From positions 5,536-69,535 of the forward strand of contig JAJZFS010000048.1 of NCBI GenBank assembly GCA_021805245.1: a stretch of DNA of 64,000 nt. Direction: 5' to 3'. The notes beneath the pieces are model-generated. The model worked only from the letters and a program-made list of their open reading frames with translations, did not search any database and was not told the origin of the DNA. Both the position numbers and the translations under genes were made by a program. Below, one piece after another: positions 1 through 64,000 of this stretch. The DNA comes from Pseudomonadota bacterium (lineage in GTDB: Bacteria > Pseudomonadota > Alphaproteobacteria > Micavibrionales > UBA2020). The number at the start of each line of letters is the position of its first letter. The stretch's first letter is position 1.

Positions 1-279
1 CACCGTCGTCATCGGGCCGACATGGTCTTTCAGGTAGCTCACCTGCTCCGGCGGCGCGGGCGTGTAGACGGTGCGAAAGGCGATGTCGCCGCCGAGAATG
101 AAGCGCCCGTCGTGATGCAGGCTCTGCACCAGCCCGCGCGACAGGGACTGTATCCCCGCAATCGCGCCCACGCCGAGCACGAGACAGGCGAGAAAAATAT
201 AAAACCCTTTCAGCCCCGCGCGCATGTCGCGGCGGGCATAGATCAGCGGGAGGAATTTTTGCCTGAGAAAGCGCCTCAA
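1..279 (-). CDS. ABC transporter permease, FtsX/YbbP-like (N-terminal part; gene runs off the window)
   Basis: My minus-strand translation from TTG at 279 reads [70 protein letters not shown]... The start forms a TTGA overlap with the stop of the upstream ATPase gene. A TM helix followed by a periplasmic loop is typical of YbbP-type permeases, and the tesA/ybbA/ybbP-like synteny fits. Confidence 0.6.
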   Translation of the reverse strand, partial: MRRFLRQKFLPLIYARRDMRAGLKGFYIFLACLVLGVGAIAGIQSLSRGLVQSLHHDGRFILGGDIAFRTVYTPAPPEQVSYLKDHVGPMTTV

Positions 280-944
280 TTCAAAACCTTTCCATCCACG
301 ATGCGCACCTGGATGTCGCAGCTTCCGGCGAGGTGCTCGTCATGCGTGACGAGGATCAGCGTCGTGCCCTGTTCCTTCGTCATGGCGAACATTAAATCCA
401 TCACCTTCTTGCCGGTCGCGGCGTCGAGGTTGCCGGTCGGCTCGTCGGCGAGGATCAGCCGCGGTCTGGACACAAAGGCGCGGGCGATGGCGACGCGCTG
501 CTGCTCGCCGCCGGAGAGTTGCCCCGGATAATGCCTGACGCGCTCTTTCAGCCCCACGGCGTCGAGCGCCTCTTCGGCTTTTTGAAAGGCGTTCTTCACC
601 CCCGCGAACTCCAGCGGAACGGCGACGTTCTCGAGCGCCGTCATGGTCGGGATGAGGTGGAAGTTCTGAAAGACAATGCCGATGTTGTCGCGCCGGAAGG
701 TGGCGAGCGCGTCCTCGCTCAAGCCGTCCAGCACCGTGCCCGCGACCTCGACCGTGCCGGCGGTCGGCCTTTCCAGCCCGCCCAGCACCATCAACAGCGT
801 CGTCTTGCCCGAGCCCGACGGCCCCATGATGCCGACGGTTTTCGCGGGCGGCAGGTCGAGCGAAATATCTTTTAATATATGCACGCGCCCCGCCTCACTT
901 TTCAGGTGCAAATCGACGTGGTCCAGTTTTAGAATGGGCGGCAT
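276..944 (-). CDS. ABC transporter ATP-binding protein (YbbA/LolD-like)
   Basis: 222-aa ORF with Walker [13 protein letters not shown] signature LSGGEQQRV and Walker B LILADEPT. Confidence 0.9.
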
Positions 945-1581
945 GAAGTCCGTTCCTCATAAAGTGATTGTCCTGCTGACGCTGTTTTCTCTTTTCGTCA
1001 TGTCAGTGCATACACTCTACGCCGCCGCCACGAAAAAGAAAATCCTCGCCTACGGCGACAGCCTGACCGCGGGGTACGGCCTCCCTTATGACCAGTCGTT
1101 CGCGGCGCAGCTGGAAAAGAAGCTGCAGGCGGAAGGCTATGCCGTCACCGTCATCAACGCGGGCGTTTCGGGCGAAACGACCTCCGGCGGCCTCTCAAGG
1201 ATCAACTGGACGCTGCAGGAAAAGCCGGATTTCGTCATTCTCGAGATGGGCGCCAACGACATGCTGCGCGGCATCGACCCCGCCCTCACCCGCAAAAACC
1301 TCGATAAAATGCTGGCGATTTTACAAAAGAGAAAAATCCCCGTGCTGCTCGCCGGCATGAAGGCGACGACCGGCCTTGGCAAAAAATACACCGCGGAATT
1401 TGATGCGATCTATCCCGCGCTCGCCAAAAAATACCACACGGTTTATTACCCGTTTTTTCTCAAAGGGGTGTGGGACAAAGCCGACCTCCGTCTGCCCGGC
1501 AACATCCACCCCAACGTGCAGGGCGTCGTCGTGATCGTCGACAACATCCTGCCCAAAGTCAAAGACCTGCTGAAACAATAA
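943..1581 (+). CDS. SGNH/GDSL arylesterase-lysophospholipase (TesA-like), secreted
   Basis: Internal ATG at 943 of ORF 676..1581 gives [19 protein letters not shown] (signal-like), then the GDSLTAGYG block I and the GANDMLRG block. It is divergent from the ybbA-like gene, as in the tesA-ybbA arrangement. Confidence 0.8.
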   Translation: MKSVPHKVIVLLTLFSLFVMSVHTLYAAATKKKILAYGDSLTAGYGLPYDQSFAAQLEKKLQAEGYAVTVINAGVSGETTSGGLSRINWTLQEKPDFVILEMGANDMLRGIDPALTRKNLDKMLAILQKRKIPVLLAGMKATTGLGKKYTAEFDAIYPALAKKYHTVYYPFFLKGVWDKADLRLPGNIHPNVQGVVVIVDNILPKVKDLLKQ

Positions 1582-1584
1582 AAA

Positions 1585-1611
1585 CGCCGGCCTCGCGGGC
1601 CGGCGCTTTTT
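1585..1611. terminator. Bidirectional intrinsic terminator between the convergent tesA-like gene and rplT
   Basis: 8-bp GC stem CGCCGGCC (1585-1592) / GGCCGGCG (1598-1605) with a 5-nt loop. It is followed by CTTTTT on + and preceded by AAAA (a T-run on -). Confidence 0.7.
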
Positions 1612-1613
1612 GT

Positions 1614-1629
1614 AGAGAGAGAGAGAGAG
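1614..1629. repeat. (AG)8 dinucleotide microsatellite
   Basis: agagagagagagagag read directly, lying between the terminator and the rplT stop. Confidence 0.9.
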
Positions 1630-1636
1630 CTCTTGT

Positions 1637-2005
1637 TCAAGCGGCTTTCTTTTCGAGAGCGGCTTTGGCCTGTTCGCAGATCTTGGCGAAAGCTTTTTCG
1701 TCTTTCACCGCGATGTCGGCCAGCACCTTGCGGTCAAGCGCGATGTCGGCGGCTTTGAGTCCCCCCATCAGCTTCGAGTAGGTCAAGCCGTTGAGGCGCG
1801 CACCGGCGTTGATGCGCTGGATCCACAGGCCGCGAAAGTCGCGCTTCTTGTTGCGACGGTCGCGGTAGGCATAGCGCAGCGCCTTTTCGACGCGCTCAAT
1901 GGCGATGCGGTAGCACTTGCTGCTGCGGCCCCAGTAGCCTTTGGCGAGTTTGAGAACTTTCTTGTGACGATTGATGGAGGCGGTTCCGCCTTTTACACGT
2001 GCCAT
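1637..2005 (-). CDS. rplT: 50S ribosomal protein L20
   Basis: [50 protein letters not shown] is a canonical L20 sequence. Confidence 0.97.
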
Positions 2006-2006
2006 G

Positions 2007-2297
2007 TTATGCGGACTCCTTGTTCGAAGCTTGTTCAGCAGCCTTCTTTGCGGCGAATTTCGCGGCCTTGCGCTTGCGGGCGTTGGAGAGCCTGCCGGCC
2101 TGATACGGCATCGCGTAGGTCAGGATGTTGTAGCCGTCCTGTTCGCGCAGGATCAGGGTCGAGCGGCCTTCGCGTTTCATGCGTTTGGATTTGCTGGTCA
2201 GGCGGTGGCGCTTCGCCGCCGCGCGGGCCTGCACCTTTCCGGTGCGGGTGACACTGAAGCGCTTCTTGGCGCCCGAGTGGGTTTTCATCTTTGGCAT
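2007..2297 (-). CDS. rpmI: 50S ribosomal protein L35 with a roughly 31-aa Lys/Ala-rich C-terminal extension
   Basis: [22 protein letters not shown]... is the canonical L35 core and ends near ..AMPYQ. It then continues [30 protein letters not shown], up to 1 nt before the rplT start. Confidence 0.9.
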
Positions 2298-2758
2298 TTT
2301 GTTTTCCTTTCAATGGTGGCGGTCGAGGCAGCCAATATGAGCCTGTCGCTATCGCGATGGATCGAGCCAGAGCGCCGTTTCAAGTGACAGGTTTTATAGG
2401 AAATATGGCGAAAGAGTCAAGAAAAATAGACCGCGCACGGGAAAATGGGTTCGAAATAAATTTTCATAATATATAACCAACGGGCGGATGATTCTACTGC
2501 GCTGCAGCAAGAAATATGCATCTGTATTAAAGATTTACGTATAGTTTTTAATTTAATAAACTCTATGTAAACAAAATATTTAGAAGACGCGTCCGGCGGG
2601 ATGAAAATAGCGTTATATTTCAAAGTGCCTAGTCCACAGACACTTTTTTTTGCCATTTAAACGACGAATATCATCATATTATCCTTTGCTTTATTATATA
2701 CTATCCACAAGCGCGATTTTTGTCGGGGGGCAACAAAAGCTTAAGGGGAAAAACGCAA

Positions 2759-3166
2759 ATGCTAGGTCGTTTAATGAACAACATACTGTCTTTTCTGCAT
2801 ATCGGCAGGGGTCACTGGAACGCACCGGCGGATCTTCGCCGCAAACATATCCGCCACCAGGGTCTCCATGCGGAAGTGGTGGTCGGCAACAGGTCCTACA
2901 GCATCCGCGACTGGAGCCTCGGCGGCGTATCGTTCGAGACCGCGCCCGATGCGCGCCTCGCTGTCGGCGACCAGCTGCATCTCACTCTGAAATTCCGCTT
3001 TATGCACGATACGGTCACCATTCTGCAGCCGGCGCAGATCGTCCGTGCGGCACGCCGCGGCATCGCCGTAAAATTCGCTCCGCTCGACAAGGCCGGCCGC
3101 CGCGCGTTCGACCGCGTGCTCGACGGCATGAACGCAGAAAGTTTCTTCTCCTCACAGGCGGCATAA
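2759..3166 (+). CDS. PilZ domain protein (c-di-GMP receptor type)
   Basis: RRKHIR (RxxxR) and DWSLGG (DxSxxG) motifs are present. ATG at 2759 has AAGGGGA about 10 nt upstream; the ORF track starts at TTG 2720. Confidence 0.7.
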   Translation: MLGRLMNNILSFLHIGRGHWNAPADLRRKHIRHQGLHAEVVVGNRSYSIRDWSLGGVSFETAPDARLAVGDQLHLTLKFRFMHDTVTILQPAQIVRAARRGIAVKFAPLDKAGRRAFDRVLDGMNAESFFSSQAA

Positions 3167-3167
3167 C

Positions 3168-3491
3168 ATGGGCGCACTGATCGTTTTCCTCGCCATCATC
3201 GGGTTTCTCGTGCTTGTCGCCTATCTGAAATTCCCGCCGCGTTTCGCCCCGAAGAAGGCGTTGCACATTTTCGACGCAACGGTGGTCGGCATTTGCTTCT
3301 TTCTCTGCCTCATCTGGATCCTGAATATCCGCGGCACGCTGCTGGGCACGGACGACGACATATGGTGGACCCCGCTCGCCGCCACCGGCGCGTGCGGCAT
3401 CGAGATCATCTTTCTCGGCGCTTGCTTTCTGCTGCGCAACTTCTGGGTTTTCAAGCCGCCCGACCGTCCCGGCGGCGGCCTCTTCCGCTAG
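3168..3491 (+). CDS. Small integral membrane protein (3 predicted TM helices), unknown function
   Basis: 107-aa hydrophobic ORF starting 1 nt after the PilZ stop, so probably co-transcribed. Confidence 0.55.
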   Translation: MGALIVFLAIIGFLVLVAYLKFPPRFAPKKALHIFDATVVGICFFLCLIWILNIRGTLLGTDDDIWWTPLAATGACGIEIIFLGACFLLRNFWVFKPPDRPGGGLFR

Positions 3492-3502
3492 GATACGCCC
3501 CG

Positions 3503-4720
3503 TCAGTGTGCGATTCGCCCTTTCTTGACCGGACGGTCGTGATCTATCTTGATGGAAATGGTCAGGAAGCTGGCGATATCGCGGAAGGTGATCACGCCGG
3601 AGAACCTGCCCTTTTCCGTCACCAGCAGCATTTCGCGGCCATGGCGCTGCATGATCTCGAGCGCGTCCGCGGCGGACGCTTCCGGCGCGATGACAATAGT
3701 GGCCGAAAGCGGCTCCATCACGCTCGCCACATGCAGCCAGTTCCATTTGCCGCGGTCGATCGACAGAACGGACGACAGGCTCACCACCCCCACCAGCAGG
3801 CCGTTGTCGACGACGGGGAACACCCGCTGGTAATGGCGGTTGATGTAGTTTTCGACAAGGTCGCTGACGCTCAAATCCGGCGACACAACCATCACGTTGT
3901 TATGCATGAAACGCGTCACCGGCTCGACGCCCAGCAGCGCGCGCGTCTCCATCTGCTGCACGGCGGACGTGCCGGAGGCATGCACCAGAAAGCCCAGAAT
4001 CCCCCACCAGATGCCCGCGACCATGTCGTTCAGCACGACGAAATTATAACAGGAATAGCCCAGCAGGAGATAGGCGAACACCGCGCCGCCCGCGGAGGCG
4101 ATGCGCGTTGCCGTCACGAGATTGTTCTTGGTGTGCCAGATGACCGCCCGCAGAGCCCGCCCGCCGTCAAGCGGAAAGGCTGGCACGATGTTGAAGGCGG
4201 CGATCTCGAGATTCAGCGTGCCGAGCGTTTTCAGGACCACCGACAGGGGGCCGGAGCCGATATATTGCATGTCAAGATTGGCCGCCGCCCAGAAAAACAG
4301 CCCGACCAGCGCGCTCATCGCCGGCCCCGCGATCGCCATCATGAATTCGCCCTTGGGGTGGCTGAGCTCGCCCTCCATCTCGGCGACGCCGCCGAAGATG
4401 AACAGGGTGATGCTGGTAATGCGCATCTGGTAATATTCGGCGATGATGGCGTGCGCCACCTCGTGCATGATGATCGAAAAAAGGATGCCCGCCACCGTCA
4501 GCACGCCCATCCACTGATAGGTGGAGGACGACTGTCCGAGCAGAGCGTACGGATAGATCTTGGACGACATCGTCCAGCTGATCAGCACGGCGATGAAAAA
4601 CCAGCTGGCGTCCGCCCTGATCTTGTAGCCCAAAAAACGAAACAGCGTCACGCGTCTGAAAGCCACTTTTATCCCCTTTGGAAGGCCGCCGAAGGCCTTT
4701 GACATTATTGCTGAAAGCAA
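3503..4720 (-). CDS. Site-2 protease family (M50) zinc metalloprotease with C-terminal CBS pair
   Basis: HEVAHAI (HExxH) sits in a TM segment, several TM helices are present, and the C-terminal CBS-like region includes ...VFPVVDNGLLVGVVS... and ...LLVTEKGRFSGVIT. The exact start is uncertain (Met at 4720 or 4705). Confidence 0.8.
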   Translation of the reverse strand: MLSAIMSKAFGGLPKGIKVAFRRVTLFRFLGYKIRADASWFFIAVLISWTMSSKIYPYALLGQSSSTYQWMGVLTVAGILFSIIMHEVAHAIIAEYYQMRITSITLFIFGGVAEMEGELSHPKGEFMMAIAGPAMSALVGLFFWAAANLDMQYIGSGPLSVVLKTLGTLNLEIAAFNIVPAFPLDGGRALRAVIWHTKNNLVTATRIASAGGAVFAYLLLGYSCYNFVVLNDMVAGIWWGILGFLVHASGTSAVQQMETRALLGVEPVTRFMHNNVMVVSPDLSVSDLVENYINRHYQRVFPVVDNGLLVGVVSLSSVLSIDRGKWNWLHVASVMEPLSATIVIAPEASAADALEIMQRHGREMLLVTEKGRFSGVITFRDIASFLTISIKIDHDRPVKKGRIAH

Positions 4721-4764
4721 TAATAATGGTGAAACGCCGTAAAAAACAGGGATAGTTTACCAAG

Positions 4765-5337
4765 ATGCCGCTTAAAATACAAAAACTGGCGACCGCCTGC
4801 GCCGCGCTGGCCGCGTGCGTCTCCCTTTCCGGCTGCTCGTCATACGATATGCATTTACCCAGTCTGCGCCTTGCGTCGATCAACCCGTTCCATCACTCTT
4901 CGGACACCCCGCAGATGCCGAGCGAGCCGGAACCGCCGGTCCCCGGCACGCCGGTCGTCCAGCCCGACACGCCGCCGCTCTATTGCCGCGCGGGCCGCGG
5001 CTCGGCGCATTTCAAAGACAGCTGGTATGATTACAGGGACACGACCTTCACCCTTTACGACGGCGTGCCCGCCCCCATCACGCTCACCGCGGTGCACAGC
5101 GCCCGCATCATGACGCTGCAGGCCCTGTTCGACAAGAAAGGCCAGCGGCTTCTCTTCTGCCCGACGCCCGACACCGCCCACGGCCAAGTCACCTGCGACA
5201 GCATTTACGCGCTGCAGGCCGACCTTTACGCCGGCATCAAGCGCACCTTCGACGTCCCCGCCGTCGAGCGCGACGGCGACATCACCTGCGCCTATACGCT
5301 CGACCATCTGCGCTCCTTCAAACTGCCGCCGGAATGA
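4765..5337 (+). CDS. Lipoprotein, unknown function
   Basis: Signal peptide with lipobox LSGC (MPLKIQKLATACAALAACVSLSGCSS). Confidence 0.6.
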   Translation: MPLKIQKLATACAALAACVSLSGCSSYDMHLPSLRLASINPFHHSSDTPQMPSEPEPPVPGTPVVQPDTPPLYCRAGRGSAHFKDSWYDYRDTTFTLYDGVPAPITLTAVHSARIMTLQALFDKKGQRLLFCPTPDTAHGQVTCDSIYALQADLYAGIKRTFDVPAVERDGDITCAYTLDHLRSFKLPPE

Positions 5338-6509
5338 CCATGTCGAAAACGACACTTTCCAGCAAAGACATGCTGCGCCGCCTCGTCGGCTTCGACACGG
5401 TGAGCGCGCGCTCCAACCTCGCGCTTATCCACTGGGTGCGCGATTATCTTGCGGAATATGGCATAGAATCGACGCTGATCCACGACGCGCGGAAAAACAA
5501 GGCCAACCTCCACGCCATGATCGGCCCCGCCGGCACCGCGGGCGTCGTCCTCTCCGGCCATACGGACGTCGTGCCCGTCGAAGGGCAGGACTGGGACAGC
5601 GACCCCTTTACCTTACGCGAACACGACGGGCGGCTTTACGGCCGCGGCACCTGCGACATGAAGGGCTTTATCGCCACCGCGCTTTCCAAAGTGCCGGACA
5701 TGGTGAAACAGCCGCTCAAAACGCCGCTGCACTTCGCGCTGTCCTATGACGAGGAAGTCGGCTGCCTCGGCGCGCGCGACATCGTCAAACATCTCGATAC
5801 GTTGCCCGTGAAGCCGAAACTCTGCATCGTCGGCGAGCCGACGGACATGAAGGCCATCACCGGCCACAAGGGCATCTGCGATTTCGAATGCACCGTCCGC
5901 GGCAAGGAGGCGCATTCCTCGCTCGCGCCCTATGCCGTCAACGCGGTGGAAAACGCGGCGGAGCTGATCGCTTATATCAAGTCCGTCGCCAAACGCATGC
6001 AGACCGAGGGGCCGTTCAACAAGCAGTTCGACCCGCCCTTCACCACCGTCCATACCGGCATCATCCACGGCGGCACGGCGGTCAACATCGTGCCCAACAC
6101 CTGCGAATTCGCCTTCGAGATCCGCAATATCCCCGAAATCAACGCCGAAGACCTCGCCGATGAAATCCGCCAGTACGCCTTCAAGACGATCGAGCCGCGC
6201 ATGAAGGAGATCGACCCCAAGGCCGGATTCGAAATCCGCTCCGCCGCCACCGTCAGCGCCTTCGACATCGATAATGCCGATCCGGCGGTGGACTTCGTTA
6301 TGACACTCTCCGGTGCGAATACGGCGGAAAAAGTCAGTTTCGCCACCGAAGCGGGTCTTTTTCAGAATGGCGGCATCCCCACCGTCGTCTGCGGCCCCGG
6401 CAGCATCACGCAGGCGCATAAACCCAATGAATACGTATCCATTGACCAGATTACGAAATGTGAAAATTTTATGGATAGGCTTATCACAAAGATACGCGCC
6501 GCCTCTTAA
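5334..6509 (+). CDS. argE: Acetylornithine deacetylase (M20 peptidase family, ArgE type)
   Basis: 391 aa; LSGHTDVVPV, DMKG and the M20 dimerisation-domain layout match. N-terminus ...LVGFDTVSARSNL.. is typical of ArgE. Confidence 0.8.
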   Translation: MTMSKTTLSSKDMLRRLVGFDTVSARSNLALIHWVRDYLAEYGIESTLIHDARKNKANLHAMIGPAGTAGVVLSGHTDVVPVEGQDWDSDPFTLREHDGRLYGRGTCDMKGFIATALSKVPDMVKQPLKTPLHFALSYDEEVGCLGARDIVKHLDTLPVKPKLCIVGEPTDMKAITGHKGICDFECTVRGKEAHSSLAPYAVNAVENAAELIAYIKSVAKRMQTEGPFNKQFDPPFTTVHTGIIHGGTAVNIVPNTCEFAFEIRNIPEINAEDLADEIRQYAFKTIEPRMKEIDPKAGFEIRSAATVSAFDIDNADPAVDFVMTLSGANTAEKVSFATEAGLFQNGGIPTVVCGPGSITQAHKPNEYVSIDQITKCENFMDRLITKIRAAS

Positions 6510-6600
6510 TGGCCATTCCGGCACACGAAGACTTGCATTATGCTGCGATGCGTGACAACATCCTGAAAATATAAAGGAACTTCCACGAGGGTATTATCTG

Positions 6601-7224
6601 ATGTTCGACCACTATAAATGGCAAACCGTAAACGGGGCGCAAGCCGAGCCTTTTCTGAAATTGATCAACCCGATTCAAGGCAAATTCACCGCGGGGGCGG
6701 ATACCGCAACCGTAGAGTGGGCGCAGATCCCGTTTTATAACTCCATCGCGCTGGTGCGTATCAACGACAGCACCTGGCCGGACAACACCGGCCCCTTCTG
6801 GTTCCTCGCCAAGCAGGGCCGCATGTTCCTGCTCGACGGCTCGAGCGCGCCGATCCACGACGCCAACGAGGCCGATCCGATCACCATCACCGAGCCCAAA
6901 GTCCTCGAATACCTCAAATTCTTCTGCTATTTCGTCCACGGCGACGAAGGCCCGTTCCTGATCGTCGAGGACATCAACCATCCCGCGCTCGACCAGTCCA
7001 AGATCGACGATGCCACCCGCAAGGTGATCGAGGACGCGCTGCGCCCCGCCGCCTTCGAGGGCAAGACCGACGACGGTCATTTCGAGGCCTCGGCGATGGT
7101 GCTCTACGGCAACGCGCTCTTCTCGGCACGCTTCTCGCTCTCGCCCAACGGCATGATCGAGATGATCGACGACGAGCCGATCGCCGCCGACCTGCCGGTC
7201 AAGAAGATCAAGCCGAACTACTAA
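6601..7224 (+). CDS. Hypothetical cytoplasmic protein (207 aa)
   Basis: Clean ORF with codon bias like its neighbours. I recognise no motif. Confidence 0.5.
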   Translation: MFDHYKWQTVNGAQAEPFLKLINPIQGKFTAGADTATVEWAQIPFYNSIALVRINDSTWPDNTGPFWFLAKQGRMFLLDGSSAPIHDANEADPITITEPKVLEYLKFFCYFVHGDEGPFLIVEDINHPALDQSKIDDATRKVIEDALRPAAFEGKTDDGHFEASAMVLYGNALFSARFSLSPNGMIEMIDDEPIAADLPVKKIKPNY

Positions 7225-7227
7225 TCC

Positions 7228-8472
7228 ATGCCGAAAACGGCGTACATCCGCACGAACGTCCTGATTATCGGGGGCGGGCTTTCCGGTCTTGCGCTCGCTG
7301 GCACGTTAGGCGAAGCGGGCGTCGATTGCGTGTGCATCGACCGCGCGCCGCCGGTGGCGCAACTGACCGAACAATACGACGGCCGCACCACCGCGATCTC
7401 CTACGCCTCGCACCTCGTTTTGCAATCGGCGGGCGCGTGGGACGCGTTGCTGCCCGATTGCGCGCCGATCCTCGACATCCGCGTGGCGGACGGAAATTCC
7501 CCGCTCTATCTGCACTTTGACAGCGAGACGGACGGAAATAATAATCCCTTCGGCTGGATCATCGAGAACCGCATCCTGCGCCATCAACTGTTCAACAACG
7601 TCGGGCGCCTGAAAAAGCATGTGCGCCACATCGCGCCCGCCGAGATCAAAAAATTCATCCGCGAAAAATCCGCCGCCGGCGTTGTCTTGAAAGACGGCAC
7701 GGAGATCACCGCGCCGTTGATGATCGGCGCGGACGGGCGCAATTCTTCCGTCCGCAAGTGGCTAGGCATCGACGTGAAAACATTCGACTACAAACAATCC
7801 GCCATCGTCTGCAACGTCGCGCACGAATTGGACCACGAGAGCGCCGCGGTCGAACATTTCCGTCCCGCCGGACCGTTTGCCGTTCTGCCGATGACGCGCG
7901 GTGCAAAAAGGGAGCACCGTTCCTCCATCGTCTGGACAGAACATGGCGGGGATATAAAAGATATTCTCTCTTTAAACGCGGAAGATTTCGATGCGCGGCT
8001 GCAGGATCTCTTCGGCCCGCATCTCGGCAAGGTGCATCACATCTCAAAGCCAATGTCTTATCCGCTCGGCCTGCTGCATGCGGAACGCTACACGGGCGAA
8101 CGCGCCGCGCTGATGGCGGAAGCCGCCCACGCCATCCACCCCATCGCAGGACAGGGGCTCAACCTCAGCCTGCGCGATGTCGCCGTGCTGACGGAACTGA
8201 TCGTTTCGCACCTGCGCTGTGGGCTCGACATCGGCGGCGGCGCGCTCTTGCAACAATACGAAGCGGCGCGGCGCGGCGACACGATGTTGATGGCGGGCGT
8301 GACCGACATCCTCAACCGGCTCTTCTCCAACAACCTGAAAACGATTCGCCTTTTCCGCGACTTAGGCCTTGGGATGGTTCAGAAAATCCCCCCTCTGAAG
8401 CGTTATTTCGCCCGTCAGGCCATGGGACTTTCCGGAATCATACCGGACACGCTGCACAAAAAGCGGATTTAG
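7228..8472 (+). CDS. UbiH/UbiF/Coq6-family FAD-dependent ubiquinone hydroxylase
   Basis: N-terminal dinucleotide fold VLIIGGGLSGLA, GADGRNSSVR, and a C-terminal GQGLNLSLRD motif. Confidence 0.85.
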   Translation: MPKTAYIRTNVLIIGGGLSGLALAGTLGEAGVDCVCIDRAPPVAQLTEQYDGRTTAISYASHLVLQSAGAWDALLPDCAPILDIRVADGNSPLYLHFDSETDGNNNPFGWIIENRILRHQLFNNVGRLKKHVRHIAPAEIKKFIREKSAAGVVLKDGTEITAPLMIGADGRNSSVRKWLGIDVKTFDYKQSAIVCNVAHELDHESAAVEHFRPAGPFAVLPMTRGAKREHRSSIVWTEHGGDIKDILSLNAEDFDARLQDLFGPHLGKVHHISKPMSYPLGLLHAERYTGERAALMAEAAHAIHPIAGQGLNLSLRDVAVLTELIVSHLRCGLDIGGGALLQQYEAARRGDTMLMAGVTDILNRLFSNNLKTIRLFRDLGLGMVQKIPPLKRYFARQAMGLSGIIPDTLHKKRI

Positions 8473-8585
8473 CCGCAAACACGCCTATATTCTGTTGATT
8501 ATCAAAGATTTTTTCTTGACGGCAGATTTTAAAATTGGCACGCTTAGCCATTATTAGAGCAATTTTTAAGGGATGTGCGTACGCC

Positions 8586-8891
8586 ATGACAAAATCCGAA
8601 CTGATTCTCCGCCTGGCAGAATTGAATCCGCATCTCTACCAGAGTCACTCCGAACAGATCGTCGATACGATTTTCGAGGAAATCACCAAGGCGCTTGCTG
8701 CGGGGCAGCGTGTTGAACTGCGCGGCTTCGGCGCTTTTTCCGTCAAACAACGCAAGGCCCGCACCGGCCGCAACCCGCGCACCGGCGAAACCGTCCATGT
8801 CGACGACAAGCGCGTGCCGTTCTTCAAAATCGGCAAGAAGATGCACGAACGCCTCAATGGCATAGAATCTTCCGGCGACGACGAAGACTAA
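8586..8891 (+). CDS. ihfB: Integration host factor subunit beta
   Basis: [12 protein letters not shown]...[31 protein letters not shown] is a canonical IHF/HU fold sequence. ATG at 8586 lies inside ORF 8535..8891. Confidence 0.92.
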
Positions 8892-8951
8892 GTTTTCGAT
8901 TTTTAAAGATAAACCGTATCCGGCCTCAACTGTCGGCGCCGTCGCACGGCG

Positions 8952-11900
8952 TCAGCTGCCCGATCCGCCAAGTCCCGCCTTGTAGCTTTCGAGGAAATCC
9001 TTGAACATATCGACCTCGCCCGCGTTTTTAAGCATCTGCTCGCGGTCGCCGAGCGCGCTGTCGCCGCCGTTGCGCGTCACGACGTCGAACGTCGCCGCAA
9101 GCCTGGTCTTGGCCATGGCGGCCTGATATTTTTCTTTCAGCGCCGCAAGGGCGCTGGCGTTCCCCGCGAGCTTCCACGCCACGGCGTCGTTCAGAACATA
9201 GCGCGCTTCTTTGTCGTTCAGCTGCGTCAGCGGGTCGGGGAGCAGCGGCTGCAGCGCGGTGGCGGCGGCGGACCAGCGCTGCGCGCGCCACAGCACGTCC
9301 GCCTTCAACCGCTCGGCATCGGGAGAATGCATCCCCTGCAGCGCCTTGATCGCGTCATCGGTCTTGTTCATCTGCGACAGCGCGCGGGCCTGCAGCAAAG
9401 TGCGCTCTTCGAGAATATGCTGCGGCAGCCACGGCCTCGTGGTCTGCGCGAGCGCAAGCAGCGCCTCTTTGGGTTTTGAATCGAGGAGATAGACGGCCGT
9501 CAGCTTCACGCCGACCGCCGCATAGAGGCTCTCCGGCAAGTCGCCGTTCTGCAGCAGATATTGCATCTGCGACGCCGCCTGATCGAGCAGGTCGATACGG
9601 ATGAGGTCGTCGATGTAATTGAGCGCGATCGTGTTTCCTTCCGGCCCCTCCGGCGTCAGCGCGCTGAACTCGTTGTAAATCGCGACAAGCTGCAGCGGCT
9701 TGACCTTGCCGGTATCGTTCGACGTAAAGAGATCGACAAAAATGCGCTGCAGATCGTTTTGGATCGGCGCCGGATCGTCGTTCAGGCTCACCGACAGGGT
9801 CATCGCCTGCTTCATGTCCTCCATGCCGGAGAGAATCTGCCCGTCCTGCACCTTCAGCGCGCCGAGCGTATGGAGGATACTCACCTCGAGACCGTCGCCG
9901 CGCCACGCGAAGCGCAAACTGTCCACGCGGTTGATGGCGTCTTTCAGGGTGATTTTCTTTTGCTGCAGCAGCAGACGCGTCAATGACAGGCTGGCCTTGG
10001 TGTGGTAAAGGCGGTCGAGCCCGCCCGCGACCGGCACCCACAGCGTTTCGGCCTTTTCCGGTTCGCCCCGCTGCGCATAGGAAACGCCGCGCAGATAATT
10101 GATCGCGGCGCGGTAGCGCGGATCGAGCGTGGCGGACGTCTTGTTGATCGAGGCCAGCAGCCGGTTCGCCTGCGTGGTATGGCCGAGGTGCAGCGCCGCC
10201 TCCGCCATGTAGATGGTGAAGGGGATGGCGAGGTTGTCGGGATACTGCAGCAGCAGGCGGTTGCTTCTGGGGAAGGTGCGCTCGGCCTCCTTCCATTGTT
10301 CCGTCGCCGCCGCGGCATAGCCGATCCACAAATCGACTTCGGGCGACGCGCGCACCAGCGGATTGGAAAGATCAGCCAGCGCCGCGTTGTAATGGCCCGC
10401 TTCGGCGTTGGCCGCGCCGCTGATGGCGAGATAATCGGGGTTTTCGACGATATGCGGGTTCTCGCGCCGTGCGAGATCGAGAACGGCCAGCGCTTCCTGA
10501 CCGAAATTGTTCGCGAAGTAAAGTTTGGCAAGATCCATCATCCGGCCGGCGCGCTCTTCCGGCATCGTTGCGGCGGCGATGCGCGCGGTCATGGCGGATT
10601 CATTTTTCTGCAGATACTTCAGACCGCCGCGCCGCCAGTTGGGGAAATCGAAGAGACGGTTGCTGTCGTTGTTTTCCGCCGCGGTGGGCATGCCGACCAG
10701 CCGCAGCACCGCGCCGTTGGGCGTTACGGCCAGACCGTTTGGCGTGGTGACCACCACAACGTGGTTGTAGGGTCTGGCGGCGGCGCTGGCGAGCGCGTCC
10801 GTCCCCGTCTGATCCTTATCCTTGTCCGCGTCTTTATTTTTTCCGCTGTTTTGACTTTTGCCTGTACCATTGTCGCTCGCCGCGGCTGAGGAAGGCTCCG
10901 CTTCATCCGTGAGGCTGAGGCGGCGGACGCTGAGGCCGTCTTTTTTCGGATCGACAACCATGCCCGTCACGGCCGGAATGATGTCCAGATCGGGCATATG
11001 GCGGGCATCGGACACGGCCTCTCCGGCGAGATTGGTCGGCACGACGAACAGATTGTCGCCGACTTCCGGATCGACGACGGTCAGGGGCTCGCCCGCGCCG
11101 CGCAGATAGGCCGCCAGAATATCCTTGCGGGTTTTCGGCTCCGTTTCGATGCGCACCTCGGCAGACAAAGGCGCGAGCGCGCCGGAGGGCGGATAAGGCA
11201 GCAGATCCACATTCCAGGACAGGTCCCGCTTGGTCACGACGGGATAATAAGTTCTTTTCGGCAGGACGTAACGGAAGGCGGTGCCGCCCTTCAGCGGCAA
11301 CACTTGCGGGGCAGACACCATGGGCGCCATCGGCCCCGTTACGGCGGGCGTCTGCACGTTCACGCCCGTCGCGTCCATCACGATCCACAGCGCGCGGGCG
11401 CGCACGAAAACGGCAAGCCGCAGCGGCGTCAGCGAAGACACGCTGACCGTCGCCGTCTGGTCTGCTTCGCCGGGCGGCACAGGCGGCGGCGTCACGACAT
11501 CGGCATTGGGCACCGCCGCGGGCAGCACGCCGCCGTCGGGCATGGTGATCGGAAGATTCCAGACCGGCAGCAAGGATTCAGACCGGCCCGGCAGCCCCGC
11601 CGCGGCGATCGCTTCCGGATCGGACAGCACCCGCCCCTCGTCGACCGGCGTCACGGGCGCCGCGCGCACGGCGGGACCGACGGCGTGTTTTGCCTTGGCT
11701 GGCTTGTTATGCCCCGTCAGGCTCGAGATCAGCGCGCTGACCTTGTCTTCCGCCTTTTCGGCAACGCTCTTTTGCGGGGCGAGAGCTATCGGTTCCGGCG
11801 CCGCGTTGCGCGTTGCCGCCGCGCCCGCAGGGCCGAAAGGCATGCCCAACGCTTGCGCTTTCTTGGGCGCTGGCGTTTTCGGCGGCGCGGGCGTTTTTTG

Positions 11901-12356
11901 CGGCACGGCGGCCACTGCCTTGTTTTTCACGGCGCCGTAAATATCGATGACGATTTTATTGTCCCAGCGGAAATCCTTATAGGTCGCCCCCGCGCGCGTG
12001 ACGATATCGACGTTCAGCGTCCCGTTCGCCCCTTGCGACGCCGTTACCTTTTTGATCCTGTCCGTATCGGTGCTGACGATTTTCGGCATGGCCGTCGTGG
12101 AGAGCGTGATATGCAGAACGCTGCCCTGCTGCGTGACGCGATAGGCCGTCAGTTCCGGACAATCGAAAACCGCGCGCGCGAAATTCCGGTGCCCGCCCGT
12201 TTTGATGACGAGTTGCGGCTCGGCGGCGCGCGCGGCGGCGAGCGACGCCACGGCCATCAACAGGCCGAGCGCGGCAAGACGCATTTTGGCGCGCGGCGCA
12301 GGACGCATTTTCATCCGCGCCGCAAAGTGCTTTTCGAGCTTTGTTCCCAAAGACAT
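8952..12356 (-). CDS. Large secreted AMIN-domain / Pro-rich / TPR-repeat envelope protein (1134 aa)
   Basis: Signal peptide MRLAALGLLMAVASLAAARA, then an AMIN-like beta domain (LVIKTGGHRNFARAVFD...VLHITL), a PAPPKTPAPKK linker and a disordered KDADKDKD segment. The C-terminal half or so is TPR-like helical repeats. The start may be at 12284. Confidence 0.7.
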   Translation of the reverse strand: MSLGTKLEKHFAARMKMRPAPRAKMRLAALGLLMAVASLAAARAAEPQLVIKTGGHRNFARAVFDCPELTAYRVTQQGSVLHITLSTTAMPKIVSTDTDRIKKVTASQGANGTLNVDIVTRAGATYKDFRWDNKIVIDIYGAVKNKAVAAVPQKTPAPPKTPAPKKAQALGMPFGPAGAAATRNAAPEPIALAPQKSVAEKAEDKVSALISSLTGHNKPAKAKHAVGPAVRAAPVTPVDEGRVLSDPEAIAAAGLPGRSESLLPVWNLPITMPDGGVLPAAVPNADVVTPPPVPPGEADQTATVSVSSLTPLRLAVFVRARALWIVMDATGVNVQTPAVTGPMAPMVSAPQVLPLKGGTAFRYVLPKRTYYPVVTKRDLSWNVDLLPYPPSGALAPLSAEVRIETEPKTRKDILAAYLRGAGEPLTVVDPEVGDNLFVVPTNLAGEAVSDARHMPDLDIIPAVTGMVVDPKKDGLSVRRLSLTDEAEPSSAAASDNGTGKSQNSGKNKDADKDKDQTGTDALASAAARPYNHVVVVTTPNGLAVTPNGAVLRLVGMPTAAENNDSNRLFDFPNWRRGGLKYLQKNESAMTARIAAATMPEERAGRMMDLAKLYFANNFGQEALAVLDLARRENPHIVENPDYLAISGAANAEAGHYNAALADLSNPLVRASPEVDLWIGYAAAATEQWKEAERTFPRSNRLLLQYPDNLAIPFTIYMAEAALHLGHTTQANRLLASINKTSATLDPRYRAAINYLRGVSYAQRGEPEKAETLWVPVAGGLDRLYHTKASLSLTRLLLQQKKITLKDAINRVDSLRFAWRGDGLEVSILHTLGALKVQDGQILSGMEDMKQAMTLSVSLNDDPAPIQNDLQRIFVDLFTSNDTGKVKPLQLVAIYNEFSALTPEGPEGNTIALNYIDDLIRIDLLDQAASQMQYLLQNGDLPESLYAAVGVKLTAVYLLDSKPKEALLALAQTTRPWLPQHILEERTLLQARALSQMNKTDDAIKALQGMHSPDAERLKADVLWRAQRWSAAATALQPLLPDPLTQLNDKEARYVLNDAVAWKLAGNASALAALKEKYQAAMAKTRLAATFDVVTRNGGDSALGDREQMLKNAGEVDMFKDFLESYKAGLGGSGS

Positions 12357-12582
12357 CTAAACAAAATCCCCCACTTTGAGAATACACCAAAAGGATGGTT
12401 ATTTCATTGAATAACAATGCCGTTTTTATCTTTTCACGCGGCAGGCGATTTATTTCTGGTAAAAAGCCGCCGGCAACGCCTATTTTTACTTTTCTCTTTT
12501 GCCCGCTCTTTATCTCGCGCGCAAATCCGTGGATAATGGGCGCAACGTTGCCGTTTTTTTCACATCCTTTAAGGAATAGATT

Positions 12583-13107
12583 ATGTCCATCAAAAGATCG
12601 CTCCAGCCCGTCGCCATCGCCGCCGCACTTACGGTAACGCTTGTCAGCGGCGGCGCTTTTGCCCAAACACCCCCAGCCGCCGCAGGCGGGATACAAAAGC
12701 CCGTGGCTCCGGCGGCGCCGGCCGTCGCGCCGGTCGCGCAACCTGCCGCCGCCGCGCCGCTGGCGGAACAGGTCCCCCCAAACATGCCTTTCAAAGCGCT
12801 CACGCCCGCCGCGCAGGCGCATATCGCCATCACGCATGAACGCGCGGCGCGGGCGCTCTATGAGCAGGACACGCGCAATCTTGACGACACGGCTCCCCAA
12901 CGGCACGCCGACCTGAAACAGGAGCTGATCAGCTGGTTCAGCGCCCTGCCGCTGAGCCGTGAAATCGAGCTGAAGCGGCACGATGAAATGCTCTCCGGCC
13001 GCGGCACGCCCCCTCAAAAGCAGGAAAAAGCCGCCATGCCGTTCGCACACAACGGCGCGACGGCCGGCGCGCCGCCGGCGCAATCCCCCGCGCCCGCTGC
13101 ACCTTGA
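12583..13107 (+). CDS. Secreted Ala/Pro-rich protein, unknown function
   Basis: Signal peptide ...VSGGAFAQ followed by low-complexity A/P-rich termini. Divergent from the AMIN-TPR gene. Confidence 0.5.
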   Translation: MSIKRSLQPVAIAAALTVTLVSGGAFAQTPPAAAGGIQKPVAPAAPAVAPVAQPAAAAPLAEQVPPNMPFKALTPAAQAHIAITHERAARALYEQDTRNLDDTAPQRHADLKQELISWFSALPLSREIELKRHDEMLSGRGTPPQKQEKAAMPFAHNGATAGAPPAQSPAPAAP

Positions 13108-13142
13108 ACGGCAAACTCTCAAAAAATCACAACACTGCGTCT

Positions 13143-13913
13143 ATGAGCCACCGTACCGTTCCATTTTCTTTCAGCAACAACCGCGGGCAGACGCTGGCCG
13201 GACTTCTGGAACTGCCCGCGGCGCCGCCTTAGTTTTACGGCGTTTACGCGCCCTGCTTCACCTGCACCAAGGAATCGCACGCCGCGCACAAGGTCTGCCG
13301 CGCGCTGACGAACTGCAACGTCGCCATGCTGCGCTTTGATCTTACCGGCCTCGGCGCGAGCGAAGGCGACTTCGCCGAAACAAGCTTCTCGACGCGCATT
13401 CTCGACATCGTTGCCGCCTGCACCGCGCTTGAAAAGGAATATGCCGCCCCGAAACTGCTCATCGGCCACAGCATCAGCGGCACGGCCGCGCTCGCCGCCG
13501 CATCGCAGGTGCCGTCGTTGCAGGCCGTCGCCACGCTCGGCGCGCCTGCCGACCCGCAACATGTCGTGCGCGGATTACGCAGCCAAAACCTCATCGCCGT
13601 CAACGGCGACATGGCGGAGATGACCGTCACCGGACGCAAATACACCGTCAGAAAAACGATGGTCGACGACATGGAATCCTACGACATGGGCCAAGCGATG
13701 GCGGCGCTGAAAAAACGGCTTTTCATCTTCCACGCGCCGCACGACGACATCGTCCCGTTTCGTAACGCGGCGGAAATCCAGAGCCGCGCCGAGTGCGACG
13801 CCGAAATCCTCCCTTTGAGCGAAGGCGCGACCCACCTGCTCGAGCGCGGCGACGCGGACGCCACCTTCCTCGCCGAAACGCTCTCCGGCTGGTTCGACCT
13901 CCATCTGGAATAA
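13143..13913 (+). pseudogene. Alpha/beta hydrolase (family often fused to or adjacent to OsmC) interrupted by an in-frame TAG at 13230-13232
   Basis: ATG 13143 is in the same frame as ORF 13326..13913. The read-through translation is MSHRTVPFSFSNNRGQTLAGLLELPAAPP*FYGVYAPCFTCTKESHAAHKVCRALTNCNVAMLRFDLTGLGASEGDF...LLIGHSISG... It is collinear with the family pattern (AHCFTC..LRFDFTGLG.SEG..LIGHSLGG). Confidence 0.7.
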
Positions 13914-13931
13914 TCTTTTATTTTCAGTGAT

Positions 13932-15314
13932 TTACTTAAATTTCAACATCGTCGCGCGGTAGCGGGCAAGAATCTGTTCCTCGCGCTTGTGATGCCGGTC
14001 GCGGATGGCCCAACGCCCGCCCGCCATCACGTCCTTCACCGGATTTTCGTTCACGGCAAAGATGGCGGTGTCGAGAATGTGATCGCGCAGCTTGCCGGTC
14101 ATGCACGGCAGGTTTTGATCAAGCACGAGGAAATCCGCGCGGTGGCCGATCTCTATTTTTCCCGTCCGCCGCCCCAGCGCGCGCGCGCCGCCGGAGAGCG
14201 CCTGCTCGAACAACACCGCGCCGACCGAAGGATTGTCCGGCTCCTTGATGACCGTGCGCTCGCGCAACACCAGACGCTGCACGTATTCCAGCCAGCGCAG
14301 CTCTTCCGTCACGCTGATCGAGATGTGACTGTCGGAGCCGATGCCGAAACTGCCGCCCGCCTCGAAAAACGGCACCAGCGGAAACACGCCGTCACCGAGG
14401 TTGGCCTCCGTTGTCGGGCAAAGGCCGACGACCACGCCCGATGCCGCAAGCGCTTCCAGCTCCGCTGCGACAAGATGCGTGCAATGGATGAAAGACCAGC
14501 GCTCGTCCACGCTGCCGTTCTCCAGCAGCCATTCGACCGGACGCTTGTCCGACCAGGCGAGGCAGTTTTCCACCTCGGTCGTCTGCTCGGCGGCATGAAT
14601 GTGGATCGGCGCCTGCGGTAAAAGATCGCGCGCGGCGCGCGTGCCTTCGCGCATCATCTCCGGCGAAACGGCGCGCAAAGAGTGGTGCGCGAAACCCAAG
14701 GTCACCTGCGGCACGCTGGCGTAATCTTTCTCCAGCGCCGCAACGATTTTCATCATCTCCGGCACCGTGTTGACAAAGCGCTTTTGCGCCTCGGTCGGCG
14801 GCTGCGCGCCGAAACCGCTGTAAGCATAAAGCACCGGCATATGCGTGATGGCGATGCCCGCCTCCAGCGCGGCCTTGATGACCTGCCGCGACATCAGCGC
14901 ACGGTCTTCATAAGGTTTTCCCTCGCGGCTGTGGTGGATGTAATGAAACTCGCCGACAGAGGTATAGCCGCCCTTCAGCATTTCGACATAGACTTGCGCC
15001 GCGATGGCCTCCATGTCTTCGGGCGTGAGGTCAAGCAAAAAGCGGTACATCGTCTCACGCCACGACCAGAAATTGTCCTTTTTGCCACCGGCGCGCTCGG
15101 TCAGTCCCGCCATGGCCCGCTGAAAAGCATGGCTATGCACGTTCGGCATGCCGGGCACCAGCGCGCCCGCGACCATCTCGACATTCTTGCCGTCCGCCGG
15201 TGTAGCCTTGAAAGCGTCGACGCCGACGATCCAGCCGTCCTTGTCGATCTCGATGAGGACGTTGTCCGCCCAGCCGTCGGGCAGCAGCGCCGTGGGCGCG
15301 AAAAGCGTTGTCAT
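13932..15314 (-). CDS. hutF: Formimidoylglutamate deiminase
   Basis: 460-aa amidohydrolase-superfamily protein; N-terminus ..FAPTALLPDGWADNVLIEID, and HSHAFQRAMAG. Lies in a hut context. Confidence 0.85.
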   Translation of the reverse strand: MTTLFAPTALLPDGWADNVLIEIDKDGWIVGVDAFKATPADGKNVEMVAGALVPGMPNVHSHAFQRAMAGLTERAGGKKDNFWSWRETMYRFLLDLTPEDMEAIAAQVYVEMLKGGYTSVGEFHYIHHSREGKPYEDRALMSRQVIKAALEAGIAITHMPVLYAYSGFGAQPPTEAQKRFVNTVPEMMKIVAALEKDYASVPQVTLGFAHHSLRAVSPEMMREGTRAARDLLPQAPIHIHAAEQTTEVENCLAWSDKRPVEWLLENGSVDERWSFIHCTHLVAAELEALAASGVVVGLCPTTEANLGDGVFPLVPFFEAGGSFGIGSDSHISISVTEELRWLEYVQRLVLRERTVIKEPDNPSVGAVLFEQALSGGARALGRRTGKIEIGHRADFLVLDQNLPCMTGKLRDHILDTAIFAVNENPVKDVMAGGRWAIRDRHHKREEQILARYRATMLKFK

Positions 15315-15368
15315 AGATAAAACCTCTCTCTATAAATAGTAAGACACCATTTCAAAAAGGCAATATAA

Positions 15369-16556
15369 ATGATCTTCGACAGGCTGCTGGTCAACGTGAA
15401 CGCCGCGACGATGGTCCCCGGAAAGACCGGCGGCTTAGGCATAATCGAAAACGCCGCCATTGGCATCACGGACAGAAAAATCACCTTCGTCGGCGCGCGG
15501 GACGACCTGCCGAAAGATTATCAGGCGGGCGAAACGACCGATTGCGCCGCGAAATGGGTGACGCCCGCGCTGGTCGACTGCCATACGCACCTGATTTACG
15601 CGGGCGACCGCGCCGCCGAATTCGAAAAAAGGCTGCAGGGCGTCTCTTACGAAGAAATCGCCAAAGCGGGCGGCGGGATTCTTTCGACCGTGCGCGCGAC
15701 GCGCGCGGCCTCGGAAGAAGAACTTTACGAGCTGGCCTTGCGCCGCCTGCGCACGATGCTGCTCGAAGGCGTCGCCACCTTCGAGATGAAATCCGGCTAC
15801 GGCCTCGATCTCGCCACGGAACGCAAGATGCTGCGCGTCGCGACCATGATGCGCGACGACATGGGTTTGCGCATCCAGCGCACCTTCCTCGGCGCGCACG
15901 CCCTGCCGCCGGAATACGCAGGCCGCGCCGACGATTATATCGCTTTCGTCTGCAACGACATGCTGCCCGCGCTGCATAAAGAAAAACTGATCGACGTGGT
16001 GGACGGCTTTTGCGAAAACATCGGCTTTTCGCGCGCACAGATGGAAAAACTTTTCAAAAAAGCCAAAGAGCTCGGCCTGCCCGTCAAGCTGCACGCCGAG
16101 CAGCTCTCCAATCAGGGCGGCGCGGCGCTGGCGGCAGAATACGGCGCGCTGTCCGCCGATCATATCGAATATCTCGACGAGGCGGGGGTGAAGGCGATGG
16201 CGGCAGCGGGCACCGTCGCGGTTCTCTTGCCCGGCGCGTTTTATTACTTGCGCGAAAGGCAGTCGCCGCCGGTTGATCTCTTGCGCAAATACAACGTGCC
16301 GATCGCGATCGCCACGGACCACAATCCCGGCACCTCGCCGACGCTCTCTTTGCTGCTGATGCTGAACATGAGCTGCACCTTCTTCCGTCTCACGCCGGAA
16401 GAAGCCCTGCTCGGCGTCACGCGCAACGCGGCGAAGGCGCTCGGCATGGACGGCGACTGCGGCACGCTGGAAGCCGGCAAGGTCGCCGACGTCGTGCTCT
16501 GGGACATCGAGCATCCGCGCGATCTTTGCTATTACTTCCCGCGCCCGCCCGTATGA
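15369..16556 (+). CDS. hutI: Imidazolonepropionase
   Basis: 395 aa; [23 protein letters not shown] and [10 protein letters not shown] motifs. Confidence 0.92.
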
Positions 16557-16575
16557 AATTTTAAATGATGGGTCT

Positions 16576-17373
16576 TCAGCCGTAAGTTTTTGCGCCCCAA
16601 TCGAGCAGCGATTGCAGCACCGCCTGCAGCGTTTTTTGCAGCTTGGCCGCTTTCTTTTCGTCGTAGCGGTAGGGAAATTTTTCCTCCATGTAATTCACCC
16701 ACGTGAGCTCCATCTGCAGCGCGTGAATGTTCTCTTCCGGCTTCCCGTAGTGGCGCGTGACATGCCCGCCGACGAAGCGGCCGTCAAGCACCGCGGAATA
16801 ATCGCCCGTTTGCGCTGCGGCGAACGCCGCCGCCGCCATTTCCGGCGCGCAGGACCGGCCGCGCGCTGACCCGAGGTTCAGGTCCGGCAACCGCCCTTCG
16901 AACAACAGCGGCACGTGCGAGCAGATGGAATGGGCGTCATATAAGATCGCGTAGCCGAATTCATCTTTCAACCGCTTCAGTTCCGTCTCCAGCGCTTCGT
17001 GATAGGGCAGCCAATAGGCGGCGACGCGGTTGATCAACTCGATCTCGTCAGGCTCTTCGCCGTCTTTGTACAGCTTGTCGCCGGAAAAGCTTCTCATCGG
17101 GCAGAGGCCGGTTTTGACCTGCCCGGGGTAAAGATCGGCGTCGTCCGGCGGGCGGTTGAGGTCGGCCACGTAGCGCGAGTGGGTGGGCATCAGCATGCCG
17201 ACATCCATCTCGAGCGCGAACCAGTAAAGCTTGTCCACATGCCAGTCGGTATCGGGAAGTTTCAAGGCCTCCGGCGTCATGCGCGACTTGACGTCCGCCG
17301 GCACGAACGTGCCCATGTGCGGCATGCTGATGAGCAGCGGCGTCGCGCCCCGTATTAGGCGCTTCAGCTGCAC
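16576..17373 (-). CDS. hutG: N-formylglutamate deformylase
   Basis: GTG at 17373 overlaps the hutH stop (GTGCAGCTGA). Product (M)[24 protein letters not shown]...[10 protein letters not shown], about 265 aa. The 492-aa ORF in the track is an upstream read-through artefact. Confidence 0.85.
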
Positions 17374-18899
17374 GGCAACAAACCTTTCGGCACCCACGGC
17401 AGGAACGAGCCTTCCGCGACCAGCTGCGTGGCGACGCGGATATCGGGCGCGAAATAATGGTCCTTCGTGTAGTGGCCGACGCGGCCGCGGACCATCTTCA
17501 GCGCCTTTTGCAGCGGCGGGGCGGTTTTGAGCGGTGCGTGAAACTCGATGCCCTGACAGGCCGCCAGCAATTCGACGCCAACAATCGTCGCCGTGTTCGC
17601 CGCCATATCGCCGAGACGCCGCGCGGCGAACGTCGCCATGCTTACGTGGTCTTCCTGATTGGCGGAGGTCGGCAAACTGTCCACGCTGGCCGGATGGGCG
17701 AGAGATTTGTTTTCGCTCGCCAGCGCCGCCGCCGTGACGTGCGCGATCATGAAGCCGGAATTGACGCCCGCGTCTTTCACCAGAAACGGCGGCAGACCGC
17801 TGATTTTGTGATCGATCAGCATGGCGATGCGCCGCTCGCTCATGCCGCCGATCTCGGAAATGACCAGCGCCAGCGTATCGGCGGCGAGCGCGACCGGCTC
17901 GGCGTGGAAGTTGCCGCCCGATTTCGTCGTCCCCTGCGCGGGGAAAATCAGCGGATTGTCGGTGACCGCGTTCGCTTCGCGGTGAAAAATCTCCGCCGCG
18001 AAACGCATATGGTCGAGACAGGCGCCCATCACCTGCGGCTGGCAGCGCAGGCAATAAGGATCCTGCACTTTAGGGTCGTGTTCATGCGCGTGAGAGGCGC
18101 GGATGGCGCTGCCTTTCAGCAATTTAATATAAACCTTTGCCGTGTCGATCTGGCCTTTTTGGCGGCGCACGCGGTGGATATCCGGATCGAACGGCGTGGT
18201 CGAGCCTTTCGCCGCATCGACGGAGAGAGCGCCCGCCACCAGCGCGGCGGAAAAACAATCCTCCGCCGCGAACAGGCCCGTCAGCGCCAGCGCGGTCGAG
18301 ATCTGCGTGCCGTTCAAGAGCGCAAGCCCCTCTTTCGGCGCGAGGTCGAGCGCTTTCAGGCCGTATTTTTTGAGCGCAGCCTTGGACGACATAACCTTGC
18401 CCTTGACGCGCACCTGCCCCGCGCCGATCAGCGGCAGGCTCAAGTGCGCCAGCGGCGCAAGATCGCCGGACGCGCCGACCGAGCCCTTTTCGGGGATGCA
18501 GGGATAAATCTCCTTATTATAAAGCGTCAGCAGAAAATCGACCACCACGCGCCGCACGCCGGAATAGCCTTGCGAGAGCGCGTTGATTTTCAAAAGTAAC
18601 GCGAGGCGCACCACATCATCCTCGAGAAATTTGCCGACGCCTGTCGCATGGGACAAAACGATATTGCGCTGCAGAGTTTCCAGCTTGTCTTCGGTGATAT
18701 TAACCTTCGCCAGCAGGCCAAAGCCGGTATTGATGCCGTAAACCGTCTTGCCCGCCGCAAGAATGCCGTCGATGGCCTTTTTACTCGCGGCGATTTTTTT
18801 ATACGCGGCGGCGGGGAGCGCGAGCGGAATATGGCCGCGCGACACGGCGCGCAAGGTGGCAAGGGAAACCTCGCCGGGTTTCAGCGTCAGCTTTTTCAT
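17364..18899 (-). CDS. hutH: Histidine ammonia-lyase
   Basis: 511 aa; the MIO-forming [11 protein letters not shown] motif is present. Confidence 0.95.
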
Positions 18900-20590
18900 T
18901 ACTCAACCATCGGTAATTGGAGGCCTTTTTCATGCGCGCAATCAATAGCGTCTTTGTAACCCGCGTCCGCATGGCGCATCACGCCGGTGGCGGGATCGTT
19001 GGTCAGCACGCGCGCAATGCGCCGCGCCGCTTCTTCGGTGCCGTCGGCGACGATCACCATGCCCGCATGCTGCGAAAAGCCCATACCGACGCCGCCGCCG
19101 TGGTGCAGCGAAACCCATGTTGCGCCGCTGGCGGTGTTCAACAGCGCGTTGAGCAGCGGCCAGTCGGAAACGGCATCCGAGCCGTCCTTCATGCCTTCGG
19201 TCTCACGGTTGGGCGAAGCGACGGAACCGCTGTCCAAATGGTCGCGGCCGATGACGACCGGGGCTTTGAGCTCGCCGGAGGCCACCATCTCATTGAACGC
19301 CAGCCCGAGGCGCGCGCGGTCGCCCAATCCCACCCAGCAGATGCGCGACGGCAGGCCCTGAAACTTGATGCGTTTTTGCGCCATGTCGAGCCAGTTGTGC
19401 AGATGTTTGTCATCCGGCATCAGCTCCTTTACGCGCTTGTCGGTTTTATAAATGTCTTCCGGATCGCCGGAGAGCGCCGCCCAGCGGAACGGACCGATGC
19501 CGCGGCAGAACAGCGGACGGATGTAGGCGGGCACAAAGCCCGGAAAGTCGAAGGCGTTTGCGACGCCGGTCTCGAACGCCATCTGGCGGATGTTGTTGCC
19601 GTAGTCGAGTACGGGGATGCCCTTGTTCCAGAAATCGAGCATGGCGCGCACCTGCACCGCCATCGATTCCTTCGCCGCCTTGACGACGCCTTCGGGATCG
19701 CTGACGCGGCGCTTTTCGGCTTCATCCCATGTCCAGCCCGCGGGCAGATAGCCGTTGAGCGGATCGTGTGCGCTGGTCTGGTCAGTGACGACGTCGGGAC
19801 GGTATTTTGCGTCCGTCGCAGCGCGGCGGGCGATCTCGGGGAAAATATCCGCCGCATTGCCCAGCAGGCCGACGGAGATCGGCTCTTGCGCGGCATGGAT
19901 CATCTCGATCGCTTCATCGAGCGTCTCGGCTTTTTTATCAAGATACTTCGTCGCCAGACGGCGCTCGATGCGGCTGGCCTGACATTCGACGCCAAGCAGA
20001 GACGCGCCCGCCATCGTCGCCGCCAGCGGCTGCGCGCCGCCCATGCCGCCGAGACCGCCAGTCAAAATCCATTTGCCTTTGAGGCTGCCGTTGAAATGCT
20101 TCCTGCCCACTTCGGCGAAGGTTTCGTACGTGCCCTGAATGATGCCCTGCGTGCCGATGTAGATCCAAGAGCCCGCCGTCATCTGCCCGTACATCATCAG
20201 GCCCTTGGCGTCGAGCTCGCGGAAATGCTCCCACGTCGCCCAGTGCGGCACGAGGTTGGAATTGGCGATCAGCACGCGCGGCGCGTCGGCATGGGTCTTG
20301 AACACGCCGACCGGCTTGCCGGATTGCACCAGCAGCGTTTCGTCGGCTTCAAGGGTTTGCAGCGTTTCGACGATCTTGTCGAAACATTCCCAGTTGCGCG
20401 CCGCCTTGCCGATACCGCCGTAGACCACCAGCGCGTCAGGGTTCTCCGCCACATCGGCGTCGAGGTTGTTCATCAGCATGCGCAGCGGCGCTTCGGTGAG
20501 CCATGATTTCGCGGACAGCTTTGTGCCGTGCGGCGCCTTGATTGCGCGTTTGTTGGCGAGAGCGCTTTTACCTGCAGCTTGTGCTGTCAT
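18899..20590 (-). CDS. hutU: Urocanate hydratase
   Basis: 563 aa with the conserved urocanase sequence ([26 protein letters not shown]). TAATG overlap with the hutH start. Confidence 0.95.
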
Positions 20591-20627
20591 TCTTCAGCCT
20601 CCTTTATATTTATTAAATATATATCGG

Positions 20628-22055
20628 TTAAATATGAATGGGTCTGCCGTCCACCGCCAGCGCGGCCTCCTTCACCGTTTCGTTGAGCGTCGGGTGCGCG
20701 TGGCAGGTGCGGGCGATGTCTTCCGCCGCGCCGCCGAACTCCATCACCGCGACGACTTCGGCGATCAGCGTGCCGGCCTCGGGGCCGATGATGTGGCAGC
20801 CGAGCACACGGTCGGTCTTGGCGTCCGCCAGAATTTTCACAAAGCCGTCCGTCGCCGCCATGGCGCGGGCGCGGCCGTTGGCCATGAACGGGAACTTGCC
20901 GGATTTGTAGGCGATGCCTTTTTCTTTCAGTTGTTCTTCGGTCGCGCCGACGGAGGCGACTTCGGGGAAGGTATAGACCACGCCCGGAATATTGTCATAG
21001 TTGATATGCCCCGTCTGCCCCGCGATGATCTCCGCCACCACCACGCCTTCATCCTCGGCTTTATGCGCCAGCATCGCGCCGCGCACGACGTCGCCGATCG
21101 CATAGATGCCTTTGACGTTGGTCTGAAAATGATCGTCGATCTCGATGCGGCCGCGATTGTCCACCTTCACCCCCGCCTTGTCCAGCCCCAGCCCTTGCGT
21201 ATAGGGGCGACGGCCGATGGCCAGCAGCACGGTTTCGACTTCGAGCGTTTCGGGATTATTATTTTTGCCTGCTTCGCCCGGCATACCACCGGCTGCAGGC
21301 TCCAGCGTCAGCGTGACCTTGCCTTTGGCGGTTTTCGCCGCCGTGACCTTGGCGGACAGCTTGAACTCCATGCCCTGTTTGGCGAGGATTTTTTTCGCCT
21401 CCTTGGAAAGCTCGCCGTCCATGCCCGGCAGGATGCGGTCGAGAAACTCGATCACCGTCACTTTCGCGCCGAGGCGCTGCCACACCGTGCCCATTTCAAG
21501 GCCGATCACCCCGCCGCCGATCACCGCCAGCGTCTTTGGCACTTTCTCAAGGCTCAGCGCGCCTGTGGAGGTGACGATCTGTTTTTCATCGACGTCAATG
21601 CCTTTGAGCGGCGTCGATTCCGATCCCGTGGCGATAACGATGTTTTTGGCATTAATGGTCTTGCCGTTCACTTCGACCACGCCCGCGCCCTTGACCGCGC
21701 CCGTACCGACGATATGCGTCACCTTGTTCTTCTTGAACAAAAAGGCGATGCCCTGCGTGTTGGCGGCAACGACCTTGTCTTTATGCGCCATCATTTTGCC
21801 AAGATCGGCTTTCGGCGTGCCGACATCGATGCCCAGCCCCGCGAACTGGTGCGCCGCCTGTTCATACTTCTCCGACACGCTGAGCAGCGCCTTCGAAGGG
21901 ATGCAGCCGACATTGAGGCAGGTGCCGCCGAGGGTTTTGTCCTTCTCGATGCAGGCGGTTTTGAGGCCCAGCTGCGCCGCGCGAATCGCGCACACATAGC
22001 CGCCGGGGCCGGAGCCGATCACCACAAGATCATAAGTTTCGGGGGTTTCCGACAT
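20628..22055 (-). CDS. lpd: Dihydrolipoyl dehydrogenase (E3)
   Basis: 475 aa; GSGPGGY, redox-active GGTCLNVGCIPSK, and C-terminal HAHPTLNE. Confidence 0.95.
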   Translation of the reverse strand: MSETPETYDLVVIGSGPGGYVCAIRAAQLGLKTACIEKDKTLGGTCLNVGCIPSKALLSVSEKYEQAAHQFAGLGIDVGTPKADLGKMMAHKDKVVAANTQGIAFLFKKNKVTHIVGTGAVKGAGVVEVNGKTINAKNIVIATGSESTPLKGIDVDEKQIVTSTGALSLEKVPKTLAVIGGGVIGLEMGTVWQRLGAKVTVIEFLDRILPGMDGELSKEAKKILAKQGMEFKLSAKVTAAKTAKGKVTLTLEPAAGGMPGEAGKNNNPETLEVETVLLAIGRRPYTQGLGLDKAGVKVDNRGRIEIDDHFQTNVKGIYAIGDVVRGAMLAHKAEDEGVVVAEIIAGQTGHINYDNIPGVVYTFPEVASVGATEEQLKEKGIAYKSGKFPFMANGRARAMAATDGFVKILADAKTDRVLGCHIIGPEAGTLIAEVVAVMEFGGAAEDIARTCHAHPTLNETVKEAALAVDGRPIHI

Positions 22056-22162
22056 CGTTCAATCCTTCCGATAAATTGCGGATTTCACTGTACCTGAAAG
22101 ACTTTAGGATTTCGAGTTCCTTTGCCGCGTGCGCCATTTTGGTCTTATTTTCCGTATAAAAT

Positions 22163-22191
22163 TTGACAAGAATCCGAATCGCGCCTACAAG
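22163..22191 (+). promoter_or_regulatory. Candidate sigma70-type promoter with no downstream CDS
   Basis: TTGACA (22163-22168), a 17-nt spacer, then TACAAG (22186-22191), in an AT-rich intergenic region. Confidence 0.3.
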
Positions 22192-22197
22192 GAGGGC

Positions 22198-22277
22198 ACA
22201 GCAAAATATTAGCGCTGTATGTGTCTTTGTTTTTTCAAAAGGAGCCGTTCCGTAACAGAAACCGGCTCCTTTTTTTT
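22198..22277 (+). ncRNA. Candidate small RNA of about 80 nt (orphan promoter plus strong intrinsic terminator)
   Basis: Hairpin GGAGCCG(TT)...(AA)CGGCTCC at 22241-22269 followed by T8 (22270-22277). No + strand gene lies upstream for several kb, and no plausible ORF lies between the promoter and the terminator. Confidence 0.3.
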
Positions 22278-22289
22278 GCGTAAAATTAA

Positions 22290-22304
22290 TTAACATTATG
22301 TTAA
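22290..22304. promoter_or_regulatory. 15-bp perfect palindrome TTAACATTATGTTAA upstream of the EF-hand-like gene
   Basis: Read directly, about 120 nt upstream of ATG 22424. It contains GTTAACGG, which is also found twice upstream of the flagellin gene. Confidence 0.3.
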
Positions 22305-22423
22305 CGGATGGTTTACCCTTCCTTAAAGGAAATCCTGCGATAATAGAAGTGTAGTTCGGCGCGTGGGAGAATCCTGAGCGCTTTATGGGGATATGTTGCG
22401 TCTTCTAGAAAGGGACAAAGCCC

Positions 22424-23323
22424 ATGACCAGTGTTTCAGGCGTCTCATCGACACCGACCGCCTACGCAAGCGCGACCACAACCGCCAACAAGGCGATGAA
22501 GGCGTTGCTGACCGGCAGCGATATAACGAATTTGCTCGCCATGAAAGTCGCGCCCGGGGAGGCCCCTTCTGAAAAGCTCGTCACCTCGTCGCTGTGGACG
22601 TTCCTCAACGGCGATGCCAGCGGCACGATCAGCAAATCGGATGTCCTCGCCGCCCTAAAAACCGTCGGCGGCGCGCCCAGCGACGCCAACGCCGTCTGGT
22701 CGCTCATCAATCCCGGCAATACCAACACCGTCAGCCAGACCCAGTTCGACAACAGTTCCTACTTGAAAGGCGCCATTCAAACAAATCTTGTCTTCATACA
22801 AAAAGGCGTAACGCAATATCTGACCAACAACCCCCTCACCGCCGAGAAAACCATTGAATTGCTGATGAGCAGCACCACGGTGCAGCAGGCGCTCGCGTCG
22901 CAATCCACGCTCTGGACGCCGCCCACGCCGGGGCAGGTCTTCTCGACGATCTGGGCGCTGTTCAACGTCAACAGCACCAAAGTCATCTCCAAGTCCGACG
23001 TAGAGGCGGGGGTGAACGCCGTCGGCGGAACGCCCATGGACGCCAACGCGCTCTGGGCGCAACTCGACCCCGGCAAAAACGGCGCGGTCAGCGCGACGCA
23101 GTTTGTCAATAACGCCTATTTGAAAGACTCCATCATGACCAATCTCCCCGCGACGCGAGCCACCGTGTCGCAAGTTCTGCTCGACAGCACGGGCAAAAGC
23201 AACAGCGTGCTCGACGCCTTTTCCACCGGCGGCACGAACATTCTGTCGCAGGCCGCGACCGGCTACAACGGCAGCGCCATCGGCGCGGGAGACAACTTCA
23301 ACTACCTCAATCTTTTCGTCTGA
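22424..23323 (+). CDS. Ser/Thr/Asn-rich protein with two tandem EF-hand-pair-like modules
   Basis: Internal duplication: SLWTFLNGDASGTISKSDVLAALKTVGGAPSDANAVWSLINPGNTNTVSQTQFDNSSYLKGAIQTNL versus TIWALFNVNSTKVISKSDVEAGVNAVGGTPMDANALWAQLDPGKNGAVSATQFVNNAYLKDSIMTNL. Loops resemble Ca-binding DxSGxIS / DPxxNGxVS. There is no Cys and no signal peptide. Confidence 0.6.
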   Translation: MTSVSGVSSTPTAYASATTTANKAMKALLTGSDITNLLAMKVAPGEAPSEKLVTSSLWTFLNGDASGTISKSDVLAALKTVGGAPSDANAVWSLINPGNTNTVSQTQFDNSSYLKGAIQTNLVFIQKGVTQYLTNNPLTAEKTIELLMSSTTVQQALASQSTLWTPPTPGQVFSTIWALFNVNSTKVISKSDVEAGVNAVGGTPMDANALWAQLDPGKNGAVSATQFVNNAYLKDSIMTNLPATRATVSQVLLDSTGKSNSVLDAFSTGGTNILSQAATGYNGSAIGAGDNFNYLNLFV

Positions 23324-23437
23324 AAATCCACGGACATGGCTTCCCGCGCAATCGTTTGACAAAGGTCAAGCTCTGTGCGCAAGATTGCGCGTAACTTCCT
23401 TGCAGCAGGGCGCGCGGCGCCGGAAAGGACGGCACAC

Positions 23438-24004
23438 ATGTTCAGACTCATCAAGGGACTTCCCGATCACGTTCTGGGCGTTGAGGCGCGCGGCCGCGTC
23501 ACGGATGCGGATTACCGCGAGGTGCTGATCCCCGAAGTCGAAAAGAAGCTTGCCAGACATAAGGCCCTCAGGCTGTTTTATGTCGCCGGAAAAGACTTCT
23601 ACGGCTACGATGCCCACGCCATGTGGGACGACACCGCCTTCGCCCTGGAGCACTGGACAAGTTTCAGCGGCATCGCCCTCGTTACCGACATCGCGTGGCT
23701 CCGCGCGATAGCGCAAGCTTTCGCCCCGCTTTTCCCCGGAGTGGTGAAAGTGTTCGGACTCGCCGACCGCCGCGAAGCGGAAAAATGGATCGGCACGGGT
23801 GCCAAGCCCGCCAAGCCATCGCGCCAGAAGCCTGCCGCGCAAAAGAAGCCGAAAAAGAAACAACCCGCCGTCACAAAGAACGCCGGAAGGAAAAAGCCCG
23901 CAGCAAAAAATACCGTTCCTCGAAAAACACCAAAGAAGCCCGCTGCGCCCCAAAAAGTGAAAAAGGCTCCGGCACCGCGGAAGAAAATCCGCAAAAAAAA
24001 ATGA
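23438..24004 (+). CDS. STAS/SpoIIAA-like (DUF3478-type) protein with an 80-aa Lys/Pro/Ala-rich basic tail
   Basis: MFRLIKGLPDHVLGVEARGRVTDADYREVLIPEVEKKL...FSGIALVTDIAWLR, followed by ...KPAKPSRQKPAAQKKPKKKQPAVTKNAGRKKPAAKNTVPRKTPKKPAAPQKVKKAPAPRKKIRKKK. Confidence 0.65.
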   Translation: MFRLIKGLPDHVLGVEARGRVTDADYREVLIPEVEKKLARHKALRLFYVAGKDFYGYDAHAMWDDTAFALEHWTSFSGIALVTDIAWLRAIAQAFAPLFPGVVKVFGLADRREAEKWIGTGAKPAKPSRQKPAAQKKPKKKQPAVTKNAGRKKPAAKNTVPRKTPKKPAAPQKVKKAPAPRKKIRKKK

Positions 24005-24092
24005 AAATGTTTTTTAACGCGGCGCTAACTGTTATATAATCCCCTTTGCAATCAAAACGATCGGAAAGTCCGGCCGGAGACACGGGGGAAAC

Positions 24093-25238
24093 GTGAAAAA
24101 CATTTTGCATTATCTCGAGCAGGACACCGTCCTCGGACACAATCCGATGGTCTGGGCGATATTCCTCGCGGCAGCGGGCGTCTCCTTCGTGGTGCTTTAT
24201 TTTCTGAAAACGGTCATCACCTGGCGTTTGAAGAAGATACCGCAAAAGCGCTACCTCAACTGGCTCAAGCACACGCTGCACACATTCGAGAACACCAAAG
24301 TCATCTCGCTGATCGCCGTGTCCTTCTGGATCGGCGGCCTGTTCGCCGACCTGCCGGCGCATATCGAGCAGGATATAAGCCAGATCACAGCCTTCATCCT
24401 CTTCCTGCAAGTCGGCTTCTGGATCGATACGATTTACCGCGACTGGTACACCTACTATTACAACCGCCAGATGAAGACCAGCCCCGCGACGGTGACAACG
24501 CTCGGCGCACTCCGCGTGGTCATCAGCGCGATCATCTGGATCTGCATTTTTCTGCTGGCGCTGGACAACGCCGGCGTCAACATCCGCACGCTGGTCACCG
24601 GCCTCGGCATCGGCGGCATCGCCATCGCCCTCGCGGTACAGAACACCCTCGGCGACCTGATGGCCTCTCTTTCCATCGTGCTTGATAAACCCTTTATCGT
24701 CGGCGACTTTCTCATCGTCGATGCGCATATGGGCGCGGTCGAGCACATCGGCCTCAAGACGACGCGCCTGCGCAGCATTTCGGGCGAGGAACTCGTTTTC
24801 TCCAACACCAACCTGCTGCAAAGCCGCATCCACAACTACGGCCGCATGTACCAGCGCCGCGTGGTTGGATCGATCGGCGTCACCTACCAGACTCCACCGG
24901 ACCTGCTGGAGGCCATACCCCCGATCATCCGCGCTGCCATCGAATCTCAGAAGCAAACGCGTTTCGACCGCGCGCATTTCAAGAACTTCGGCGGCTCCAG
25001 TCTCGATTTCGAATACGTCTACTTCGTCACAGTGGCGGATTACAACGCCTATATGGACATCCAGCAGGCGATCAACCTGATTCTGCTGCGCAAGTTTAAC
25101 GAGCTGAAGATCGACTTCGCCTATCCGACGCAGACGTTGTTCATCGAAAAGCCCGGCAGCAAGGACGCGAACGATAACGCCGTCGGCAAAACGGAAAGCA
25201 GCCTTGCGCCCGCGACGTCCTCATCGCCCGCCGCGTAG
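24093..25238 (+). CDS. Mechanosensitive ion channel (MscS family)
   Basis: GTG start; TM helices, then GLGIGGIAIALAVQNTLGDLMASLSIVLDKPFIVGDFL, the MscS pore/beta-domain signature. Confidence 0.88.
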   Translation: MKNILHYLEQDTVLGHNPMVWAIFLAAAGVSFVVLYFLKTVITWRLKKIPQKRYLNWLKHTLHTFENTKVISLIAVSFWIGGLFADLPAHIEQDISQITAFILFLQVGFWIDTIYRDWYTYYYNRQMKTSPATVTTLGALRVVISAIIWICIFLLALDNAGVNIRTLVTGLGIGGIAIALAVQNTLGDLMASLSIVLDKPFIVGDFLIVDAHMGAVEHIGLKTTRLRSISGEELVFSNTNLLQSRIHNYGRMYQRRVVGSIGVTYQTPPDLLEAIPPIIRAAIESQKQTRFDRAHFKNFGGSSLDFEYVYFVTVADYNAYMDIQQAINLILLRKFNELKIDFAYPTQTLFIEKPGSKDANDNAVGKTESSLAPATSSSPAA

Positions 25239-25243
25239 CGGCG

Positions 25244-25329
25244 CGAAATATCTATTCAGCGCATGACGGCACGAAATACCCATTCACCGGCCTGACGGCA
25301 CAAAATACTGATTCAGCGGCCTGACGGCA
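25244..25329. repeat. Three tandem 28-29-bp repeats spanning the 3' end of the YHYH gene
   Basis: On the minus strand the units are GTGCCGTCAGGCCGCTGAATCAGTATTTT (25329-25301), GTGCCGTCAGGCCGGTGAATGGGTATTTC (25300-25272) and GTGCCGTCATGCGCTGAATAGATATTTC (25271-25244). Confidence 0.85.
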
Positions 25330-26353
25330 CGCAGGCCATCCCCCCGCCGGGAACGTCGCGGCACTTCCCCTGCACTTCGTCCCCGCGCGGTGTGAAGAAG
25401 CCGCACGGCGCTCCGGAGGCCGAGCCCTGGCACGCCTGCACGGCCTCTTGCGGCGGCCGGCGGTATCTCTGCCCTCCGCGTGACGCACCGGCGACGGGCG
25501 TACCGCGGAAACAACCGATCGTGTAAGGATATTCGCGCGTCATGACGTAGTGATAGATTTTCACGGTCTTGCCGTCCAGAACGACCGGCCCGACGCGGCC
25601 ATGGCAGACGTCGAGATCCTTGTTCGTGATCTCGCGCCCGTGCGCATCGAACATGCTGGTGATGGGAAAGCCGTCGAGCGCGTAACCGATGACCTGATCA
25701 TCCTTGTTCCAGCCTTTCACGCAGGGGCTCGGCCCGTGATAGTGATACATGCCCTCATGTTGCGGGTGGCCGTTGCATTTGTCCTGTACCTCGTGCGCCA
25801 CGGCATCGCGCCCCGCTTCGTCGAGCGCATTGAACAGCGCGACGCCATTCGTCATCACGCCGACCATGCCCATCGGCACGCACGATGGCAGGGACGCGAT
25901 TTTCGGGTGCAGCGGCAACGCGAGATGAACGTTCTGCGGGACGACGGCGTTGGGATTGCGGTCGATCGCATAGGCGGGATCGCTCTCGCGTATCGGAAAA
26001 ATACCCGTGCCGGCGCCGACCGGCAGGCCGTTGCCGTATAAAATCCGCTTGTCGCCCGACACCTTCATGAAAAACGCCGCGTCCGGCCAGGCGACATTCC
26101 CCTGCACGGCAAGCTTTTGATCGGCGTTCCATGCGCCGCCGTGGATCCAGCTACCGGCATGCCGCGCGCCGCCGCGGCGAAAATGCGTCTGGCACGCGTA
26201 GACAGAACCGCTTTGGGGCGCATCGCCGACCCGCCCGTCGCCGAGCGGCAGGGCGCGGACGTTCAAGACATAGGTTTTTCCCGCCGTCGCGCGGGCTTGC
26301 GGCAAAAGGCCGGCGGAAAAGACGGCAACGAAAAGCATTATTTTTTTAAGCAT
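25313..26353 (-). CDS. Secreted YHYH-motif protein with Cys-rich C-terminal tail
   Basis: MLKKIMLFVAVFSAGLLPQARA signal; DKCNGHPQHEGMYHYHGPSPC motif; C-terminal ...ACQGSASGAPCGFFTPRGDEVQGKCRDVPGGGMAC. The ORF track starts at 26383. Confidence 0.7.
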   Translation of the reverse strand: MLKKIMLFVAVFSAGLLPQARATAGKTYVLNVRALPLGDGRVGDAPQSGSVYACQTHFRRGGARHAGSWIHGGAWNADQKLAVQGNVAWPDAAFFMKVSGDKRILYGNGLPVGAGTGIFPIRESDPAYAIDRNPNAVVPQNVHLALPLHPKIASLPSCVPMGMVGVMTNGVALFNALDEAGRDAVAHEVQDKCNGHPQHEGMYHYHGPSPCVKGWNKDDQVIGYALDGFPITSMFDAHGREITNKDLDVCHGRVGPVVLDGKTVKIYHYVMTREYPYTIGCFRGTPVAGASRGGQRYRRPPQEAVQACQGSASGAPCGFFTPRGDEVQGKCRDVPGGGMACVPSGR

Positions 26354-26413
26354 ACCAAAAACCTCGCCCTTTCTTCTTTTCACAGCCTATCGACAAAGCC
26401 CGCGCCGCGCAAT

Positions 26414-27364
26414 ATGATCCCTCCCATGACAGAAGAAACAACCCTGAATAAGGCACATATTCTGCAATCCACCGCCCTCCTCGCCGGCGGCGCGGGTCTG
26501 TGCTGGGTTTCGACGGCGCATCCCGCCTTCCAGCCGCTGTGGATGCCGTGGGATTTCTCGTGGTGCGAATATCTTGCGCCCGCCTTCGCCGCACTATGGT
26601 TTTTTCGCGGCCTGGCCGCCGCAGCCCCGCAGGAGCGCCTGCCCTGGTGGCGCACCCTTTCCTTCCTGCTCGGCCTCGCGCTGATCTACGCCGTGCTGCA
26701 AACGCATTTCGATTTCATGGCGCAGCATATGTTTTTTCTCGACCGCATCCAGCACGTCGTCATGCATCATGAGGGGCCCTTTCTGATCGCGCTCAGCGGC
26801 GCGGGGGAAACACTGCGGCGGGGCATGCCGCACTGGGCGCGGCGCATCGCCGACCACCGCTTTTCCACGGCCGCAGTGCGCACGCTCCAGCAGCCTGTGC
26901 TGGCGGTATTCCTGTTCTCCGGCCTGTTTTATTTCTGGCTGATCCCCGCTGTCAATTTCCGCGCCATGACCGACCCGCAGCTTTATTTCCTGATGAACGC
27001 CAGCATGACGCTCGACGGCCTCCTCTTCTGGACGCTGGTGCTCGACCGGCGCCCCAGCCCTCCGGCGCGTATTTCATTCGCCGCACGGGCGGTTTTGAGC
27101 ATCGCCGTGATGTTTCCGCAGATCATCCTCGGTGCCTTCATCGCTTTTTCCGATCATGACATCTACCCCTATTACAATCTCTGCGGACGGATTTACCCCT
27201 CTATCAGCGCCGTCACCGACCAGCACATCGGCGGCATCGTCAGCTGGGATCCGCCCAGCATGATGAGCATCATCGGTTTTATTACCGTTCTGAATTTTTA
27301 TAGATTGTCGGAAGACAGAAAAGAAAAGAAGGCTATATCTACTTCCAGTCCACAAGCCGCGTAA
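26414..27364 (+). CDS. Cytochrome c oxidase assembly protein, Caa3-CtaG-like polytopic membrane protein
   Basis: Internal ATG of ORF 26117..27364. Multi-TM protein with QHVVMHHEGPFLIAL, LDGLLFWTLVL and DQHIGGIVSW, the pattern typical of this family. Confidence 0.65.
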   Translation: MIPPMTEETTLNKAHILQSTALLAGGAGLCWVSTAHPAFQPLWMPWDFSWCEYLAPAFAALWFFRGLAAAAPQERLPWWRTLSFLLGLALIYAVLQTHFDFMAQHMFFLDRIQHVVMHHEGPFLIALSGAGETLRRGMPHWARRIADHRFSTAAVRTLQQPVLAVFLFSGLFYFWLIPAVNFRAMTDPQLYFLMNASMTLDGLLFWTLVLDRRPSPPARISFAARAVLSIAVMFPQIILGAFIAFSDHDIYPYYNLCGRIYPSISAVTDQHIGGIVSWDPPSMMSIIGFITVLNFYRLSEDRKEKKAISTSSPQAA

Positions 27365-27959
27365 GATCCGCCGCCGTGCCTGCGAGATCCGGCTTGTCGC
27401 CCTCCAACTTCGACAACAGCAGCCGCACGCTGCCGTCGCGGCCAAAAACGTAAACGCCGGCGCTGTGCGTCACGACATAAGGTTTGCCGTCTTTCGCCGC
27501 CGTCACGGAATAGGAGATGCGGTAGCGTCGCGCCAATGCCGCCAGCTGGTCGGGCGTGCCGCGCAGCGCATCGAACCCCGGCCCGAAAAGGGATTCATAC
27601 CGCTTTAAAACGGCGAGCGTGTCGCGTTTCGGATCGACGGTCACGAACAGCACGCGCACGGCGGCGGCCTTGCCGTTCATCTCTTTCACAACATCGGCGA
27701 TGGACGACAAGGTGCGCGGACAGGCGTCGGTGCAAAAACTGTAGCCGAAATAGAGCAGCGTGACTTTGCCGCGGTAGTCTTGCGCCGTGACCGTTTTGCC
27801 GTCACGCGCGCGCGTCATGGTGAAGGAAAGGCGCGGTAAAGTGCCCGTCATATCGGTATTGTTCCATGAACTTCCGGAGCGGCAGGCCGTCAGCCCCGTC
27901 AGGACCAAGACAACGAAAAACGCGCCGGTCAGCGCGCGCTTAAAGGCCGCCGGCGACAT
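27339..27959 (-). CDS. SCO1/SenC-family copper chaperone (thioredoxin fold), lipoprotein
   Basis: FFVVLVLTGLTAC lipobox, LLYFGYSFCTDACP (CxxxCP) and VTHSAGVYVF (copper-ligand His). The start at 27959 is preferred over 28010. Confidence 0.8.
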   Translation of the reverse strand: MSPAAFKRALTGAFFVVLVLTGLTACRSGSSWNNTDMTGTLPRLSFTMTRARDGKTVTAQDYRGKVTLLYFGYSFCTDACPRTLSSIADVVKEMNGKAAAVRVLFVTVDPKRDTLAVLKRYESLFGPGFDALRGTPDQLAALARRYRISYSVTAAKDGKPYVVTHSAGVYVFGRDGSVRLLLSKLEGDKPDLAGTAADLTRLVDWK

Positions 27960-28104
27960 GACGGTGCAGCTCCTCATAATGGACGAAAATCGCAATTGCG
28001 AAGGTGACAACGAATATCCCCGCGACGATAACGGCCAGCGCGATGCCGAAACGGCGGTTGCGCCTTTGCATCTCGTCCTGCTGCGGAGTTTTTTGCGGGT
28101 CCAT
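27940..28104 (-). CDS. Small single-TM protein (54 aa), not in the ORF track
   Basis: My translation is MDPQKTPQQDEMQRRNRRFGIALAVIVAGIFVVTFAIAIFVHYEELHRHVAGGL. It starts 4 nt after the cysNC stop and overlaps the SCO start by 20 nt. Confidence 0.4.
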   Translation of the reverse strand: MDPQKTPQQDEMQRRNRRFGIALAVIVAGIFVVTFAIAIFVHYEELHRHVAGGL

Positions 28105-28108
28105 CACG

Positions 28109-30010
28109 TTATCTTTCGGCAGAGGCTTCTTTATAAGTCAGTTGGGACAATCCCCGCGCGTTTTGGAGAACATGATCGACGATCATGCCGACGCATTCAT
28201 CCACATCGTTTTCAGACGTATCGACGACCAGCTCCGGCGTCTCCGGCGTCTCATAGGGTGATGAAATGCCCGTGAAATCCTCAATCGCGCCACTGCGCGC
28301 TTTTTTATAGAGGCCCTTGGGGTCGCGCTTTTCGCAGGTGTCGAGGTCGGCCTTGACGTACACTTCGTGAAATCCCGCCCCCGCAGCCGCGCGCGCGGCG
28401 CGGCGGTCGGCCAGAAACGGCGAGATGAAGGCCGTAATTACGATCAACCCCGCATCCGCCATCAAGGCCGCCACTTCGCCGATGCGGCGGATGTTCTCAC
28501 TGCGGTCTTTCGCCGTGAAGCTGAGATCGGCATTGAGGCCGCGGCGGACATTGTCGCCGTCCAGAACATAGGTTTGCATGCCTTTGGTATGCAGGGCGCG
28601 CTCGACGCGCATGGCGAGCGTCGATTTGCCCGCGCCGGAAAGGCCCGTCAGCCACACCACCATGCCGCGGTGCCCGTTGCGCAAGGCGCGCGCCTCTGCC
28701 GTCAGCAGGTGGTCAACGGCAGTGAGGTTCTCCTGCGTCGCCAGACGAAGGGCGCGCAGATCGGCAAGTCCGTCCATGTTGATAATGCCGCCGCCGACCA
28801 CGTCCTGATGTTCGATGATGACGGCGCGGCCGGTGTCATGATTGTCCGCAAAGGGGTCGAGCGCGATCGTCTCGCGGCTGTGAAAGGTGACGACCGCCAT
28901 CTCGTTGACGGCAACGAAGTCTTTCTCGGCGCGCGCCAAATCGCCCGTGTCGATCACGCGGTCGATCGACTGCACTGTGACCGTTGCTTCCGCCGTGGCC
29001 AGCTTGATCTTGTAGCGCTTTCCGGCACGGAGCGGCTCCTTGCCGAGCCAGAAGATATTGGCGCGGAAATCGTGGGTCAGCATCGGCGCCTGTTCGGCGT
29101 GGCTGGCGACATCGCCGCGCGCGGCGTAGATCGGCTGGTCGAGCGTGATGCCGACCGACTCGCCCGCCTGCGCGGAGAGAATATCATGCGGCGCGTTCCA
29201 TTTTTCGATCGACGTCACGATCGCCGAGCGGTTCGACGGCGAAAATACCAGCGTGTCGCCTTTGCGCAAAACGCCCGAGGTGATGCGCCCGACGATGATG
29301 CGCCGTCCGTCGAAACGGTAAACGTCCTGCACCGGAAAACGCAGCGGCTTTTCCACCGGCGGCGCGGCGGGCGAGAAGGTATCGAGCTGCTCGAGAAGAG
29401 ACAGGCCCTTGTGCCACGGCATCTTGTCCGATTTTTTCGCGATATTGTCGCCTTCGCGCGCCGCGATGGGGATGATGGCCTGCGGCGCGATGCCGATATC
29501 GGCAAGATAGGCCGTAATTTCGCCCCTCACTTCATTGAAGCGTTTTTCGCCGTAGCCGACGGAGTCCATCTTGTTGATCGCCACGACAACCTGCTTCAGG
29601 CCCAAAAGGTGCAGGATATAGGCGTGGCGCTTGGTCTGCTCGCGCACGCCTTCGGCGGCGTCGACGACGAGAATGGCGGCATCGGCGAAGGACGCGCCGG
29701 AGATCATGTTCTTCAAAAATTCGCGGTGGCCCGGCGCGTCGATGATGACGTAGGGGCGCTTTTTGCTTTTGAACCAGATCTGCGTGGTGTCGATGGTGAC
29801 GGCCTGGTCGCGCTCGGCCTGAAAGGCGTCGAGCAGGAACGACCACTCGAACGGCACGTTGCGGCGCGCGCAGGAGGCCCGCACTTCTTCGAACTTCCCG
29901 TCCATCAGGCTGTCAGTATCGTGCAGCAGGCGACCGATCAGCGTCGATTTGCCATGATCGACATGACCGACGATAACGACACCGACTTTTTCTTCCTGCT
30001 TCGCCATCAC
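28109..30010 (-). CDS. cysNC: Bifunctional sulfate adenylyltransferase subunit 1 / adenylylsulfate kinase (CysN-CysC, NodQ-like)
   Basis: 633 aa; GTPase motifs GHVDHGKST and DAPGH, plus a C-terminal APS kinase P-loop GLSGAGKST. Confidence 0.92.
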   Translation of the reverse strand: MMAKQEEKVGVVIVGHVDHGKSTLIGRLLHDTDSLMDGKFEEVRASCARRNVPFEWSFLLDAFQAERDQAVTIDTTQIWFKSKKRPYVIIDAPGHREFLKNMISGASFADAAILVVDAAEGVREQTKRHAYILHLLGLKQVVVAINKMDSVGYGEKRFNEVRGEITAYLADIGIAPQAIIPIAAREGDNIAKKSDKMPWHKGLSLLEQLDTFSPAAPPVEKPLRFPVQDVYRFDGRRIIVGRITSGVLRKGDTLVFSPSNRSAIVTSIEKWNAPHDILSAQAGESVGITLDQPIYAARGDVASHAEQAPMLTHDFRANIFWLGKEPLRAGKRYKIKLATAEATVTVQSIDRVIDTGDLARAEKDFVAVNEMAVVTFHSRETIALDPFADNHDTGRAVIIEHQDVVGGGIINMDGLADLRALRLATQENLTAVDHLLTAEARALRNGHRGMVVWLTGLSGAGKSTLAMRVERALHTKGMQTYVLDGDNVRRGLNADLSFTAKDRSENIRRIGEVAALMADAGLIVITAFISPFLADRRAARAAAGAGFHEVYVKADLDTCEKRDPKGLYKKARSGAIEDFTGISSPYETPETPELVVDTSENDVDECVGMIVDHVLQNARGLSQLTYKEASAER

Positions 30011-30804
30011 ATATACCCACTCTGGCGCAGACGTTCGAAGCTGTCTTCGGTCTCGCTGTCCATGGAGCGTCCGGCACGCTCGGAAGTTTTGGTCACTTCC
30101 AGCTCGGCTATGATCTCGTCGATGGTGGAGGCGGCGCTCTTGATCGGGAAAGTGATGTTCTTCTCGCCGAGCGAGCGGAAGCGCATGCCGTTGCGCGAGA
30201 GATAGAGCGGCACGATGGGAATGTTCTCGCGCTGCGTGTAGCGCCAGATGTCGATTTCCCGCCAGTGCAAAATCGGGTGGATGCGCACGTGCGTGTCCTC
30301 GGGGAAGTCGGTTTTATACTGGTCCCAGAACTCGGCAGGCTGGTCTTTATAATCCCACGTGCCGTCGAAACGGCGCGGCGAGAAGACACGCTCCTTGGCG
30401 CGCATGCTTTGTTCATCGCGGCGGATGCCGACGATGATGCCTTTGTATTTTTCGCGGGCGAGCAGGTTTTTGAGTCCCTCGGTCTTGCGCGCGGCGGCAC
30501 GGGTCGCGGGCGGCAGGGTCTGGTCCATCTCCTCTTCGGGCGGGCATTGCTCGATTTTCAGCTCGAAGCCCCAGTCTTTGACCAGTTGGTCGCGGAAGGT
30601 ATAGACCTCATCCTCTTCCATGCCGGTGTCGAGCTGGATCATCGGGAACGGCACGCGGCCATAAAACGCCTTGCGGATGCACCACAGCAGCGCGGTCGAA
30701 TCCTTGCCGATCGACCACAACATGCCGAGCGGCTTGATGCGGTTATACGCCTCGCGCAGGATATAGATGGTCTTCGATTCCAGTTCGTCGAGATGGTCTT
30801 GCAT
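30007..30804 (-). CDS. cysD: Sulfate adenylyltransferase subunit 2 (CysD/NodP-like)
   Basis: 265 aa; PP-loop SIGKDS, and RRDEQSMRAKERVFS. ATGA overlap with cysNC. Shorter than E. coli CysD. Confidence 0.88.
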   Translation of the reverse strand: MQDHLDELESKTIYILREAYNRIKPLGMLWSIGKDSTALLWCIRKAFYGRVPFPMIQLDTGMEEDEVYTFRDQLVKDWGFELKIEQCPPEEEMDQTLPPATRAAARKTEGLKNLLAREKYKGIIVGIRRDEQSMRAKERVFSPRRFDGTWDYKDQPAEFWDQYKTDFPEDTHVRIHPILHWREIDIWRYTQRENIPIVPLYLSRNGMRFRSLGEKNITFPIKSAASTIDEIIAELEVTKTSERAGRSMDSETEDSFERLRQSGYM

Positions 30805-30865
30805 GGGCTGACGGTATCAAATCACCGCCTCATATTCAAACGCGTTCTACATAAAAATGGTGATT

Positions 30866-31635
<770 letters not shown>

Positions 31636-31639
<4 letters not shown>

Positions 31640-33768
31640 GATTTTTCTTCCCCCACTTTGAACGCACGCGGCGGCGCGCCCGCCTGCCAGATCCGCCACA
31701 TGGTCTCGTAAGCGCTTTCAAGATTTGCAACATACCGTTTGATATCGAACAGCGGCGTTGTCAGGCGGTTTTTCGCCAGTTTTTCGCGCACTCCGCGCAG
31801 CCGTTCCGGATCTTGCGCCAGCTGCAGGGCCAGCGCCTCGTATTCCCCGAGAGACGTGGTGATCATCTCCGGCAGGCCGATGGCGGCGAGAAGGCTGCCC
31901 GCCACGCGCCCCGCGAAGGTGTCGCCCGCGCAGGTCAGAACCGGCAGCCCCGCCCAGAGCGCGTCGCTCGTCGTGGTGTGGGCGTTGACGGGCAGCGTAT
32001 CGAGGAACAGGTCCGCACAACGGTGCCGCGCCAGATGCCCCGGCAACAGCAGCCTGGGGGCGAAGACCAGCCTGTCTGCATCAACGCCGCGGGCTTCCGC
32101 CTCACGTTTCAGATTCTCCTTCACGGCGAGATTGGCTTCCAGCAGCCACAACACACTGCCCGGCACATCCTTCAGCAAGCGCATCCAGATATCGAAAAAG
32201 CGCGGGGTGATTTTATAGGTGTTGTTGAAGCAACAGAAAACGAATCCGTTCTCCGGCAAGCCGCAGGCAGCGCGGGACGGCGTATCGGCTATGTCGCGCG
32301 TCGTGTCGTTCGGCTGGTAGCAGTCCGGCAACTGGACGATTTTTTCGCTGTAAAACGGCTGCTGGTCCATCGGCGCAATAAAGGGATCGGCGATGATATA
32401 ATCGATAAAATCGGCGCCCATCGTCGCCGGAAAGCCGAGATAATTGACCTGCACAGGCGCAGGGCAGCGCGCGGGAATGCCGAGGCGTCCGCCCGTCGTG
32501 TAGCCCTTGAGGTCGATAAGGATATCGACGCCGTCATCATATATTTTTTGCGCGGCCTGATCGTCGGTCATCAGGCGCATATCCACGAAACGGTCAAACC
32601 CCTTGAGCAACCTGTCATGCATGTCGCTTTTGTCCTCGCGACCGTAAGAATAGCCCGTGATTTCAAAGCGCTTGCGATCATGCCGCTCGAAAAGCTCGGC
32701 CATCAGGTAGGTCGTGGCATGCGGGTAAAAGTCGGCGGACAGGTAACCGATGCGTATTTTCCCTCCCCCCGACGAATCTATGCGGGACCGCCGGTGACGG
32801 AAGATGGCAGAGGGATGCGCTTCCTCCCTGCTTTTCACGAACGCGCGCCCGCAGACGAGCTGGTCCGCCGGCGTCGACGGCACCGCCAGAAAGCCGAAAG
32901 GCGGAATATTGGTTGCATCAGAGCGCGACATCTCCAGCAGCCTCGCTTCCTGCGCGTCAATGTCCTTCCAGTCGCAAATATGCTGGCGCGCATGCACCAG
33001 ACTGCCCAGGGCGGCGTCGCTCCTGGGATTCAGCTTTAGCGCCTGCGCGTAGTATCTGGCGCACATGTCCTGCCGCCCCTGCCTTTTATAGGCCTCGCCG
33101 AGATTGAGGTAGGCATCGAAAAAGTCGGGCTTGAGGGCGACCGCCTTCTCGTACTGCGTCACCGCGTCGTCGTACAAAAGGTCTTCCAGCAGGGAGTTGG
33201 CCAGATTGAAGTGTGCGAGGGTATAGTCCGGCTTGAGGATGATCGCTTTCATGAACAGCGCCGCCGCCGCGTCGCGCATGTCCAGCTTCTTGAGGACCAC
33301 GCCAAGGTCGCTGCAGGCCTCGGCGTTATTCGGCTGGATTTCGAGCAGGCGCTCGAGCGGCACGCGCGCCTCGCGCCACCGGTTCTGGCCGATAAGCATG
33401 ATACCCAGATTGCTATAGGCCTCTATATGGTCCGGCTGGAGCGCGAGGGTGCGGTTGTATTCCTTTTCGGCGGCGGAAAATTTTCCCTGTTTTTGCAGCG
33501 CCAGCGCCAGATGATAGTGAAAAACGGCAATATCGTCTTTTCCCTTGATGGCTTTTTTGAAGAACCCGACGGCATCGTCATAACGTTCTTCCTGCGCCGC
33601 CAGAATGCCGAGAATATGAAAGGCGCCCGGATATTTCGGCGACAGGGCAAGAATTTTCCCGCAGACTTCCTCTGCCGCGGCCGTTTTTCCGGCCTGCACA
33701 TGCGCCGCGGCCAATTGCATCATTTGCGAAATAGTATCCGTGGATATCTGAGAACTCGTCTTTGCCAT
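31636..33768 (-). CDS. TPR-repeat + GT41 (OGT/SPINDLY-like) glycosyltransferase; candidate flagellin glycosyltransferase
   Basis: 710 aa. The N-terminal ~280 aa are TPR repeats. The C-terminal region reads FVFCCFNNTYKITPRFFDIWMRLLKDVPGSVLWLL...NAHTTTSDALWAGLPVLT, the GT41 catalytic signature. It lies immediately downstream of the flagellin gene. Confidence 0.8.
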
Positions 33769-33848
33769 ATCCTGAAACTTTCCAACCCCCGCGCCTCATC
33801 ATGCCACAGCGCCCCTGCCGGAGGCAAAAAAAAGAAACTCATGAGCGC

Positions 33849-33880
33849 AAAAAAGAACCGGCGGATTTTAACCCGCCGGC
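33849..33880 (-). terminator. Intrinsic terminator downstream of the flagellin gene
   Basis: Minus strand reads CCGGCGG-GTTAAAAT-CCGCCGG followed by TTCTTTTTT. Confidence 0.6.
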
Positions 33881-33909
33881 CCTTTTCAAGTTTGTTGGCG
33901 AAGCCGTCC

Positions 33910-35145
33910 TTAAGCGAACAGACGGAGCACCGATTGGTTGGCCTGCGAAGACAGGGACAGGGCCTCGATACCGAGTTGCTGCTGCGTTTGCAGAGCCAGC
34001 ATGTTGGCGCCCTCCTGGTTCTTGTCTGCAATCACCAGCGAAGAAGAGCCGTTTTGCAGCGTGTTAATCAGGTTGGTCGTGAAGTCCTGACGGTTCTGGA
34101 TCAGGGACAAGCTGTTCGCAAAGCTGGTCGCCTGAGTTTGCAGTGTCGTGATCGCCGCATTGATCTTGCTGATACTCGTATCAATGTTGGTGCTAGACGT
34201 CCACGTACTGGCGTTGGCATCGAGACCGAGACCGCTCACCGCCGTCAAGTCGACGGATTTAACGGTAATCGGGTTGGTGCTCAGTTCGTTCACCTGCACA
34301 GTCAGATTGTTACCTTTACCATCGATCAGGTTGTTGCCCTGATAGTTCGAGTCGGTAATCGTCTGGTCGATCTGCGTAAGGATGTTTGCGTAGGACGCGA
34401 TATCCGTCGCATCGCTGCCGCCGGTCTTGACAACCTGAGAAGTAGCCCCCAAACCAATATACTTCAAAACGTTGGCCGTGGAACCCGTCGTACTGATTGC
34501 CTGACCGTCCGTCGAAACGATGTTGAGGTAAGCGCTCCCCACAGCCAGCGTCGCACCGTTCGGAGCACCGGCAGTGTTAACGGAGGCCGACGACAGCGTC
34601 TTGCCGTCACCGTAGATGATGCTGGCGCTGAAGCCCGTCGTCTGGTTGATCGCGTCGACCAGACCCTGCAGGGTTTCGCCACTGGCGATGGTGAAGGTCG
34701 CCTGCGGGTTGGTGCCGTCCGTCAGATTGAGCGTCGAACCACCCGTGATGCTGCCCGACGTCAAGTTGGCCACCAACGAGGACGACATACCGGAAGAACC
34801 CGCCGTCTCCAACGTGTTGACCGAGGTTGTCTGGGTCAAGTCGGTTTTGGCGGTGTTGGCGACAGACGTCAGCTGGTGCACGAGAGAAGTGATACTCGTG
34901 ATGCCTTGGTTGACCGCCTGAATGGTCTGAATGGCCTGACCCATGCCATCGAGAAGGGATGAAAGGGCCGAAGCGCGCGTGCTCAGAGCTTGTGAAGCGA
35001 AGTAGTTGACCGGATTGTCCAGAGCCGAGTTGACTTTGTTACCGGTAGAAAGAGCGAGCTGCGTGGTGCCCAATTCATTTGCAGTGTTCTGCAAGCTGAG
35101 AAGGTTGGCACGCATTGCCGCTGTAAGGGTGATTGTACCTGACAT
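33910..35145 (-). CDS. Flagellin
   Basis: 411 aa with conserved N-terminal (LSTGNKVNSALDNPVNYF..) and C-terminal (..LQTQQQLGIEALSLSSQANQSVLRLF) flagellin D0/D1 segments. The central domain is Ser/Thr-rich. Confidence 0.93.
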   Translation of the reverse strand: MSGTITLTAAMRANLLSLQNTANELGTTQLALSTGNKVNSALDNPVNYFASQALSTRASALSSLLDGMGQAIQTIQAVNQGITSITSLVHQLTSVANTAKTDLTQTTSVNTLETAGSSGMSSSLVANLTSGSITGGSTLNLTDGTNPQATFTIASGETLQGLVDAINQTTGFSASIIYGDGKTLSSASVNTAGAPNGATLAVGSAYLNIVSTDGQAISTTGSTANVLKYIGLGATSQVVKTGGSDATDIASYANILTQIDQTITDSNYQGNNLIDGKGNNLTVQVNELSTNPITVKSVDLTAVSGLGLDANASTWTSSTNIDTSISKINAAITTLQTQATSFANSLSLIQNRQDFTTNLINTLQNGSSSLVIADKNQEGANMLALQTQQQLGIEALSLSSQANQSVLRLFA

Positions 35146-35211
35146 AATGATGTTCCTTTTCTAAGGTTAGCAATAAGACGGGGAATCCTATCCCAGTCAT
35201 ATTTCCATGCT

Positions 35212-35238
35212 ATCATCGCAGCGGTTAACGGGCGGTTA
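35212..35238 (-). promoter_or_regulatory. Candidate sigma28 (FliA)-type promoter of the flagellin gene
   Basis: Minus strand reads TAAC-N15-GCGATGAT, against the consensus TAAA-N15-GCCGATAA. It sits about 65 nt upstream of the ATG. Confidence 0.4.
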
Positions 35239-35502
35239 ACGAGCCTCCACAGGGGATTAATGTATAACTAACATATTGATTTTTTATATAATTTGCATAG
35301 CCATATTATCGCTTTCCGTGCCGTACAGTTCGCCCGCTTGCGCGACTGTAGGTAGGGCGCGAATCCTCTCCATTCCCCCGCACCTATAAGCCAACATACT
35401 GATATTCAATAATTACTTTGTATTGCGGGGCGCCTGTGCAAGGATAAGCGGCGATGGGTGCAAAGCCAGACCCCTGCGGCGCGCCCCAAGATAAGGATTC
35501 CC

Positions 35503-36549
35503 ATGCCCAAACATCTTCTCTCCATCGGAATGCCTTCCAACAGGAATCTGACGGCCAGCTCGAAAGCCATTTCCAGCGCGCTCGCTTATTGCCGCGCAGA
35601 AGGGTATCAGTTTGTCGTGTCGGACAATTCCGGCGATGCGGCAAAAGAAAAAGAACATGCGGCGGCGTTTCAAGATGACAACCTGCATTATATTAAAAGC
35701 CCGCCCTGCGGCGTGATCGAAAACTGGCAGCGCGCCTTTGACGCGACGGACGGCGCGTTTGTCCTGATGATGGGCGACGACGACAGTTTCTTCAGTTTTG
35801 CGCCGGAGCCGGATTTTGACAAAGTAGAAGACCACGTCGCCGCCATCAAACCGGCCGTTTTCTCTTACACGGAGACCATCGGCATCCAGAAAATTGACAG
35901 CATGCCGATATTGTCGCAAAACGCGGCGTCGCGCATCCTGGAGAACCTGAAGAACGCCAGCGGCAGCAACCTCGGTTTTTTTAGCTTCTGGCGGCGGGAG
36001 GTGCTGAAATCGGTCATGGATCTGTGGATGATCCATCACCCGACCAAGGGCTCCTATATCGACTGGGCGGCAATGGACGGGCTCATTTCCTCCGGCACCG
36101 CAATCCTGCATCCGTCGGTCTGCTATTGTTACAACCTGCAAAACTGGTCGGGCACACGAAACGAAATCAACACGGAAGTGGACAGGCACTTCGTCAACGC
36201 CGGCCTGCCGCGGGGATCAGGCGCGTATCAAGTCCTGTTTATGGGGATTGACTCCTTCATCTTCGTTGGCCGGAAGGATTCGCCCATCCCCACACTGGAG
36301 CGCGAGCAGGCCGCGACCACCGGCCTTAGTGTTTACCTGCAGAATTACATACGGGGCCTCCCGCAATCATCGCCGCACGAAAACGCGGAAGAAATCGCAG
36401 CGCTCTCCCAAAAACTCATCGGCAACGATTCGGTGGAAAAGATTTTCAAAGCCATATCCGACATTCTCGACGCCATCCAGCCGGGGCTCGGAAGAAAATA
36501 CCGGGATTATTATGAGTTCGCCATCGGCAAACCGTGGGGGACGTTTTGA
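35503..36549 (+). CDS. GT-A fold glycosyltransferase (family 2-like)
   Basis: MPKHLLSIGMPSNRN.., FVVSDNSGD and VLMMGDDD (DxD) motifs. Divergent from the flagellin gene. ATG 35503 lies within ORF 35458..36549. Confidence 0.6.
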   Translation: MPKHLLSIGMPSNRNLTASSKAISSALAYCRAEGYQFVVSDNSGDAAKEKEHAAAFQDDNLHYIKSPPCGVIENWQRAFDATDGAFVLMMGDDDSFFSFAPEPDFDKVEDHVAAIKPAVFSYTETIGIQKIDSMPILSQNAASRILENLKNASGSNLGFFSFWRREVLKSVMDLWMIHHPTKGSYIDWAAMDGLISSGTAILHPSVCYCYNLQNWSGTRNEINTEVDRHFVNAGLPRGSGAYQVLFMGIDSFIFVGRKDSPIPTLEREQAATTGLSVYLQNYIRGLPQSSPHENAEEIAALSQKLIGNDSVEKIFKAISDILDAIQPGLGRKYRDYYEFAIGKPWGTF

Positions 36550-38154
36550 CTAATCCATCACCGCGACTTCTTCTTTCGGCGCATAGTCCGGCCGCTTGAG
36601 CAACAGCACCAGCGGGATGACCGCGATCATCAGCACCATCATCAGCTTGAAATCGTCTATATAGCCTACCATCGACGCCTGACGGGTGATGATGCCGTTG
36701 AGCGCTTCCAGCCCCCGCACCCTGAACGGGTCGACATGCAACGCCGCGAAGCCGGGGTCATGCAGATTGTAGGGCGTGACATGCGCGGCCATGCCGGCAT
36801 GAACGACCTGTGTGTTGCGCGTCAGTAAAAACTCGACAACAGAAATGCCGATGGCGCTGCCGATATTGCGCAACAAGTTGAAAAACGCCGTGCCCTCGTT
36901 GCGCAAATGTGCGGGCAGCGTCGAGAAGGCCAGCGTCGAGAGCGGCACATAAGACAAACCGACGCCGAAGCCCTGCACCAGACCGGACATCACCACCGGC
37001 TCCGCGCCCATCAAGAGGCTGAAGTCCGACATCATCCAGAGTGATAGCACGGTCAAAGACAACCCGACCGTCATGATGCCGCGCATATCCGCCTTGCCGG
37101 ACATGCGCCCGACCAGCATCATGGCGAGCATCGTCCCAAGGCCGCGCGGCGCGGTCACCAGTCCGGTGGTCAGTACCGGATATTGCATATCCGTCTGCAA
37201 CATCGGCGGCAGAAGCGCCAGCGTGGCGAACAGCACGACACCGATCAGGAAAATAAAAATGTTGGACGCGAGAAAATTGTGGTCGGCGAACAGCGCCGGA
37301 CTGACGAACGGCTTGTCGTGCGTCAGCGTATGAACGAGGAAAAGATAAAGCGAAACGCCGCCAAGGCCGGCGTAAAAGATGATCTCCGGCGAATTGAACC
37401 AGTCTTTCAACTGCCCGCGGTCGAGCATCAGCTGCAACGCGCCGAGAAACAAACTCAAGGTCGTAAAGCCGAAAAAGTCGAACCGTCTATCCACCGGCTC
37501 CGTCTCGGGCATCGAGGCGGTGAGCCCGAGAAAGGCGACAATGCCGATCGGCACATTAATATAGAATACCCAGCGCCAGTCATAGTTCTGCGTCAGCCAG
37601 CCGCCGAGCGCGGGGCCCAAAATCGGCCCCATCGTCACGCCCACGCCCCAGATCGCCATGGCGCGGGCGTAATCGCGCGGGTCGTTGATGTCGAACATGA
37701 TCGCCTGCGACAAGGGCACCAGCGCCGCACCGGAAATACCCTGCAACAGGCGAAAGAAAACGATCTGCCCGAGAGTCACCGAAGCGCCGCAGGCCGCCGA
37801 AGAGACCGCGAAGCCGGCAATCGAGATGAGAAAGACCTTTTTGCGCCCGAACCTGCCCGCCAGCCAGCCGGTGAGCGGAATCATGATGGCGGCGGCGATA
37901 ATATATGACGTCAAGACCCAGCCGATTTCCTCCTGCGTCGCGGAAAACGTGCCCTGCATCTTCGGCAAAGCGACGTTGGCGATGGTGGAGTCGATCGACT
38001 GCATGATCGTCGCCGCCATGATCGAGACGGTGATGAGCTTCCGGTTCAGCGCGGGCGGTGAAGACTGCTTGTGCGGCGGGGCGTCGTGGCTGGCGCCGAC
38101 CCCCGCCTCTTCCGCCACTTTCTCGAGAATATCCGCACCTGCTACATCGGGCAT
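36550..38154 (-). CDS. MFS drug efflux transporter, DHA2 (EmrB/QacA) family, 14 TM
   Basis: 534 aa; conserved LDSTIANVALP and WLAGRFGRKK motifs. Confidence 0.9.
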   Translation of the reverse strand: MPDVAGADILEKVAEEAGVGASHDAPPHKQSSPPALNRKLITVSIMAATIMQSIDSTIANVALPKMQGTFSATQEEIGWVLTSYIIAAAIMIPLTGWLAGRFGRKKVFLISIAGFAVSSAACGASVTLGQIVFFRLLQGISGAALVPLSQAIMFDINDPRDYARAMAIWGVGVTMGPILGPALGGWLTQNYDWRWVFYINVPIGIVAFLGLTASMPETEPVDRRFDFFGFTTLSLFLGALQLMLDRGQLKDWFNSPEIIFYAGLGGVSLYLFLVHTLTHDKPFVSPALFADHNFLASNIFIFLIGVVLFATLALLPPMLQTDMQYPVLTTGLVTAPRGLGTMLAMMLVGRMSGKADMRGIMTVGLSLTVLSLWMMSDFSLLMGAEPVVMSGLVQGFGVGLSYVPLSTLAFSTLPAHLRNEGTAFFNLLRNIGSAIGISVVEFLLTRNTQVVHAGMAAHVTPYNLHDPGFAALHVDPFRVRGLEALNGIITRQASMVGYIDDFKLMMVLMIAVIPLVLLLKRPDYAPKEEVAVMD

Positions 38155-38157
38155 GGG

Positions 38158-39276
38158 TCACCCCCCGAACGCGTGCGCGAAGGCTTCCAGCGAACCCTTC
38201 AGCGCCTTACTGCGGCTGTGGTGCGTATCGACGGAGACCGAAGCGCTCAGCCCCGCTTCCAGCGCAACATGCGGGCCGGTTGTTGACAGATCAATGCGCA
38301 CCGGCAAGCGTTGCACCACTTTCACCCAGTTGCCGGTGGCGTTTTCCGGCGGCAGGACGGAAAAGCTCGCGCCCGTGCCGGGGCTGACGCTGACGACCGT
38401 TCCATGAAACGCTGCGTCGGGATAGGCGTCAAAGGTAACCGTCGCCGCCTGCCCCGCGTGCATATAGGTGAGGTCCGTCTCCTTGAAGTTCGCCTCGATC
38501 CAGATGTTTTTATCCGACACCAGCGCAAAAACCGGCGTTGCCGCCTTTATATAAGTGCCGACCTGCAAAAGTTCGACGCGCGTCACGATGCCGTCCGCCG
38601 GCGCATGGATGACGGCATAGGAAAGATCGAGCTTCGCCTGCTCCAACGCATCCGCGGCCTGCATCACGGCGGGATGCGCGTCCACGGCGATATCCGGATT
38701 GCCGCCCAGAGCGGCGACGGTATTGGCCTGGTGCTGTTTGGCGGCGGCGAGTTTTTGTTCTGCTTGCGCCACGGCGTTTTGCGCCGCATCGAGATGCGCT
38801 TGCGAGGCAATGCCCTCTTTGGTCAGTTTTTTCTGCCGCGCAAGCTCGCTCTGCGCGTATGCCAGCGCGCTTTTGGCCGCCGTGACATCCGCCTGACGCT
38901 GCAAATACGTGGCTTTCAGCGCGGAAACCTTTAATTTGATATCCGCGAGATGCGCCTCGGCATTCTGCACGGCAAGCGTCAGGTCTTGCGTATCGAGTTT
39001 GAAAAGAACATCGCCTTTATGCACCGGCTGATTGTCATGCACATCCACTTCCGTCACGCGGCCGGAGATGTTGGAACTGATATCGGTGCGCGCCGCCGCC
39101 ACATAGGCGTCGTCGGTCGAAACATAACGGCCGGTCATCAGATAAAACGCGACCGCCGCGACGAGAAACAGCAACGGCCCGCCGACCAGCAACCAACGGC
39201 GGCGTTTTTGCAATACGTCCTTTTGGTGGCCGGTCTTTTTTGCGGGCGCCGTGGCGGGGGCGGCAGGAGACGTCAT
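38158..39276 (-). CDS. HlyD/EmrA-family membrane fusion protein
   Basis: 372 aa with an N-terminal TM, a coiled coil and a beta-barrel region (YVSTDDAYV..., ISGRVTEV). Confidence 0.88.
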   Translation of the reverse strand: MTSPAAPATAPAKKTGHQKDVLQKRRRWLLVGGPLLFLVAAVAFYLMTGRYVSTDDAYVAAARTDISSNISGRVTEVDVHDNQPVHKGDVLFKLDTQDLTLAVQNAEAHLADIKLKVSALKATYLQRQADVTAAKSALAYAQSELARQKKLTKEGIASQAHLDAAQNAVAQAEQKLAAAKQHQANTVAALGGNPDIAVDAHPAVMQAADALEQAKLDLSYAVIHAPADGIVTRVELLQVGTYIKAATPVFALVSDKNIWIEANFKETDLTYMHAGQAATVTFDAYPDAAFHGTVVSVSPGTGASFSVLPPENATGNWVKVVQRLPVRIDLSTTGPHVALEAGLSASVSVDTHHSRSKALKGSLEAFAHAFGG

Positions 39277-39298
39277 GGGTTGATCCTTTTATTCCCAT

Positions 39299-39319
39299 TA
39301 TAACGCGCCTTGCGTTATA
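39299..39319. promoter_or_regulatory. Interrupted dyad TATAACGC-N5-GCGTTATA in the emrA/LysR divergent intergenic region (candidate LysR operator)
   Basis: Perfect 8-bp inverted repeat read directly, located between divergent genes. Confidence 0.5.
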
Positions 39320-39365
39320 TGATAATATCACATAATATAAATAGACTATTTGATAGGAACGAATA

Positions 39366-40271
39366 ATGCGCGGAACCGAATTCGCCGAGCTGGATGCCTT
39401 CGTCGCCGTCGCCGAACGGCTGAACTTCGCGCGCGCCGCAACCGCGCTCGGCCTCGCCCCTTCGACATTAAGCCAGACCATCCGCGCGCTGGAAGACAGG
39501 TTGGGCGTGCGCCTGCTCAACCGCACCACGCGCAGCGTCTCGCTGACCGAAGCGGGCGAGCGGCTTCTCGCACGCATCCGCCCGGCCTTTGCCGATCTCA
39601 ACAGCGCCGTCGCCGCCGTCAACGACTTCCGGCAAAAACCCGCGGGCACGCTGCGCCTCAGCGTTTCGACCATCCCCGCGCACATGATCCTCGCGCCGCT
39701 GCTCAAAAAATTCATGGCCGCCTACCCTGCCATCACGCTCGATGTGACGGTGGACGACGCCTCGGGCGATATTGTCGGCGGCAGTTTTGACGCCGGCATC
39801 CGCTACGGCAAGCGCATCGCGCAAAACATGCTGTTGGTGAAGGCCAGTCCGCAGTCGCGCATCGTCGCCGTCGCGTCGCCGGACTATCTCGCCCGCCACG
39901 GCGCGCCGGAAACGCCGCATGACTTGCAAGATCACGATTGCATCCGTTTCCGGCTCGGCACAGGGCAACTGCTGCCGTGGGAATTCGGCAAGGGCAAAAG
40001 GAAGATGGAAGTGGCCGTGAGAGGCCCGCTGATCGTCAACAATCCCGACCTGATCGTTGCCGCCGCGCGCGATGGCGTCGGCATCGGCTATATGGTCGAG
40101 GCCTATGTTGCGGAAGATATCCGCAAGGGCAGGCTCATCCCCATGCTCACCGACTGGTCGCCGCTCTACCGCAGTTATTACCTTTACTACGCCAGCCGCC
40201 ACCACCTGTCCGCCCCTTTGCGCGTATTTATCGCCTTTTTGAAAGCGCAGAGCGGCGGGGAAGCTTCATAA
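39366..40271 (+). CDS. LysR-family transcriptional regulator
   Basis: N-terminal HTH (FVAVAERLNFARAATALGLAPSTLSQTIRALE) plus a LysR substrate-binding domain. Confidence 0.92.
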   Translation: MRGTEFAELDAFVAVAERLNFARAATALGLAPSTLSQTIRALEDRLGVRLLNRTTRSVSLTEAGERLLARIRPAFADLNSAVAAVNDFRQKPAGTLRLSVSTIPAHMILAPLLKKFMAAYPAITLDVTVDDASGDIVGGSFDAGIRYGKRIAQNMLLVKASPQSRIVAVASPDYLARHGAPETPHDLQDHDCIRFRLGTGQLLPWEFGKGKRKMEVAVRGPLIVNNPDLIVAAARDGVGIGYMVEAYVAEDIRKGRLIPMLTDWSPLYRSYYLYYASRHHLSAPLRVFIAFLKAQSGGEAS

Positions 40272-40422
40272 AAAATCTTGACGCCAGCCTTTAAGTTTTT
40301 GTTTTTAAATACAAAATTCAACTTTTTCTGCCATGTGTATTTTCAGAAAGTAATTGCATAACTTATATGGATTTGCTAGGGTGCGCAAACGCAAATGCCC
40401 CGCCCTTGAAGGAGAATAACTT

Positions 40423-41205
40423 ATGCCCCCCGTTTCCGGTCAAAACTCTGATGGTCAGACACCACCGCAACATCTTTATACGCAAAAATCACCTGCCGAC
40501 GTCGTGCTGACGGCGCACTTCAACGAAAAAGGGCAACAAACGACAAAAAGCGTCGGCCATCCGTGGCGTTATTTCATTGCCAACGGCGAAGCGCTTGAAA
40601 AAATCGAACAGTTCATCAAGGACAGCCAAAACGTCGGGGCCATATACCAGGCGTTCGCCGATTCCGTCGGCGCAAAAAAATATAACGGACGCAGCTTCGC
40701 GTTTGACTTCGACATGAAGGATCTCGAACAGATCGAGAACCAGTCCAACATGCGCTTCAAGAAAGATACCGATTTTGTGACGCCCTGCATGTCGATGGGC
40801 GACTTTTATCCGGACCGGGAAACGCCACGGGGTAAAGAAATTGGCGAAAAAGCCCAGCAACTGCAAACGCTACTCTATCCCGAGCGCCGCTTTGCCGCAT
40901 GGCTCGGCAATGTGAACGTCGACACCAACGAACACGGCCACCCGCGCTTTGGCGGGCACGACAAGAAATCGGCGGAAATCGAAAGGATCGGCGATCTCTG
41001 GATTATCAAAGTGCCCGTCGTCGGCAAAGGCGTATACGGCGCCGACGGTAAAGGCGGCATGCTCTCCGGCTACGAAGACAGCTGGACCATCCCGCCGAAT
41101 TCAACGCCCATCAAAATTTCCGATTACTTCAAACTGTTGGAAGACGCGAACGCTCTCAGCCAGATGCCCAATACACAAAAACCCGCGCCAAAGCCGAAAT
41201 TATGA
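40423..41205 (+). CDS. Hypothetical protein (260 aa), first gene of the low-GC accessory region
   Basis: Strong RBS AAGGAG 8 nt upstream. I recognise no domain. Confidence 0.5.
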   Translation: MPPVSGQNSDGQTPPQHLYTQKSPADVVLTAHFNEKGQQTTKSVGHPWRYFIANGEALEKIEQFIKDSQNVGAIYQAFADSVGAKKYNGRSFAFDFDMKDLEQIENQSNMRFKKDTDFVTPCMSMGDFYPDRETPRGKEIGEKAQQLQTLLYPERRFAAWLGNVNVDTNEHGHPRFGGHDKKSAEIERIGDLWIIKVPVVGKGVYGADGKGGMLSGYEDSWTIPPNSTPIKISDYFKLLEDANALSQMPNTQKPAPKPKL

Positions 41206-41616
41206 GCGCCGCCTTTCATATCCAAGCCGCGCGCCTGCCCGCATTTTCTTTCATTTTGCGATAGACGCACAGGAGCAAGCGTATCCCAAAGTATACGGAC
41301 GCGATGCCCTCCCAGAATGGAGTAGATGCCTTTAAAAACCGGCAGCGATTGCCGATCGTCGATAGACGGTGCCCTCGGACAGTCTTCAGTCCGGTCACTT
41401 GTGCCTGCTGATCAAGGCTGTCCTCTGCAACCGTCTCTTTTGTGCTAATTGGAAAGATCAGTGCCGCTTTTTCAGGCGGCTTGGACGGGTGACCCTTCTC
41501 CATCAGGACAATGGAAACATTCTTTATATCCTTTTGTTGTTGATAGGGAACAATGATTTCTACGGATATTACTGTAACGCTAGGCCAGTGCAGCACACCA
41601 ACTACAGGAGCGGAAC

Positions 41617-42189
41617 ATGATCAACCTACGCAATATTGTTATGGCCTTTATAGTGATGGCGGCAACGGCCCTCCCGCTCGGCACGATGAATTCCGCCCAC
41701 GCGGCAACTGCCAAGGATCTGGACAAGGATTCCAGCCAGGCTTTGGCAAGGCTTTACAAAACCAATTCACTGGCACAAGACCTTTCCCACAAAGCCAAGG
41801 CTATTCTCGTCTTCCCGAATATTGTGAAGGCCGGCCTTATTTTCGGCGGCAGCTATGGCGAGGGGGAATTGCTGGTGGGCTCGAAAGTTGACGGATATTA
41901 CAACTCCGTGGGCGCGTCCTGGGGTTTGCAGGCGGGCGCCCAGTCCTATGGTTACGCCGTATTCCTGATGACAGATAAAGCCGTGAAGTATGTTCATGAT
42001 ACGCATGGCTGGGAAATCGGCGTGGGCCCGACGGTTGTCGTGGTCGACTCAGGGGTCGCCAAGAATCTTTCAACCTCTACGCTGAAAGACGACGCCTATG
42101 CCTTTATCTTCAGCCAGCAGGGCTTGATGGCTGGGATTAGCATTGAAGGAACAAAAATTTCCCGCATTAAAAAAACCAGCAAAAAGTGA
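41617..42189 (+). CDS. SYLF (Ysc84-like, DUF500) lipid-binding domain protein, secreted
   Basis: Signal peptide ..MNSAHA; ILVFPNIVKAGLIFGGSYGEGELL...SWGLQAGAQSYGYAVFLM is the typical SYLF sequence. Confidence 0.75.
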   Translation: MINLRNIVMAFIVMAATALPLGTMNSAHAATAKDLDKDSSQALARLYKTNSLAQDLSHKAKAILVFPNIVKAGLIFGGSYGEGELLVGSKVDGYYNSVGASWGLQAGAQSYGYAVFLMTDKAVKYVHDTHGWEIGVGPTVVVVDSGVAKNLSTSTLKDDAYAFIFSQQGLMAGISIEGTKISRIKKTSKK

Positions 42190-42221
42190 AACACGGCATA
42201 TTCAGCCCACAGGAGGGTCAC

Positions 42222-42863
42222 ATGAAAAGCAAGCTTGTTTTCTCGGCCATCGGCCTCGTCTTCTGCCTTGGCGTCGTCGCGCTCCCGAGCCCTGCGGCAC
42301 ACGCGCAACAGGCCATGGGGTCTTTATACTATTATCCGATCCCCCGATCGGAAATCCAGAAGCATTACCAGGGGTGGGCGACATTCATGGAATCAGAGAG
42401 CCGCGAGCCATGCCAGAATTATCAGGCCCCGCCCGCAGGATATGAGATGAAGGGGTGCCATCTTTCGCGCAGCACAGAAGCCATCGCCTGGCTGACGCCG
42501 GCGGCGGGCGCGCCGGGGCATGCCTATACGATCCTTTTTGACTTGAATAAGTCGAGTATCCGCAGCGGCGCAGAAAACAAACTTGACCAAATTGCGCGTG
42601 AAATACAACGTGAAATACAAGCGGATCCCCAGACAGAAGTTACTGTTTCCGGCTTCGCAGACAGGTCCGGCAGTAAAAAATATAACCAGGCCCTGTCGGA
42701 AAGAAGGACGCAAGCTGTTGTTGAGGCCCTTGCTGCACGAGGCGTCACGGTTGAAGCAGGCAATCAAAGATCGTACGGCGAAACCGGGGCCGCAGCCGTC
42801 GCAACTGCTGACGGCATCAGCAGACAGGAAAACCGGCGCGTCGTGGTTTACTTTGCCCGTTAG
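42222..42863 (+). CDS. OmpA-family peptidoglycan-binding protein
   Basis: Signal peptide ...SPAAHAQ and a C-terminal OmpA_C domain (VTVSGFADRSGSKKYNQALSERRTQAV). Confidence 0.8.
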   Translation: MKSKLVFSAIGLVFCLGVVALPSPAAHAQQAMGSLYYYPIPRSEIQKHYQGWATFMESESREPCQNYQAPPAGYEMKGCHLSRSTEAIAWLTPAAGAPGHAYTILFDLNKSSIRSGAENKLDQIAREIQREIQADPQTEVTVSGFADRSGSKKYNQALSERRTQAVVEALAARGVTVEAGNQRSYGETGAAAVATADGISRQENRRVVVYFAR

Positions 42864-42897
42864 GCGATAGGGTTTTGCAAACGTGAAAGGAAAAAGC

Positions 42898-43074
42898 ATG
42901 CTGCGGTGGGCTTTAATATTTCTGGTGTTTGCATTGATTGCGGGCGTGCTCGGGTTTGGCGGCATTGCCGCCGGAGCAATGGAGATTGCGCGCATCCTGT
43001 TCGTCGTTTTCCTTGTTCTGTTTATCATCGCGGCGGTCATGCACGTCTCGCACGGCAAGCTTCCGCCGACTTGA
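42898..43074 (+). CDS. UPF0391/DUF1328 small membrane protein
   Basis: [27 protein letters not shown]... is the canonical family N-terminus. Confidence 0.8.
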
Positions 43075-43181
43075 ATGACGGCAGAGCTTTTGTTTTCCGA
43101 TTGCGCAGCGGCGCACCGGTAAAAGCGCCGGGATCGAGATGCGCGAAAAGAGTGTCACGAACAATTAAAAAGGAGATTATC

Positions 43182-43421
43182 ATGAGAATATCATCTTTTG
43201 TTACAGCAAGATCCCTCGTCATGTATGTCTGCATTCTATCGCTCGCGGCATGCGCCAATATGACTGATACGCAGCGGCGCACACTCACCGGCGCAGGGGT
43301 GGGTGCCGGTGTCGGCGCCCTCGGCGCGTCCGTAACGGGGGGCAACGCCATTGGCGGCGCCGCTCTGGGTGCCGGCGTCGGCGCCGTCGGCGGCTATGTT
43401 TACGATCAGTCAAAGAAGTGA
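43182..43421 (+). CDS. Glycine-zipper lipoprotein (OsmB/YMGG-like)
   Basis: AGGAG RBS, lipobox LSLAAC, and GAGVGAGVGALGASVTGGNAIGGAALGAGVGAVGG. Confidence 0.75.
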   Translation: MRISSFVTARSLVMYVCILSLAACANMTDTQRRTLTGAGVGAGVGALGASVTGGNAIGGAALGAGVGAVGGYVYDQSKK

Positions 43422-43494
43422 AGCCGACAAAAGAAACGCATAAAAAAATCGCTGCGAGAGGGGTACCGTCCCCGTAACCACAACCGAAAAGGAG

Positions 43495-43713
43495 ATGTAT
43501 GCTATGAAACAAGACATATTCGAGGGCGACTGGAAGAAGCTTAAAGGCGAAGTCCGGAAACAGTGGGGCAAGCTGACGGACGATCACCTCGAGAGAATCA
43601 ACGGTAGCCGCGAAAAGCTGGTTGGCGAGATTCAGAAACATTACGGCATTGCCCGCGAAGAAGCGGCAAGGCAAGTAAGGGAATGGGAGCGCGCCCATAA
43701 AAAGGCGGCTTAA
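43495..43713 (+). CDS. CsbD-family stress protein
   Basis: GDWKKLKGEVRKQWGKLTDDHLERINGSREKLVGEIQKHYG is the canonical CsbD sequence. Confidence 0.88.
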   Translation: MYAMKQDIFEGDWKKLKGEVRKQWGKLTDDHLERINGSREKLVGEIQKHYGIAREEAARQVREWERAHKKAA

Positions 43714-43730
43714 TAAGGCTCTTATTTTTT

Positions 43731-43771
43731 GCGGGGCTGGCGTTCATCTTAAAAACGCCAACCCCGCTTTT
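43731..43771 (+). terminator. Intrinsic terminator after csbD
   Basis: 14-bp stem GCGGGGCTGGCGTT / AACGCCAACCCCGC (one mismatch), a 9-nt loop, then TTTT. Confidence 0.7.
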
Positions 43772-43801
43772 AAACACGGCAGCGCAAAACGGGATAATAA
43801 A

Positions 43802-43960
43802 ATGAATACAAGTGCAAATAGCAAGGTTTTACTGTTTCTTATTGCAGTTGCCCTTATCGGAATTTTGACGGTCATGATCATGAACGCCAATAAGAAAACA
43901 TCGGCTGAAAAAGTTAGCAACAGCATTAGCAAGGCAATTGACAACGCCTCTAAAAAATAG
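43802..43960 (+). CDS. Small single-TM protein (52 aa), not in the ORF track
   Basis: My translation is MNTSANSKVLLFLIAVALIGILTVMIMNANKKTSAEKVSNSISKAIDNASKK. The RBS is weak. Confidence 0.3.
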   Translation: MNTSANSKVLLFLIAVALIGILTVMIMNANKKTSAEKVSNSISKAIDNASKK

Positions 43961-43973
43961 CGGCGGAGCGATT

Positions 43974-44612
43974 TTACCGGTTGTAGCGATATTGGGTCTT
44001 TTGAGCCTGCGTGTGCAGATTGTCGCATTTTTTCATCTTATAACACACGAAAAGCGTCACAACGTCGCCGATGGGCCGGATAAAACTGTTCATGCCGAAG
44101 TCCGAGCGTTTTATTTCTCCTGTAACTATAAAGCCGCCCGTATAGGCATCGTCCCTCTTGTTCTGACGCGCCGCAACATCCGGGATTTCGAGAAGAGCAA
44201 GGGTGATAGGCTTCGTTACGCCCCTTAAGGTCAAATTCCCCGTAATCAGACCTGTGTTGTCCGGACCAAGCTTTATTTTATCACTGTGAAAAATCATCTC
44301 CGGATATTTGTCTGCGTCGAATAAAGCGGGGCCGCGTATATCTCTATTCCGCGACTCCACGCCGGTGTCAACGCTGGTCGTTTTTACAATGATGTCGGCG
44401 TGACTGTTTTCAGGATGATCCCGGTCAATGATGAAATCTCCTTTAAAGTCATTAAAGTGGCCGCTAATGTGCAGTATCAGCAGATAACGGATATTAAAGC
44501 CTACATAGGTCAGGTTCTTATCGAAGCCGGTTGTTGCAGGATTTGTCCCGGCCTGTGCGCTTGTTGCGAGCGCGACAAAAGTAAAAATCAAAATTGTGCG
44601 AAATAATTTCAC
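43974..44612 (-). CDS. YceI-family periplasmic polyisoprenoid-binding protein
   Basis: GTG at 44612 gives (M)KLFRTILIFTFVALATSAQA (signal). HISGHFNDFKGDFIID and LTLRGVTKPITL are YceI hallmarks. The ORF track extends to 44750. Confidence 0.75.
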   Translation of the reverse strand: MKLFRTILIFTFVALATSAQAGTNPATTGFDKNLTYVGFNIRYLLILHISGHFNDFKGDFIIDRDHPENSHADIIVKTTSVDTGVESRNRDIRGPALFDADKYPEMIFHSDKIKLGPDNTGLITGNLTLRGVTKPITLALLEIPDVAARQNKRDDAYTGGFIVTGEIKRSDFGMNSFIRPIGDVVTLFVCYKMKKCDNLHTQAQKTQYRYNR

Positions 44613-44803
44613 TGTATTACATCCCCCGTCGCACAAGGCGCCTCTCTGCAGAAATGCATCTTCGATGCATTGAAGACATGATTTATCATACCGCTTATGC
44701 TTTTGTGCCGGTTTGACGGCTATCAAGGTGTTGAAAGAATGCAGTCGCATAGTATGTGACTCAATAATCCCCGCCTCGCGTCATCAATATCACGGGAAGA
44801 ATA

Positions 44804-45961
44804 ATGTTAGGTGTTCAATCATACTCAAATAAAAGCGGGCCGCTGGAACTCGCCAAAGATTTGTTTACAGCGATCGTAAAGTCCTCCGACGACGTTATTA
44901 TCAGCGCGACTCTGGGCGGCGTGATCACGTCATGGAATCCCAGCGCTGAACGGCTGTTCGGCTATGACGCGACTGAGGCCATTGGCAGGAATATCAGCAT
45001 TATTACGCCGCCGGAGCTGGCCGAAGACCAGAGCCGCATTACAGATCAGGTGCGGGCGGGAGAAGCCGTGAAGCATTATAAAACAGTCCGTAAAAATAAG
45101 GACGGGCAGTATATCGATGTCAATGTCACGATATCCCCTGTTTACGATGAAACGAACCGAATTATAGGCACATCATGGATCATGCAGGATATTAGCGGGC
45201 AGGAAATAATAGAATCGCGCCTGCGTGATTATCTCGGCGAACTGGAAAAGAGCAACGAGGATCTGAACACATTCGCGCATATCGCATCCCACGACCTGAG
45301 GGAACCCCTACGCGGCCTCAGCAGCCTGTCTTTGTTTCTGCTGGAGGATTACAAGGACAAGCTGGACGCAAACGGCATAAAAATGCTGAACAACCTTGTC
45401 GTTCTTTGCGGCTGTATGGACAACCTGATTACCGATCTTCTGTACTTCTCTGAACTGGCGAATGAAGAAACGTCTTTGCAAGAGACAGATGTCAATAAAA
45501 TTGTGCAGGATATCCGGCAGATGACGGAACATTTGCTCCAAGAGAAGAATGCCCGCATTGTTGTTCCGCGCCCCCTGCCCATCGTTACCTGCGACAGGGC
45601 ACGGGTTACGGAAGTGTTTAGGAATCTGATCACCAACGCCGTAAAATACAATGATAAAAAGGAGCCCGTGGTTGAGGTGGGGTTCCTGAAAACAATGAAA
45701 ACGCAGAACGGCCATGAAGAGAGCGTATTCTACGTCAAGGACAATGGCATTGGCATTGAACAAAAACATTACAAAATGATATTCAGCATGTTTAAAAGAA
45801 TCCCCTCCGTCACGCCGCACGAAAGAGCGGGGACGGGCGTGGGATTGGCTTTCGCCAAAAAAATTGTCGAGCGTCATAACGGACGTATCTGGCTGGAATC
45901 CGAGCCGGACAAGGGAACGACGTTTTATTTTACCCTGCATCCCCAAAAGGCCCTTCAATGA
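44804..45961 (+). CDS. PAS-domain sensor histidine kinase (cytoplasmic)
   Basis: PAS (..ISATLGGVITSWNPSAERLFGY..), H-box FAHIASHDLREPLRG, N-box ITNAVKYN, and G-boxes DNGIGI / GTGVGLA. Confidence 0.9.
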   Translation: MLGVQSYSNKSGPLELAKDLFTAIVKSSDDVIISATLGGVITSWNPSAERLFGYDATEAIGRNISIITPPELAEDQSRITDQVRAGEAVKHYKTVRKNKDGQYIDVNVTISPVYDETNRIIGTSWIMQDISGQEIIESRLRDYLGELEKSNEDLNTFAHIASHDLREPLRGLSSLSLFLLEDYKDKLDANGIKMLNNLVVLCGCMDNLITDLLYFSELANEETSLQETDVNKIVQDIRQMTEHLLQEKNARIVVPRPLPIVTCDRARVTEVFRNLITNAVKYNDKKEPVVEVGFLKTMKTQNGHEESVFYVKDNGIGIEQKHYKMIFSMFKRIPSVTPHERAGTGVGLAFAKKIVERHNGRIWLESEPDKGTTFYFTLHPQKALQ

Positions 45962-46437
45962 GCAATTCCCTGCCAGATCCGCAAACCATCCTCATTGCCG
46001 ATGACAATGAACAGGATTACATGGCGACATCGCGCGCTTTCAAAAAGTTTAATCTCCTTAACCAGACAGTGCGGTGCAAATCTGGTCAGGAGGAACTGGC
46101 GTATCTCCGGCATGAAGGCGCTTTTAAAGATGTAAAATCCACACCCGGAATTATCTTGCTTGATCTCAATATGCCTGAAATGAGCGGGCATGAGACCTTA
46201 CATCTTATAAAGAACGACTAGACCCTCAAGCATATTCCCGTCATCATGCTCACCTCATCCGACGATGCCGGCGATGTCATGACCTCTTTTCAGGAAGAGG
46301 CGAATTCCTATGTGTAAAAGCCGGTCAACTTCGAGAAAATGATAACGGCGATTAAAGGGCTGAACGAATACTGGTTTGAAATCTCTCTTCTGCCGAAAGA
46401 CGCAATCCCGCGAGGGTCATTAAGTTTCAAAGAATGA
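45958..46437 (+). pseudogene. Single-domain response regulator receiver with two in-frame stop codons (TAG 46219-46221, TAA 46315-46317)
   Basis: ATGA overlap with the kinase stop. The read-through translation is ...ILIADDNEQD...IILLDLNMPEMSGHETLHLIKND*TLKHIPVIMLTSSDDAGDVMTSFQEEANSYV*KPVNFEKMITAIKGLNEYWFEISLLP. All receiver hallmarks (DD, D, T, K) stay in one frame. Confidence 0.8.
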
Positions 46438-46496
46438 GCGGATTTCATCCTTTTTCGCGCTTAAATCAGGCACTATGCTTGAGTGCGGTCGATTCC

Positions 46497-46510
46497 TGTG
46501 ATTTTTCACA
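46497..46510. promoter_or_regulatory. Inverted repeat TGTGA-N4-TCACA upstream of the Crp/Fnr gene
   Basis: tgtgatttttcaca read directly, about 130 nt upstream of ATG 46640. The spacing is 2 nt shorter than canonical CRP/FNR boxes. Confidence 0.25.
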
Positions 46511-46639
46511 CAATTGCCTTGTGCAAACAGGATATGTGGCGTCTACTGTCATCTGAAACTATTTTTCAGATTCTCCCCTTTTTCTAACATTTTTTCGAAA
46601 GGCGATGCGTCCATATAATTTTTTTAGAAACAAAGCACC

Positions 46640-47401
46640 ATGCCCCAAAGGGTTTTGACCACCAGCGTTAATACGGGCTTCGTTAAAAATATCTCTTTAT
46701 TGTCCGGCCTCTCTGAGGTTGAAAAAGAAGAGCTGCTCGGGCATGGGAATGTCTATTCTTATCGCCGCAAGGAATCCCTGTTTAGACAAGGTGATCACGT
46801 CGGGCACTTTTACGTGATATGCAGCGGGATGGTCAAGTTATACCACAAAACACACGACGGCGCTGAAGTGACAACGGATATTTGCATCGCGGGAGATACT
46901 ATATGCACAACAGACATCTTCACCTCTTTCAATACCCATCCGACAAGCGCCGTCATCGTCCATGACGCCACCATTATGGAGTTCCCCGCAGAATGGCTCG
47001 TAGGGGCAGCTGAGAGGCATAGCAGCGTTTCATACAGCCTTCTCAAGACCGTTTCGCGACATTCGCGCATGGCGACTGTGGACGCAGCAAACTGGATGGC
47101 GATGTTGCCCGAACAGCGTATCGCCTGCTTCCTGAAGAAAACGTGCGTCAGTCAGGGGTTTAGTCCGGACGGATTCAATCTGCCCTACAGAAAAGGATTG
47201 ATCGCCTCATTGATCGGCATGCGGCAGGAAACGCTGTCGCGCGCCTTGCTCAAGTTGAAAGATATAGGAATTACGATAATGAACAAGCATGTTGCCCTTC
47301 ACGATCTGGAGAGTATAGACAAAAAGGTCTGCAAACAATGCCCCGGCGCGGAAGGCTGCTTTGCAAGAAAAGCCCTGATGACAAAACCGCCCGATGAATG
47401 A
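46640..47401 (+). CDS. Crp/Fnr-family transcriptional regulator with C-terminal CxxC-x5-C motif
   Basis: cNMP-binding-like beta roll (FRQGDHVGHFYVICSGMVKLY), HTH (RKGLIASLIGMRQETLSRALLKLKDIGI) and a tail ..KKVCKQCPGAEGCFARK. There is no N-terminal FNR Cys cluster. Confidence 0.85.
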   Translation: MPQRVLTTSVNTGFVKNISLLSGLSEVEKEELLGHGNVYSYRRKESLFRQGDHVGHFYVICSGMVKLYHKTHDGAEVTTDICIAGDTICTTDIFTSFNTHPTSAVIVHDATIMEFPAEWLVGAAERHSSVSYSLLKTVSRHSRMATVDAANWMAMLPEQRIACFLKKTCVSQGFSPDGFNLPYRKGLIASLIGMRQETLSRALLKLKDIGITIMNKHVALHDLESIDKKVCKQCPGAEGCFARKALMTKPPDE

Positions 47402-47421
47402 AACCGATGACGCGGCTTCGC

Positions 47422-47709
47422 TCACTCTCTCAGCTCCGGGCCCTTTTCATCCAGTTTGTCCATTTTTTCCAGCAAGAGCCGTTGTTGAGGTGAATAAAGC
47501 CCTTCAACCTCCGGAGAAAGACGGTGGGGGGTGACGCCAAGAGCATGACAGAGTTTGACAAAAGTGTCGATTCTGGGATTGGGCGTCCCTCTATGCTCGA
47601 TAATATCGCGCACAACCGTTGTCCCCAGCCGCGCCTTTCTTGAAAGGCTTGTGGGGTTCAATCCCTTTTTACGCATATGGAATACTAATCGTGTTTTAAA
47701 GTCATCCAT
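47422..47709 (-). CDS. XRE-family helix-turn-helix regulator (95 aa)
   Basis: HMRKKGLNPTSLSRKARLGTTVVRDIIEHRGTPNPRIDTFVKLCHALGV. GGAG RBS 8 nt upstream. Confidence 0.8.
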   Translation of the reverse strand: MDDFKTRLVFHMRKKGLNPTSLSRKARLGTTVVRDIIEHRGTPNPRIDTFVKLCHALGVTPHRLSPEVEGLYSPQQRLLLEKMDKLDEKGPELRE

Positions 47710-47723
47710 GATACAACTCCGAG

Positions 47724-47741
47724 ATTGAAAATATTTTCAAT
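47724..47741. promoter_or_regulatory. 18-bp perfect palindrome ATTGAAAATATTTTCAAT immediately upstream of the XRE gene RBS (candidate operator)
   Basis: Read directly. Its end lies 15 nt from the XRE ATG. Confidence 0.5.
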
Positions 47742-48049
47742 CGGCCAAGTGATTATCGTTATAGATTCTACGAAGAATAGTGAAGTATAAAGTTTCACAA
47801 GAAATAATGTGGAATTTCATACGCAGGCACACTGGGTTCGTTCACTGCGCCGCTATTTAGTAAGTTATTGGGGGCATTCCCACGCAAGCGCGATCACATT
47901 TTTCGCACATAAATAAAGAGAATGCTGCAGTTGTGATCTTCTATGTCAGACCAACCCCTCTCTATAAAGGTTGATTTTATCACGGGCGACTCAAAAAATC
48001 CATGTTCTTATTCGGAAAAAAATTGCCCGTCAGGGTGCGATGGGCGAAG

Positions 48050-48420
48050 CCTCAAACGCGCAAGCACGGGACAGACACTTTTGGCGTGCTTATTTTTTTC
48101 AGGTCAGCGGGATAAAACCATCGCCCTCGAAAGCTCAAACTATTCGCACAACAGCGCCAGTGCATGACAAAGCCGAGAACCGGGCGCAGGTTATTCCGAA
48201 TTGCATGCCGCACTCGTCAAAAGGATATTCCGGATCTCTCTTGAACCCGGAAGTCTTGTCAAGCGGCAGGCATACTTGAAGCAGGGAGGGGATAAGACTC
48301 CAAACGGGATCGCCCTTCATCGCGGCGGCCTGTATACCCCGCTGGCAAATCCCGTTTATATCGGGAAAGTGCGCCACAAAAAGCAACGTTATGGCGGGCG
48401 GCAGCCTGCCACGCACGGGA
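48050..48420 (+). pseudogene. Decayed serine-recombinase ('recombinase family protein') remnant
   Basis: Frame-broken pieces ..GQRDKTIALESS.., stop, ..ELHAALVKRIFRISLEPGSLVKRQAYLKQGG..LHRGGLYTPLANPVYIGKVRHKKQRYGGRQPA. They match the pattern A..VR.IF..YLELGS...L....G...F.RG.LY.LL.NP.YIGE..HKG..Y.G.H..I with deletions and a TGA. The catalytic domain is absent. Confidence 0.5.
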
Positions 48421-48429
48421 CAAAAGCGA

Positions 48430-48447
48430 TATTTTTCTATTTATTAT
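48430..48447. repeat. Left copy of 18-bp perfect direct repeat TATTTTTCTATTTATTAT
   Basis: Identical 18-mer to 54968-54985, checked base by base. Confidence 0.95.
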
Positions 48448-48805
48448 ACATTAACTTCAGCTGGGGATGCCTATTACCAGAATTGAACTCGCACTCATCG
48501 TTAAGGAAAGTTTGTAATTTCATAAGAATTTTCAGCGGTTTAGCAGAATCTAAGAGTAGATTTTCAACCGTTTCAGTCCCTCCGCTTGCCATCTCGCCAA
48601 GCGCTTCATACTCCTGAACACAGGTTGTCAATGTATCTATGCACAGCGCCGGACCAGCATACGGCCGCGATGAACTCGGACTTCTGTCGAGCGCAACATT
48701 TCCATTTCTTCGACAATGCACATGAATTTGACCATAGTCTGACTTACGTCAAGCCTTGGCTGGACGCATAAGGTTAATATACCCCCTGAAATACATCCAG
48801 GATAA

Positions 48806-50588
<1,783 letters not shown>

Positions 50589-50592
<4 letters not shown>

Positions 50593-50864
50593 CAGAGGAC
50601 GAGCAACTGAAAAAGAAAGTGGAAAGGCAGGCAGAGCGCATGCGGCGGGCGGAAAAGGACAGGCCAACCTTACTGGCACAGACGTCATACATTACAACAC
50701 TCGGTCTGGTGTTCATCATGCCGGTGATCGCGGGCGCCTATCTCGGTCAATGGTTCGATTTGCATACGGCGGGATATTCCGTGCGCTGGACGCTCGGATT
50801 TTTATTTCTTGGCGCCGTCATCGGCGGCGTGAACGTCTATTATCTTATCGGAAAGAGACCTTAG
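50589..50864 (+). CDS. atpQ: AtpQ (AtpZ/AtpI-like, ATPase_gene1 family) small membrane protein
   Basis: 91 aa with two TM helices; ...GLVFIMPVIAGAYLGQWFD...WTLGFLFLGAVIGGVNVYYLI. Overlaps the atpC stop. Confidence 0.7.
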
Positions 50865-50866
50865 TT

Positions 50867-51562
50867 ATGACAGACACAGGCATGACAGCACCAGTTTTTT
50901 GGCAATACGGCCCGCTCACCCTCACTGACACGGTAGTGACGACGTGGGGCGTCATGCTGTTTCTCGTCTTTGCCGGATACATCCTCGGGCGGCGACTGAA
51001 GGATGAGCCGGGGCCGGCGCAAACGTCCGTGGAGGGCACCGTGATCGCCATTGAGGAAGCCATCGAAGGGGTGTTGCCGGGGCAGGCCCGCCGCGTTTTG
51101 CCGTTCATCATGGCCTTGTGGGTGTTCCTCGTGACGGCCAATCTTGTCGGCATCATCCCTGGACTGCATTCTCCGACGCGCGACCTCTCCTGCACTTCGG
51201 CACTGGCCCTGCTCGTCTTTCTTGCGACGCATTGGTTCGGCATCCGCATCGCAGGGCCAAAGAACTACCTCAGGCATTACCTCACGCCGAGCCCGGTCAT
51301 GCTGCCGTTCGAGATCATCAGCGAAATTTCACGCACAGTCGCTCTGGCCGTGCGGCTCTTCGGCAACATCATGAGCATGGAGATGATCGCATTGCTATTG
51401 CTGATGATCGCCGGATTCCTCGTGCCGGTGCCGCTTTTGCTGTTGCATGTCGTCGAGGCCCTTTTGCAGGCTTACATTTTCGGAATGCTGGCATTGATCT
51501 ACATCGCCGGCGGCATCCAGTCGCAACAAATCACCCAACAACACAAGGAGCGGGAAAAATGA
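50867..51562 (+). CDS. atpB: F0 ATPase subunit a
   Basis: 231 aa; the essential Arg lies in ALAVRLFGNIMSMEM. Starts 2 nt after the atpQ stop. Confidence 0.88.
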   Translation: MTDTGMTAPVFWQYGPLTLTDTVVTTWGVMLFLVFAGYILGRRLKDEPGPAQTSVEGTVIAIEEAIEGVLPGQARRVLPFIMALWVFLVTANLVGIIPGLHSPTRDLSCTSALALLVFLATHWFGIRIAGPKNYLRHYLTPSPVMLPFEIISEISRTVALAVRLFGNIMSMEMIALLLLMIAGFLVPVPLLLLHVVEALLQAYIFGMLALIYIAGGIQSQQITQQHKEREK

Positions 51563-51825
51563 CCGATTTGCACGGATTTATCACAGGATCGACGCTGGTG
51601 GCGGCGCTGGCCATCGCCATCGGCATTCTCGGGCCCGCGCTCGGCATGGGGCGCGCCATCGCGCAGGCGCTCGATTCCCTTGCGCGGCAGCCGGAGGCGG
51701 AAAAGGCGATCACGCGCACGTTGTTCATCGGTCTGGCGATGATCGAGTCGCTGGCGATCTACTGCCTGGCGGTCGTGCTGATCATTCTCTTCCGCAATCC
51801 CCTGTTGGCATACATGCTGAAATAA
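51559..51825 (+). CDS. atpE: F0 ATPase subunit c with Na+-type ligand set
   Basis: 88 aa: MTDLHGFITGSTLVAALAIAIGILGPALGMGRAIAQALDSLARQPEAEKAITRTLFIGLAMIESLAIYCLAVVLIILF... Residues Q44, E63, S64 and Y68 align with Q32/E65/S66/Y70 of the Ilyobacter tartaricus Na+-binding c subunit. Confidence 0.88.
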   Translation: MTDLHGFITGSTLVAALAIAIGILGPALGMGRAIAQALDSLARQPEAEKAITRTLFIGLAMIESLAIYCLAVVLIILFRNPLLAYMLK

Positions 51826-51834
51826 GGACGCGCC

Positions 51835-52578
51835 ATGCAGTTCGATCTTTCCACCTTCGTGCTTGAAATCTTCAACTTCCTCGTCCTCGTGTGGTTGTTG
51901 CAGCATTTCCTCTACAGGCCGGTGCGCGACATCATCGATCGCCGCCAGCGGGCGATTGAAAAAAGCATGGGCGATGCCGCGGCGGCGCGGCAGGAAGCGG
52001 AACAGCTAAAGACGCAATACGCGGCGCGTATGAGCGATTGGGAAACGGAGAAGCGCAGACTGCAGGATAAATTGCAGCAGGACTTGTCGGTCGAACGGGA
52101 ACAGCGCATGACGGCGCTGCAAAACACGCTCGCCGACGAAAGAAAGAAAACGGAGATTCTCGAGCAGCGCCGTCAGGCCGACATCATGCAAAAAAACGAA
52201 AGGGCAGCGATGGCGCAGGCGGGGCAATTCGCCGCACAACTACTGCTGCGTGCCGCCGGCCCCGCACTGAACGGCAGGCTCGCCGAGATTTTTATTAACG
52301 ACCTAAACAATCTTCCCGCCGACCGCCGCGTCGAGATCGAAAAGGCCGCAGCCGGCGCGGATGCACGCGTCATCAGCGCTTTTCCGCTTGACGGCGGCCA
52401 GCGGGAAAGCATAACCGCTGCACTGAAAGGCGTCACCGGAACCGCGATTGCCTGTACATTTTCCATCGATCCGGAGGTGATCTGCGGCGTGCGCATCGGC
52501 CTTGGCGCTTATCTGCTGGAAGGCAGTATTGCGGGTGAGTTGCAATTTTTCACCCGGAACTGGAGCGAGGCCGCCTGA
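51835..52578 (+). CDS. atpF: F0 ATPase subunit b with delta/OSCP-like C-terminal domain
   Basis: 247 aa with an N-terminal TM and a long coiled coil. The C-terminal ..[25 protein letters not shown]...[26 protein letters not shown] resembles the delta C-terminus. The operon has no separate atpH. Confidence 0.8.
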
Positions 52579-54035
52579 TGACAACGCTGTTGCAAAAGTG
52601 CGCCGACTGGCTGAAGGGATATCATTTCGCGCTCCGCATCACGGAACGGGGCAAGGTCGTTTCGGTCGGCGACGGCATCGCGTGGATCAAAGGATTGCCG
52701 TCCGCCGCCATAGACGACGTACTCTCTTTTACCGACGGCAGCCATGCCGTCGTTTTCGACCTTACGGACGAAATGATTGGCGCAGTGTTGCTGCATCAAA
52801 CGGAAAACCTGACGGCAGGCACGGAGGTTCATCTCCACGGCCGGCAACTGAGCATCGCTGCGGGAGACCAGTTGCTCGGCCGCGTCGTGGATTCGCTGGG
52901 GTTGCCACTGGACGGAAAGCCGCTGGACATCGCCGGCCATGTGCGCAGGCTGGACATTCTTTCGCCGCCGATTACCGCACGGGATTTCGTCAGGGAACCG
53001 CTTTACAGCGGCCTCAAAATCATCGATACGATGATCCCTGTCGGCAAGGGGCAGCGGCAACTGATTATAGGCGACATGGGGCTCGGGCGCAGCTCCATCG
53101 CCATTGACACGGTCATCAATCAAAAAGACAAAGACGTCCGCTGCGTCTACGTGCTGATCCGCCAGAAGCGCTCTGATGTGGTGAACACGCTTGAATTATT
53201 GCGCGCGCAGGGCGCGCTGGCGTACACGACCCTTGTCGTCGGCGAGGCGAGCGCACTGCCGGGGCTGGTTTATCTTGCGCCGTTTGCAGGCTGCGCGATT
53301 GCCGAGGAATGGATGGCGCGGGGGAAAGATACCTTGGTCGTTTACGACGATCTCACGGCGCATGCAGAAACTTACCGCGAATTGTCATTGCTCCTGCGCC
53401 GCCCTCCGGGGCGCGAGGCCTACCCCGGGGATATTTTTCATCTTCATGCGCGGCTGCTCGAGCGCGCAACCTGCCTGGCCAAAGAACAGGGCGGCGGCAG
53501 CATGACCGCGCTGCCCATCATCGAAACGCGGCAGGGCGAGATCGCTTCCTATATCCCGACCAATCTCATTTCCATCACCGACGGGCAGATCTATCTGGAT
53601 CAGGCCCTGTTCGCCGCGGGCTTTCGTCCGGCCGTCGATATCGCGCGCTCGGTCTCGCGCATTGGCGGCGCCGCGCAAAACAAGCGCATCAGCCATGAAG
53701 CCGGACGCATGAAGCTTGACTACCTGCAGTTTCTCGAATTGGAGATTTTCACGCGCTTCGGCACCAAGCTCGATCCGGCCATGGAGATGAAAATCCGCCG
53801 CGGGCGCATTTTGCGCGAAATCCTGAAACAGGATCGCCTGCATCCTTTGTCGGCCATCTATCAGCTGGCATGGATGATCGCCTTCAATGAAGGGCTCTTC
53901 GACGGTTTCGTGCCCGAGAACATCACCGCCATCATGGGGCTGCTCGAAAAAAAAGTCGGGATGTCAGGCCTGACGCTTGAAAGCGACCGCACTGACTGGG
54001 GGCAATCTCTCGCCGCCTGGCTGGGAAAGCCATGA
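52578..54035 (+). CDS. atpA: Alternative F1 ATPase subunit alpha (non-canonical P-loop)
   Basis: 485 aa; [26 protein letters not shown] is conserved. The P-loop reads GDMGLGRS where GDRQTGKT is expected. Confidence 0.9.
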
Positions 54036-54853
54036 CGAAGCGCCGCGAAGTCCTGAACCGGATCAAGACGCTCGGAGAAATCAGCGCCATCATGGGGGCG
54101 TTAAAAAACATCTCCACCATGGAGACGCGCAAACTCACGCGTTTTTTATCCAGCCAGCAGCAGGTGGTGGACAATATCGAGGATGCCGCAGCGGATTTTT
54201 TGCATTTTTACCCTCTTGATGCCGCCGTTGTGCTGCCGCCGTTGCACGTTGAGCTGCTGATCGGCTCCGAGCGCGGTTTTTGCGGCGATTTTAATACGGT
54301 CATTTTGCAGGGGTTCGAAAAACGGCGAAAAGACGGCACAGAGAAGGCTATCATTGTCGGGCGCAAACTTGCGTCGGAAATAATCCCTCTTTATCCTGAC
54401 ATGATCGCTCTCGCAGGCCCCGGTGTCGCAGACGAGGTGCACGCCATACTCGGCCCTCTTGTGGAGGCTTTAAACGATTTACGCCGCACGCACGGCATTT
54501 ATGCACTGACCCTTTGGTACCGCGACGACAAGGCGCCGCTGGGCGTGCGGAAAATACCGGTGCTGCCGCCCTTTGCGCAGGCGCATAAGCAGGATGTCGC
54601 GCAGGCTTTTCCGCCACGCCTTAATTTGTCTCCCGATCAATTTTTTGCCGAACTGGCCGACCATTATATTTTTGCTGTCCTGCATGCGGCCCTTTTTACC
54701 TCACTGATGACAGAGCATACGCAGCGCATCCACCACCTTGAGGGCGCCATACGCAAAATTGACGAACAGTCATCGACCTTGAAACAGAAAAGCAATCTTC
54801 TGCGTCAGGAGGAGATTACCGAGGAAATAGAAGAGATTATGCTTGGTGTATAA
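54032..54853 (+). CDS. atpG: F1 ATPase subunit gamma
   Basis: 273 aa; N-terminal ..[25 protein letters not shown] and C-terminal ..[16 protein letters not shown] coiled-coil ends are typical of gamma. Confidence 0.85.
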
Positions 54854-54967
54854 CACCACAAGAAATGCGTATCGCGTTCGCAAGGAACCCACGTACGCCG
54901 TAATCCTCTCAAGGACTTAATGCTCAAGCTGCCCGGACTGCCGAAAGCCGCCACTGAGAAAACTGGC

Positions 54968-54985
54968 TATTTTTCTATTTATTAT
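54968..54985. repeat. Right copy of 18-bp perfect direct repeat TATTTTTCTATTTATTAT
   Basis: Identical to 48430-48447. It ends 16 nt before the 3' end of tRNA-Val. Confidence 0.95.
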
Positions 54986-55001
54986 CAATGATTTAAGTAG
55001 G

Positions 55002-55076
55002 TGGTGCGCGATGAAAGAATTGAACTTTCTACCCCTGCTATGTCAAAGCAGTGCTCTACCAATGAGCTAATCGCGC
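55002..55076 (-). tRNA. tRNA-Val (anticodon GAC), CCA encoded
   Basis: Minus strand reads GCGCGAT TA GCTC ATTGGTA GAGC A CTGCT TTGACAT AGCAG GGGTA GAAAG TTCAATT CTTTC ATCGCGC ACCA. This folds by eye into a 75-nt cloverleaf with a 7-bp acceptor stem, a GG in the D-loop and a TTCAATT T-loop. Confidence 0.85.
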
Positions 55077-55140
55077 ATATCATCCGCCTCAAACGGGATG
55101 AACGTATTTAGCATAGAACATAAATCCCGTGCAAGCCGTT

Positions 55141-56955
55141 TTAGGCGACAATCGCGGTCTCGGAGAGGCTCGAAACCTGCATTTCGTACAGTTTCTTGTA
55201 ATGCGATTCCGGCACCGCCAGCAGGCTCTGGTGGGTGCCCTGCTCGACGATACGCCCTTGATTAAACACAAGAATCCTGTCCGCCTGCTGGATGGTCGAG
55301 AGGCGGTGGGCGATGGTAATGGTCGTGCGGCCTTCCATCAGAACGTGCAGCGCCTTCTGGATGTAATGCTCGGAGACGGAATCGAGGCTCGAGGTTGCTT
55401 CATCGAGAATCAGAATCGGCGCGTCGGCCAGAATGGCGCGGGCGATCGCGACCCTTTGCCGTTCGCCGCCCGAGAGCTTCACCCCGCGCTCGCCGACCAG
55501 CGTGTCGTAGCCGAGCGGCAGGCCGGTGATGAAGTCGTGGGCGTAGGCCTTCTTCGCCGCCTCGACGATGTCCTCCTGCGTCGCGTGCGGCGAGCCGTAG
55601 GCGATGTTGTCCGACAATGACCGGTGGAACAAAATCGGATCCTGCGGAACGAGAGAGATCGCCTGGCGCAGGGATTCCAGCGTCACATGAGCGATGTCCT
55701 GCCCGTCGATGCGGATGCAGCCGCTATTCAGGTTATAAAGCCGCTGCAGCAGCTTGACGAACGTCGACTTGCCGCTGCCCGAGGGGCCCACCAGCGCAAG
55801 GCGCTCGCCCGAGGCGATGTCGATGCAGAGGTCGTCGTAAATCCTGTTGCCTTGCGCGGAATAGCGGAACTCCACATGGTCGAACGAGATCATGTCGGGC
55901 CGCGGCGCGCGGTTGACGACGAGCGGCTTTGCATCCGGCGCATCCACCACGTCGTCCTCGCGCATCCAGAAGACCACGGCGTCTTCCATGTCGCTCATCG
56001 CCCGCTGCAGGTGGTTGATGTGCATGCCGATGTCGCGCAGGTAGCCGCCGATGATGAAGAACGTGGTGATGACGACAACGATGTCGCCCGGCGAGGCGCT
56101 CCCCGTATGCCACAGCCAGATCGTCAGCGCCAACATCACGCCGTTCATCACGATGCGCAGCAGCGTGCGCACGCCGTCAGCGAGCAGCGCGACCTGCCAG
56201 GCATGGATGGCCTTGTCGCGCCACACGGCGGCGACCTTGGAGAACAGGCTTTCCTCGCGCGTTTCCGCGCCGAACGACTTTACCGTCGGGTTGCTGACGA
56301 TGATGTCGGCCAGCGTCGCGCCCATTTTTGTGTCCAGCGCGGCGGAGGCGATGAAGCGCGGCTTGAGGATTTTGACCGAGGCCCAGATGCTCAGGGCGCA
56401 GTAAATTACGATCAGCACGGCCGTCACCGCGCCGACCAAAGGCAGCTTGTAGCTCAGCATGATGGTGATGCTGATGACGATGGTCACGGCAGGCAAAAGC
56501 CCCATCAATATGGTGTCCTCGAACTGGTCGAAGGCCCACATGCCGCGGGTGATCTTGCGCACCGTGCCGCCGGCGAAGGTGTTGGCGTGCCAGTCGGCGC
56601 TGAAACGCTGCACCTTGCGCATGCCGTCGGTGACGATGCGGTAAAGGTTATGCACGGCGAAACGGTTCCAGCAGAACATCGAGCCCGTGCGGAATGCCAC
56701 GTTCAGCAGCGCCAGCACGACGAATCCCCAGAACGCCGCCAAAGCCTTGTGCAGCGCGGCGGCATCGTGCAGGCTGTGCTTGCTCATGGCGTCGACGATC
56801 CGTCCGGTGTAGATCGGCACGATCGAATCCATCGTCACGGCAGCCATCATCAACACGGCCGAGAGGATGCCGAGACGCAAGCCTTGTCTCCAATAATGCG
56901 TGGCGAAGCGCAGGACATCCCTGTACCCCGCCGTGTTTTCTTTCACGGACGTCAT
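55141..56955 (-). CDS. ABC exporter, fused permease-ATPase (MsbA-like, type I exporter)
   Basis: 604 aa with 6 TM helices; Walker [24 protein letters not shown], and ILILDEATS. Confidence 0.9.
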   Translation of the reverse strand: MTSVKENTAGYRDVLRFATHYWRQGLRLGILSAVLMMAAVTMDSIVPIYTGRIVDAMSKHSLHDAAALHKALAAFWGFVVLALLNVAFRTGSMFCWNRFAVHNLYRIVTDGMRKVQRFSADWHANTFAGGTVRKITRGMWAFDQFEDTILMGLLPAVTIVISITIMLSYKLPLVGAVTAVLIVIYCALSIWASVKILKPRFIASAALDTKMGATLADIIVSNPTVKSFGAETREESLFSKVAAVWRDKAIHAWQVALLADGVRTLLRIVMNGVMLALTIWLWHTGSASPGDIVVVITTFFIIGGYLRDIGMHINHLQRAMSDMEDAVVFWMREDDVVDAPDAKPLVVNRAPRPDMISFDHVEFRYSAQGNRIYDDLCIDIASGERLALVGPSGSGKSTFVKLLQRLYNLNSGCIRIDGQDIAHVTLESLRQAISLVPQDPILFHRSLSDNIAYGSPHATQEDIVEAAKKAYAHDFITGLPLGYDTLVGERGVKLSGGERQRVAIARAILADAPILILDEATSSLDSVSEHYIQKALHVLMEGRTTITIAHRLSTIQQADRILVFNQGRIVEQGTHQSLLAVPESHYKKLYEMQVSSLSETAIVA

Positions 56956-57149
56956 ATTCGTAGAACCATTTATGAATTTGGGTTAAGCGCGCGCATTGTC
57001 ACTGTATATTTTCCGGCGCAACTTGTCTATAATAACTGGTAAGATTGATACACAGTGATGCAATATTACAACATCTATAACGCATCGCCGTACTATCCTT
57101 GAAGCCTGAGCTGTTCCGCGATAAAAGGAAAAACAGGGAAAACATATAG

Positions 57150-58385
57150 ATGACACCATTTCAGACAATCGCCCTGCTTTTGACCTTCGTCGCCATCGGC
57201 GGGTATCTCAACCACAAATACTTCCGCCTGCCGGCAACAATCGGCCACATGACCTTCGCTCTGATCCTCTCTTTGAGCGCCCTCGTCCTTTATAAACTCG
57301 GGCTGTTCGACATCACCCCCGTCCAGACCGCCGTCGGGCATATCAACTTCTCGGAAGTGCTGCTGCACGGCATGCTGTCGTTCCTGCTTTTCGCGGGCGC
57401 GTTGCAAATCAGCCTCGATGACCTGAAAAGCGTCGGCGCGCCCGTCGCCGTACTGGCGACGGCAGGCGTTTTCATGGCGACACTCATCACCGGCGCGCTG
57501 GTATGGCTGGGCGCGCATTGGCTGGGCATCGGCCTGCCCTACATTTACGCGCTGCTGTTCGGCGCGCTGATCTCGCCGACCGACCCAATCGCCGTGCTCG
57601 CCATCATGAAGGACGCGGGGCTGTCGAAGAAGCTCTATACCAAAATCGGCAGCGAGAGCCTGTTCAACGACGGCGTCGGCGTCGTGATCTTTCTCACCAT
57701 TCTCGGCATCGCCAACGGCGAGCAGAAGCTCGACCCGCAGGCCATCGCCGTGTTGCTCGCGCAAAAATCCCTCGGCGGTCTCGCGCTCGGTTTCTTCCTC
57801 GGCTGGGTGACGGAATCTCTTCTACGCCGCCTCAACGATTATAAGGTCGAAGTGCTGCTGACCCTCGCGCTCGTCACCGGCGGCTATACGCTGGCGGAAT
57901 TTCTCCATGTCTCCGCGCCGATCTGCATGGTCGCGGCGGGCCTGACCGTCGGCAACGACAAACCCAAAAACGGCGGTAAGCGCGGGCAGGACCGCGAGAG
58001 GGTCGATCTCTTCTGGGAGCTGCTCGATGAAATCTTCAACGCCGTGCTGTTCATGCTGGTGGGGCTGGAACTCATCGTCATCGATATCACCAGACAGCAT
58101 CTGCTGCTCGGCGGCATTGCCATCGCCGCCGTGCTCTTCGCCCGCACCGTCAGCGTCAGCATCCCGATCGGCCTGATGAGCCTGAAACAAACATTTGAAA
58201 AAGGCACCATCCCGCTACTCGTCTGGGGCGGCCTGCGCGGCGGCCTGTCCATCGCCATGGCGCTTTCTTTGCCCGACGGTCAGGAAAAAGGCATCATTCT
58301 TCCCGTCACCTACGTGGTTGTGTTGTTCTCGATCCTCGTGCAGGGGTTGAGCTTCAAAAAACTGATGATTTTCTTCACGGAATAA
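57150..58385 (+). CDS. Na+/H+ (cation:proton) antiporter, CPA1/NhaP type
   Basis: 411-aa polytopic protein; ..FGALISPTDPIAVLAIMK.. and ..ESLFNDGVGVVIF.. motifs. Confidence 0.85.
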   Translation: MTPFQTIALLLTFVAIGGYLNHKYFRLPATIGHMTFALILSLSALVLYKLGLFDITPVQTAVGHINFSEVLLHGMLSFLLFAGALQISLDDLKSVGAPVAVLATAGVFMATLITGALVWLGAHWLGIGLPYIYALLFGALISPTDPIAVLAIMKDAGLSKKLYTKIGSESLFNDGVGVVIFLTILGIANGEQKLDPQAIAVLLAQKSLGGLALGFFLGWVTESLLRRLNDYKVEVLLTLALVTGGYTLAEFLHVSAPICMVAAGLTVGNDKPKNGGKRGQDRERVDLFWELLDEIFNAVLFMLVGLELIVIDITRQHLLLGGIAIAAVLFARTVSVSIPIGLMSLKQTFEKGTIPLLVWGGLRGGLSIAMALSLPDGQEKGIILPVTYVVVLFSILVQGLSFKKLMIFFTE

Positions 58386-59085
58386 ACGCCGACATATGCG
58401 GCGGGACAGGCGCTTCTATAGAAAGCGGCGGCTGATCCGCGTATAGGGGAATGTCTACCGCGCGGGCGTGCAAATGCAAAAGCGGCAAGCTTTCGTCCTC
58501 CTGCGCCGCCGGGCCGTAAACCCAGTCGCCGATCACCGGACAGCCGAGCGACTTGCAGTGGATGCGGATCTGGTGCGTGCGCCCCGTTTGCGGTTTCAGT
58601 TCGAGAAAGCTCCAACCATCCCCGCGCTGTACGGCCTTCCACGCCGTGACGGCGCGCTGCGCCGCCTCTTTCTCTTCGCACACTTTCATGTACCAGCCTT
58701 GCGGCGTTTTCACTTTTTCAAGGAAGCCGTCGATCAGTCCCTCATCTTCCTTCGGCCCGCCATGCACGATCGCCCAGTAGGTCTTGGCAACGCCGCCCGA
58801 CTCGAACAGTTTGCCAAGACGGCGCAAGGCCTTCTTCTGACGGCCGAGAATGAGACAACCGGAGGTGTCACGGTCGAGCCGGTGCGCAAGCCACGGCGCA
58901 TACGGCAGCTCGAACTTCAGCGCATCGAAATAATCCTCGAGAGAGGGATATTTGCGCGGGCCCGGATGCACCGGAATCCCCGGCGGCTTGTTGACGACGA
59001 TGATCAGCTTGTCTTTGAAAAGCACGCGGCTTTGCAGATCTTCCGCCGTCAGCGCGTAATGATAGAGGTTTTTGTCTTCCGCCAT
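58375..59085 (-). CDS. RluA-family pseudouridine synthase
   Basis: ATG at 59085 gives MAEDKNLYHY...VVNKPPGIPVHPG...HRLDRDTSGCLILG...GRTHQIRIH. The 450-aa ORF in the track is an upstream extension artefact. Confidence 0.85.
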   Translation of the reverse strand: MAEDKNLYHYALTAEDLQSRVLFKDKLIIVVNKPPGIPVHPGPRKYPSLEDYFDALKFELPYAPWLAHRLDRDTSGCLILGRQKKALRRLGKLFESGGVAKTYWAIVHGGPKEDEGLIDGFLEKVKTPQGWYMKVCEEKEAAQRAVTAWKAVQRGDGWSFLELKPQTGRTHQIRIHCKSLGCPVIGDWVYGPAAQEDESLPLLHLHARAVDIPLYADQPPLSIEAPVPPHMSAFIP

Positions 59086-59151
59086 GGCTTTTAAGCCTTT
59101 CTTCCCGCCCGAATATAGCATATAAAAAAGCCGTAAAAGGAGAATAAAGTC

Positions 59152-59784
59152 ATGTCCGGCAATACGACCCTCATCGACCACCCCCTTATCCAGCACAAGC
59201 TCGCCATGATGCGCGACAAGGACACTTCGACCAAGAAATTCCGCACCCTGCTGCGCGAAATCTCCATGCTGATGGGCTACGAGCTGATGCGCGACCTGCC
59301 GACGGAGGAAATCGAGATCGAAACGCCGCTCGAAAAGATGAAGGCGCGCTCTCTCTCCGGCAAGAAACTCTGCATTGTCCCGATCCTGCGCGCCGGCCTC
59401 GGCTTCGTCGATGGACTTTTGGAGCTCGTGCCCGCGGCGCGCGTCGGGCACATCGGTCTTTACCGCAACCCCGAAACGCTCGAGGCCGTCGACTACTATA
59501 AAAAATTCCCCGACGACATGGCGGGCCGTATCGTGCTCGCGGTCGACCCGATGCTGGCGACCGGCCATTCCGCCGTCGCCGCCGTCAACCATATCAAGGA
59601 GACAGGCGCGACCGACATCCGCTTCCTCTGCCTGATCGCCGCGCCCATCGGCATCGAGACCTTCCACAAGACCCATCCCGACGTGCAGATCTACACCGCC
59701 GCCATCGACCGCGAGCTCAACGACCACGGCTACATCCTGCCCGGCATCGGCGACGCGGGCGACAGGATCTTCGGAACGAAATAA
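59152..59784 (+). CDS. upp: Uracil phosphoribosyltransferase
   Basis: 210 aa; HPLIQHKL..., VPILRAGLG, and [11 protein letters not shown]. Confidence 0.95.
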
Positions 59785-60455
59785 TGCCCGAAGGTTCCGC
59801 TCAAGAAATCTGGTTCATCCGCCACGGCGAAAGCACGACCAACGCCGGAGAAATCTCCCAAGACAAATTCTCGACGCAGCTCACCGCACGCGGGCAGGAA
59901 CAGGCGAAGGCCGCCAGCCTTGCCGTGCCGCACGCGCCGGGGCTGATCGTCGTCACGCCTTATATCCGCACGCACCTGACGGCGGAGCCGCTGCAGCGGC
60001 GTTTCCCCAAGAGCCCGCGCGAAATTTGGGACTTGCATGAATTTTCCGCCCTCTCCGACGAGAACTACTCCAACCGCACGTGGACGGAGCGCATTCCGCT
60101 GATGCAGGCTTTCTGGGAGCGCAATGATCCCGACTACGTGGACGGCGCAGGCGCAGAGTCTTTCTCAGACATGGCGGGCCGCGTGCGCGCGGCACTCGAC
60201 AAGCTGCAAACGCGCGAAGAAAGCTTCACCGTCGTCTTCGCGCACGGCTACATCATCCAGACGGCACGGCTGATCCTCGCTCAGCCTGACCTGCCGGAAA
60301 AAGAGCTGATGCAAAAGCTCGCCCACTCGACGCGCACGAGCCACATCGAAAACTGCGCCATCACCCGCGTCCTCAAAAGCGCGGGCAACCTCAGCCTTCA
60401 CGCGGAAGACCTTAAAAATATGGATAAAGAGCTTTTATCCGAGCGGGTGGATTAG
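59784..60455 (+). CDS. Histidine phosphatase (phosphoglycerate mutase-like) family protein
   Basis: IWFIRHGESTTN (RHG motif) and a later FAHG. TAATG overlap with upp. Confidence 0.8.
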   Translation: MPEGSAQEIWFIRHGESTTNAGEISQDKFSTQLTARGQEQAKAASLAVPHAPGLIVVTPYIRTHLTAEPLQRRFPKSPREIWDLHEFSALSDENYSNRTWTERIPLMQAFWERNDPDYVDGAGAESFSDMAGRVRAALDKLQTREESFTVVFAHGYIIQTARLILAQPDLPEKELMQKLAHSTRTSHIENCAITRVLKSAGNLSLHAEDLKNMDKELLSERVD

Positions 60456-61522
60456 GCCCTTTTATTCAGCCACTTGCCGATGGAGGGCGGCACCTCGCGC
60501 TGCGCGCTCGACGACACGTAAATGCCGATATGTCCGCCGCGGAACGATAGCTCGGTATAATCCTTCGTCCCGACGTATTGCTGCAGCGGTTTAGAGGCCG
60601 ACGGCGGCACCAGGTGGTCATCCTGCGCGTAGACGTTCAGCACGGGGCATTTGATGTCGCCGAGGTTGACCGTTTGGCCGCCCAGTGCGACCGTGCCCTT
60701 GACCAGCCCGTTTTGCTGGTAGAACTCCTTGACGAACTGACGGTAGGCTTCTCCCGCCTGATCGGGGGAGTCGAAAATCCACTTCTCCATATACATGAAG
60801 TTGTGCACCTGCTGCGGGTTGTCGAGAATATCGACCATGTCAATGTATTTTTGCGCAATCAGACGGTAGGGCTTGAGGTTGAGGAACGTCCAGTTCATCA
60901 AATCGCCCGGAATGTTGCCCATGCTGTCGACCAGCAGGTCGACATCGATGTTGCGGATCCAGTGGGCGAGCATGTTGTCTTCGGTCTGGAAATCAACCGG
61001 CGTGACCATGGTGACGAGATTGCGCACCTTCTCCGGATGTAGCGCGGTGTAACAGAGGCTGAAAGCGCCGCCCTGACAGATGCCGAGCAGGTTGACCTTG
61101 GAAACACCATGCCGTTCGCACAGGACCTCCACGCAACGGTCGATATAGCCGTTGATGTAGTCGTCCATCGTCACGAAGCGGTCGGAGCGGTCGGGATAGC
61201 CCCAGTCGATGAGGTAGACGTCCTGCCCCGTTTCGAGCAGACCGCGGATCATCGAGCGGTTTTCCTGCAGGTCAGTCATGTAAGGGCGGTTGACCAGCGC
61301 GTAGGCGATCAGCATCGGTGTTTTATTGGTCGCCGTTTTGCCGGTCGGATTCTTGTAGTGGTACAGCGTGAGCTTGTCTTCGCTGTAGACCGCTTCCTTT
61401 TCCGTGACGCCGGACGGCAGGTCCCCGACTGCGCGGAGGGTCTTGATGCCCTCGGCGAGCTTGGTGTTGAAGTTGGTGACTTCCTTGAAGATTTCTTCAG
61501 GGCTGAGCTGAACGGCGAACAT
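60452..61522 (-). CDS. phaC: Class III poly(R)-hydroxyalkanoate synthase subunit PhaC
   Basis: 356 aa, the class III size; lipase-box-like GICQGG with the catalytic Cys. Followed upstream by phaE. Confidence 0.88.
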   Translation of the reverse strand: MFAVQLSPEEIFKEVTNFNTKLAEGIKTLRAVGDLPSGVTEKEAVYSEDKLTLYHYKNPTGKTATNKTPMLIAYALVNRPYMTDLQENRSMIRGLLETGQDVYLIDWGYPDRSDRFVTMDDYINGYIDRCVEVLCERHGVSKVNLLGICQGGAFSLCYTALHPEKVRNLVTMVTPVDFQTEDNMLAHWIRNIDVDLLVDSMGNIPGDLMNWTFLNLKPYRLIAQKYIDMVDILDNPQQVHNFMYMEKWIFDSPDQAGEAYRQFVKEFYQQNGLVKGTVALGGQTVNLGDIKCPVLNVYAQDDHLVPPSASKPLQQYVGTKDYTELSFRGGHIGIYVSSSAQREVPPSIGKWLNKRA

Positions 61523-62505
61523 TATTTCTTCTTCCCTTTCTTGGCGGTTTTCTTGGCCGCCGCTTTCGCGGGCGCGGCCTTTTTGGCGGCGGGTGCGGCC
61601 TTTTTCTTCGGTGCGGTTTTCACCTTGCCGGACAGGGCGGCCCTGAGTTCCGCCACTTCACTGCGCAGGGCGTGCAGCCGCTTGTGCAGGCTGTCCACTT
61701 CGGCGCGGGTCGGCATGTTGAACTGGTCGAGAAGTTCGTCGGTGATCACATTCTGCTGCTTTTTGAACGCCATCAGCGCGTTGACGACTTCGCCGTAAAT
61801 ACGGGTGTATTCCTCCGTCATGGCGTAGCGTGCGTAGATGTCCTCGCAGATATCGACCCACTTGCCGTAGACTTCCTTGAGGGAAGTCAGCGGCGCCGCG
61901 CCTTCCGGCGGGTTGGTGACGTAGTCCTGAAACTTGCGCACCGCCTCGAGACCGACCCTGGACATGCTGGCGGTGTAGTCGCGCGATTTGGCCTGATAGT
62001 CTTCCCACATCTGGTAGAGGTGATTGAACTGCTCCTGCTTTTCGCGGGTGTAGCCGATGCCGGGCATCGACGCGAAGAAGTTAAGCGGATCGATAGCCGC
62101 GAACGGGTCTTTGCCCGACTGGCCCATCGCCGAGAAGTTGGCTTGCCCCGCGAAAGCCTTCTGCAGGCTTTCCACCCACTCCTGCACCATTTCCGGCAGC
62201 GGCTTGGCCTGGCCTGTACCCTGATAGAACTGCTGCATCATGTTGAGATAGTTTTCGCCCGCGCGGGTGAAATACTGCTGGAACTGCCGCACGTCGCCGA
62301 AACCGTCCAGACCCGGTGTCTGGCCGGAGAGCGTGTTTTGCCATGTCTTCAGAAGCTCGGCCCATTGCGCCTGCGGCCCGCTCTGCGGCGCGGTGGCGCC
62401 GAAAAAGTTGCGCTGCTGCTCGAACCAGCTGTCCCAATATTGCTTTTGCGAACTAAACCAGTCCCCGTTTTGTTGTGCAGATGATGTATGCGTCATGGTG
62501 TCCAC
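61522..62505 (-). CDS. phaE: Class III PHA synthase subunit PhaE with Lys/Ala/Pro-rich C-terminal tail
   Basis: 327 aa. The N-terminal W/Q-rich region is typical of PhaE (..WFSSQKQYWDSWFEQQRNFF..) and the stop/start abuts phaC. The tail reads GKVKTAPKKKAAPAAKKAAPAKAAAKKTAKKGKKK. Confidence 0.75.
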   Translation of the reverse strand: MDTMTHTSSAQQNGDWFSSQKQYWDSWFEQQRNFFGATAPQSGPQAQWAELLKTWQNTLSGQTPGLDGFGDVRQFQQYFTRAGENYLNMMQQFYQGTGQAKPLPEMVQEWVESLQKAFAGQANFSAMGQSGKDPFAAIDPLNFFASMPGIGYTREKQEQFNHLYQMWEDYQAKSRDYTASMSRVGLEAVRKFQDYVTNPPEGAAPLTSLKEVYGKWVDICEDIYARYAMTEEYTRIYGEVVNALMAFKKQQNVITDELLDQFNMPTRAEVDSLHKRLHALRSEVAELRAALSGKVKTAPKKKAAPAAKKAAPAKAAAKKTAKKGKKK

Positions 62506-62761
62506 CCTTTGTTAAAAACCGCTATTGAGAATCCTTGATATATTCCAGTGTAGCATATTTTTGTGCAGTGCAGCAATTCAAAAAAGCGACCGTCATAAAA
62601 GCGCTTCTCCGCCCCGCAAAATGCCACGTGATACGAAAAAGCTTGCCTAAAGCTAGACCTCTGCCCTATAAAAGACCAGCGAAAAAACGCTCTGTGTCAG
62701 GGTTTTTTCAGGATTTGTTAATAAATTTATTATTAGTTTCTTATATCGAGAGGGTCTAGTC

Positions 62762-63583
62762 ATGACGGCGAGTTCCAAACCTGCGAAGACAGGCGAAATC
62801 AAACAATCAGCGGAAACCGAAAAGGCTGCGCCGCCAAAAGGCCAAACAGTTTCGCGCGTCGTATTGGTGACGGGCGGCACGGGCGGCATCGGCACGGCGA
62901 TCTGCAAAAAGCTTGCGCAGCAAGGCCATATCGTCGCCACCACCTACCGCAACAAGGAAAAAGCCGATGCGTGGAAGCGCGCGATGCAAAAAGAAGGCTT
63001 CACCTTCCATCTCTACAAATGCGATGTTGCCGACTTCGAAGACTGCCAGCAGATGATCAAAGTCATCGTGGCGGAACTGGGCCCGATACAGGTGCTGATC
63101 AACAATGCCGGCATCACCCGCGACTCGAGCTTGCGCAAGATGACGCACGAGCAATGGCAGACCGTCATCTCCAGCAATCTGGACAGCGTCTTCAACGTCA
63201 CCCGTCCTGTGATCGACTATATGCTGGAAACGGGCTTCGGCCGCATCATCAACATCTCCTCGATCAACGGCCAGAAAGGTCAGTTCGGGCAGGCGAATTA
63301 CGCCGCCACCAAAGCCGGCATGCACGGCTTCACCAAGGCGCTGGCGCTTGAAGTCGCCAAAAAAGGCATTACCGTCAACACCATTTCGCCCGGCTACATC
63401 GAGACGGAAATGGTCGCCGCGGTGGCGGAAAACATCCGCAACAGCATCGTCGCGCAGATTCCCGTCGGCCGTTTCGGCACGCCGGAGGACGTCGCGCACG
63501 CCGTTGCCTTCCTCGTCGCCGACGAATCCGGCTTTATCACCGGCACAAACCTCGCCACCAACGGCGGGCACTTTATGGAGTAA
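62762..63583 (+). CDS. phaB: Acetoacetyl-CoA reductase (SDR) with a roughly 30-aa N-terminal extension
   Basis: VTGGTGGIGTAI, NNAGITRD and YAATKAG motifs; GAGAGGG RBS. Extension: MTASSKPAKTGEIKQSAETEKAAPPKGQTVSR. Confidence 0.88.
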   Translation: MTASSKPAKTGEIKQSAETEKAAPPKGQTVSRVVLVTGGTGGIGTAICKKLAQQGHIVATTYRNKEKADAWKRAMQKEGFTFHLYKCDVADFEDCQQMIKVIVAELGPIQVLINNAGITRDSSLRKMTHEQWQTVISSNLDSVFNVTRPVIDYMLETGFGRIINISSINGQKGQFGQANYAATKAGMHGFTKALALEVAKKGITVNTISPGYIETEMVAAVAENIRNSIVAQIPVGRFGTPEDVAHAVAFLVADESGFITGTNLATNGGHFME

Positions 63584-63590
63584 CCCGAAT

Positions 63591-64000
63591 ATGCGCGTTA
63601 TCAAGAAATATCCCAACCGCCGCCTCTACGACACCGAGAAAAGCGCCTACATCACGGTCGCCGACGTGTTGAAGATCATCCGCGCTGGCGAGGATTTTCA
63701 GGTCGTCGACGCGGAAAGCGGCAAGGACATCACGCGCACCGTCCTCGTGCAGATCATCACCGAACAGGAGGGCGGCGCCTCGCCGATCTTCACCACCGAC
63801 ATGCTGACGCGCTTCATCCGCTTCTACGACGACCAGTCGCAGGAGATTTTCGGCGAGTTCCTCGACAAGAACCTCAAGATGTTCGCCGAGCAGCAAAAAC
63901 GCTTCCAGGACCAGATGGGCAACCTGATCGGCTCGCCCCTGCAGATCATGCAGGACCTGACCGAGCGCAATCTCTCAATGTGGAGCGACATGCAATCGCA
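63591..64000 (+). CDS. phaR: PHA synthesis repressor PhaR (partial, runs off window)
   Basis: My translation from ATG 63591 is MRVIKKYPNRRLYDTEKSAYITVADVLKIIRAGEDFQVVDAESGKDITRTVLVQIITEQE..., a canonical PhaR N-terminus. Confidence 0.88.
   Translation, partial: MRVIKKYPNRRLYDTEKSAYITVADVLKIIRAGEDFQVVDAESGKDITRTVLVQIITEQEGGASPIFTTDMLTRFIRFYDDQSQEIFGEFLDKNLKMFAEQQKRFQDQMGNLIGSPLQIMQDLTERNLSMWSDMQS

What the first reader, a model, noticed from the sequence alone, without database searches (positions are those of the whole stretch)
28109..36549. PAPS-generating genes (cysD, cysNC, cysQ) are transcriptionally fused to a flagellin / TPR-GT41 / GT2 glycosylation locus
- **Seen:** the order on the minus strand is flagellin, terminator, TPR+GT41 glycosyltransferase, cysQ, cysD, cysNC. 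The GT41 stop overlaps the cysQ start (ATGA) and cysD/cysNC overlap likewise.
- **Seen:** a GT-A glycosyltransferase is divergent from the flagellin gene, and the flagellin central domain is Ser/Thr-rich.
- **Known:** TPR-glycosyltransferase fusions such as Caulobacter FlmG glycosylate flagellin.
- **Known:** CysD plus CysN-CysC fusions are the NodP/NodQ-type PAPS source for sulfated Nod factors, and CysQ removes the PAP by-product. An APS kinase is not needed for assimilation in bacteria that reduce APS directly.
- **Inference:** PAPS made here may feed sulfation of the flagellin glycan or another surface glycan, a modification poorly documented for bacterial flagella.
- **Caveat:** I did not recognise a sulfotransferase in the window.
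Basis: partly seen in the sequence, partly recalled or inferred. Interest (0 to 1): 0.6.

Follow-up and report, generated by a model that had tools for sequence, protein, structure and literature searches.

The report
Flagellin glycosylation genes abutting sulfate-activation genes
A flagellin gene with two dedicated glycosyltransferases sits directly upstream of the bacterium's sulfate-activating genes (cysQ, cysD, cysNC), but comparison with relatives suggests a recent chance joining of two separate modules rather than a pathway that sulfates the flagellum.

Summary
The gene order is real. On the minus strand it runs flagellin, a strong terminator, TPR-GT41, cysQ (ATGA overlap), a 61-nt spacer, then cysD and cysNC (overlapping). 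A GT-A glycosyltransferase lies divergent from the flagellin gene. The block is conserved in four to five uncultured alphaproteobacterial lineages.

The proposed sulfated flagellin glycan is poorly supported:
- The same short CysD/CysNC subfamily is the general sulfate-activation module across Rhodospirillales-like genomes. In about 26 Azospirillum loci it sits in a cysH(APS reductase)-cysD-cysNC operon, so a CysN-CysC fusion does not mark a dedicated sulfation pathway.
- The conserved unit is the trio flagellin + GT41 + GT-A. In the nearest outgroup sample this trio occurs without cys genes, while cysQ-cysD-cysNC lies beside a sulfotransferase island.
- No sulfotransferase is present in the 64-kb window or in any copy of the block.
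- The co-directional gene string continues 4 nt after cysNC into cytochrome-oxidase assembly genes, which have no link to sulfation.

A PF03567 sulfotransferase with intact PAPS-binding motifs does exist elsewhere in a sibling genome, in a GT2/dTDP-sugar cluster. PAPS is therefore probably consumed, most likely for another surface glycan. Flagellin sulfation is not excluded (about 10%).

The parts
35503..36549 (+). GT-A fold (GT2-like) glycosyltransferase, 348 aa (the longest ORF starts at 35458). It is divergent from the flagellin gene.
   Evidence: PF00535 marginal (23.7 bits); 20 of 60 family members hit PF00535. AF2 pLDDT 96. Foldseek matches to RmlT, TarS, TarP, SpsA and K4CP. A 56%-identical homolog lies directly after flagellin-GT41 in L095.
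35146..35240 (-). Nearly invariant flagellin upstream region: TTAACC-N5-TTAACC, GATGATAG, then a leader of about 60 nt. It probably holds the flagellin promoter and 5' UTR.
   Evidence: Alignment of four lineages. Promoter class was not established.
33910..35145 (-). Flagellin, 411 aa, Ser/Thr-rich. No other flagellar gene is present in the 64-kb window.
   Evidence: PF00669/PF00700 above cutoffs; NF009330 E=6e-54. S+T 27-30%. No flagellar genes elsewhere in the window.
33850..33887 (-). Intrinsic terminator after the flagellin gene (GC-rich hairpin flanked by an A-run and a U-run).
   Evidence: -29 kcal/mol, z=-3.4, 0 of 200 shuffles as stable. Conserved in four lineages.
33798..33827 (-). 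Conserved promoter-like motif for the GT41 operon: TTGCCT, 18 nt, TGgCATGAT.
   Evidence: TTTTTTGCC and CGCTGTGGCATGAT are invariant in four lineages while flanking bases vary. Promoter function is inferred.
31636..33768 (-). TPR + GT41 (OGT-family) glycosyltransferase, 710 aa; putative flagellin O-glycosyltransferase.
   Evidence: PF13844 308 bits plus TPR families. Human OGT 1e-131, XcOGT 2e-101. Lies next to flagellin in all relatives, including L095 at 50% identity.
30866..31639 (-). cysQ, 3'(2'),5'-bisphosphate nucleotidase, 257 aa. Its start overlaps the GT41 stop (ATGA).
   Evidence: TIGR01331 268 bits against 229. Junction read. The same 4-nt overlap occurs in L001, L005, L008 and L012.
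30805..30865 (-). Conserved cysQ-cysD spacer (TTTTATGTAGAAC..TTGAAT..GATYTGATA). No terminator and no Shine-Dalgarno sequence before cysD. It may hold an internal promoter or regulatory site.
   Evidence: Alignment of four lineages plus L013. No Rfam match. Function is inferred.
30007..30804 (-). cysD, sulfate adenylyltransferase small subunit; short 265-aa form typical of this alphaproteobacterial group.
   Evidence: NF003587 317 bits against 195. 80 genome loci carry 71-98%-identical, 265-aa orthologs.
28109..30010 (-). cysNC, a fusion of the sulfate adenylyltransferase GTPase subunit with APS kinase.
   Evidence: TIGR02034 and TIGR00455 above cutoffs. P-loop GLSGAGKST, DGDN and FISPF intact. 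Overlaps the cysD stop.
27339..28104 (-). Context only: a 54-aa Coa3-like membrane ORF (27940-28104) starting 4 nt after the cysNC stop, and an overlapping SCO1/SenC gene (27339-27959). These are cytochrome-oxidase biogenesis genes on the same co-directional string.
   Evidence: In L012 two other genes are inserted between cysNC and these genes.

Best explanation
Two independent modules lie side by side.

**Module 1: flagellin modification cassette.** It consists of a flagellin gene with its own promoter and terminator, a TPR-GT41 enzyme and a GT-A glycosyltransferase. By analogy with FlmG and OGT, the TPR domain would bind flagellin and the GT41 domain would transfer a sugar to Ser/Thr. The GT-A enzyme probably extends the glycan.

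**Module 2: general sulfate-activation set.** CysD/CysN make APS, the fused CysC makes PAPS, and CysQ removes PAP. This set supplies whatever sulfur branches the cell has.

In the recent ancestor of this small clade a rearrangement placed cysQ directly behind GT41. cysQ is now expressed from the GT41 promoter. cysD-cysNC follow after a conserved spacer that may carry its own promoter, and the string runs on into cytochrome-oxidase assembly genes. The PAPS is most likely used by a PF03567 sulfotransferase encoded elsewhere, in a GT2/dTDP-sugar cluster that looks like a surface-polysaccharide locus. It is not specifically used for the flagellin glycan.

- **Shown:** gene identities, junctions, synteny and distribution.
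- **Inferred:** promoters, enzyme substrates and where the PAPS goes.
For: 1. **The subfamily is the common sulfate-activation module.** Of 80 genome loci carrying this 265-aa CysD subfamily:
   - about 26 Azospirillum loci are cysH-cysD-cysNC, with an APS-reductase-type CysH;
   - about 14 are RmuC/AAA followed by cysD-cysNC-cysQ;
   - about 24 are SapC/Ugd followed by cysD-cysNC-cysQ;
   - only the window clade has flagellin/GT41 nearby.
2. **The cys proteins are far more conserved than the glycosylation proteins across the clade.** CysD is 96-98% and CysNC 87-92% identical. GT41 is 70-77%, GT-A 69-76% and flagellin 75-90% identical.
3. **The outgroup separates the two modules.** Sample ERZ26871208 has flagellin (63%), GT41 (50%) and GT-A (56%) on one contig with sugar-biosynthesis genes and no cys genes. 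It has cysQ-cysD-cysNC (CysD 93%) on another contig, next to two sulfotransferases.
4. **No sulfotransferase is in the block.** None was found in the window or in any copy of the block.
5. **A sulfotransferase exists elsewhere in a sibling genome.**
   - MAG GCA_027362615.1 holds both GT41-cysQ (L007) and an unlinked DUF535-Sulfotransfer_2-GT2-dTDP-sugar island (L104).
   - The sulfotransferase keeps HVPKTAGSS and RDPAERLLS.
6. **The string continues past cysNC.** A Coa3-like ORF and SCO1 follow after 4 nt.
7. **Precedent.** A single cysD-cysNC set feeds both the reductive and the sulfation branches in M. tuberculosis (PMC3141025).
Against: - The ATGA overlap of GT41 and cysQ is kept in all four to five lineages. 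The block GT-A|flagellin|GT41-cysQ|cysD-cysNC stays intact while both flanks change. Selection for co-expression would produce this pattern.
- cysQ precedes cysD only in this clade and in L013, where it adjoins sulfotransferases. That hints that this sub-lineage's module is tied to glycan sulfation.
- I could not examine whole genomes. cysH, sulfite reductase and a possible second cysDN set are unverified for this organism.
Confidence: 0.6

Rival explanations
1. The PAPS made by the co-transcribed cysQ-cysD-cysNC is used to sulfate the flagellin O-glycan built by GT41 and GT-A. The sulfotransferase would be encoded elsewhere, for example the PF03567 enzyme.
For: - GT41-cysQ translational coupling is conserved, and the block is stable while its flanks vary.
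- The APS kinase is intact and CysQ is present.
- A PF03567 sulfotransferase exists in a sibling genome beside genes for a dTDP-deoxy-amino sugar, a sugar class known from flagellin glycans (the sugar-class point is my own knowledge).
Against: - No sulfotransferase lies in the block in any lineage.
- The flagellin/GT41/GT-A trio exists without cys genes in the outgroup.
- The cys module is orthologous to assimilatory-operon genes in Azospirillum.
- The same gene string also contains cytochrome-oxidase genes.
- No sulfated bacterial flagellin glycan turned up in the literature searches; only archaeal archaellins did.
Confidence: 0.1
2. A dedicated, NodPQ-like PAPS module for sulfating a non-flagellar surface glycan (LPS or capsule), with a separate housekeeping sulfate-activation set elsewhere in the genome.
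For: - In L013 the same cysQ-first module abuts Sulfotransfer_1, Sulfotransfer_2, GT2, a methyltransferase and an acyltransferase.
- An orthologous island exists in a sibling genome.
Against: - Each genome in the 80-locus scan contributed only one locus at 71% identity or more.
- High conservation and orthology to Azospirillum cysH-linked genes argue that this is the primary set.
- A second copy could not be searched for.
Confidence: 0.15
3. Purely assimilatory. The organism reduces PAPS (PAPS reductase), the operon serves only cysteine synthesis, and adjacency to GT41 has no meaning.
For: - The triad cysD-cysNC-cysQ is near-universal in related genomes without nearby sulfotransferases.
- CysQ is needed wherever PAP is produced, including by PAPS reductase (my own knowledge).
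Against: - The only CysH seen in this subfamily's neighbourhoods (Azospirillum) is the APS-reductase type.
- A sulfotransferase with intact PAPS-binding motifs is present in a sibling genome.
Confidence: 0.12

Closest known systems
Caulobacter crescentus FlmG flagellin O-glycosyltransferase (PMC7591256)
   Same: A soluble enzyme with an N-terminal TPR domain and a C-terminal GT-B glycosyltransferase domain, in an alphaproteobacterium. In FlmG the TPR domain binds flagellin. Here the gene is linked to a flagellin gene in every lineage examined.
   Different: - The catalytic domain here is a clear GT41/OGT-family member (human OGT E=1e-131). Homology to FlmG itself was not tested.
- No pseudaminic-acid genes lie nearby.
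- A second, GT-A enzyme always accompanies it.
Eukaryotic OGT / Xanthomonas XcOGT (GT41)
   Same: TPR superhelix plus a GT41 catalytic domain. Strong sequence homology across both parts.
   Different: It is genetically tied to a single putative substrate (flagellin). Donor sugar and acceptor are unknown.
Mycobacterium tuberculosis cysD-cysNC sulfate-activating complex with CysQ (PMC3141025, PMC4373884)
   Same: CysD plus a CysN-CysC fusion make APS and PAPS. One set serves both the reductive branch (APS reductase) and the sulfotransferases. CysQ degrades PAP.
   Different: Here cysQ is translationally coupled to a glycosyltransferase gene, and the sulfotransferase partner is a PF03567 enzyme in a sugar cluster.
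Rhizobial NodP/NodQ (dedicated PAPS supply for Nod-factor sulfation; my own knowledge)
   Same: CysD-like and CysN-CysC-like proteins generate PAPS for a carbohydrate sulfotransferase.
   Different: NodPQ are extra copies linked to nodH on symbiosis replicons. Here there is no linked sulfotransferase, and the genes are orthologous to those in Azospirillum cysH-cysD-cysNC operons.
Sulfated N-glycans on Halobacterium salinarum archaellins (PMC11980604, PMC6591318)
   Same: The filament protein of a motility organelle carries a sulfated glycan, made with dedicated sulfotransferases.
   Different: The system is archaeal and N-linked, and the organelle is unrelated. Nothing here shows that the bacterial flagellin glycan is sulfated.

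Membership tests
GT41 (OGT-type) TPR glycosyltransferase | N-terminal TPR array followed by a Glyco_transf_41 catalytic domain | tested here: met
   PF13844 308 bits (cutoff 25) plus many TPR families. Aligns to human OGT over both TPR and catalytic parts (E=1e-131) and to XcOGT (2e-101).
GT41 (OGT-type) TPR glycosyltransferase | UDP-GlcNAc-dependent O-glycosylation of protein Ser/Thr | not testable with these tools
   Needs enzymology or flagellin mass spectrometry.
FlmG-class flagellin glycosyltransferase | TPR N-terminal domain plus GT-B C-terminal domain, genetically associated with flagellin | tested here: met
   Architecture. Adjacent to flagellin in five lineages down to 50% identity. 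FlmG description from PMC7591256.
FlmG-class flagellin glycosyltransferase | Sequence homology to FlmG and dependence on pseudaminic acid synthesis genes | not tested
No neuB/pse-like genes were seen in the window.
Bacterial flagellin | Flagellin_N and Flagellin_C helical domains | tested here: met
   PF00669 31.6 bits (cutoff 26.6) and PF00700 26.9 bits (cutoff 23). NF009330 E=6e-54, though below that model's cutoff.
GT-A / GT2 glycosyltransferase | GT-A Rossmann-like fold with a DxD motif | tested here: met
   AF2 pLDDT 96. Foldseek probability 1.0 to RmlT, TarS, TarP, SpsA and K4CP. Nearly invariant D41-N-S and D92-D-D. The Pfam GT2 match is only marginal.
CysD/CysN ATP sulfurylase with fused APS kinase (CysNC) | CysD PAPS_reduct-fold subunit, CysN GTPase and an APS-kinase domain with an intact P-loop | tested here: met
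   NF003587 317 bits against 195; TIGR02034 353 against 336; TIGR00455 251 against 139. The bifunctional model NF004035 scores 623, below its cutoff of 715. GLSGAGKST, DGDN and FISPF are present.
CysQ PAP phosphatase | Equivalog-level match to the 3'(2'),5'-bisphosphate nucleotidase family | tested here: met
   TIGR01331 268 bits against 228.8. DPLDGT and WDTAAG motifs present.
NodP/NodQ-type dedicated PAPS supply | Genetic linkage to the sulfotransferase it serves | tested here: not met
   No Sulfotransfer_1/2/3 domain or homolog was found in the window or in any copy of the block. Linkage is seen only in outgroup L013.
NodP/NodQ-type dedicated PAPS supply | An extra copy alongside a housekeeping cysDN/cysH set | not testable with these tools
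   Whole genomes could not be read. Only one locus per genome appeared at 71% identity or more. Orthologs in Azospirillum are themselves the cysH-linked set.

The most novel reading that the evidence does not exclude
The flagellin O-glycan made by the GT41 and GT-A enzymes is sulfated. PAPS would come from the module co-transcribed with GT41, and the unlinked PF03567 sulfotransferase would add the sulfate. This would be the first sulfated glycan on a bacterial flagellin, and the operon fusion would exist to match PAPS supply and PAP removal to flagellin production.
Probability: 0.1. Interest if true: 0.7.

Novelty: new member of a known kind. Interest (0 to 1): 0.3.

Why it matters
If the sulfation idea were true, it would add a new chemistry to bacterial flagellar glycans, with consequences for phage and immune recognition and for filament charge. 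The evidence instead points to something modest.

- **A conserved flagellin + TPR-GT41 + GT-A trio.** This is an uncharacterised, OGT-type version of TPR-guided flagellin glycosylation, found in uncultured alphaproteobacteria.
- **A cautionary example.** Overlapping genes and a CysN-CysC fusion do not by themselves indicate a dedicated sulfation pathway.
- **A side result.** This lineage does carry PAPS-dependent sulfotransferases in surface-sugar clusters, so sulfated envelope glycans are likely.

Tried and rejected
- **Exact look-up of the 710-aa GT41** found nothing. The database calls a start 16 codons later. The upstream ATG is conserved in four lineages, so 33768 is kept as the start.
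- **A hidden sulfotransferase in the GT-A protein or elsewhere in the block.** Rejected: the GT-A model is a GT-A fold throughout, and tblastn with both L013 sulfotransferases found nothing in the window or in about 90 loci.
- **A riboswitch or known RNA in the cysQ-cysD spacer or the flagellin leader.** No Rfam match at E<=1.
- **An 8-bp inverted repeat in the window's cysQ-cysD spacer (AAATCACC/GGTGATTT).** It is not conserved in the other lineages and is treated as chance.
- **A sigma-54 reading of the conserved TGGCAT motif upstream of GT41.** The -12 position is not conserved across lineages. A sigma-70-like extended -10 fits better, but this is unproven.
- **The consensus terminator scan** did not list the flagellin terminator. 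Direct folding shows it clearly.
- **Linking the sulfotransferase contigs to the window's own genome by accession** failed because no accessions were returned.
  - The link is direct only for sibling MAG GCA_027362615.1.
  - For the window lineage it rests on co-occurrence in sample ERZ27237415 and a matching source pattern, so it is inference.
- **Finding cysH, sulfite reductase or a second cysDN in this genome** was not possible with the capped look-ups.

Full report
**Observation**

On the minus strand:
- flagellin, 33910-35145;
- a TPR+GT41 protein, 31636-33768;
- cysQ, 30866-31639;
- cysD, 30007-30804;
- cysNC, 28109-30010.

A GT2-like gene, 35503-36549, lies on the plus strand, divergent from the flagellin gene.

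The junctions were read directly:
- The GT41 stop and the cysQ start share ATGA.
- cysD and cysNC overlap as ATGTGATG.
- The flagellin gene is followed by a GC-rich hairpin and a U-run that folds at -29 kcal/mol, z=-3.4.

Two details differ from the finding. First, cysQ and cysD are separated by a 61-nt spacer, with no Shine-Dalgarno sequence before cysD. Second, the co-directional string continues after cysNC. A 54-aa Coa3-like membrane ORF starts 4 nt after the cysNC stop and overlaps SCO1.

The flagellin is 27-30% Ser+Thr, against 11% in other window proteins.

**The glycosyltransferases**

The GT41 protein aligns to human OGT over both its TPR and catalytic parts (E=1e-131) and to Xanthomonas XcOGT (2e-101).

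The divergent 348-aa protein gives only a marginal Pfam GT2 score. It belongs to a small family: 231 representatives among 1.84 billion. The family has nearly invariant DNS and DDD motifs. The AlphaFold2 model is confident (pLDDT 96) and matches GT-A enzymes such as RmlT, TarS, TarP and SpsA. It is a glycosyltransferase, not a disguised sulfotransferase.

**The rest of the window**

Profile scans of the other genes in the 64 kb found:
- histidine-utilisation genes;
- an EmrAB efflux pair and a LysR regulator;
- cytochrome-oxidase assembly genes;
- an alternate ATP synthase operon;
- PHA synthase.

They found no sulfotransferase, no cysH, no sulfite reductase and no other flagellar gene.

**Conservation of the block**

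Exact and near relatives come from uncultured alphaproteobacterial MAGs and metagenomes. The order GT-A | flagellin | GT41-cysQ | cysD-cysNC is identical in these lineages:

| Lineage (loci) | GT41 identity | CysNC identity |
|---|---|---|
| L001-L004 | 100% | 100% |
| L005-L007 | 77% | 92% |
| L008-L011 | 70% | 87% |
| L012 | about 70% (similar distance) | 87% |

The 4-nt GT41/cysQ overlap is kept in all of them. The flanks differ. Upstream, EmrAB is replaced by a histidine kinase or an ABC transporter. In L012, two genes are inserted between cysNC and the Coa3-like ORF.

Alignment of the intergenic regions shows:
- an invariant terminator after the flagellin gene;
- an invariant motif TTGCCT-N18-TGgCATGAT just before GT41, which I read as the operon's own promoter (inference);
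- an almost invariant flagellin upstream region;
- a conserved cysQ-cysD spacer, which could hold an internal promoter or regulatory site (inference).

**Is the cys set special?**

A scan of 185,579 species genomes with the window's CysD returned 80 loci at 71-98% identity, all with the same short 265-aa form. I clustered their neighbouring ORFs and annotated the recurrent clusters. This gave three common contexts:
- About 26 Azospirillum loci have cysH-cysD-cysNC. That CysH carries CCHLRKTVPL, SIGCYTCT and ECGIH, the iron-sulfur APS-reductase signature.
- About 14 loci have RmuC/AAA followed by cysD-cysNC-cysQ.
- About 24 Micavibrio-like loci have SapC/UDP-glucose dehydrogenase followed by cysD-cysNC-cysQ.

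Flagellin/GT41 linkage appears only in the window's own clade. The CysN-CysC fusion is therefore a lineage-wide trait. It occurs even in a plainly assimilatory operon that does not need PAPS, so it cannot be read as a marker of a NodPQ-like dedicated supply. The cys proteins are also far more conserved across the clade (CysD 96-98%) than the glycosylation proteins (69-90%).

**The outgroup separates the two modules**

The nearest relative with cysQ in front is L013 (CysD 93%, CysNC 76%). There, cysQ-cysD-cysNC lies beside Sulfotransfer_1, a hexapeptide acyltransferase, a TylF-type methyltransferase, Sulfotransfer_2, GT2 and DUF535.

A second contig from the same sample, L095, carries flagellin (63% identical), GT41 (50%) and the GT-A homolog (56%) in a row. 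They sit next to DegT, epimerase, transketolase and GT2 genes, with no cys genes. That the two contigs come from one genome is likely but not proven.

The functional unit conserved over this distance is therefore the trio flagellin + GT41 + GT-A. Its junction with the cys module is a later, clade-specific rearrangement.

**Where might PAPS go?**

The L013 Sulfotransfer_2 has only about a dozen close homologs. Three of them come from the same sample series as the window clade.
- One (P0393, 64% identical) is encoded in MAG GCA_027362615.1. The same assembly holds GT41-cysQ of the 77% lineage (L007; L104).
- There it sits in a DUF535-Sulfotransfer_2-GT2 island. That island also encodes a dTDP-sugar pathway: nucleotidyltransferase, dehydratase, isomerase, C-methyltransferase, aminotransferase and formyltransferase.
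- The other two (P0395, P0398) sit in a different, mutually syntenic context. They are 80% identical to each other.
- All of them keep the PAPS-binding motifs HxPKTAGSS and RDPAERLLS.

The clade therefore has a plausible PAPS consumer, but it is unlinked to the flagellin block and sits in what looks like a surface-polysaccharide locus.

**Literature**

- FlmG of Caulobacter is a TPR + GT-B flagellin O-glycosyltransferase whose TPR domain binds flagellin (PMC7591256).
- Searches for sulfated flagellin glycans returned only archaeal archaellins (PMC11980604, PMC6591318) and nothing bacterial.
- In M. tuberculosis one cysD-cysNC set plus CysQ serves both the APS-reductase branch and the sulfotransferases (PMC3141025).

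**Verdict**

The anatomy is confirmed and the flagellin-glycosylation reading of flagellin/GT41/GT-A is well supported. The link from the cys genes to flagellin glycan sulfation rests only on adjacency. That adjacency is clade-specific, it also extends to unrelated cytochrome-oxidase genes, and no sulfotransferase accompanies it.

The best-supported account is a general sulfate-activation module that came to lie behind GT41 and is partly expressed from its promoter. I give this about 0.6. Flagellin sulfation remains possible, at about 0.1, and would be notable if shown.

Noticed in passing
window 48821-54853 (+), with 40000-48700: An alternate ATP synthase operon in N-ATPase-like gene order (beta, epsilon, a, b/delta, alpha, gamma). 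It follows a low-GC stretch (0.47-0.53) that ends in a recombinase fragment at 48201-48617, so this may be a genomic island.
   Followed up: no
L037-L094 (about 24 Micavibrio-like loci), just upstream of cysD: SapC and UDP-glucose 6-dehydrogenase genes sit directly upstream of cysD-cysNC-cysQ. The recurrent linkage could point to sulfated uronic-acid polysaccharides in these predatory-bacteria-like MAGs.
   Followed up: partly
L013:2169-8283; L103:9088-18333; L104:338-9583: A sulfotransferase island (DUF535, Sulfotransfer_1 and/or Sulfotransfer_2, GT2, methyl-, acyl- and formyl-transferases, dTDP-sugar genes). It lies next to cysQ-cysD-cysNC in one lineage and is unlinked in a sibling of the window organism.
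   Followed up: partly
window 35146-35240 (-): The flagellin upstream region and its roughly 60-nt leader are almost invariant across four lineages whose flagellins are 75-90% identical. It contains a direct repeat, TTAACC-N5-TTAACC. This suggests a conserved promoter plus a post-transcriptional control site.
   Followed up: partly
window 27940-28104 (-): A 54-aa single-pass membrane ORF (weak Coa3 match in a relative) is wedged 4 nt after cysNC and overlaps SCO1. It is conserved in all lineages.
   Followed up: partly
window 8952-12356 (-): A 1134-aa ORF with only a weak TPR match and no other family assignment.
   Followed up: no
window 60452-62505 (-): A class III PHA synthase pair (PhaC-like alpha/beta hydrolase and PhaE) with overlapping stop and start.
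   Followed up: no
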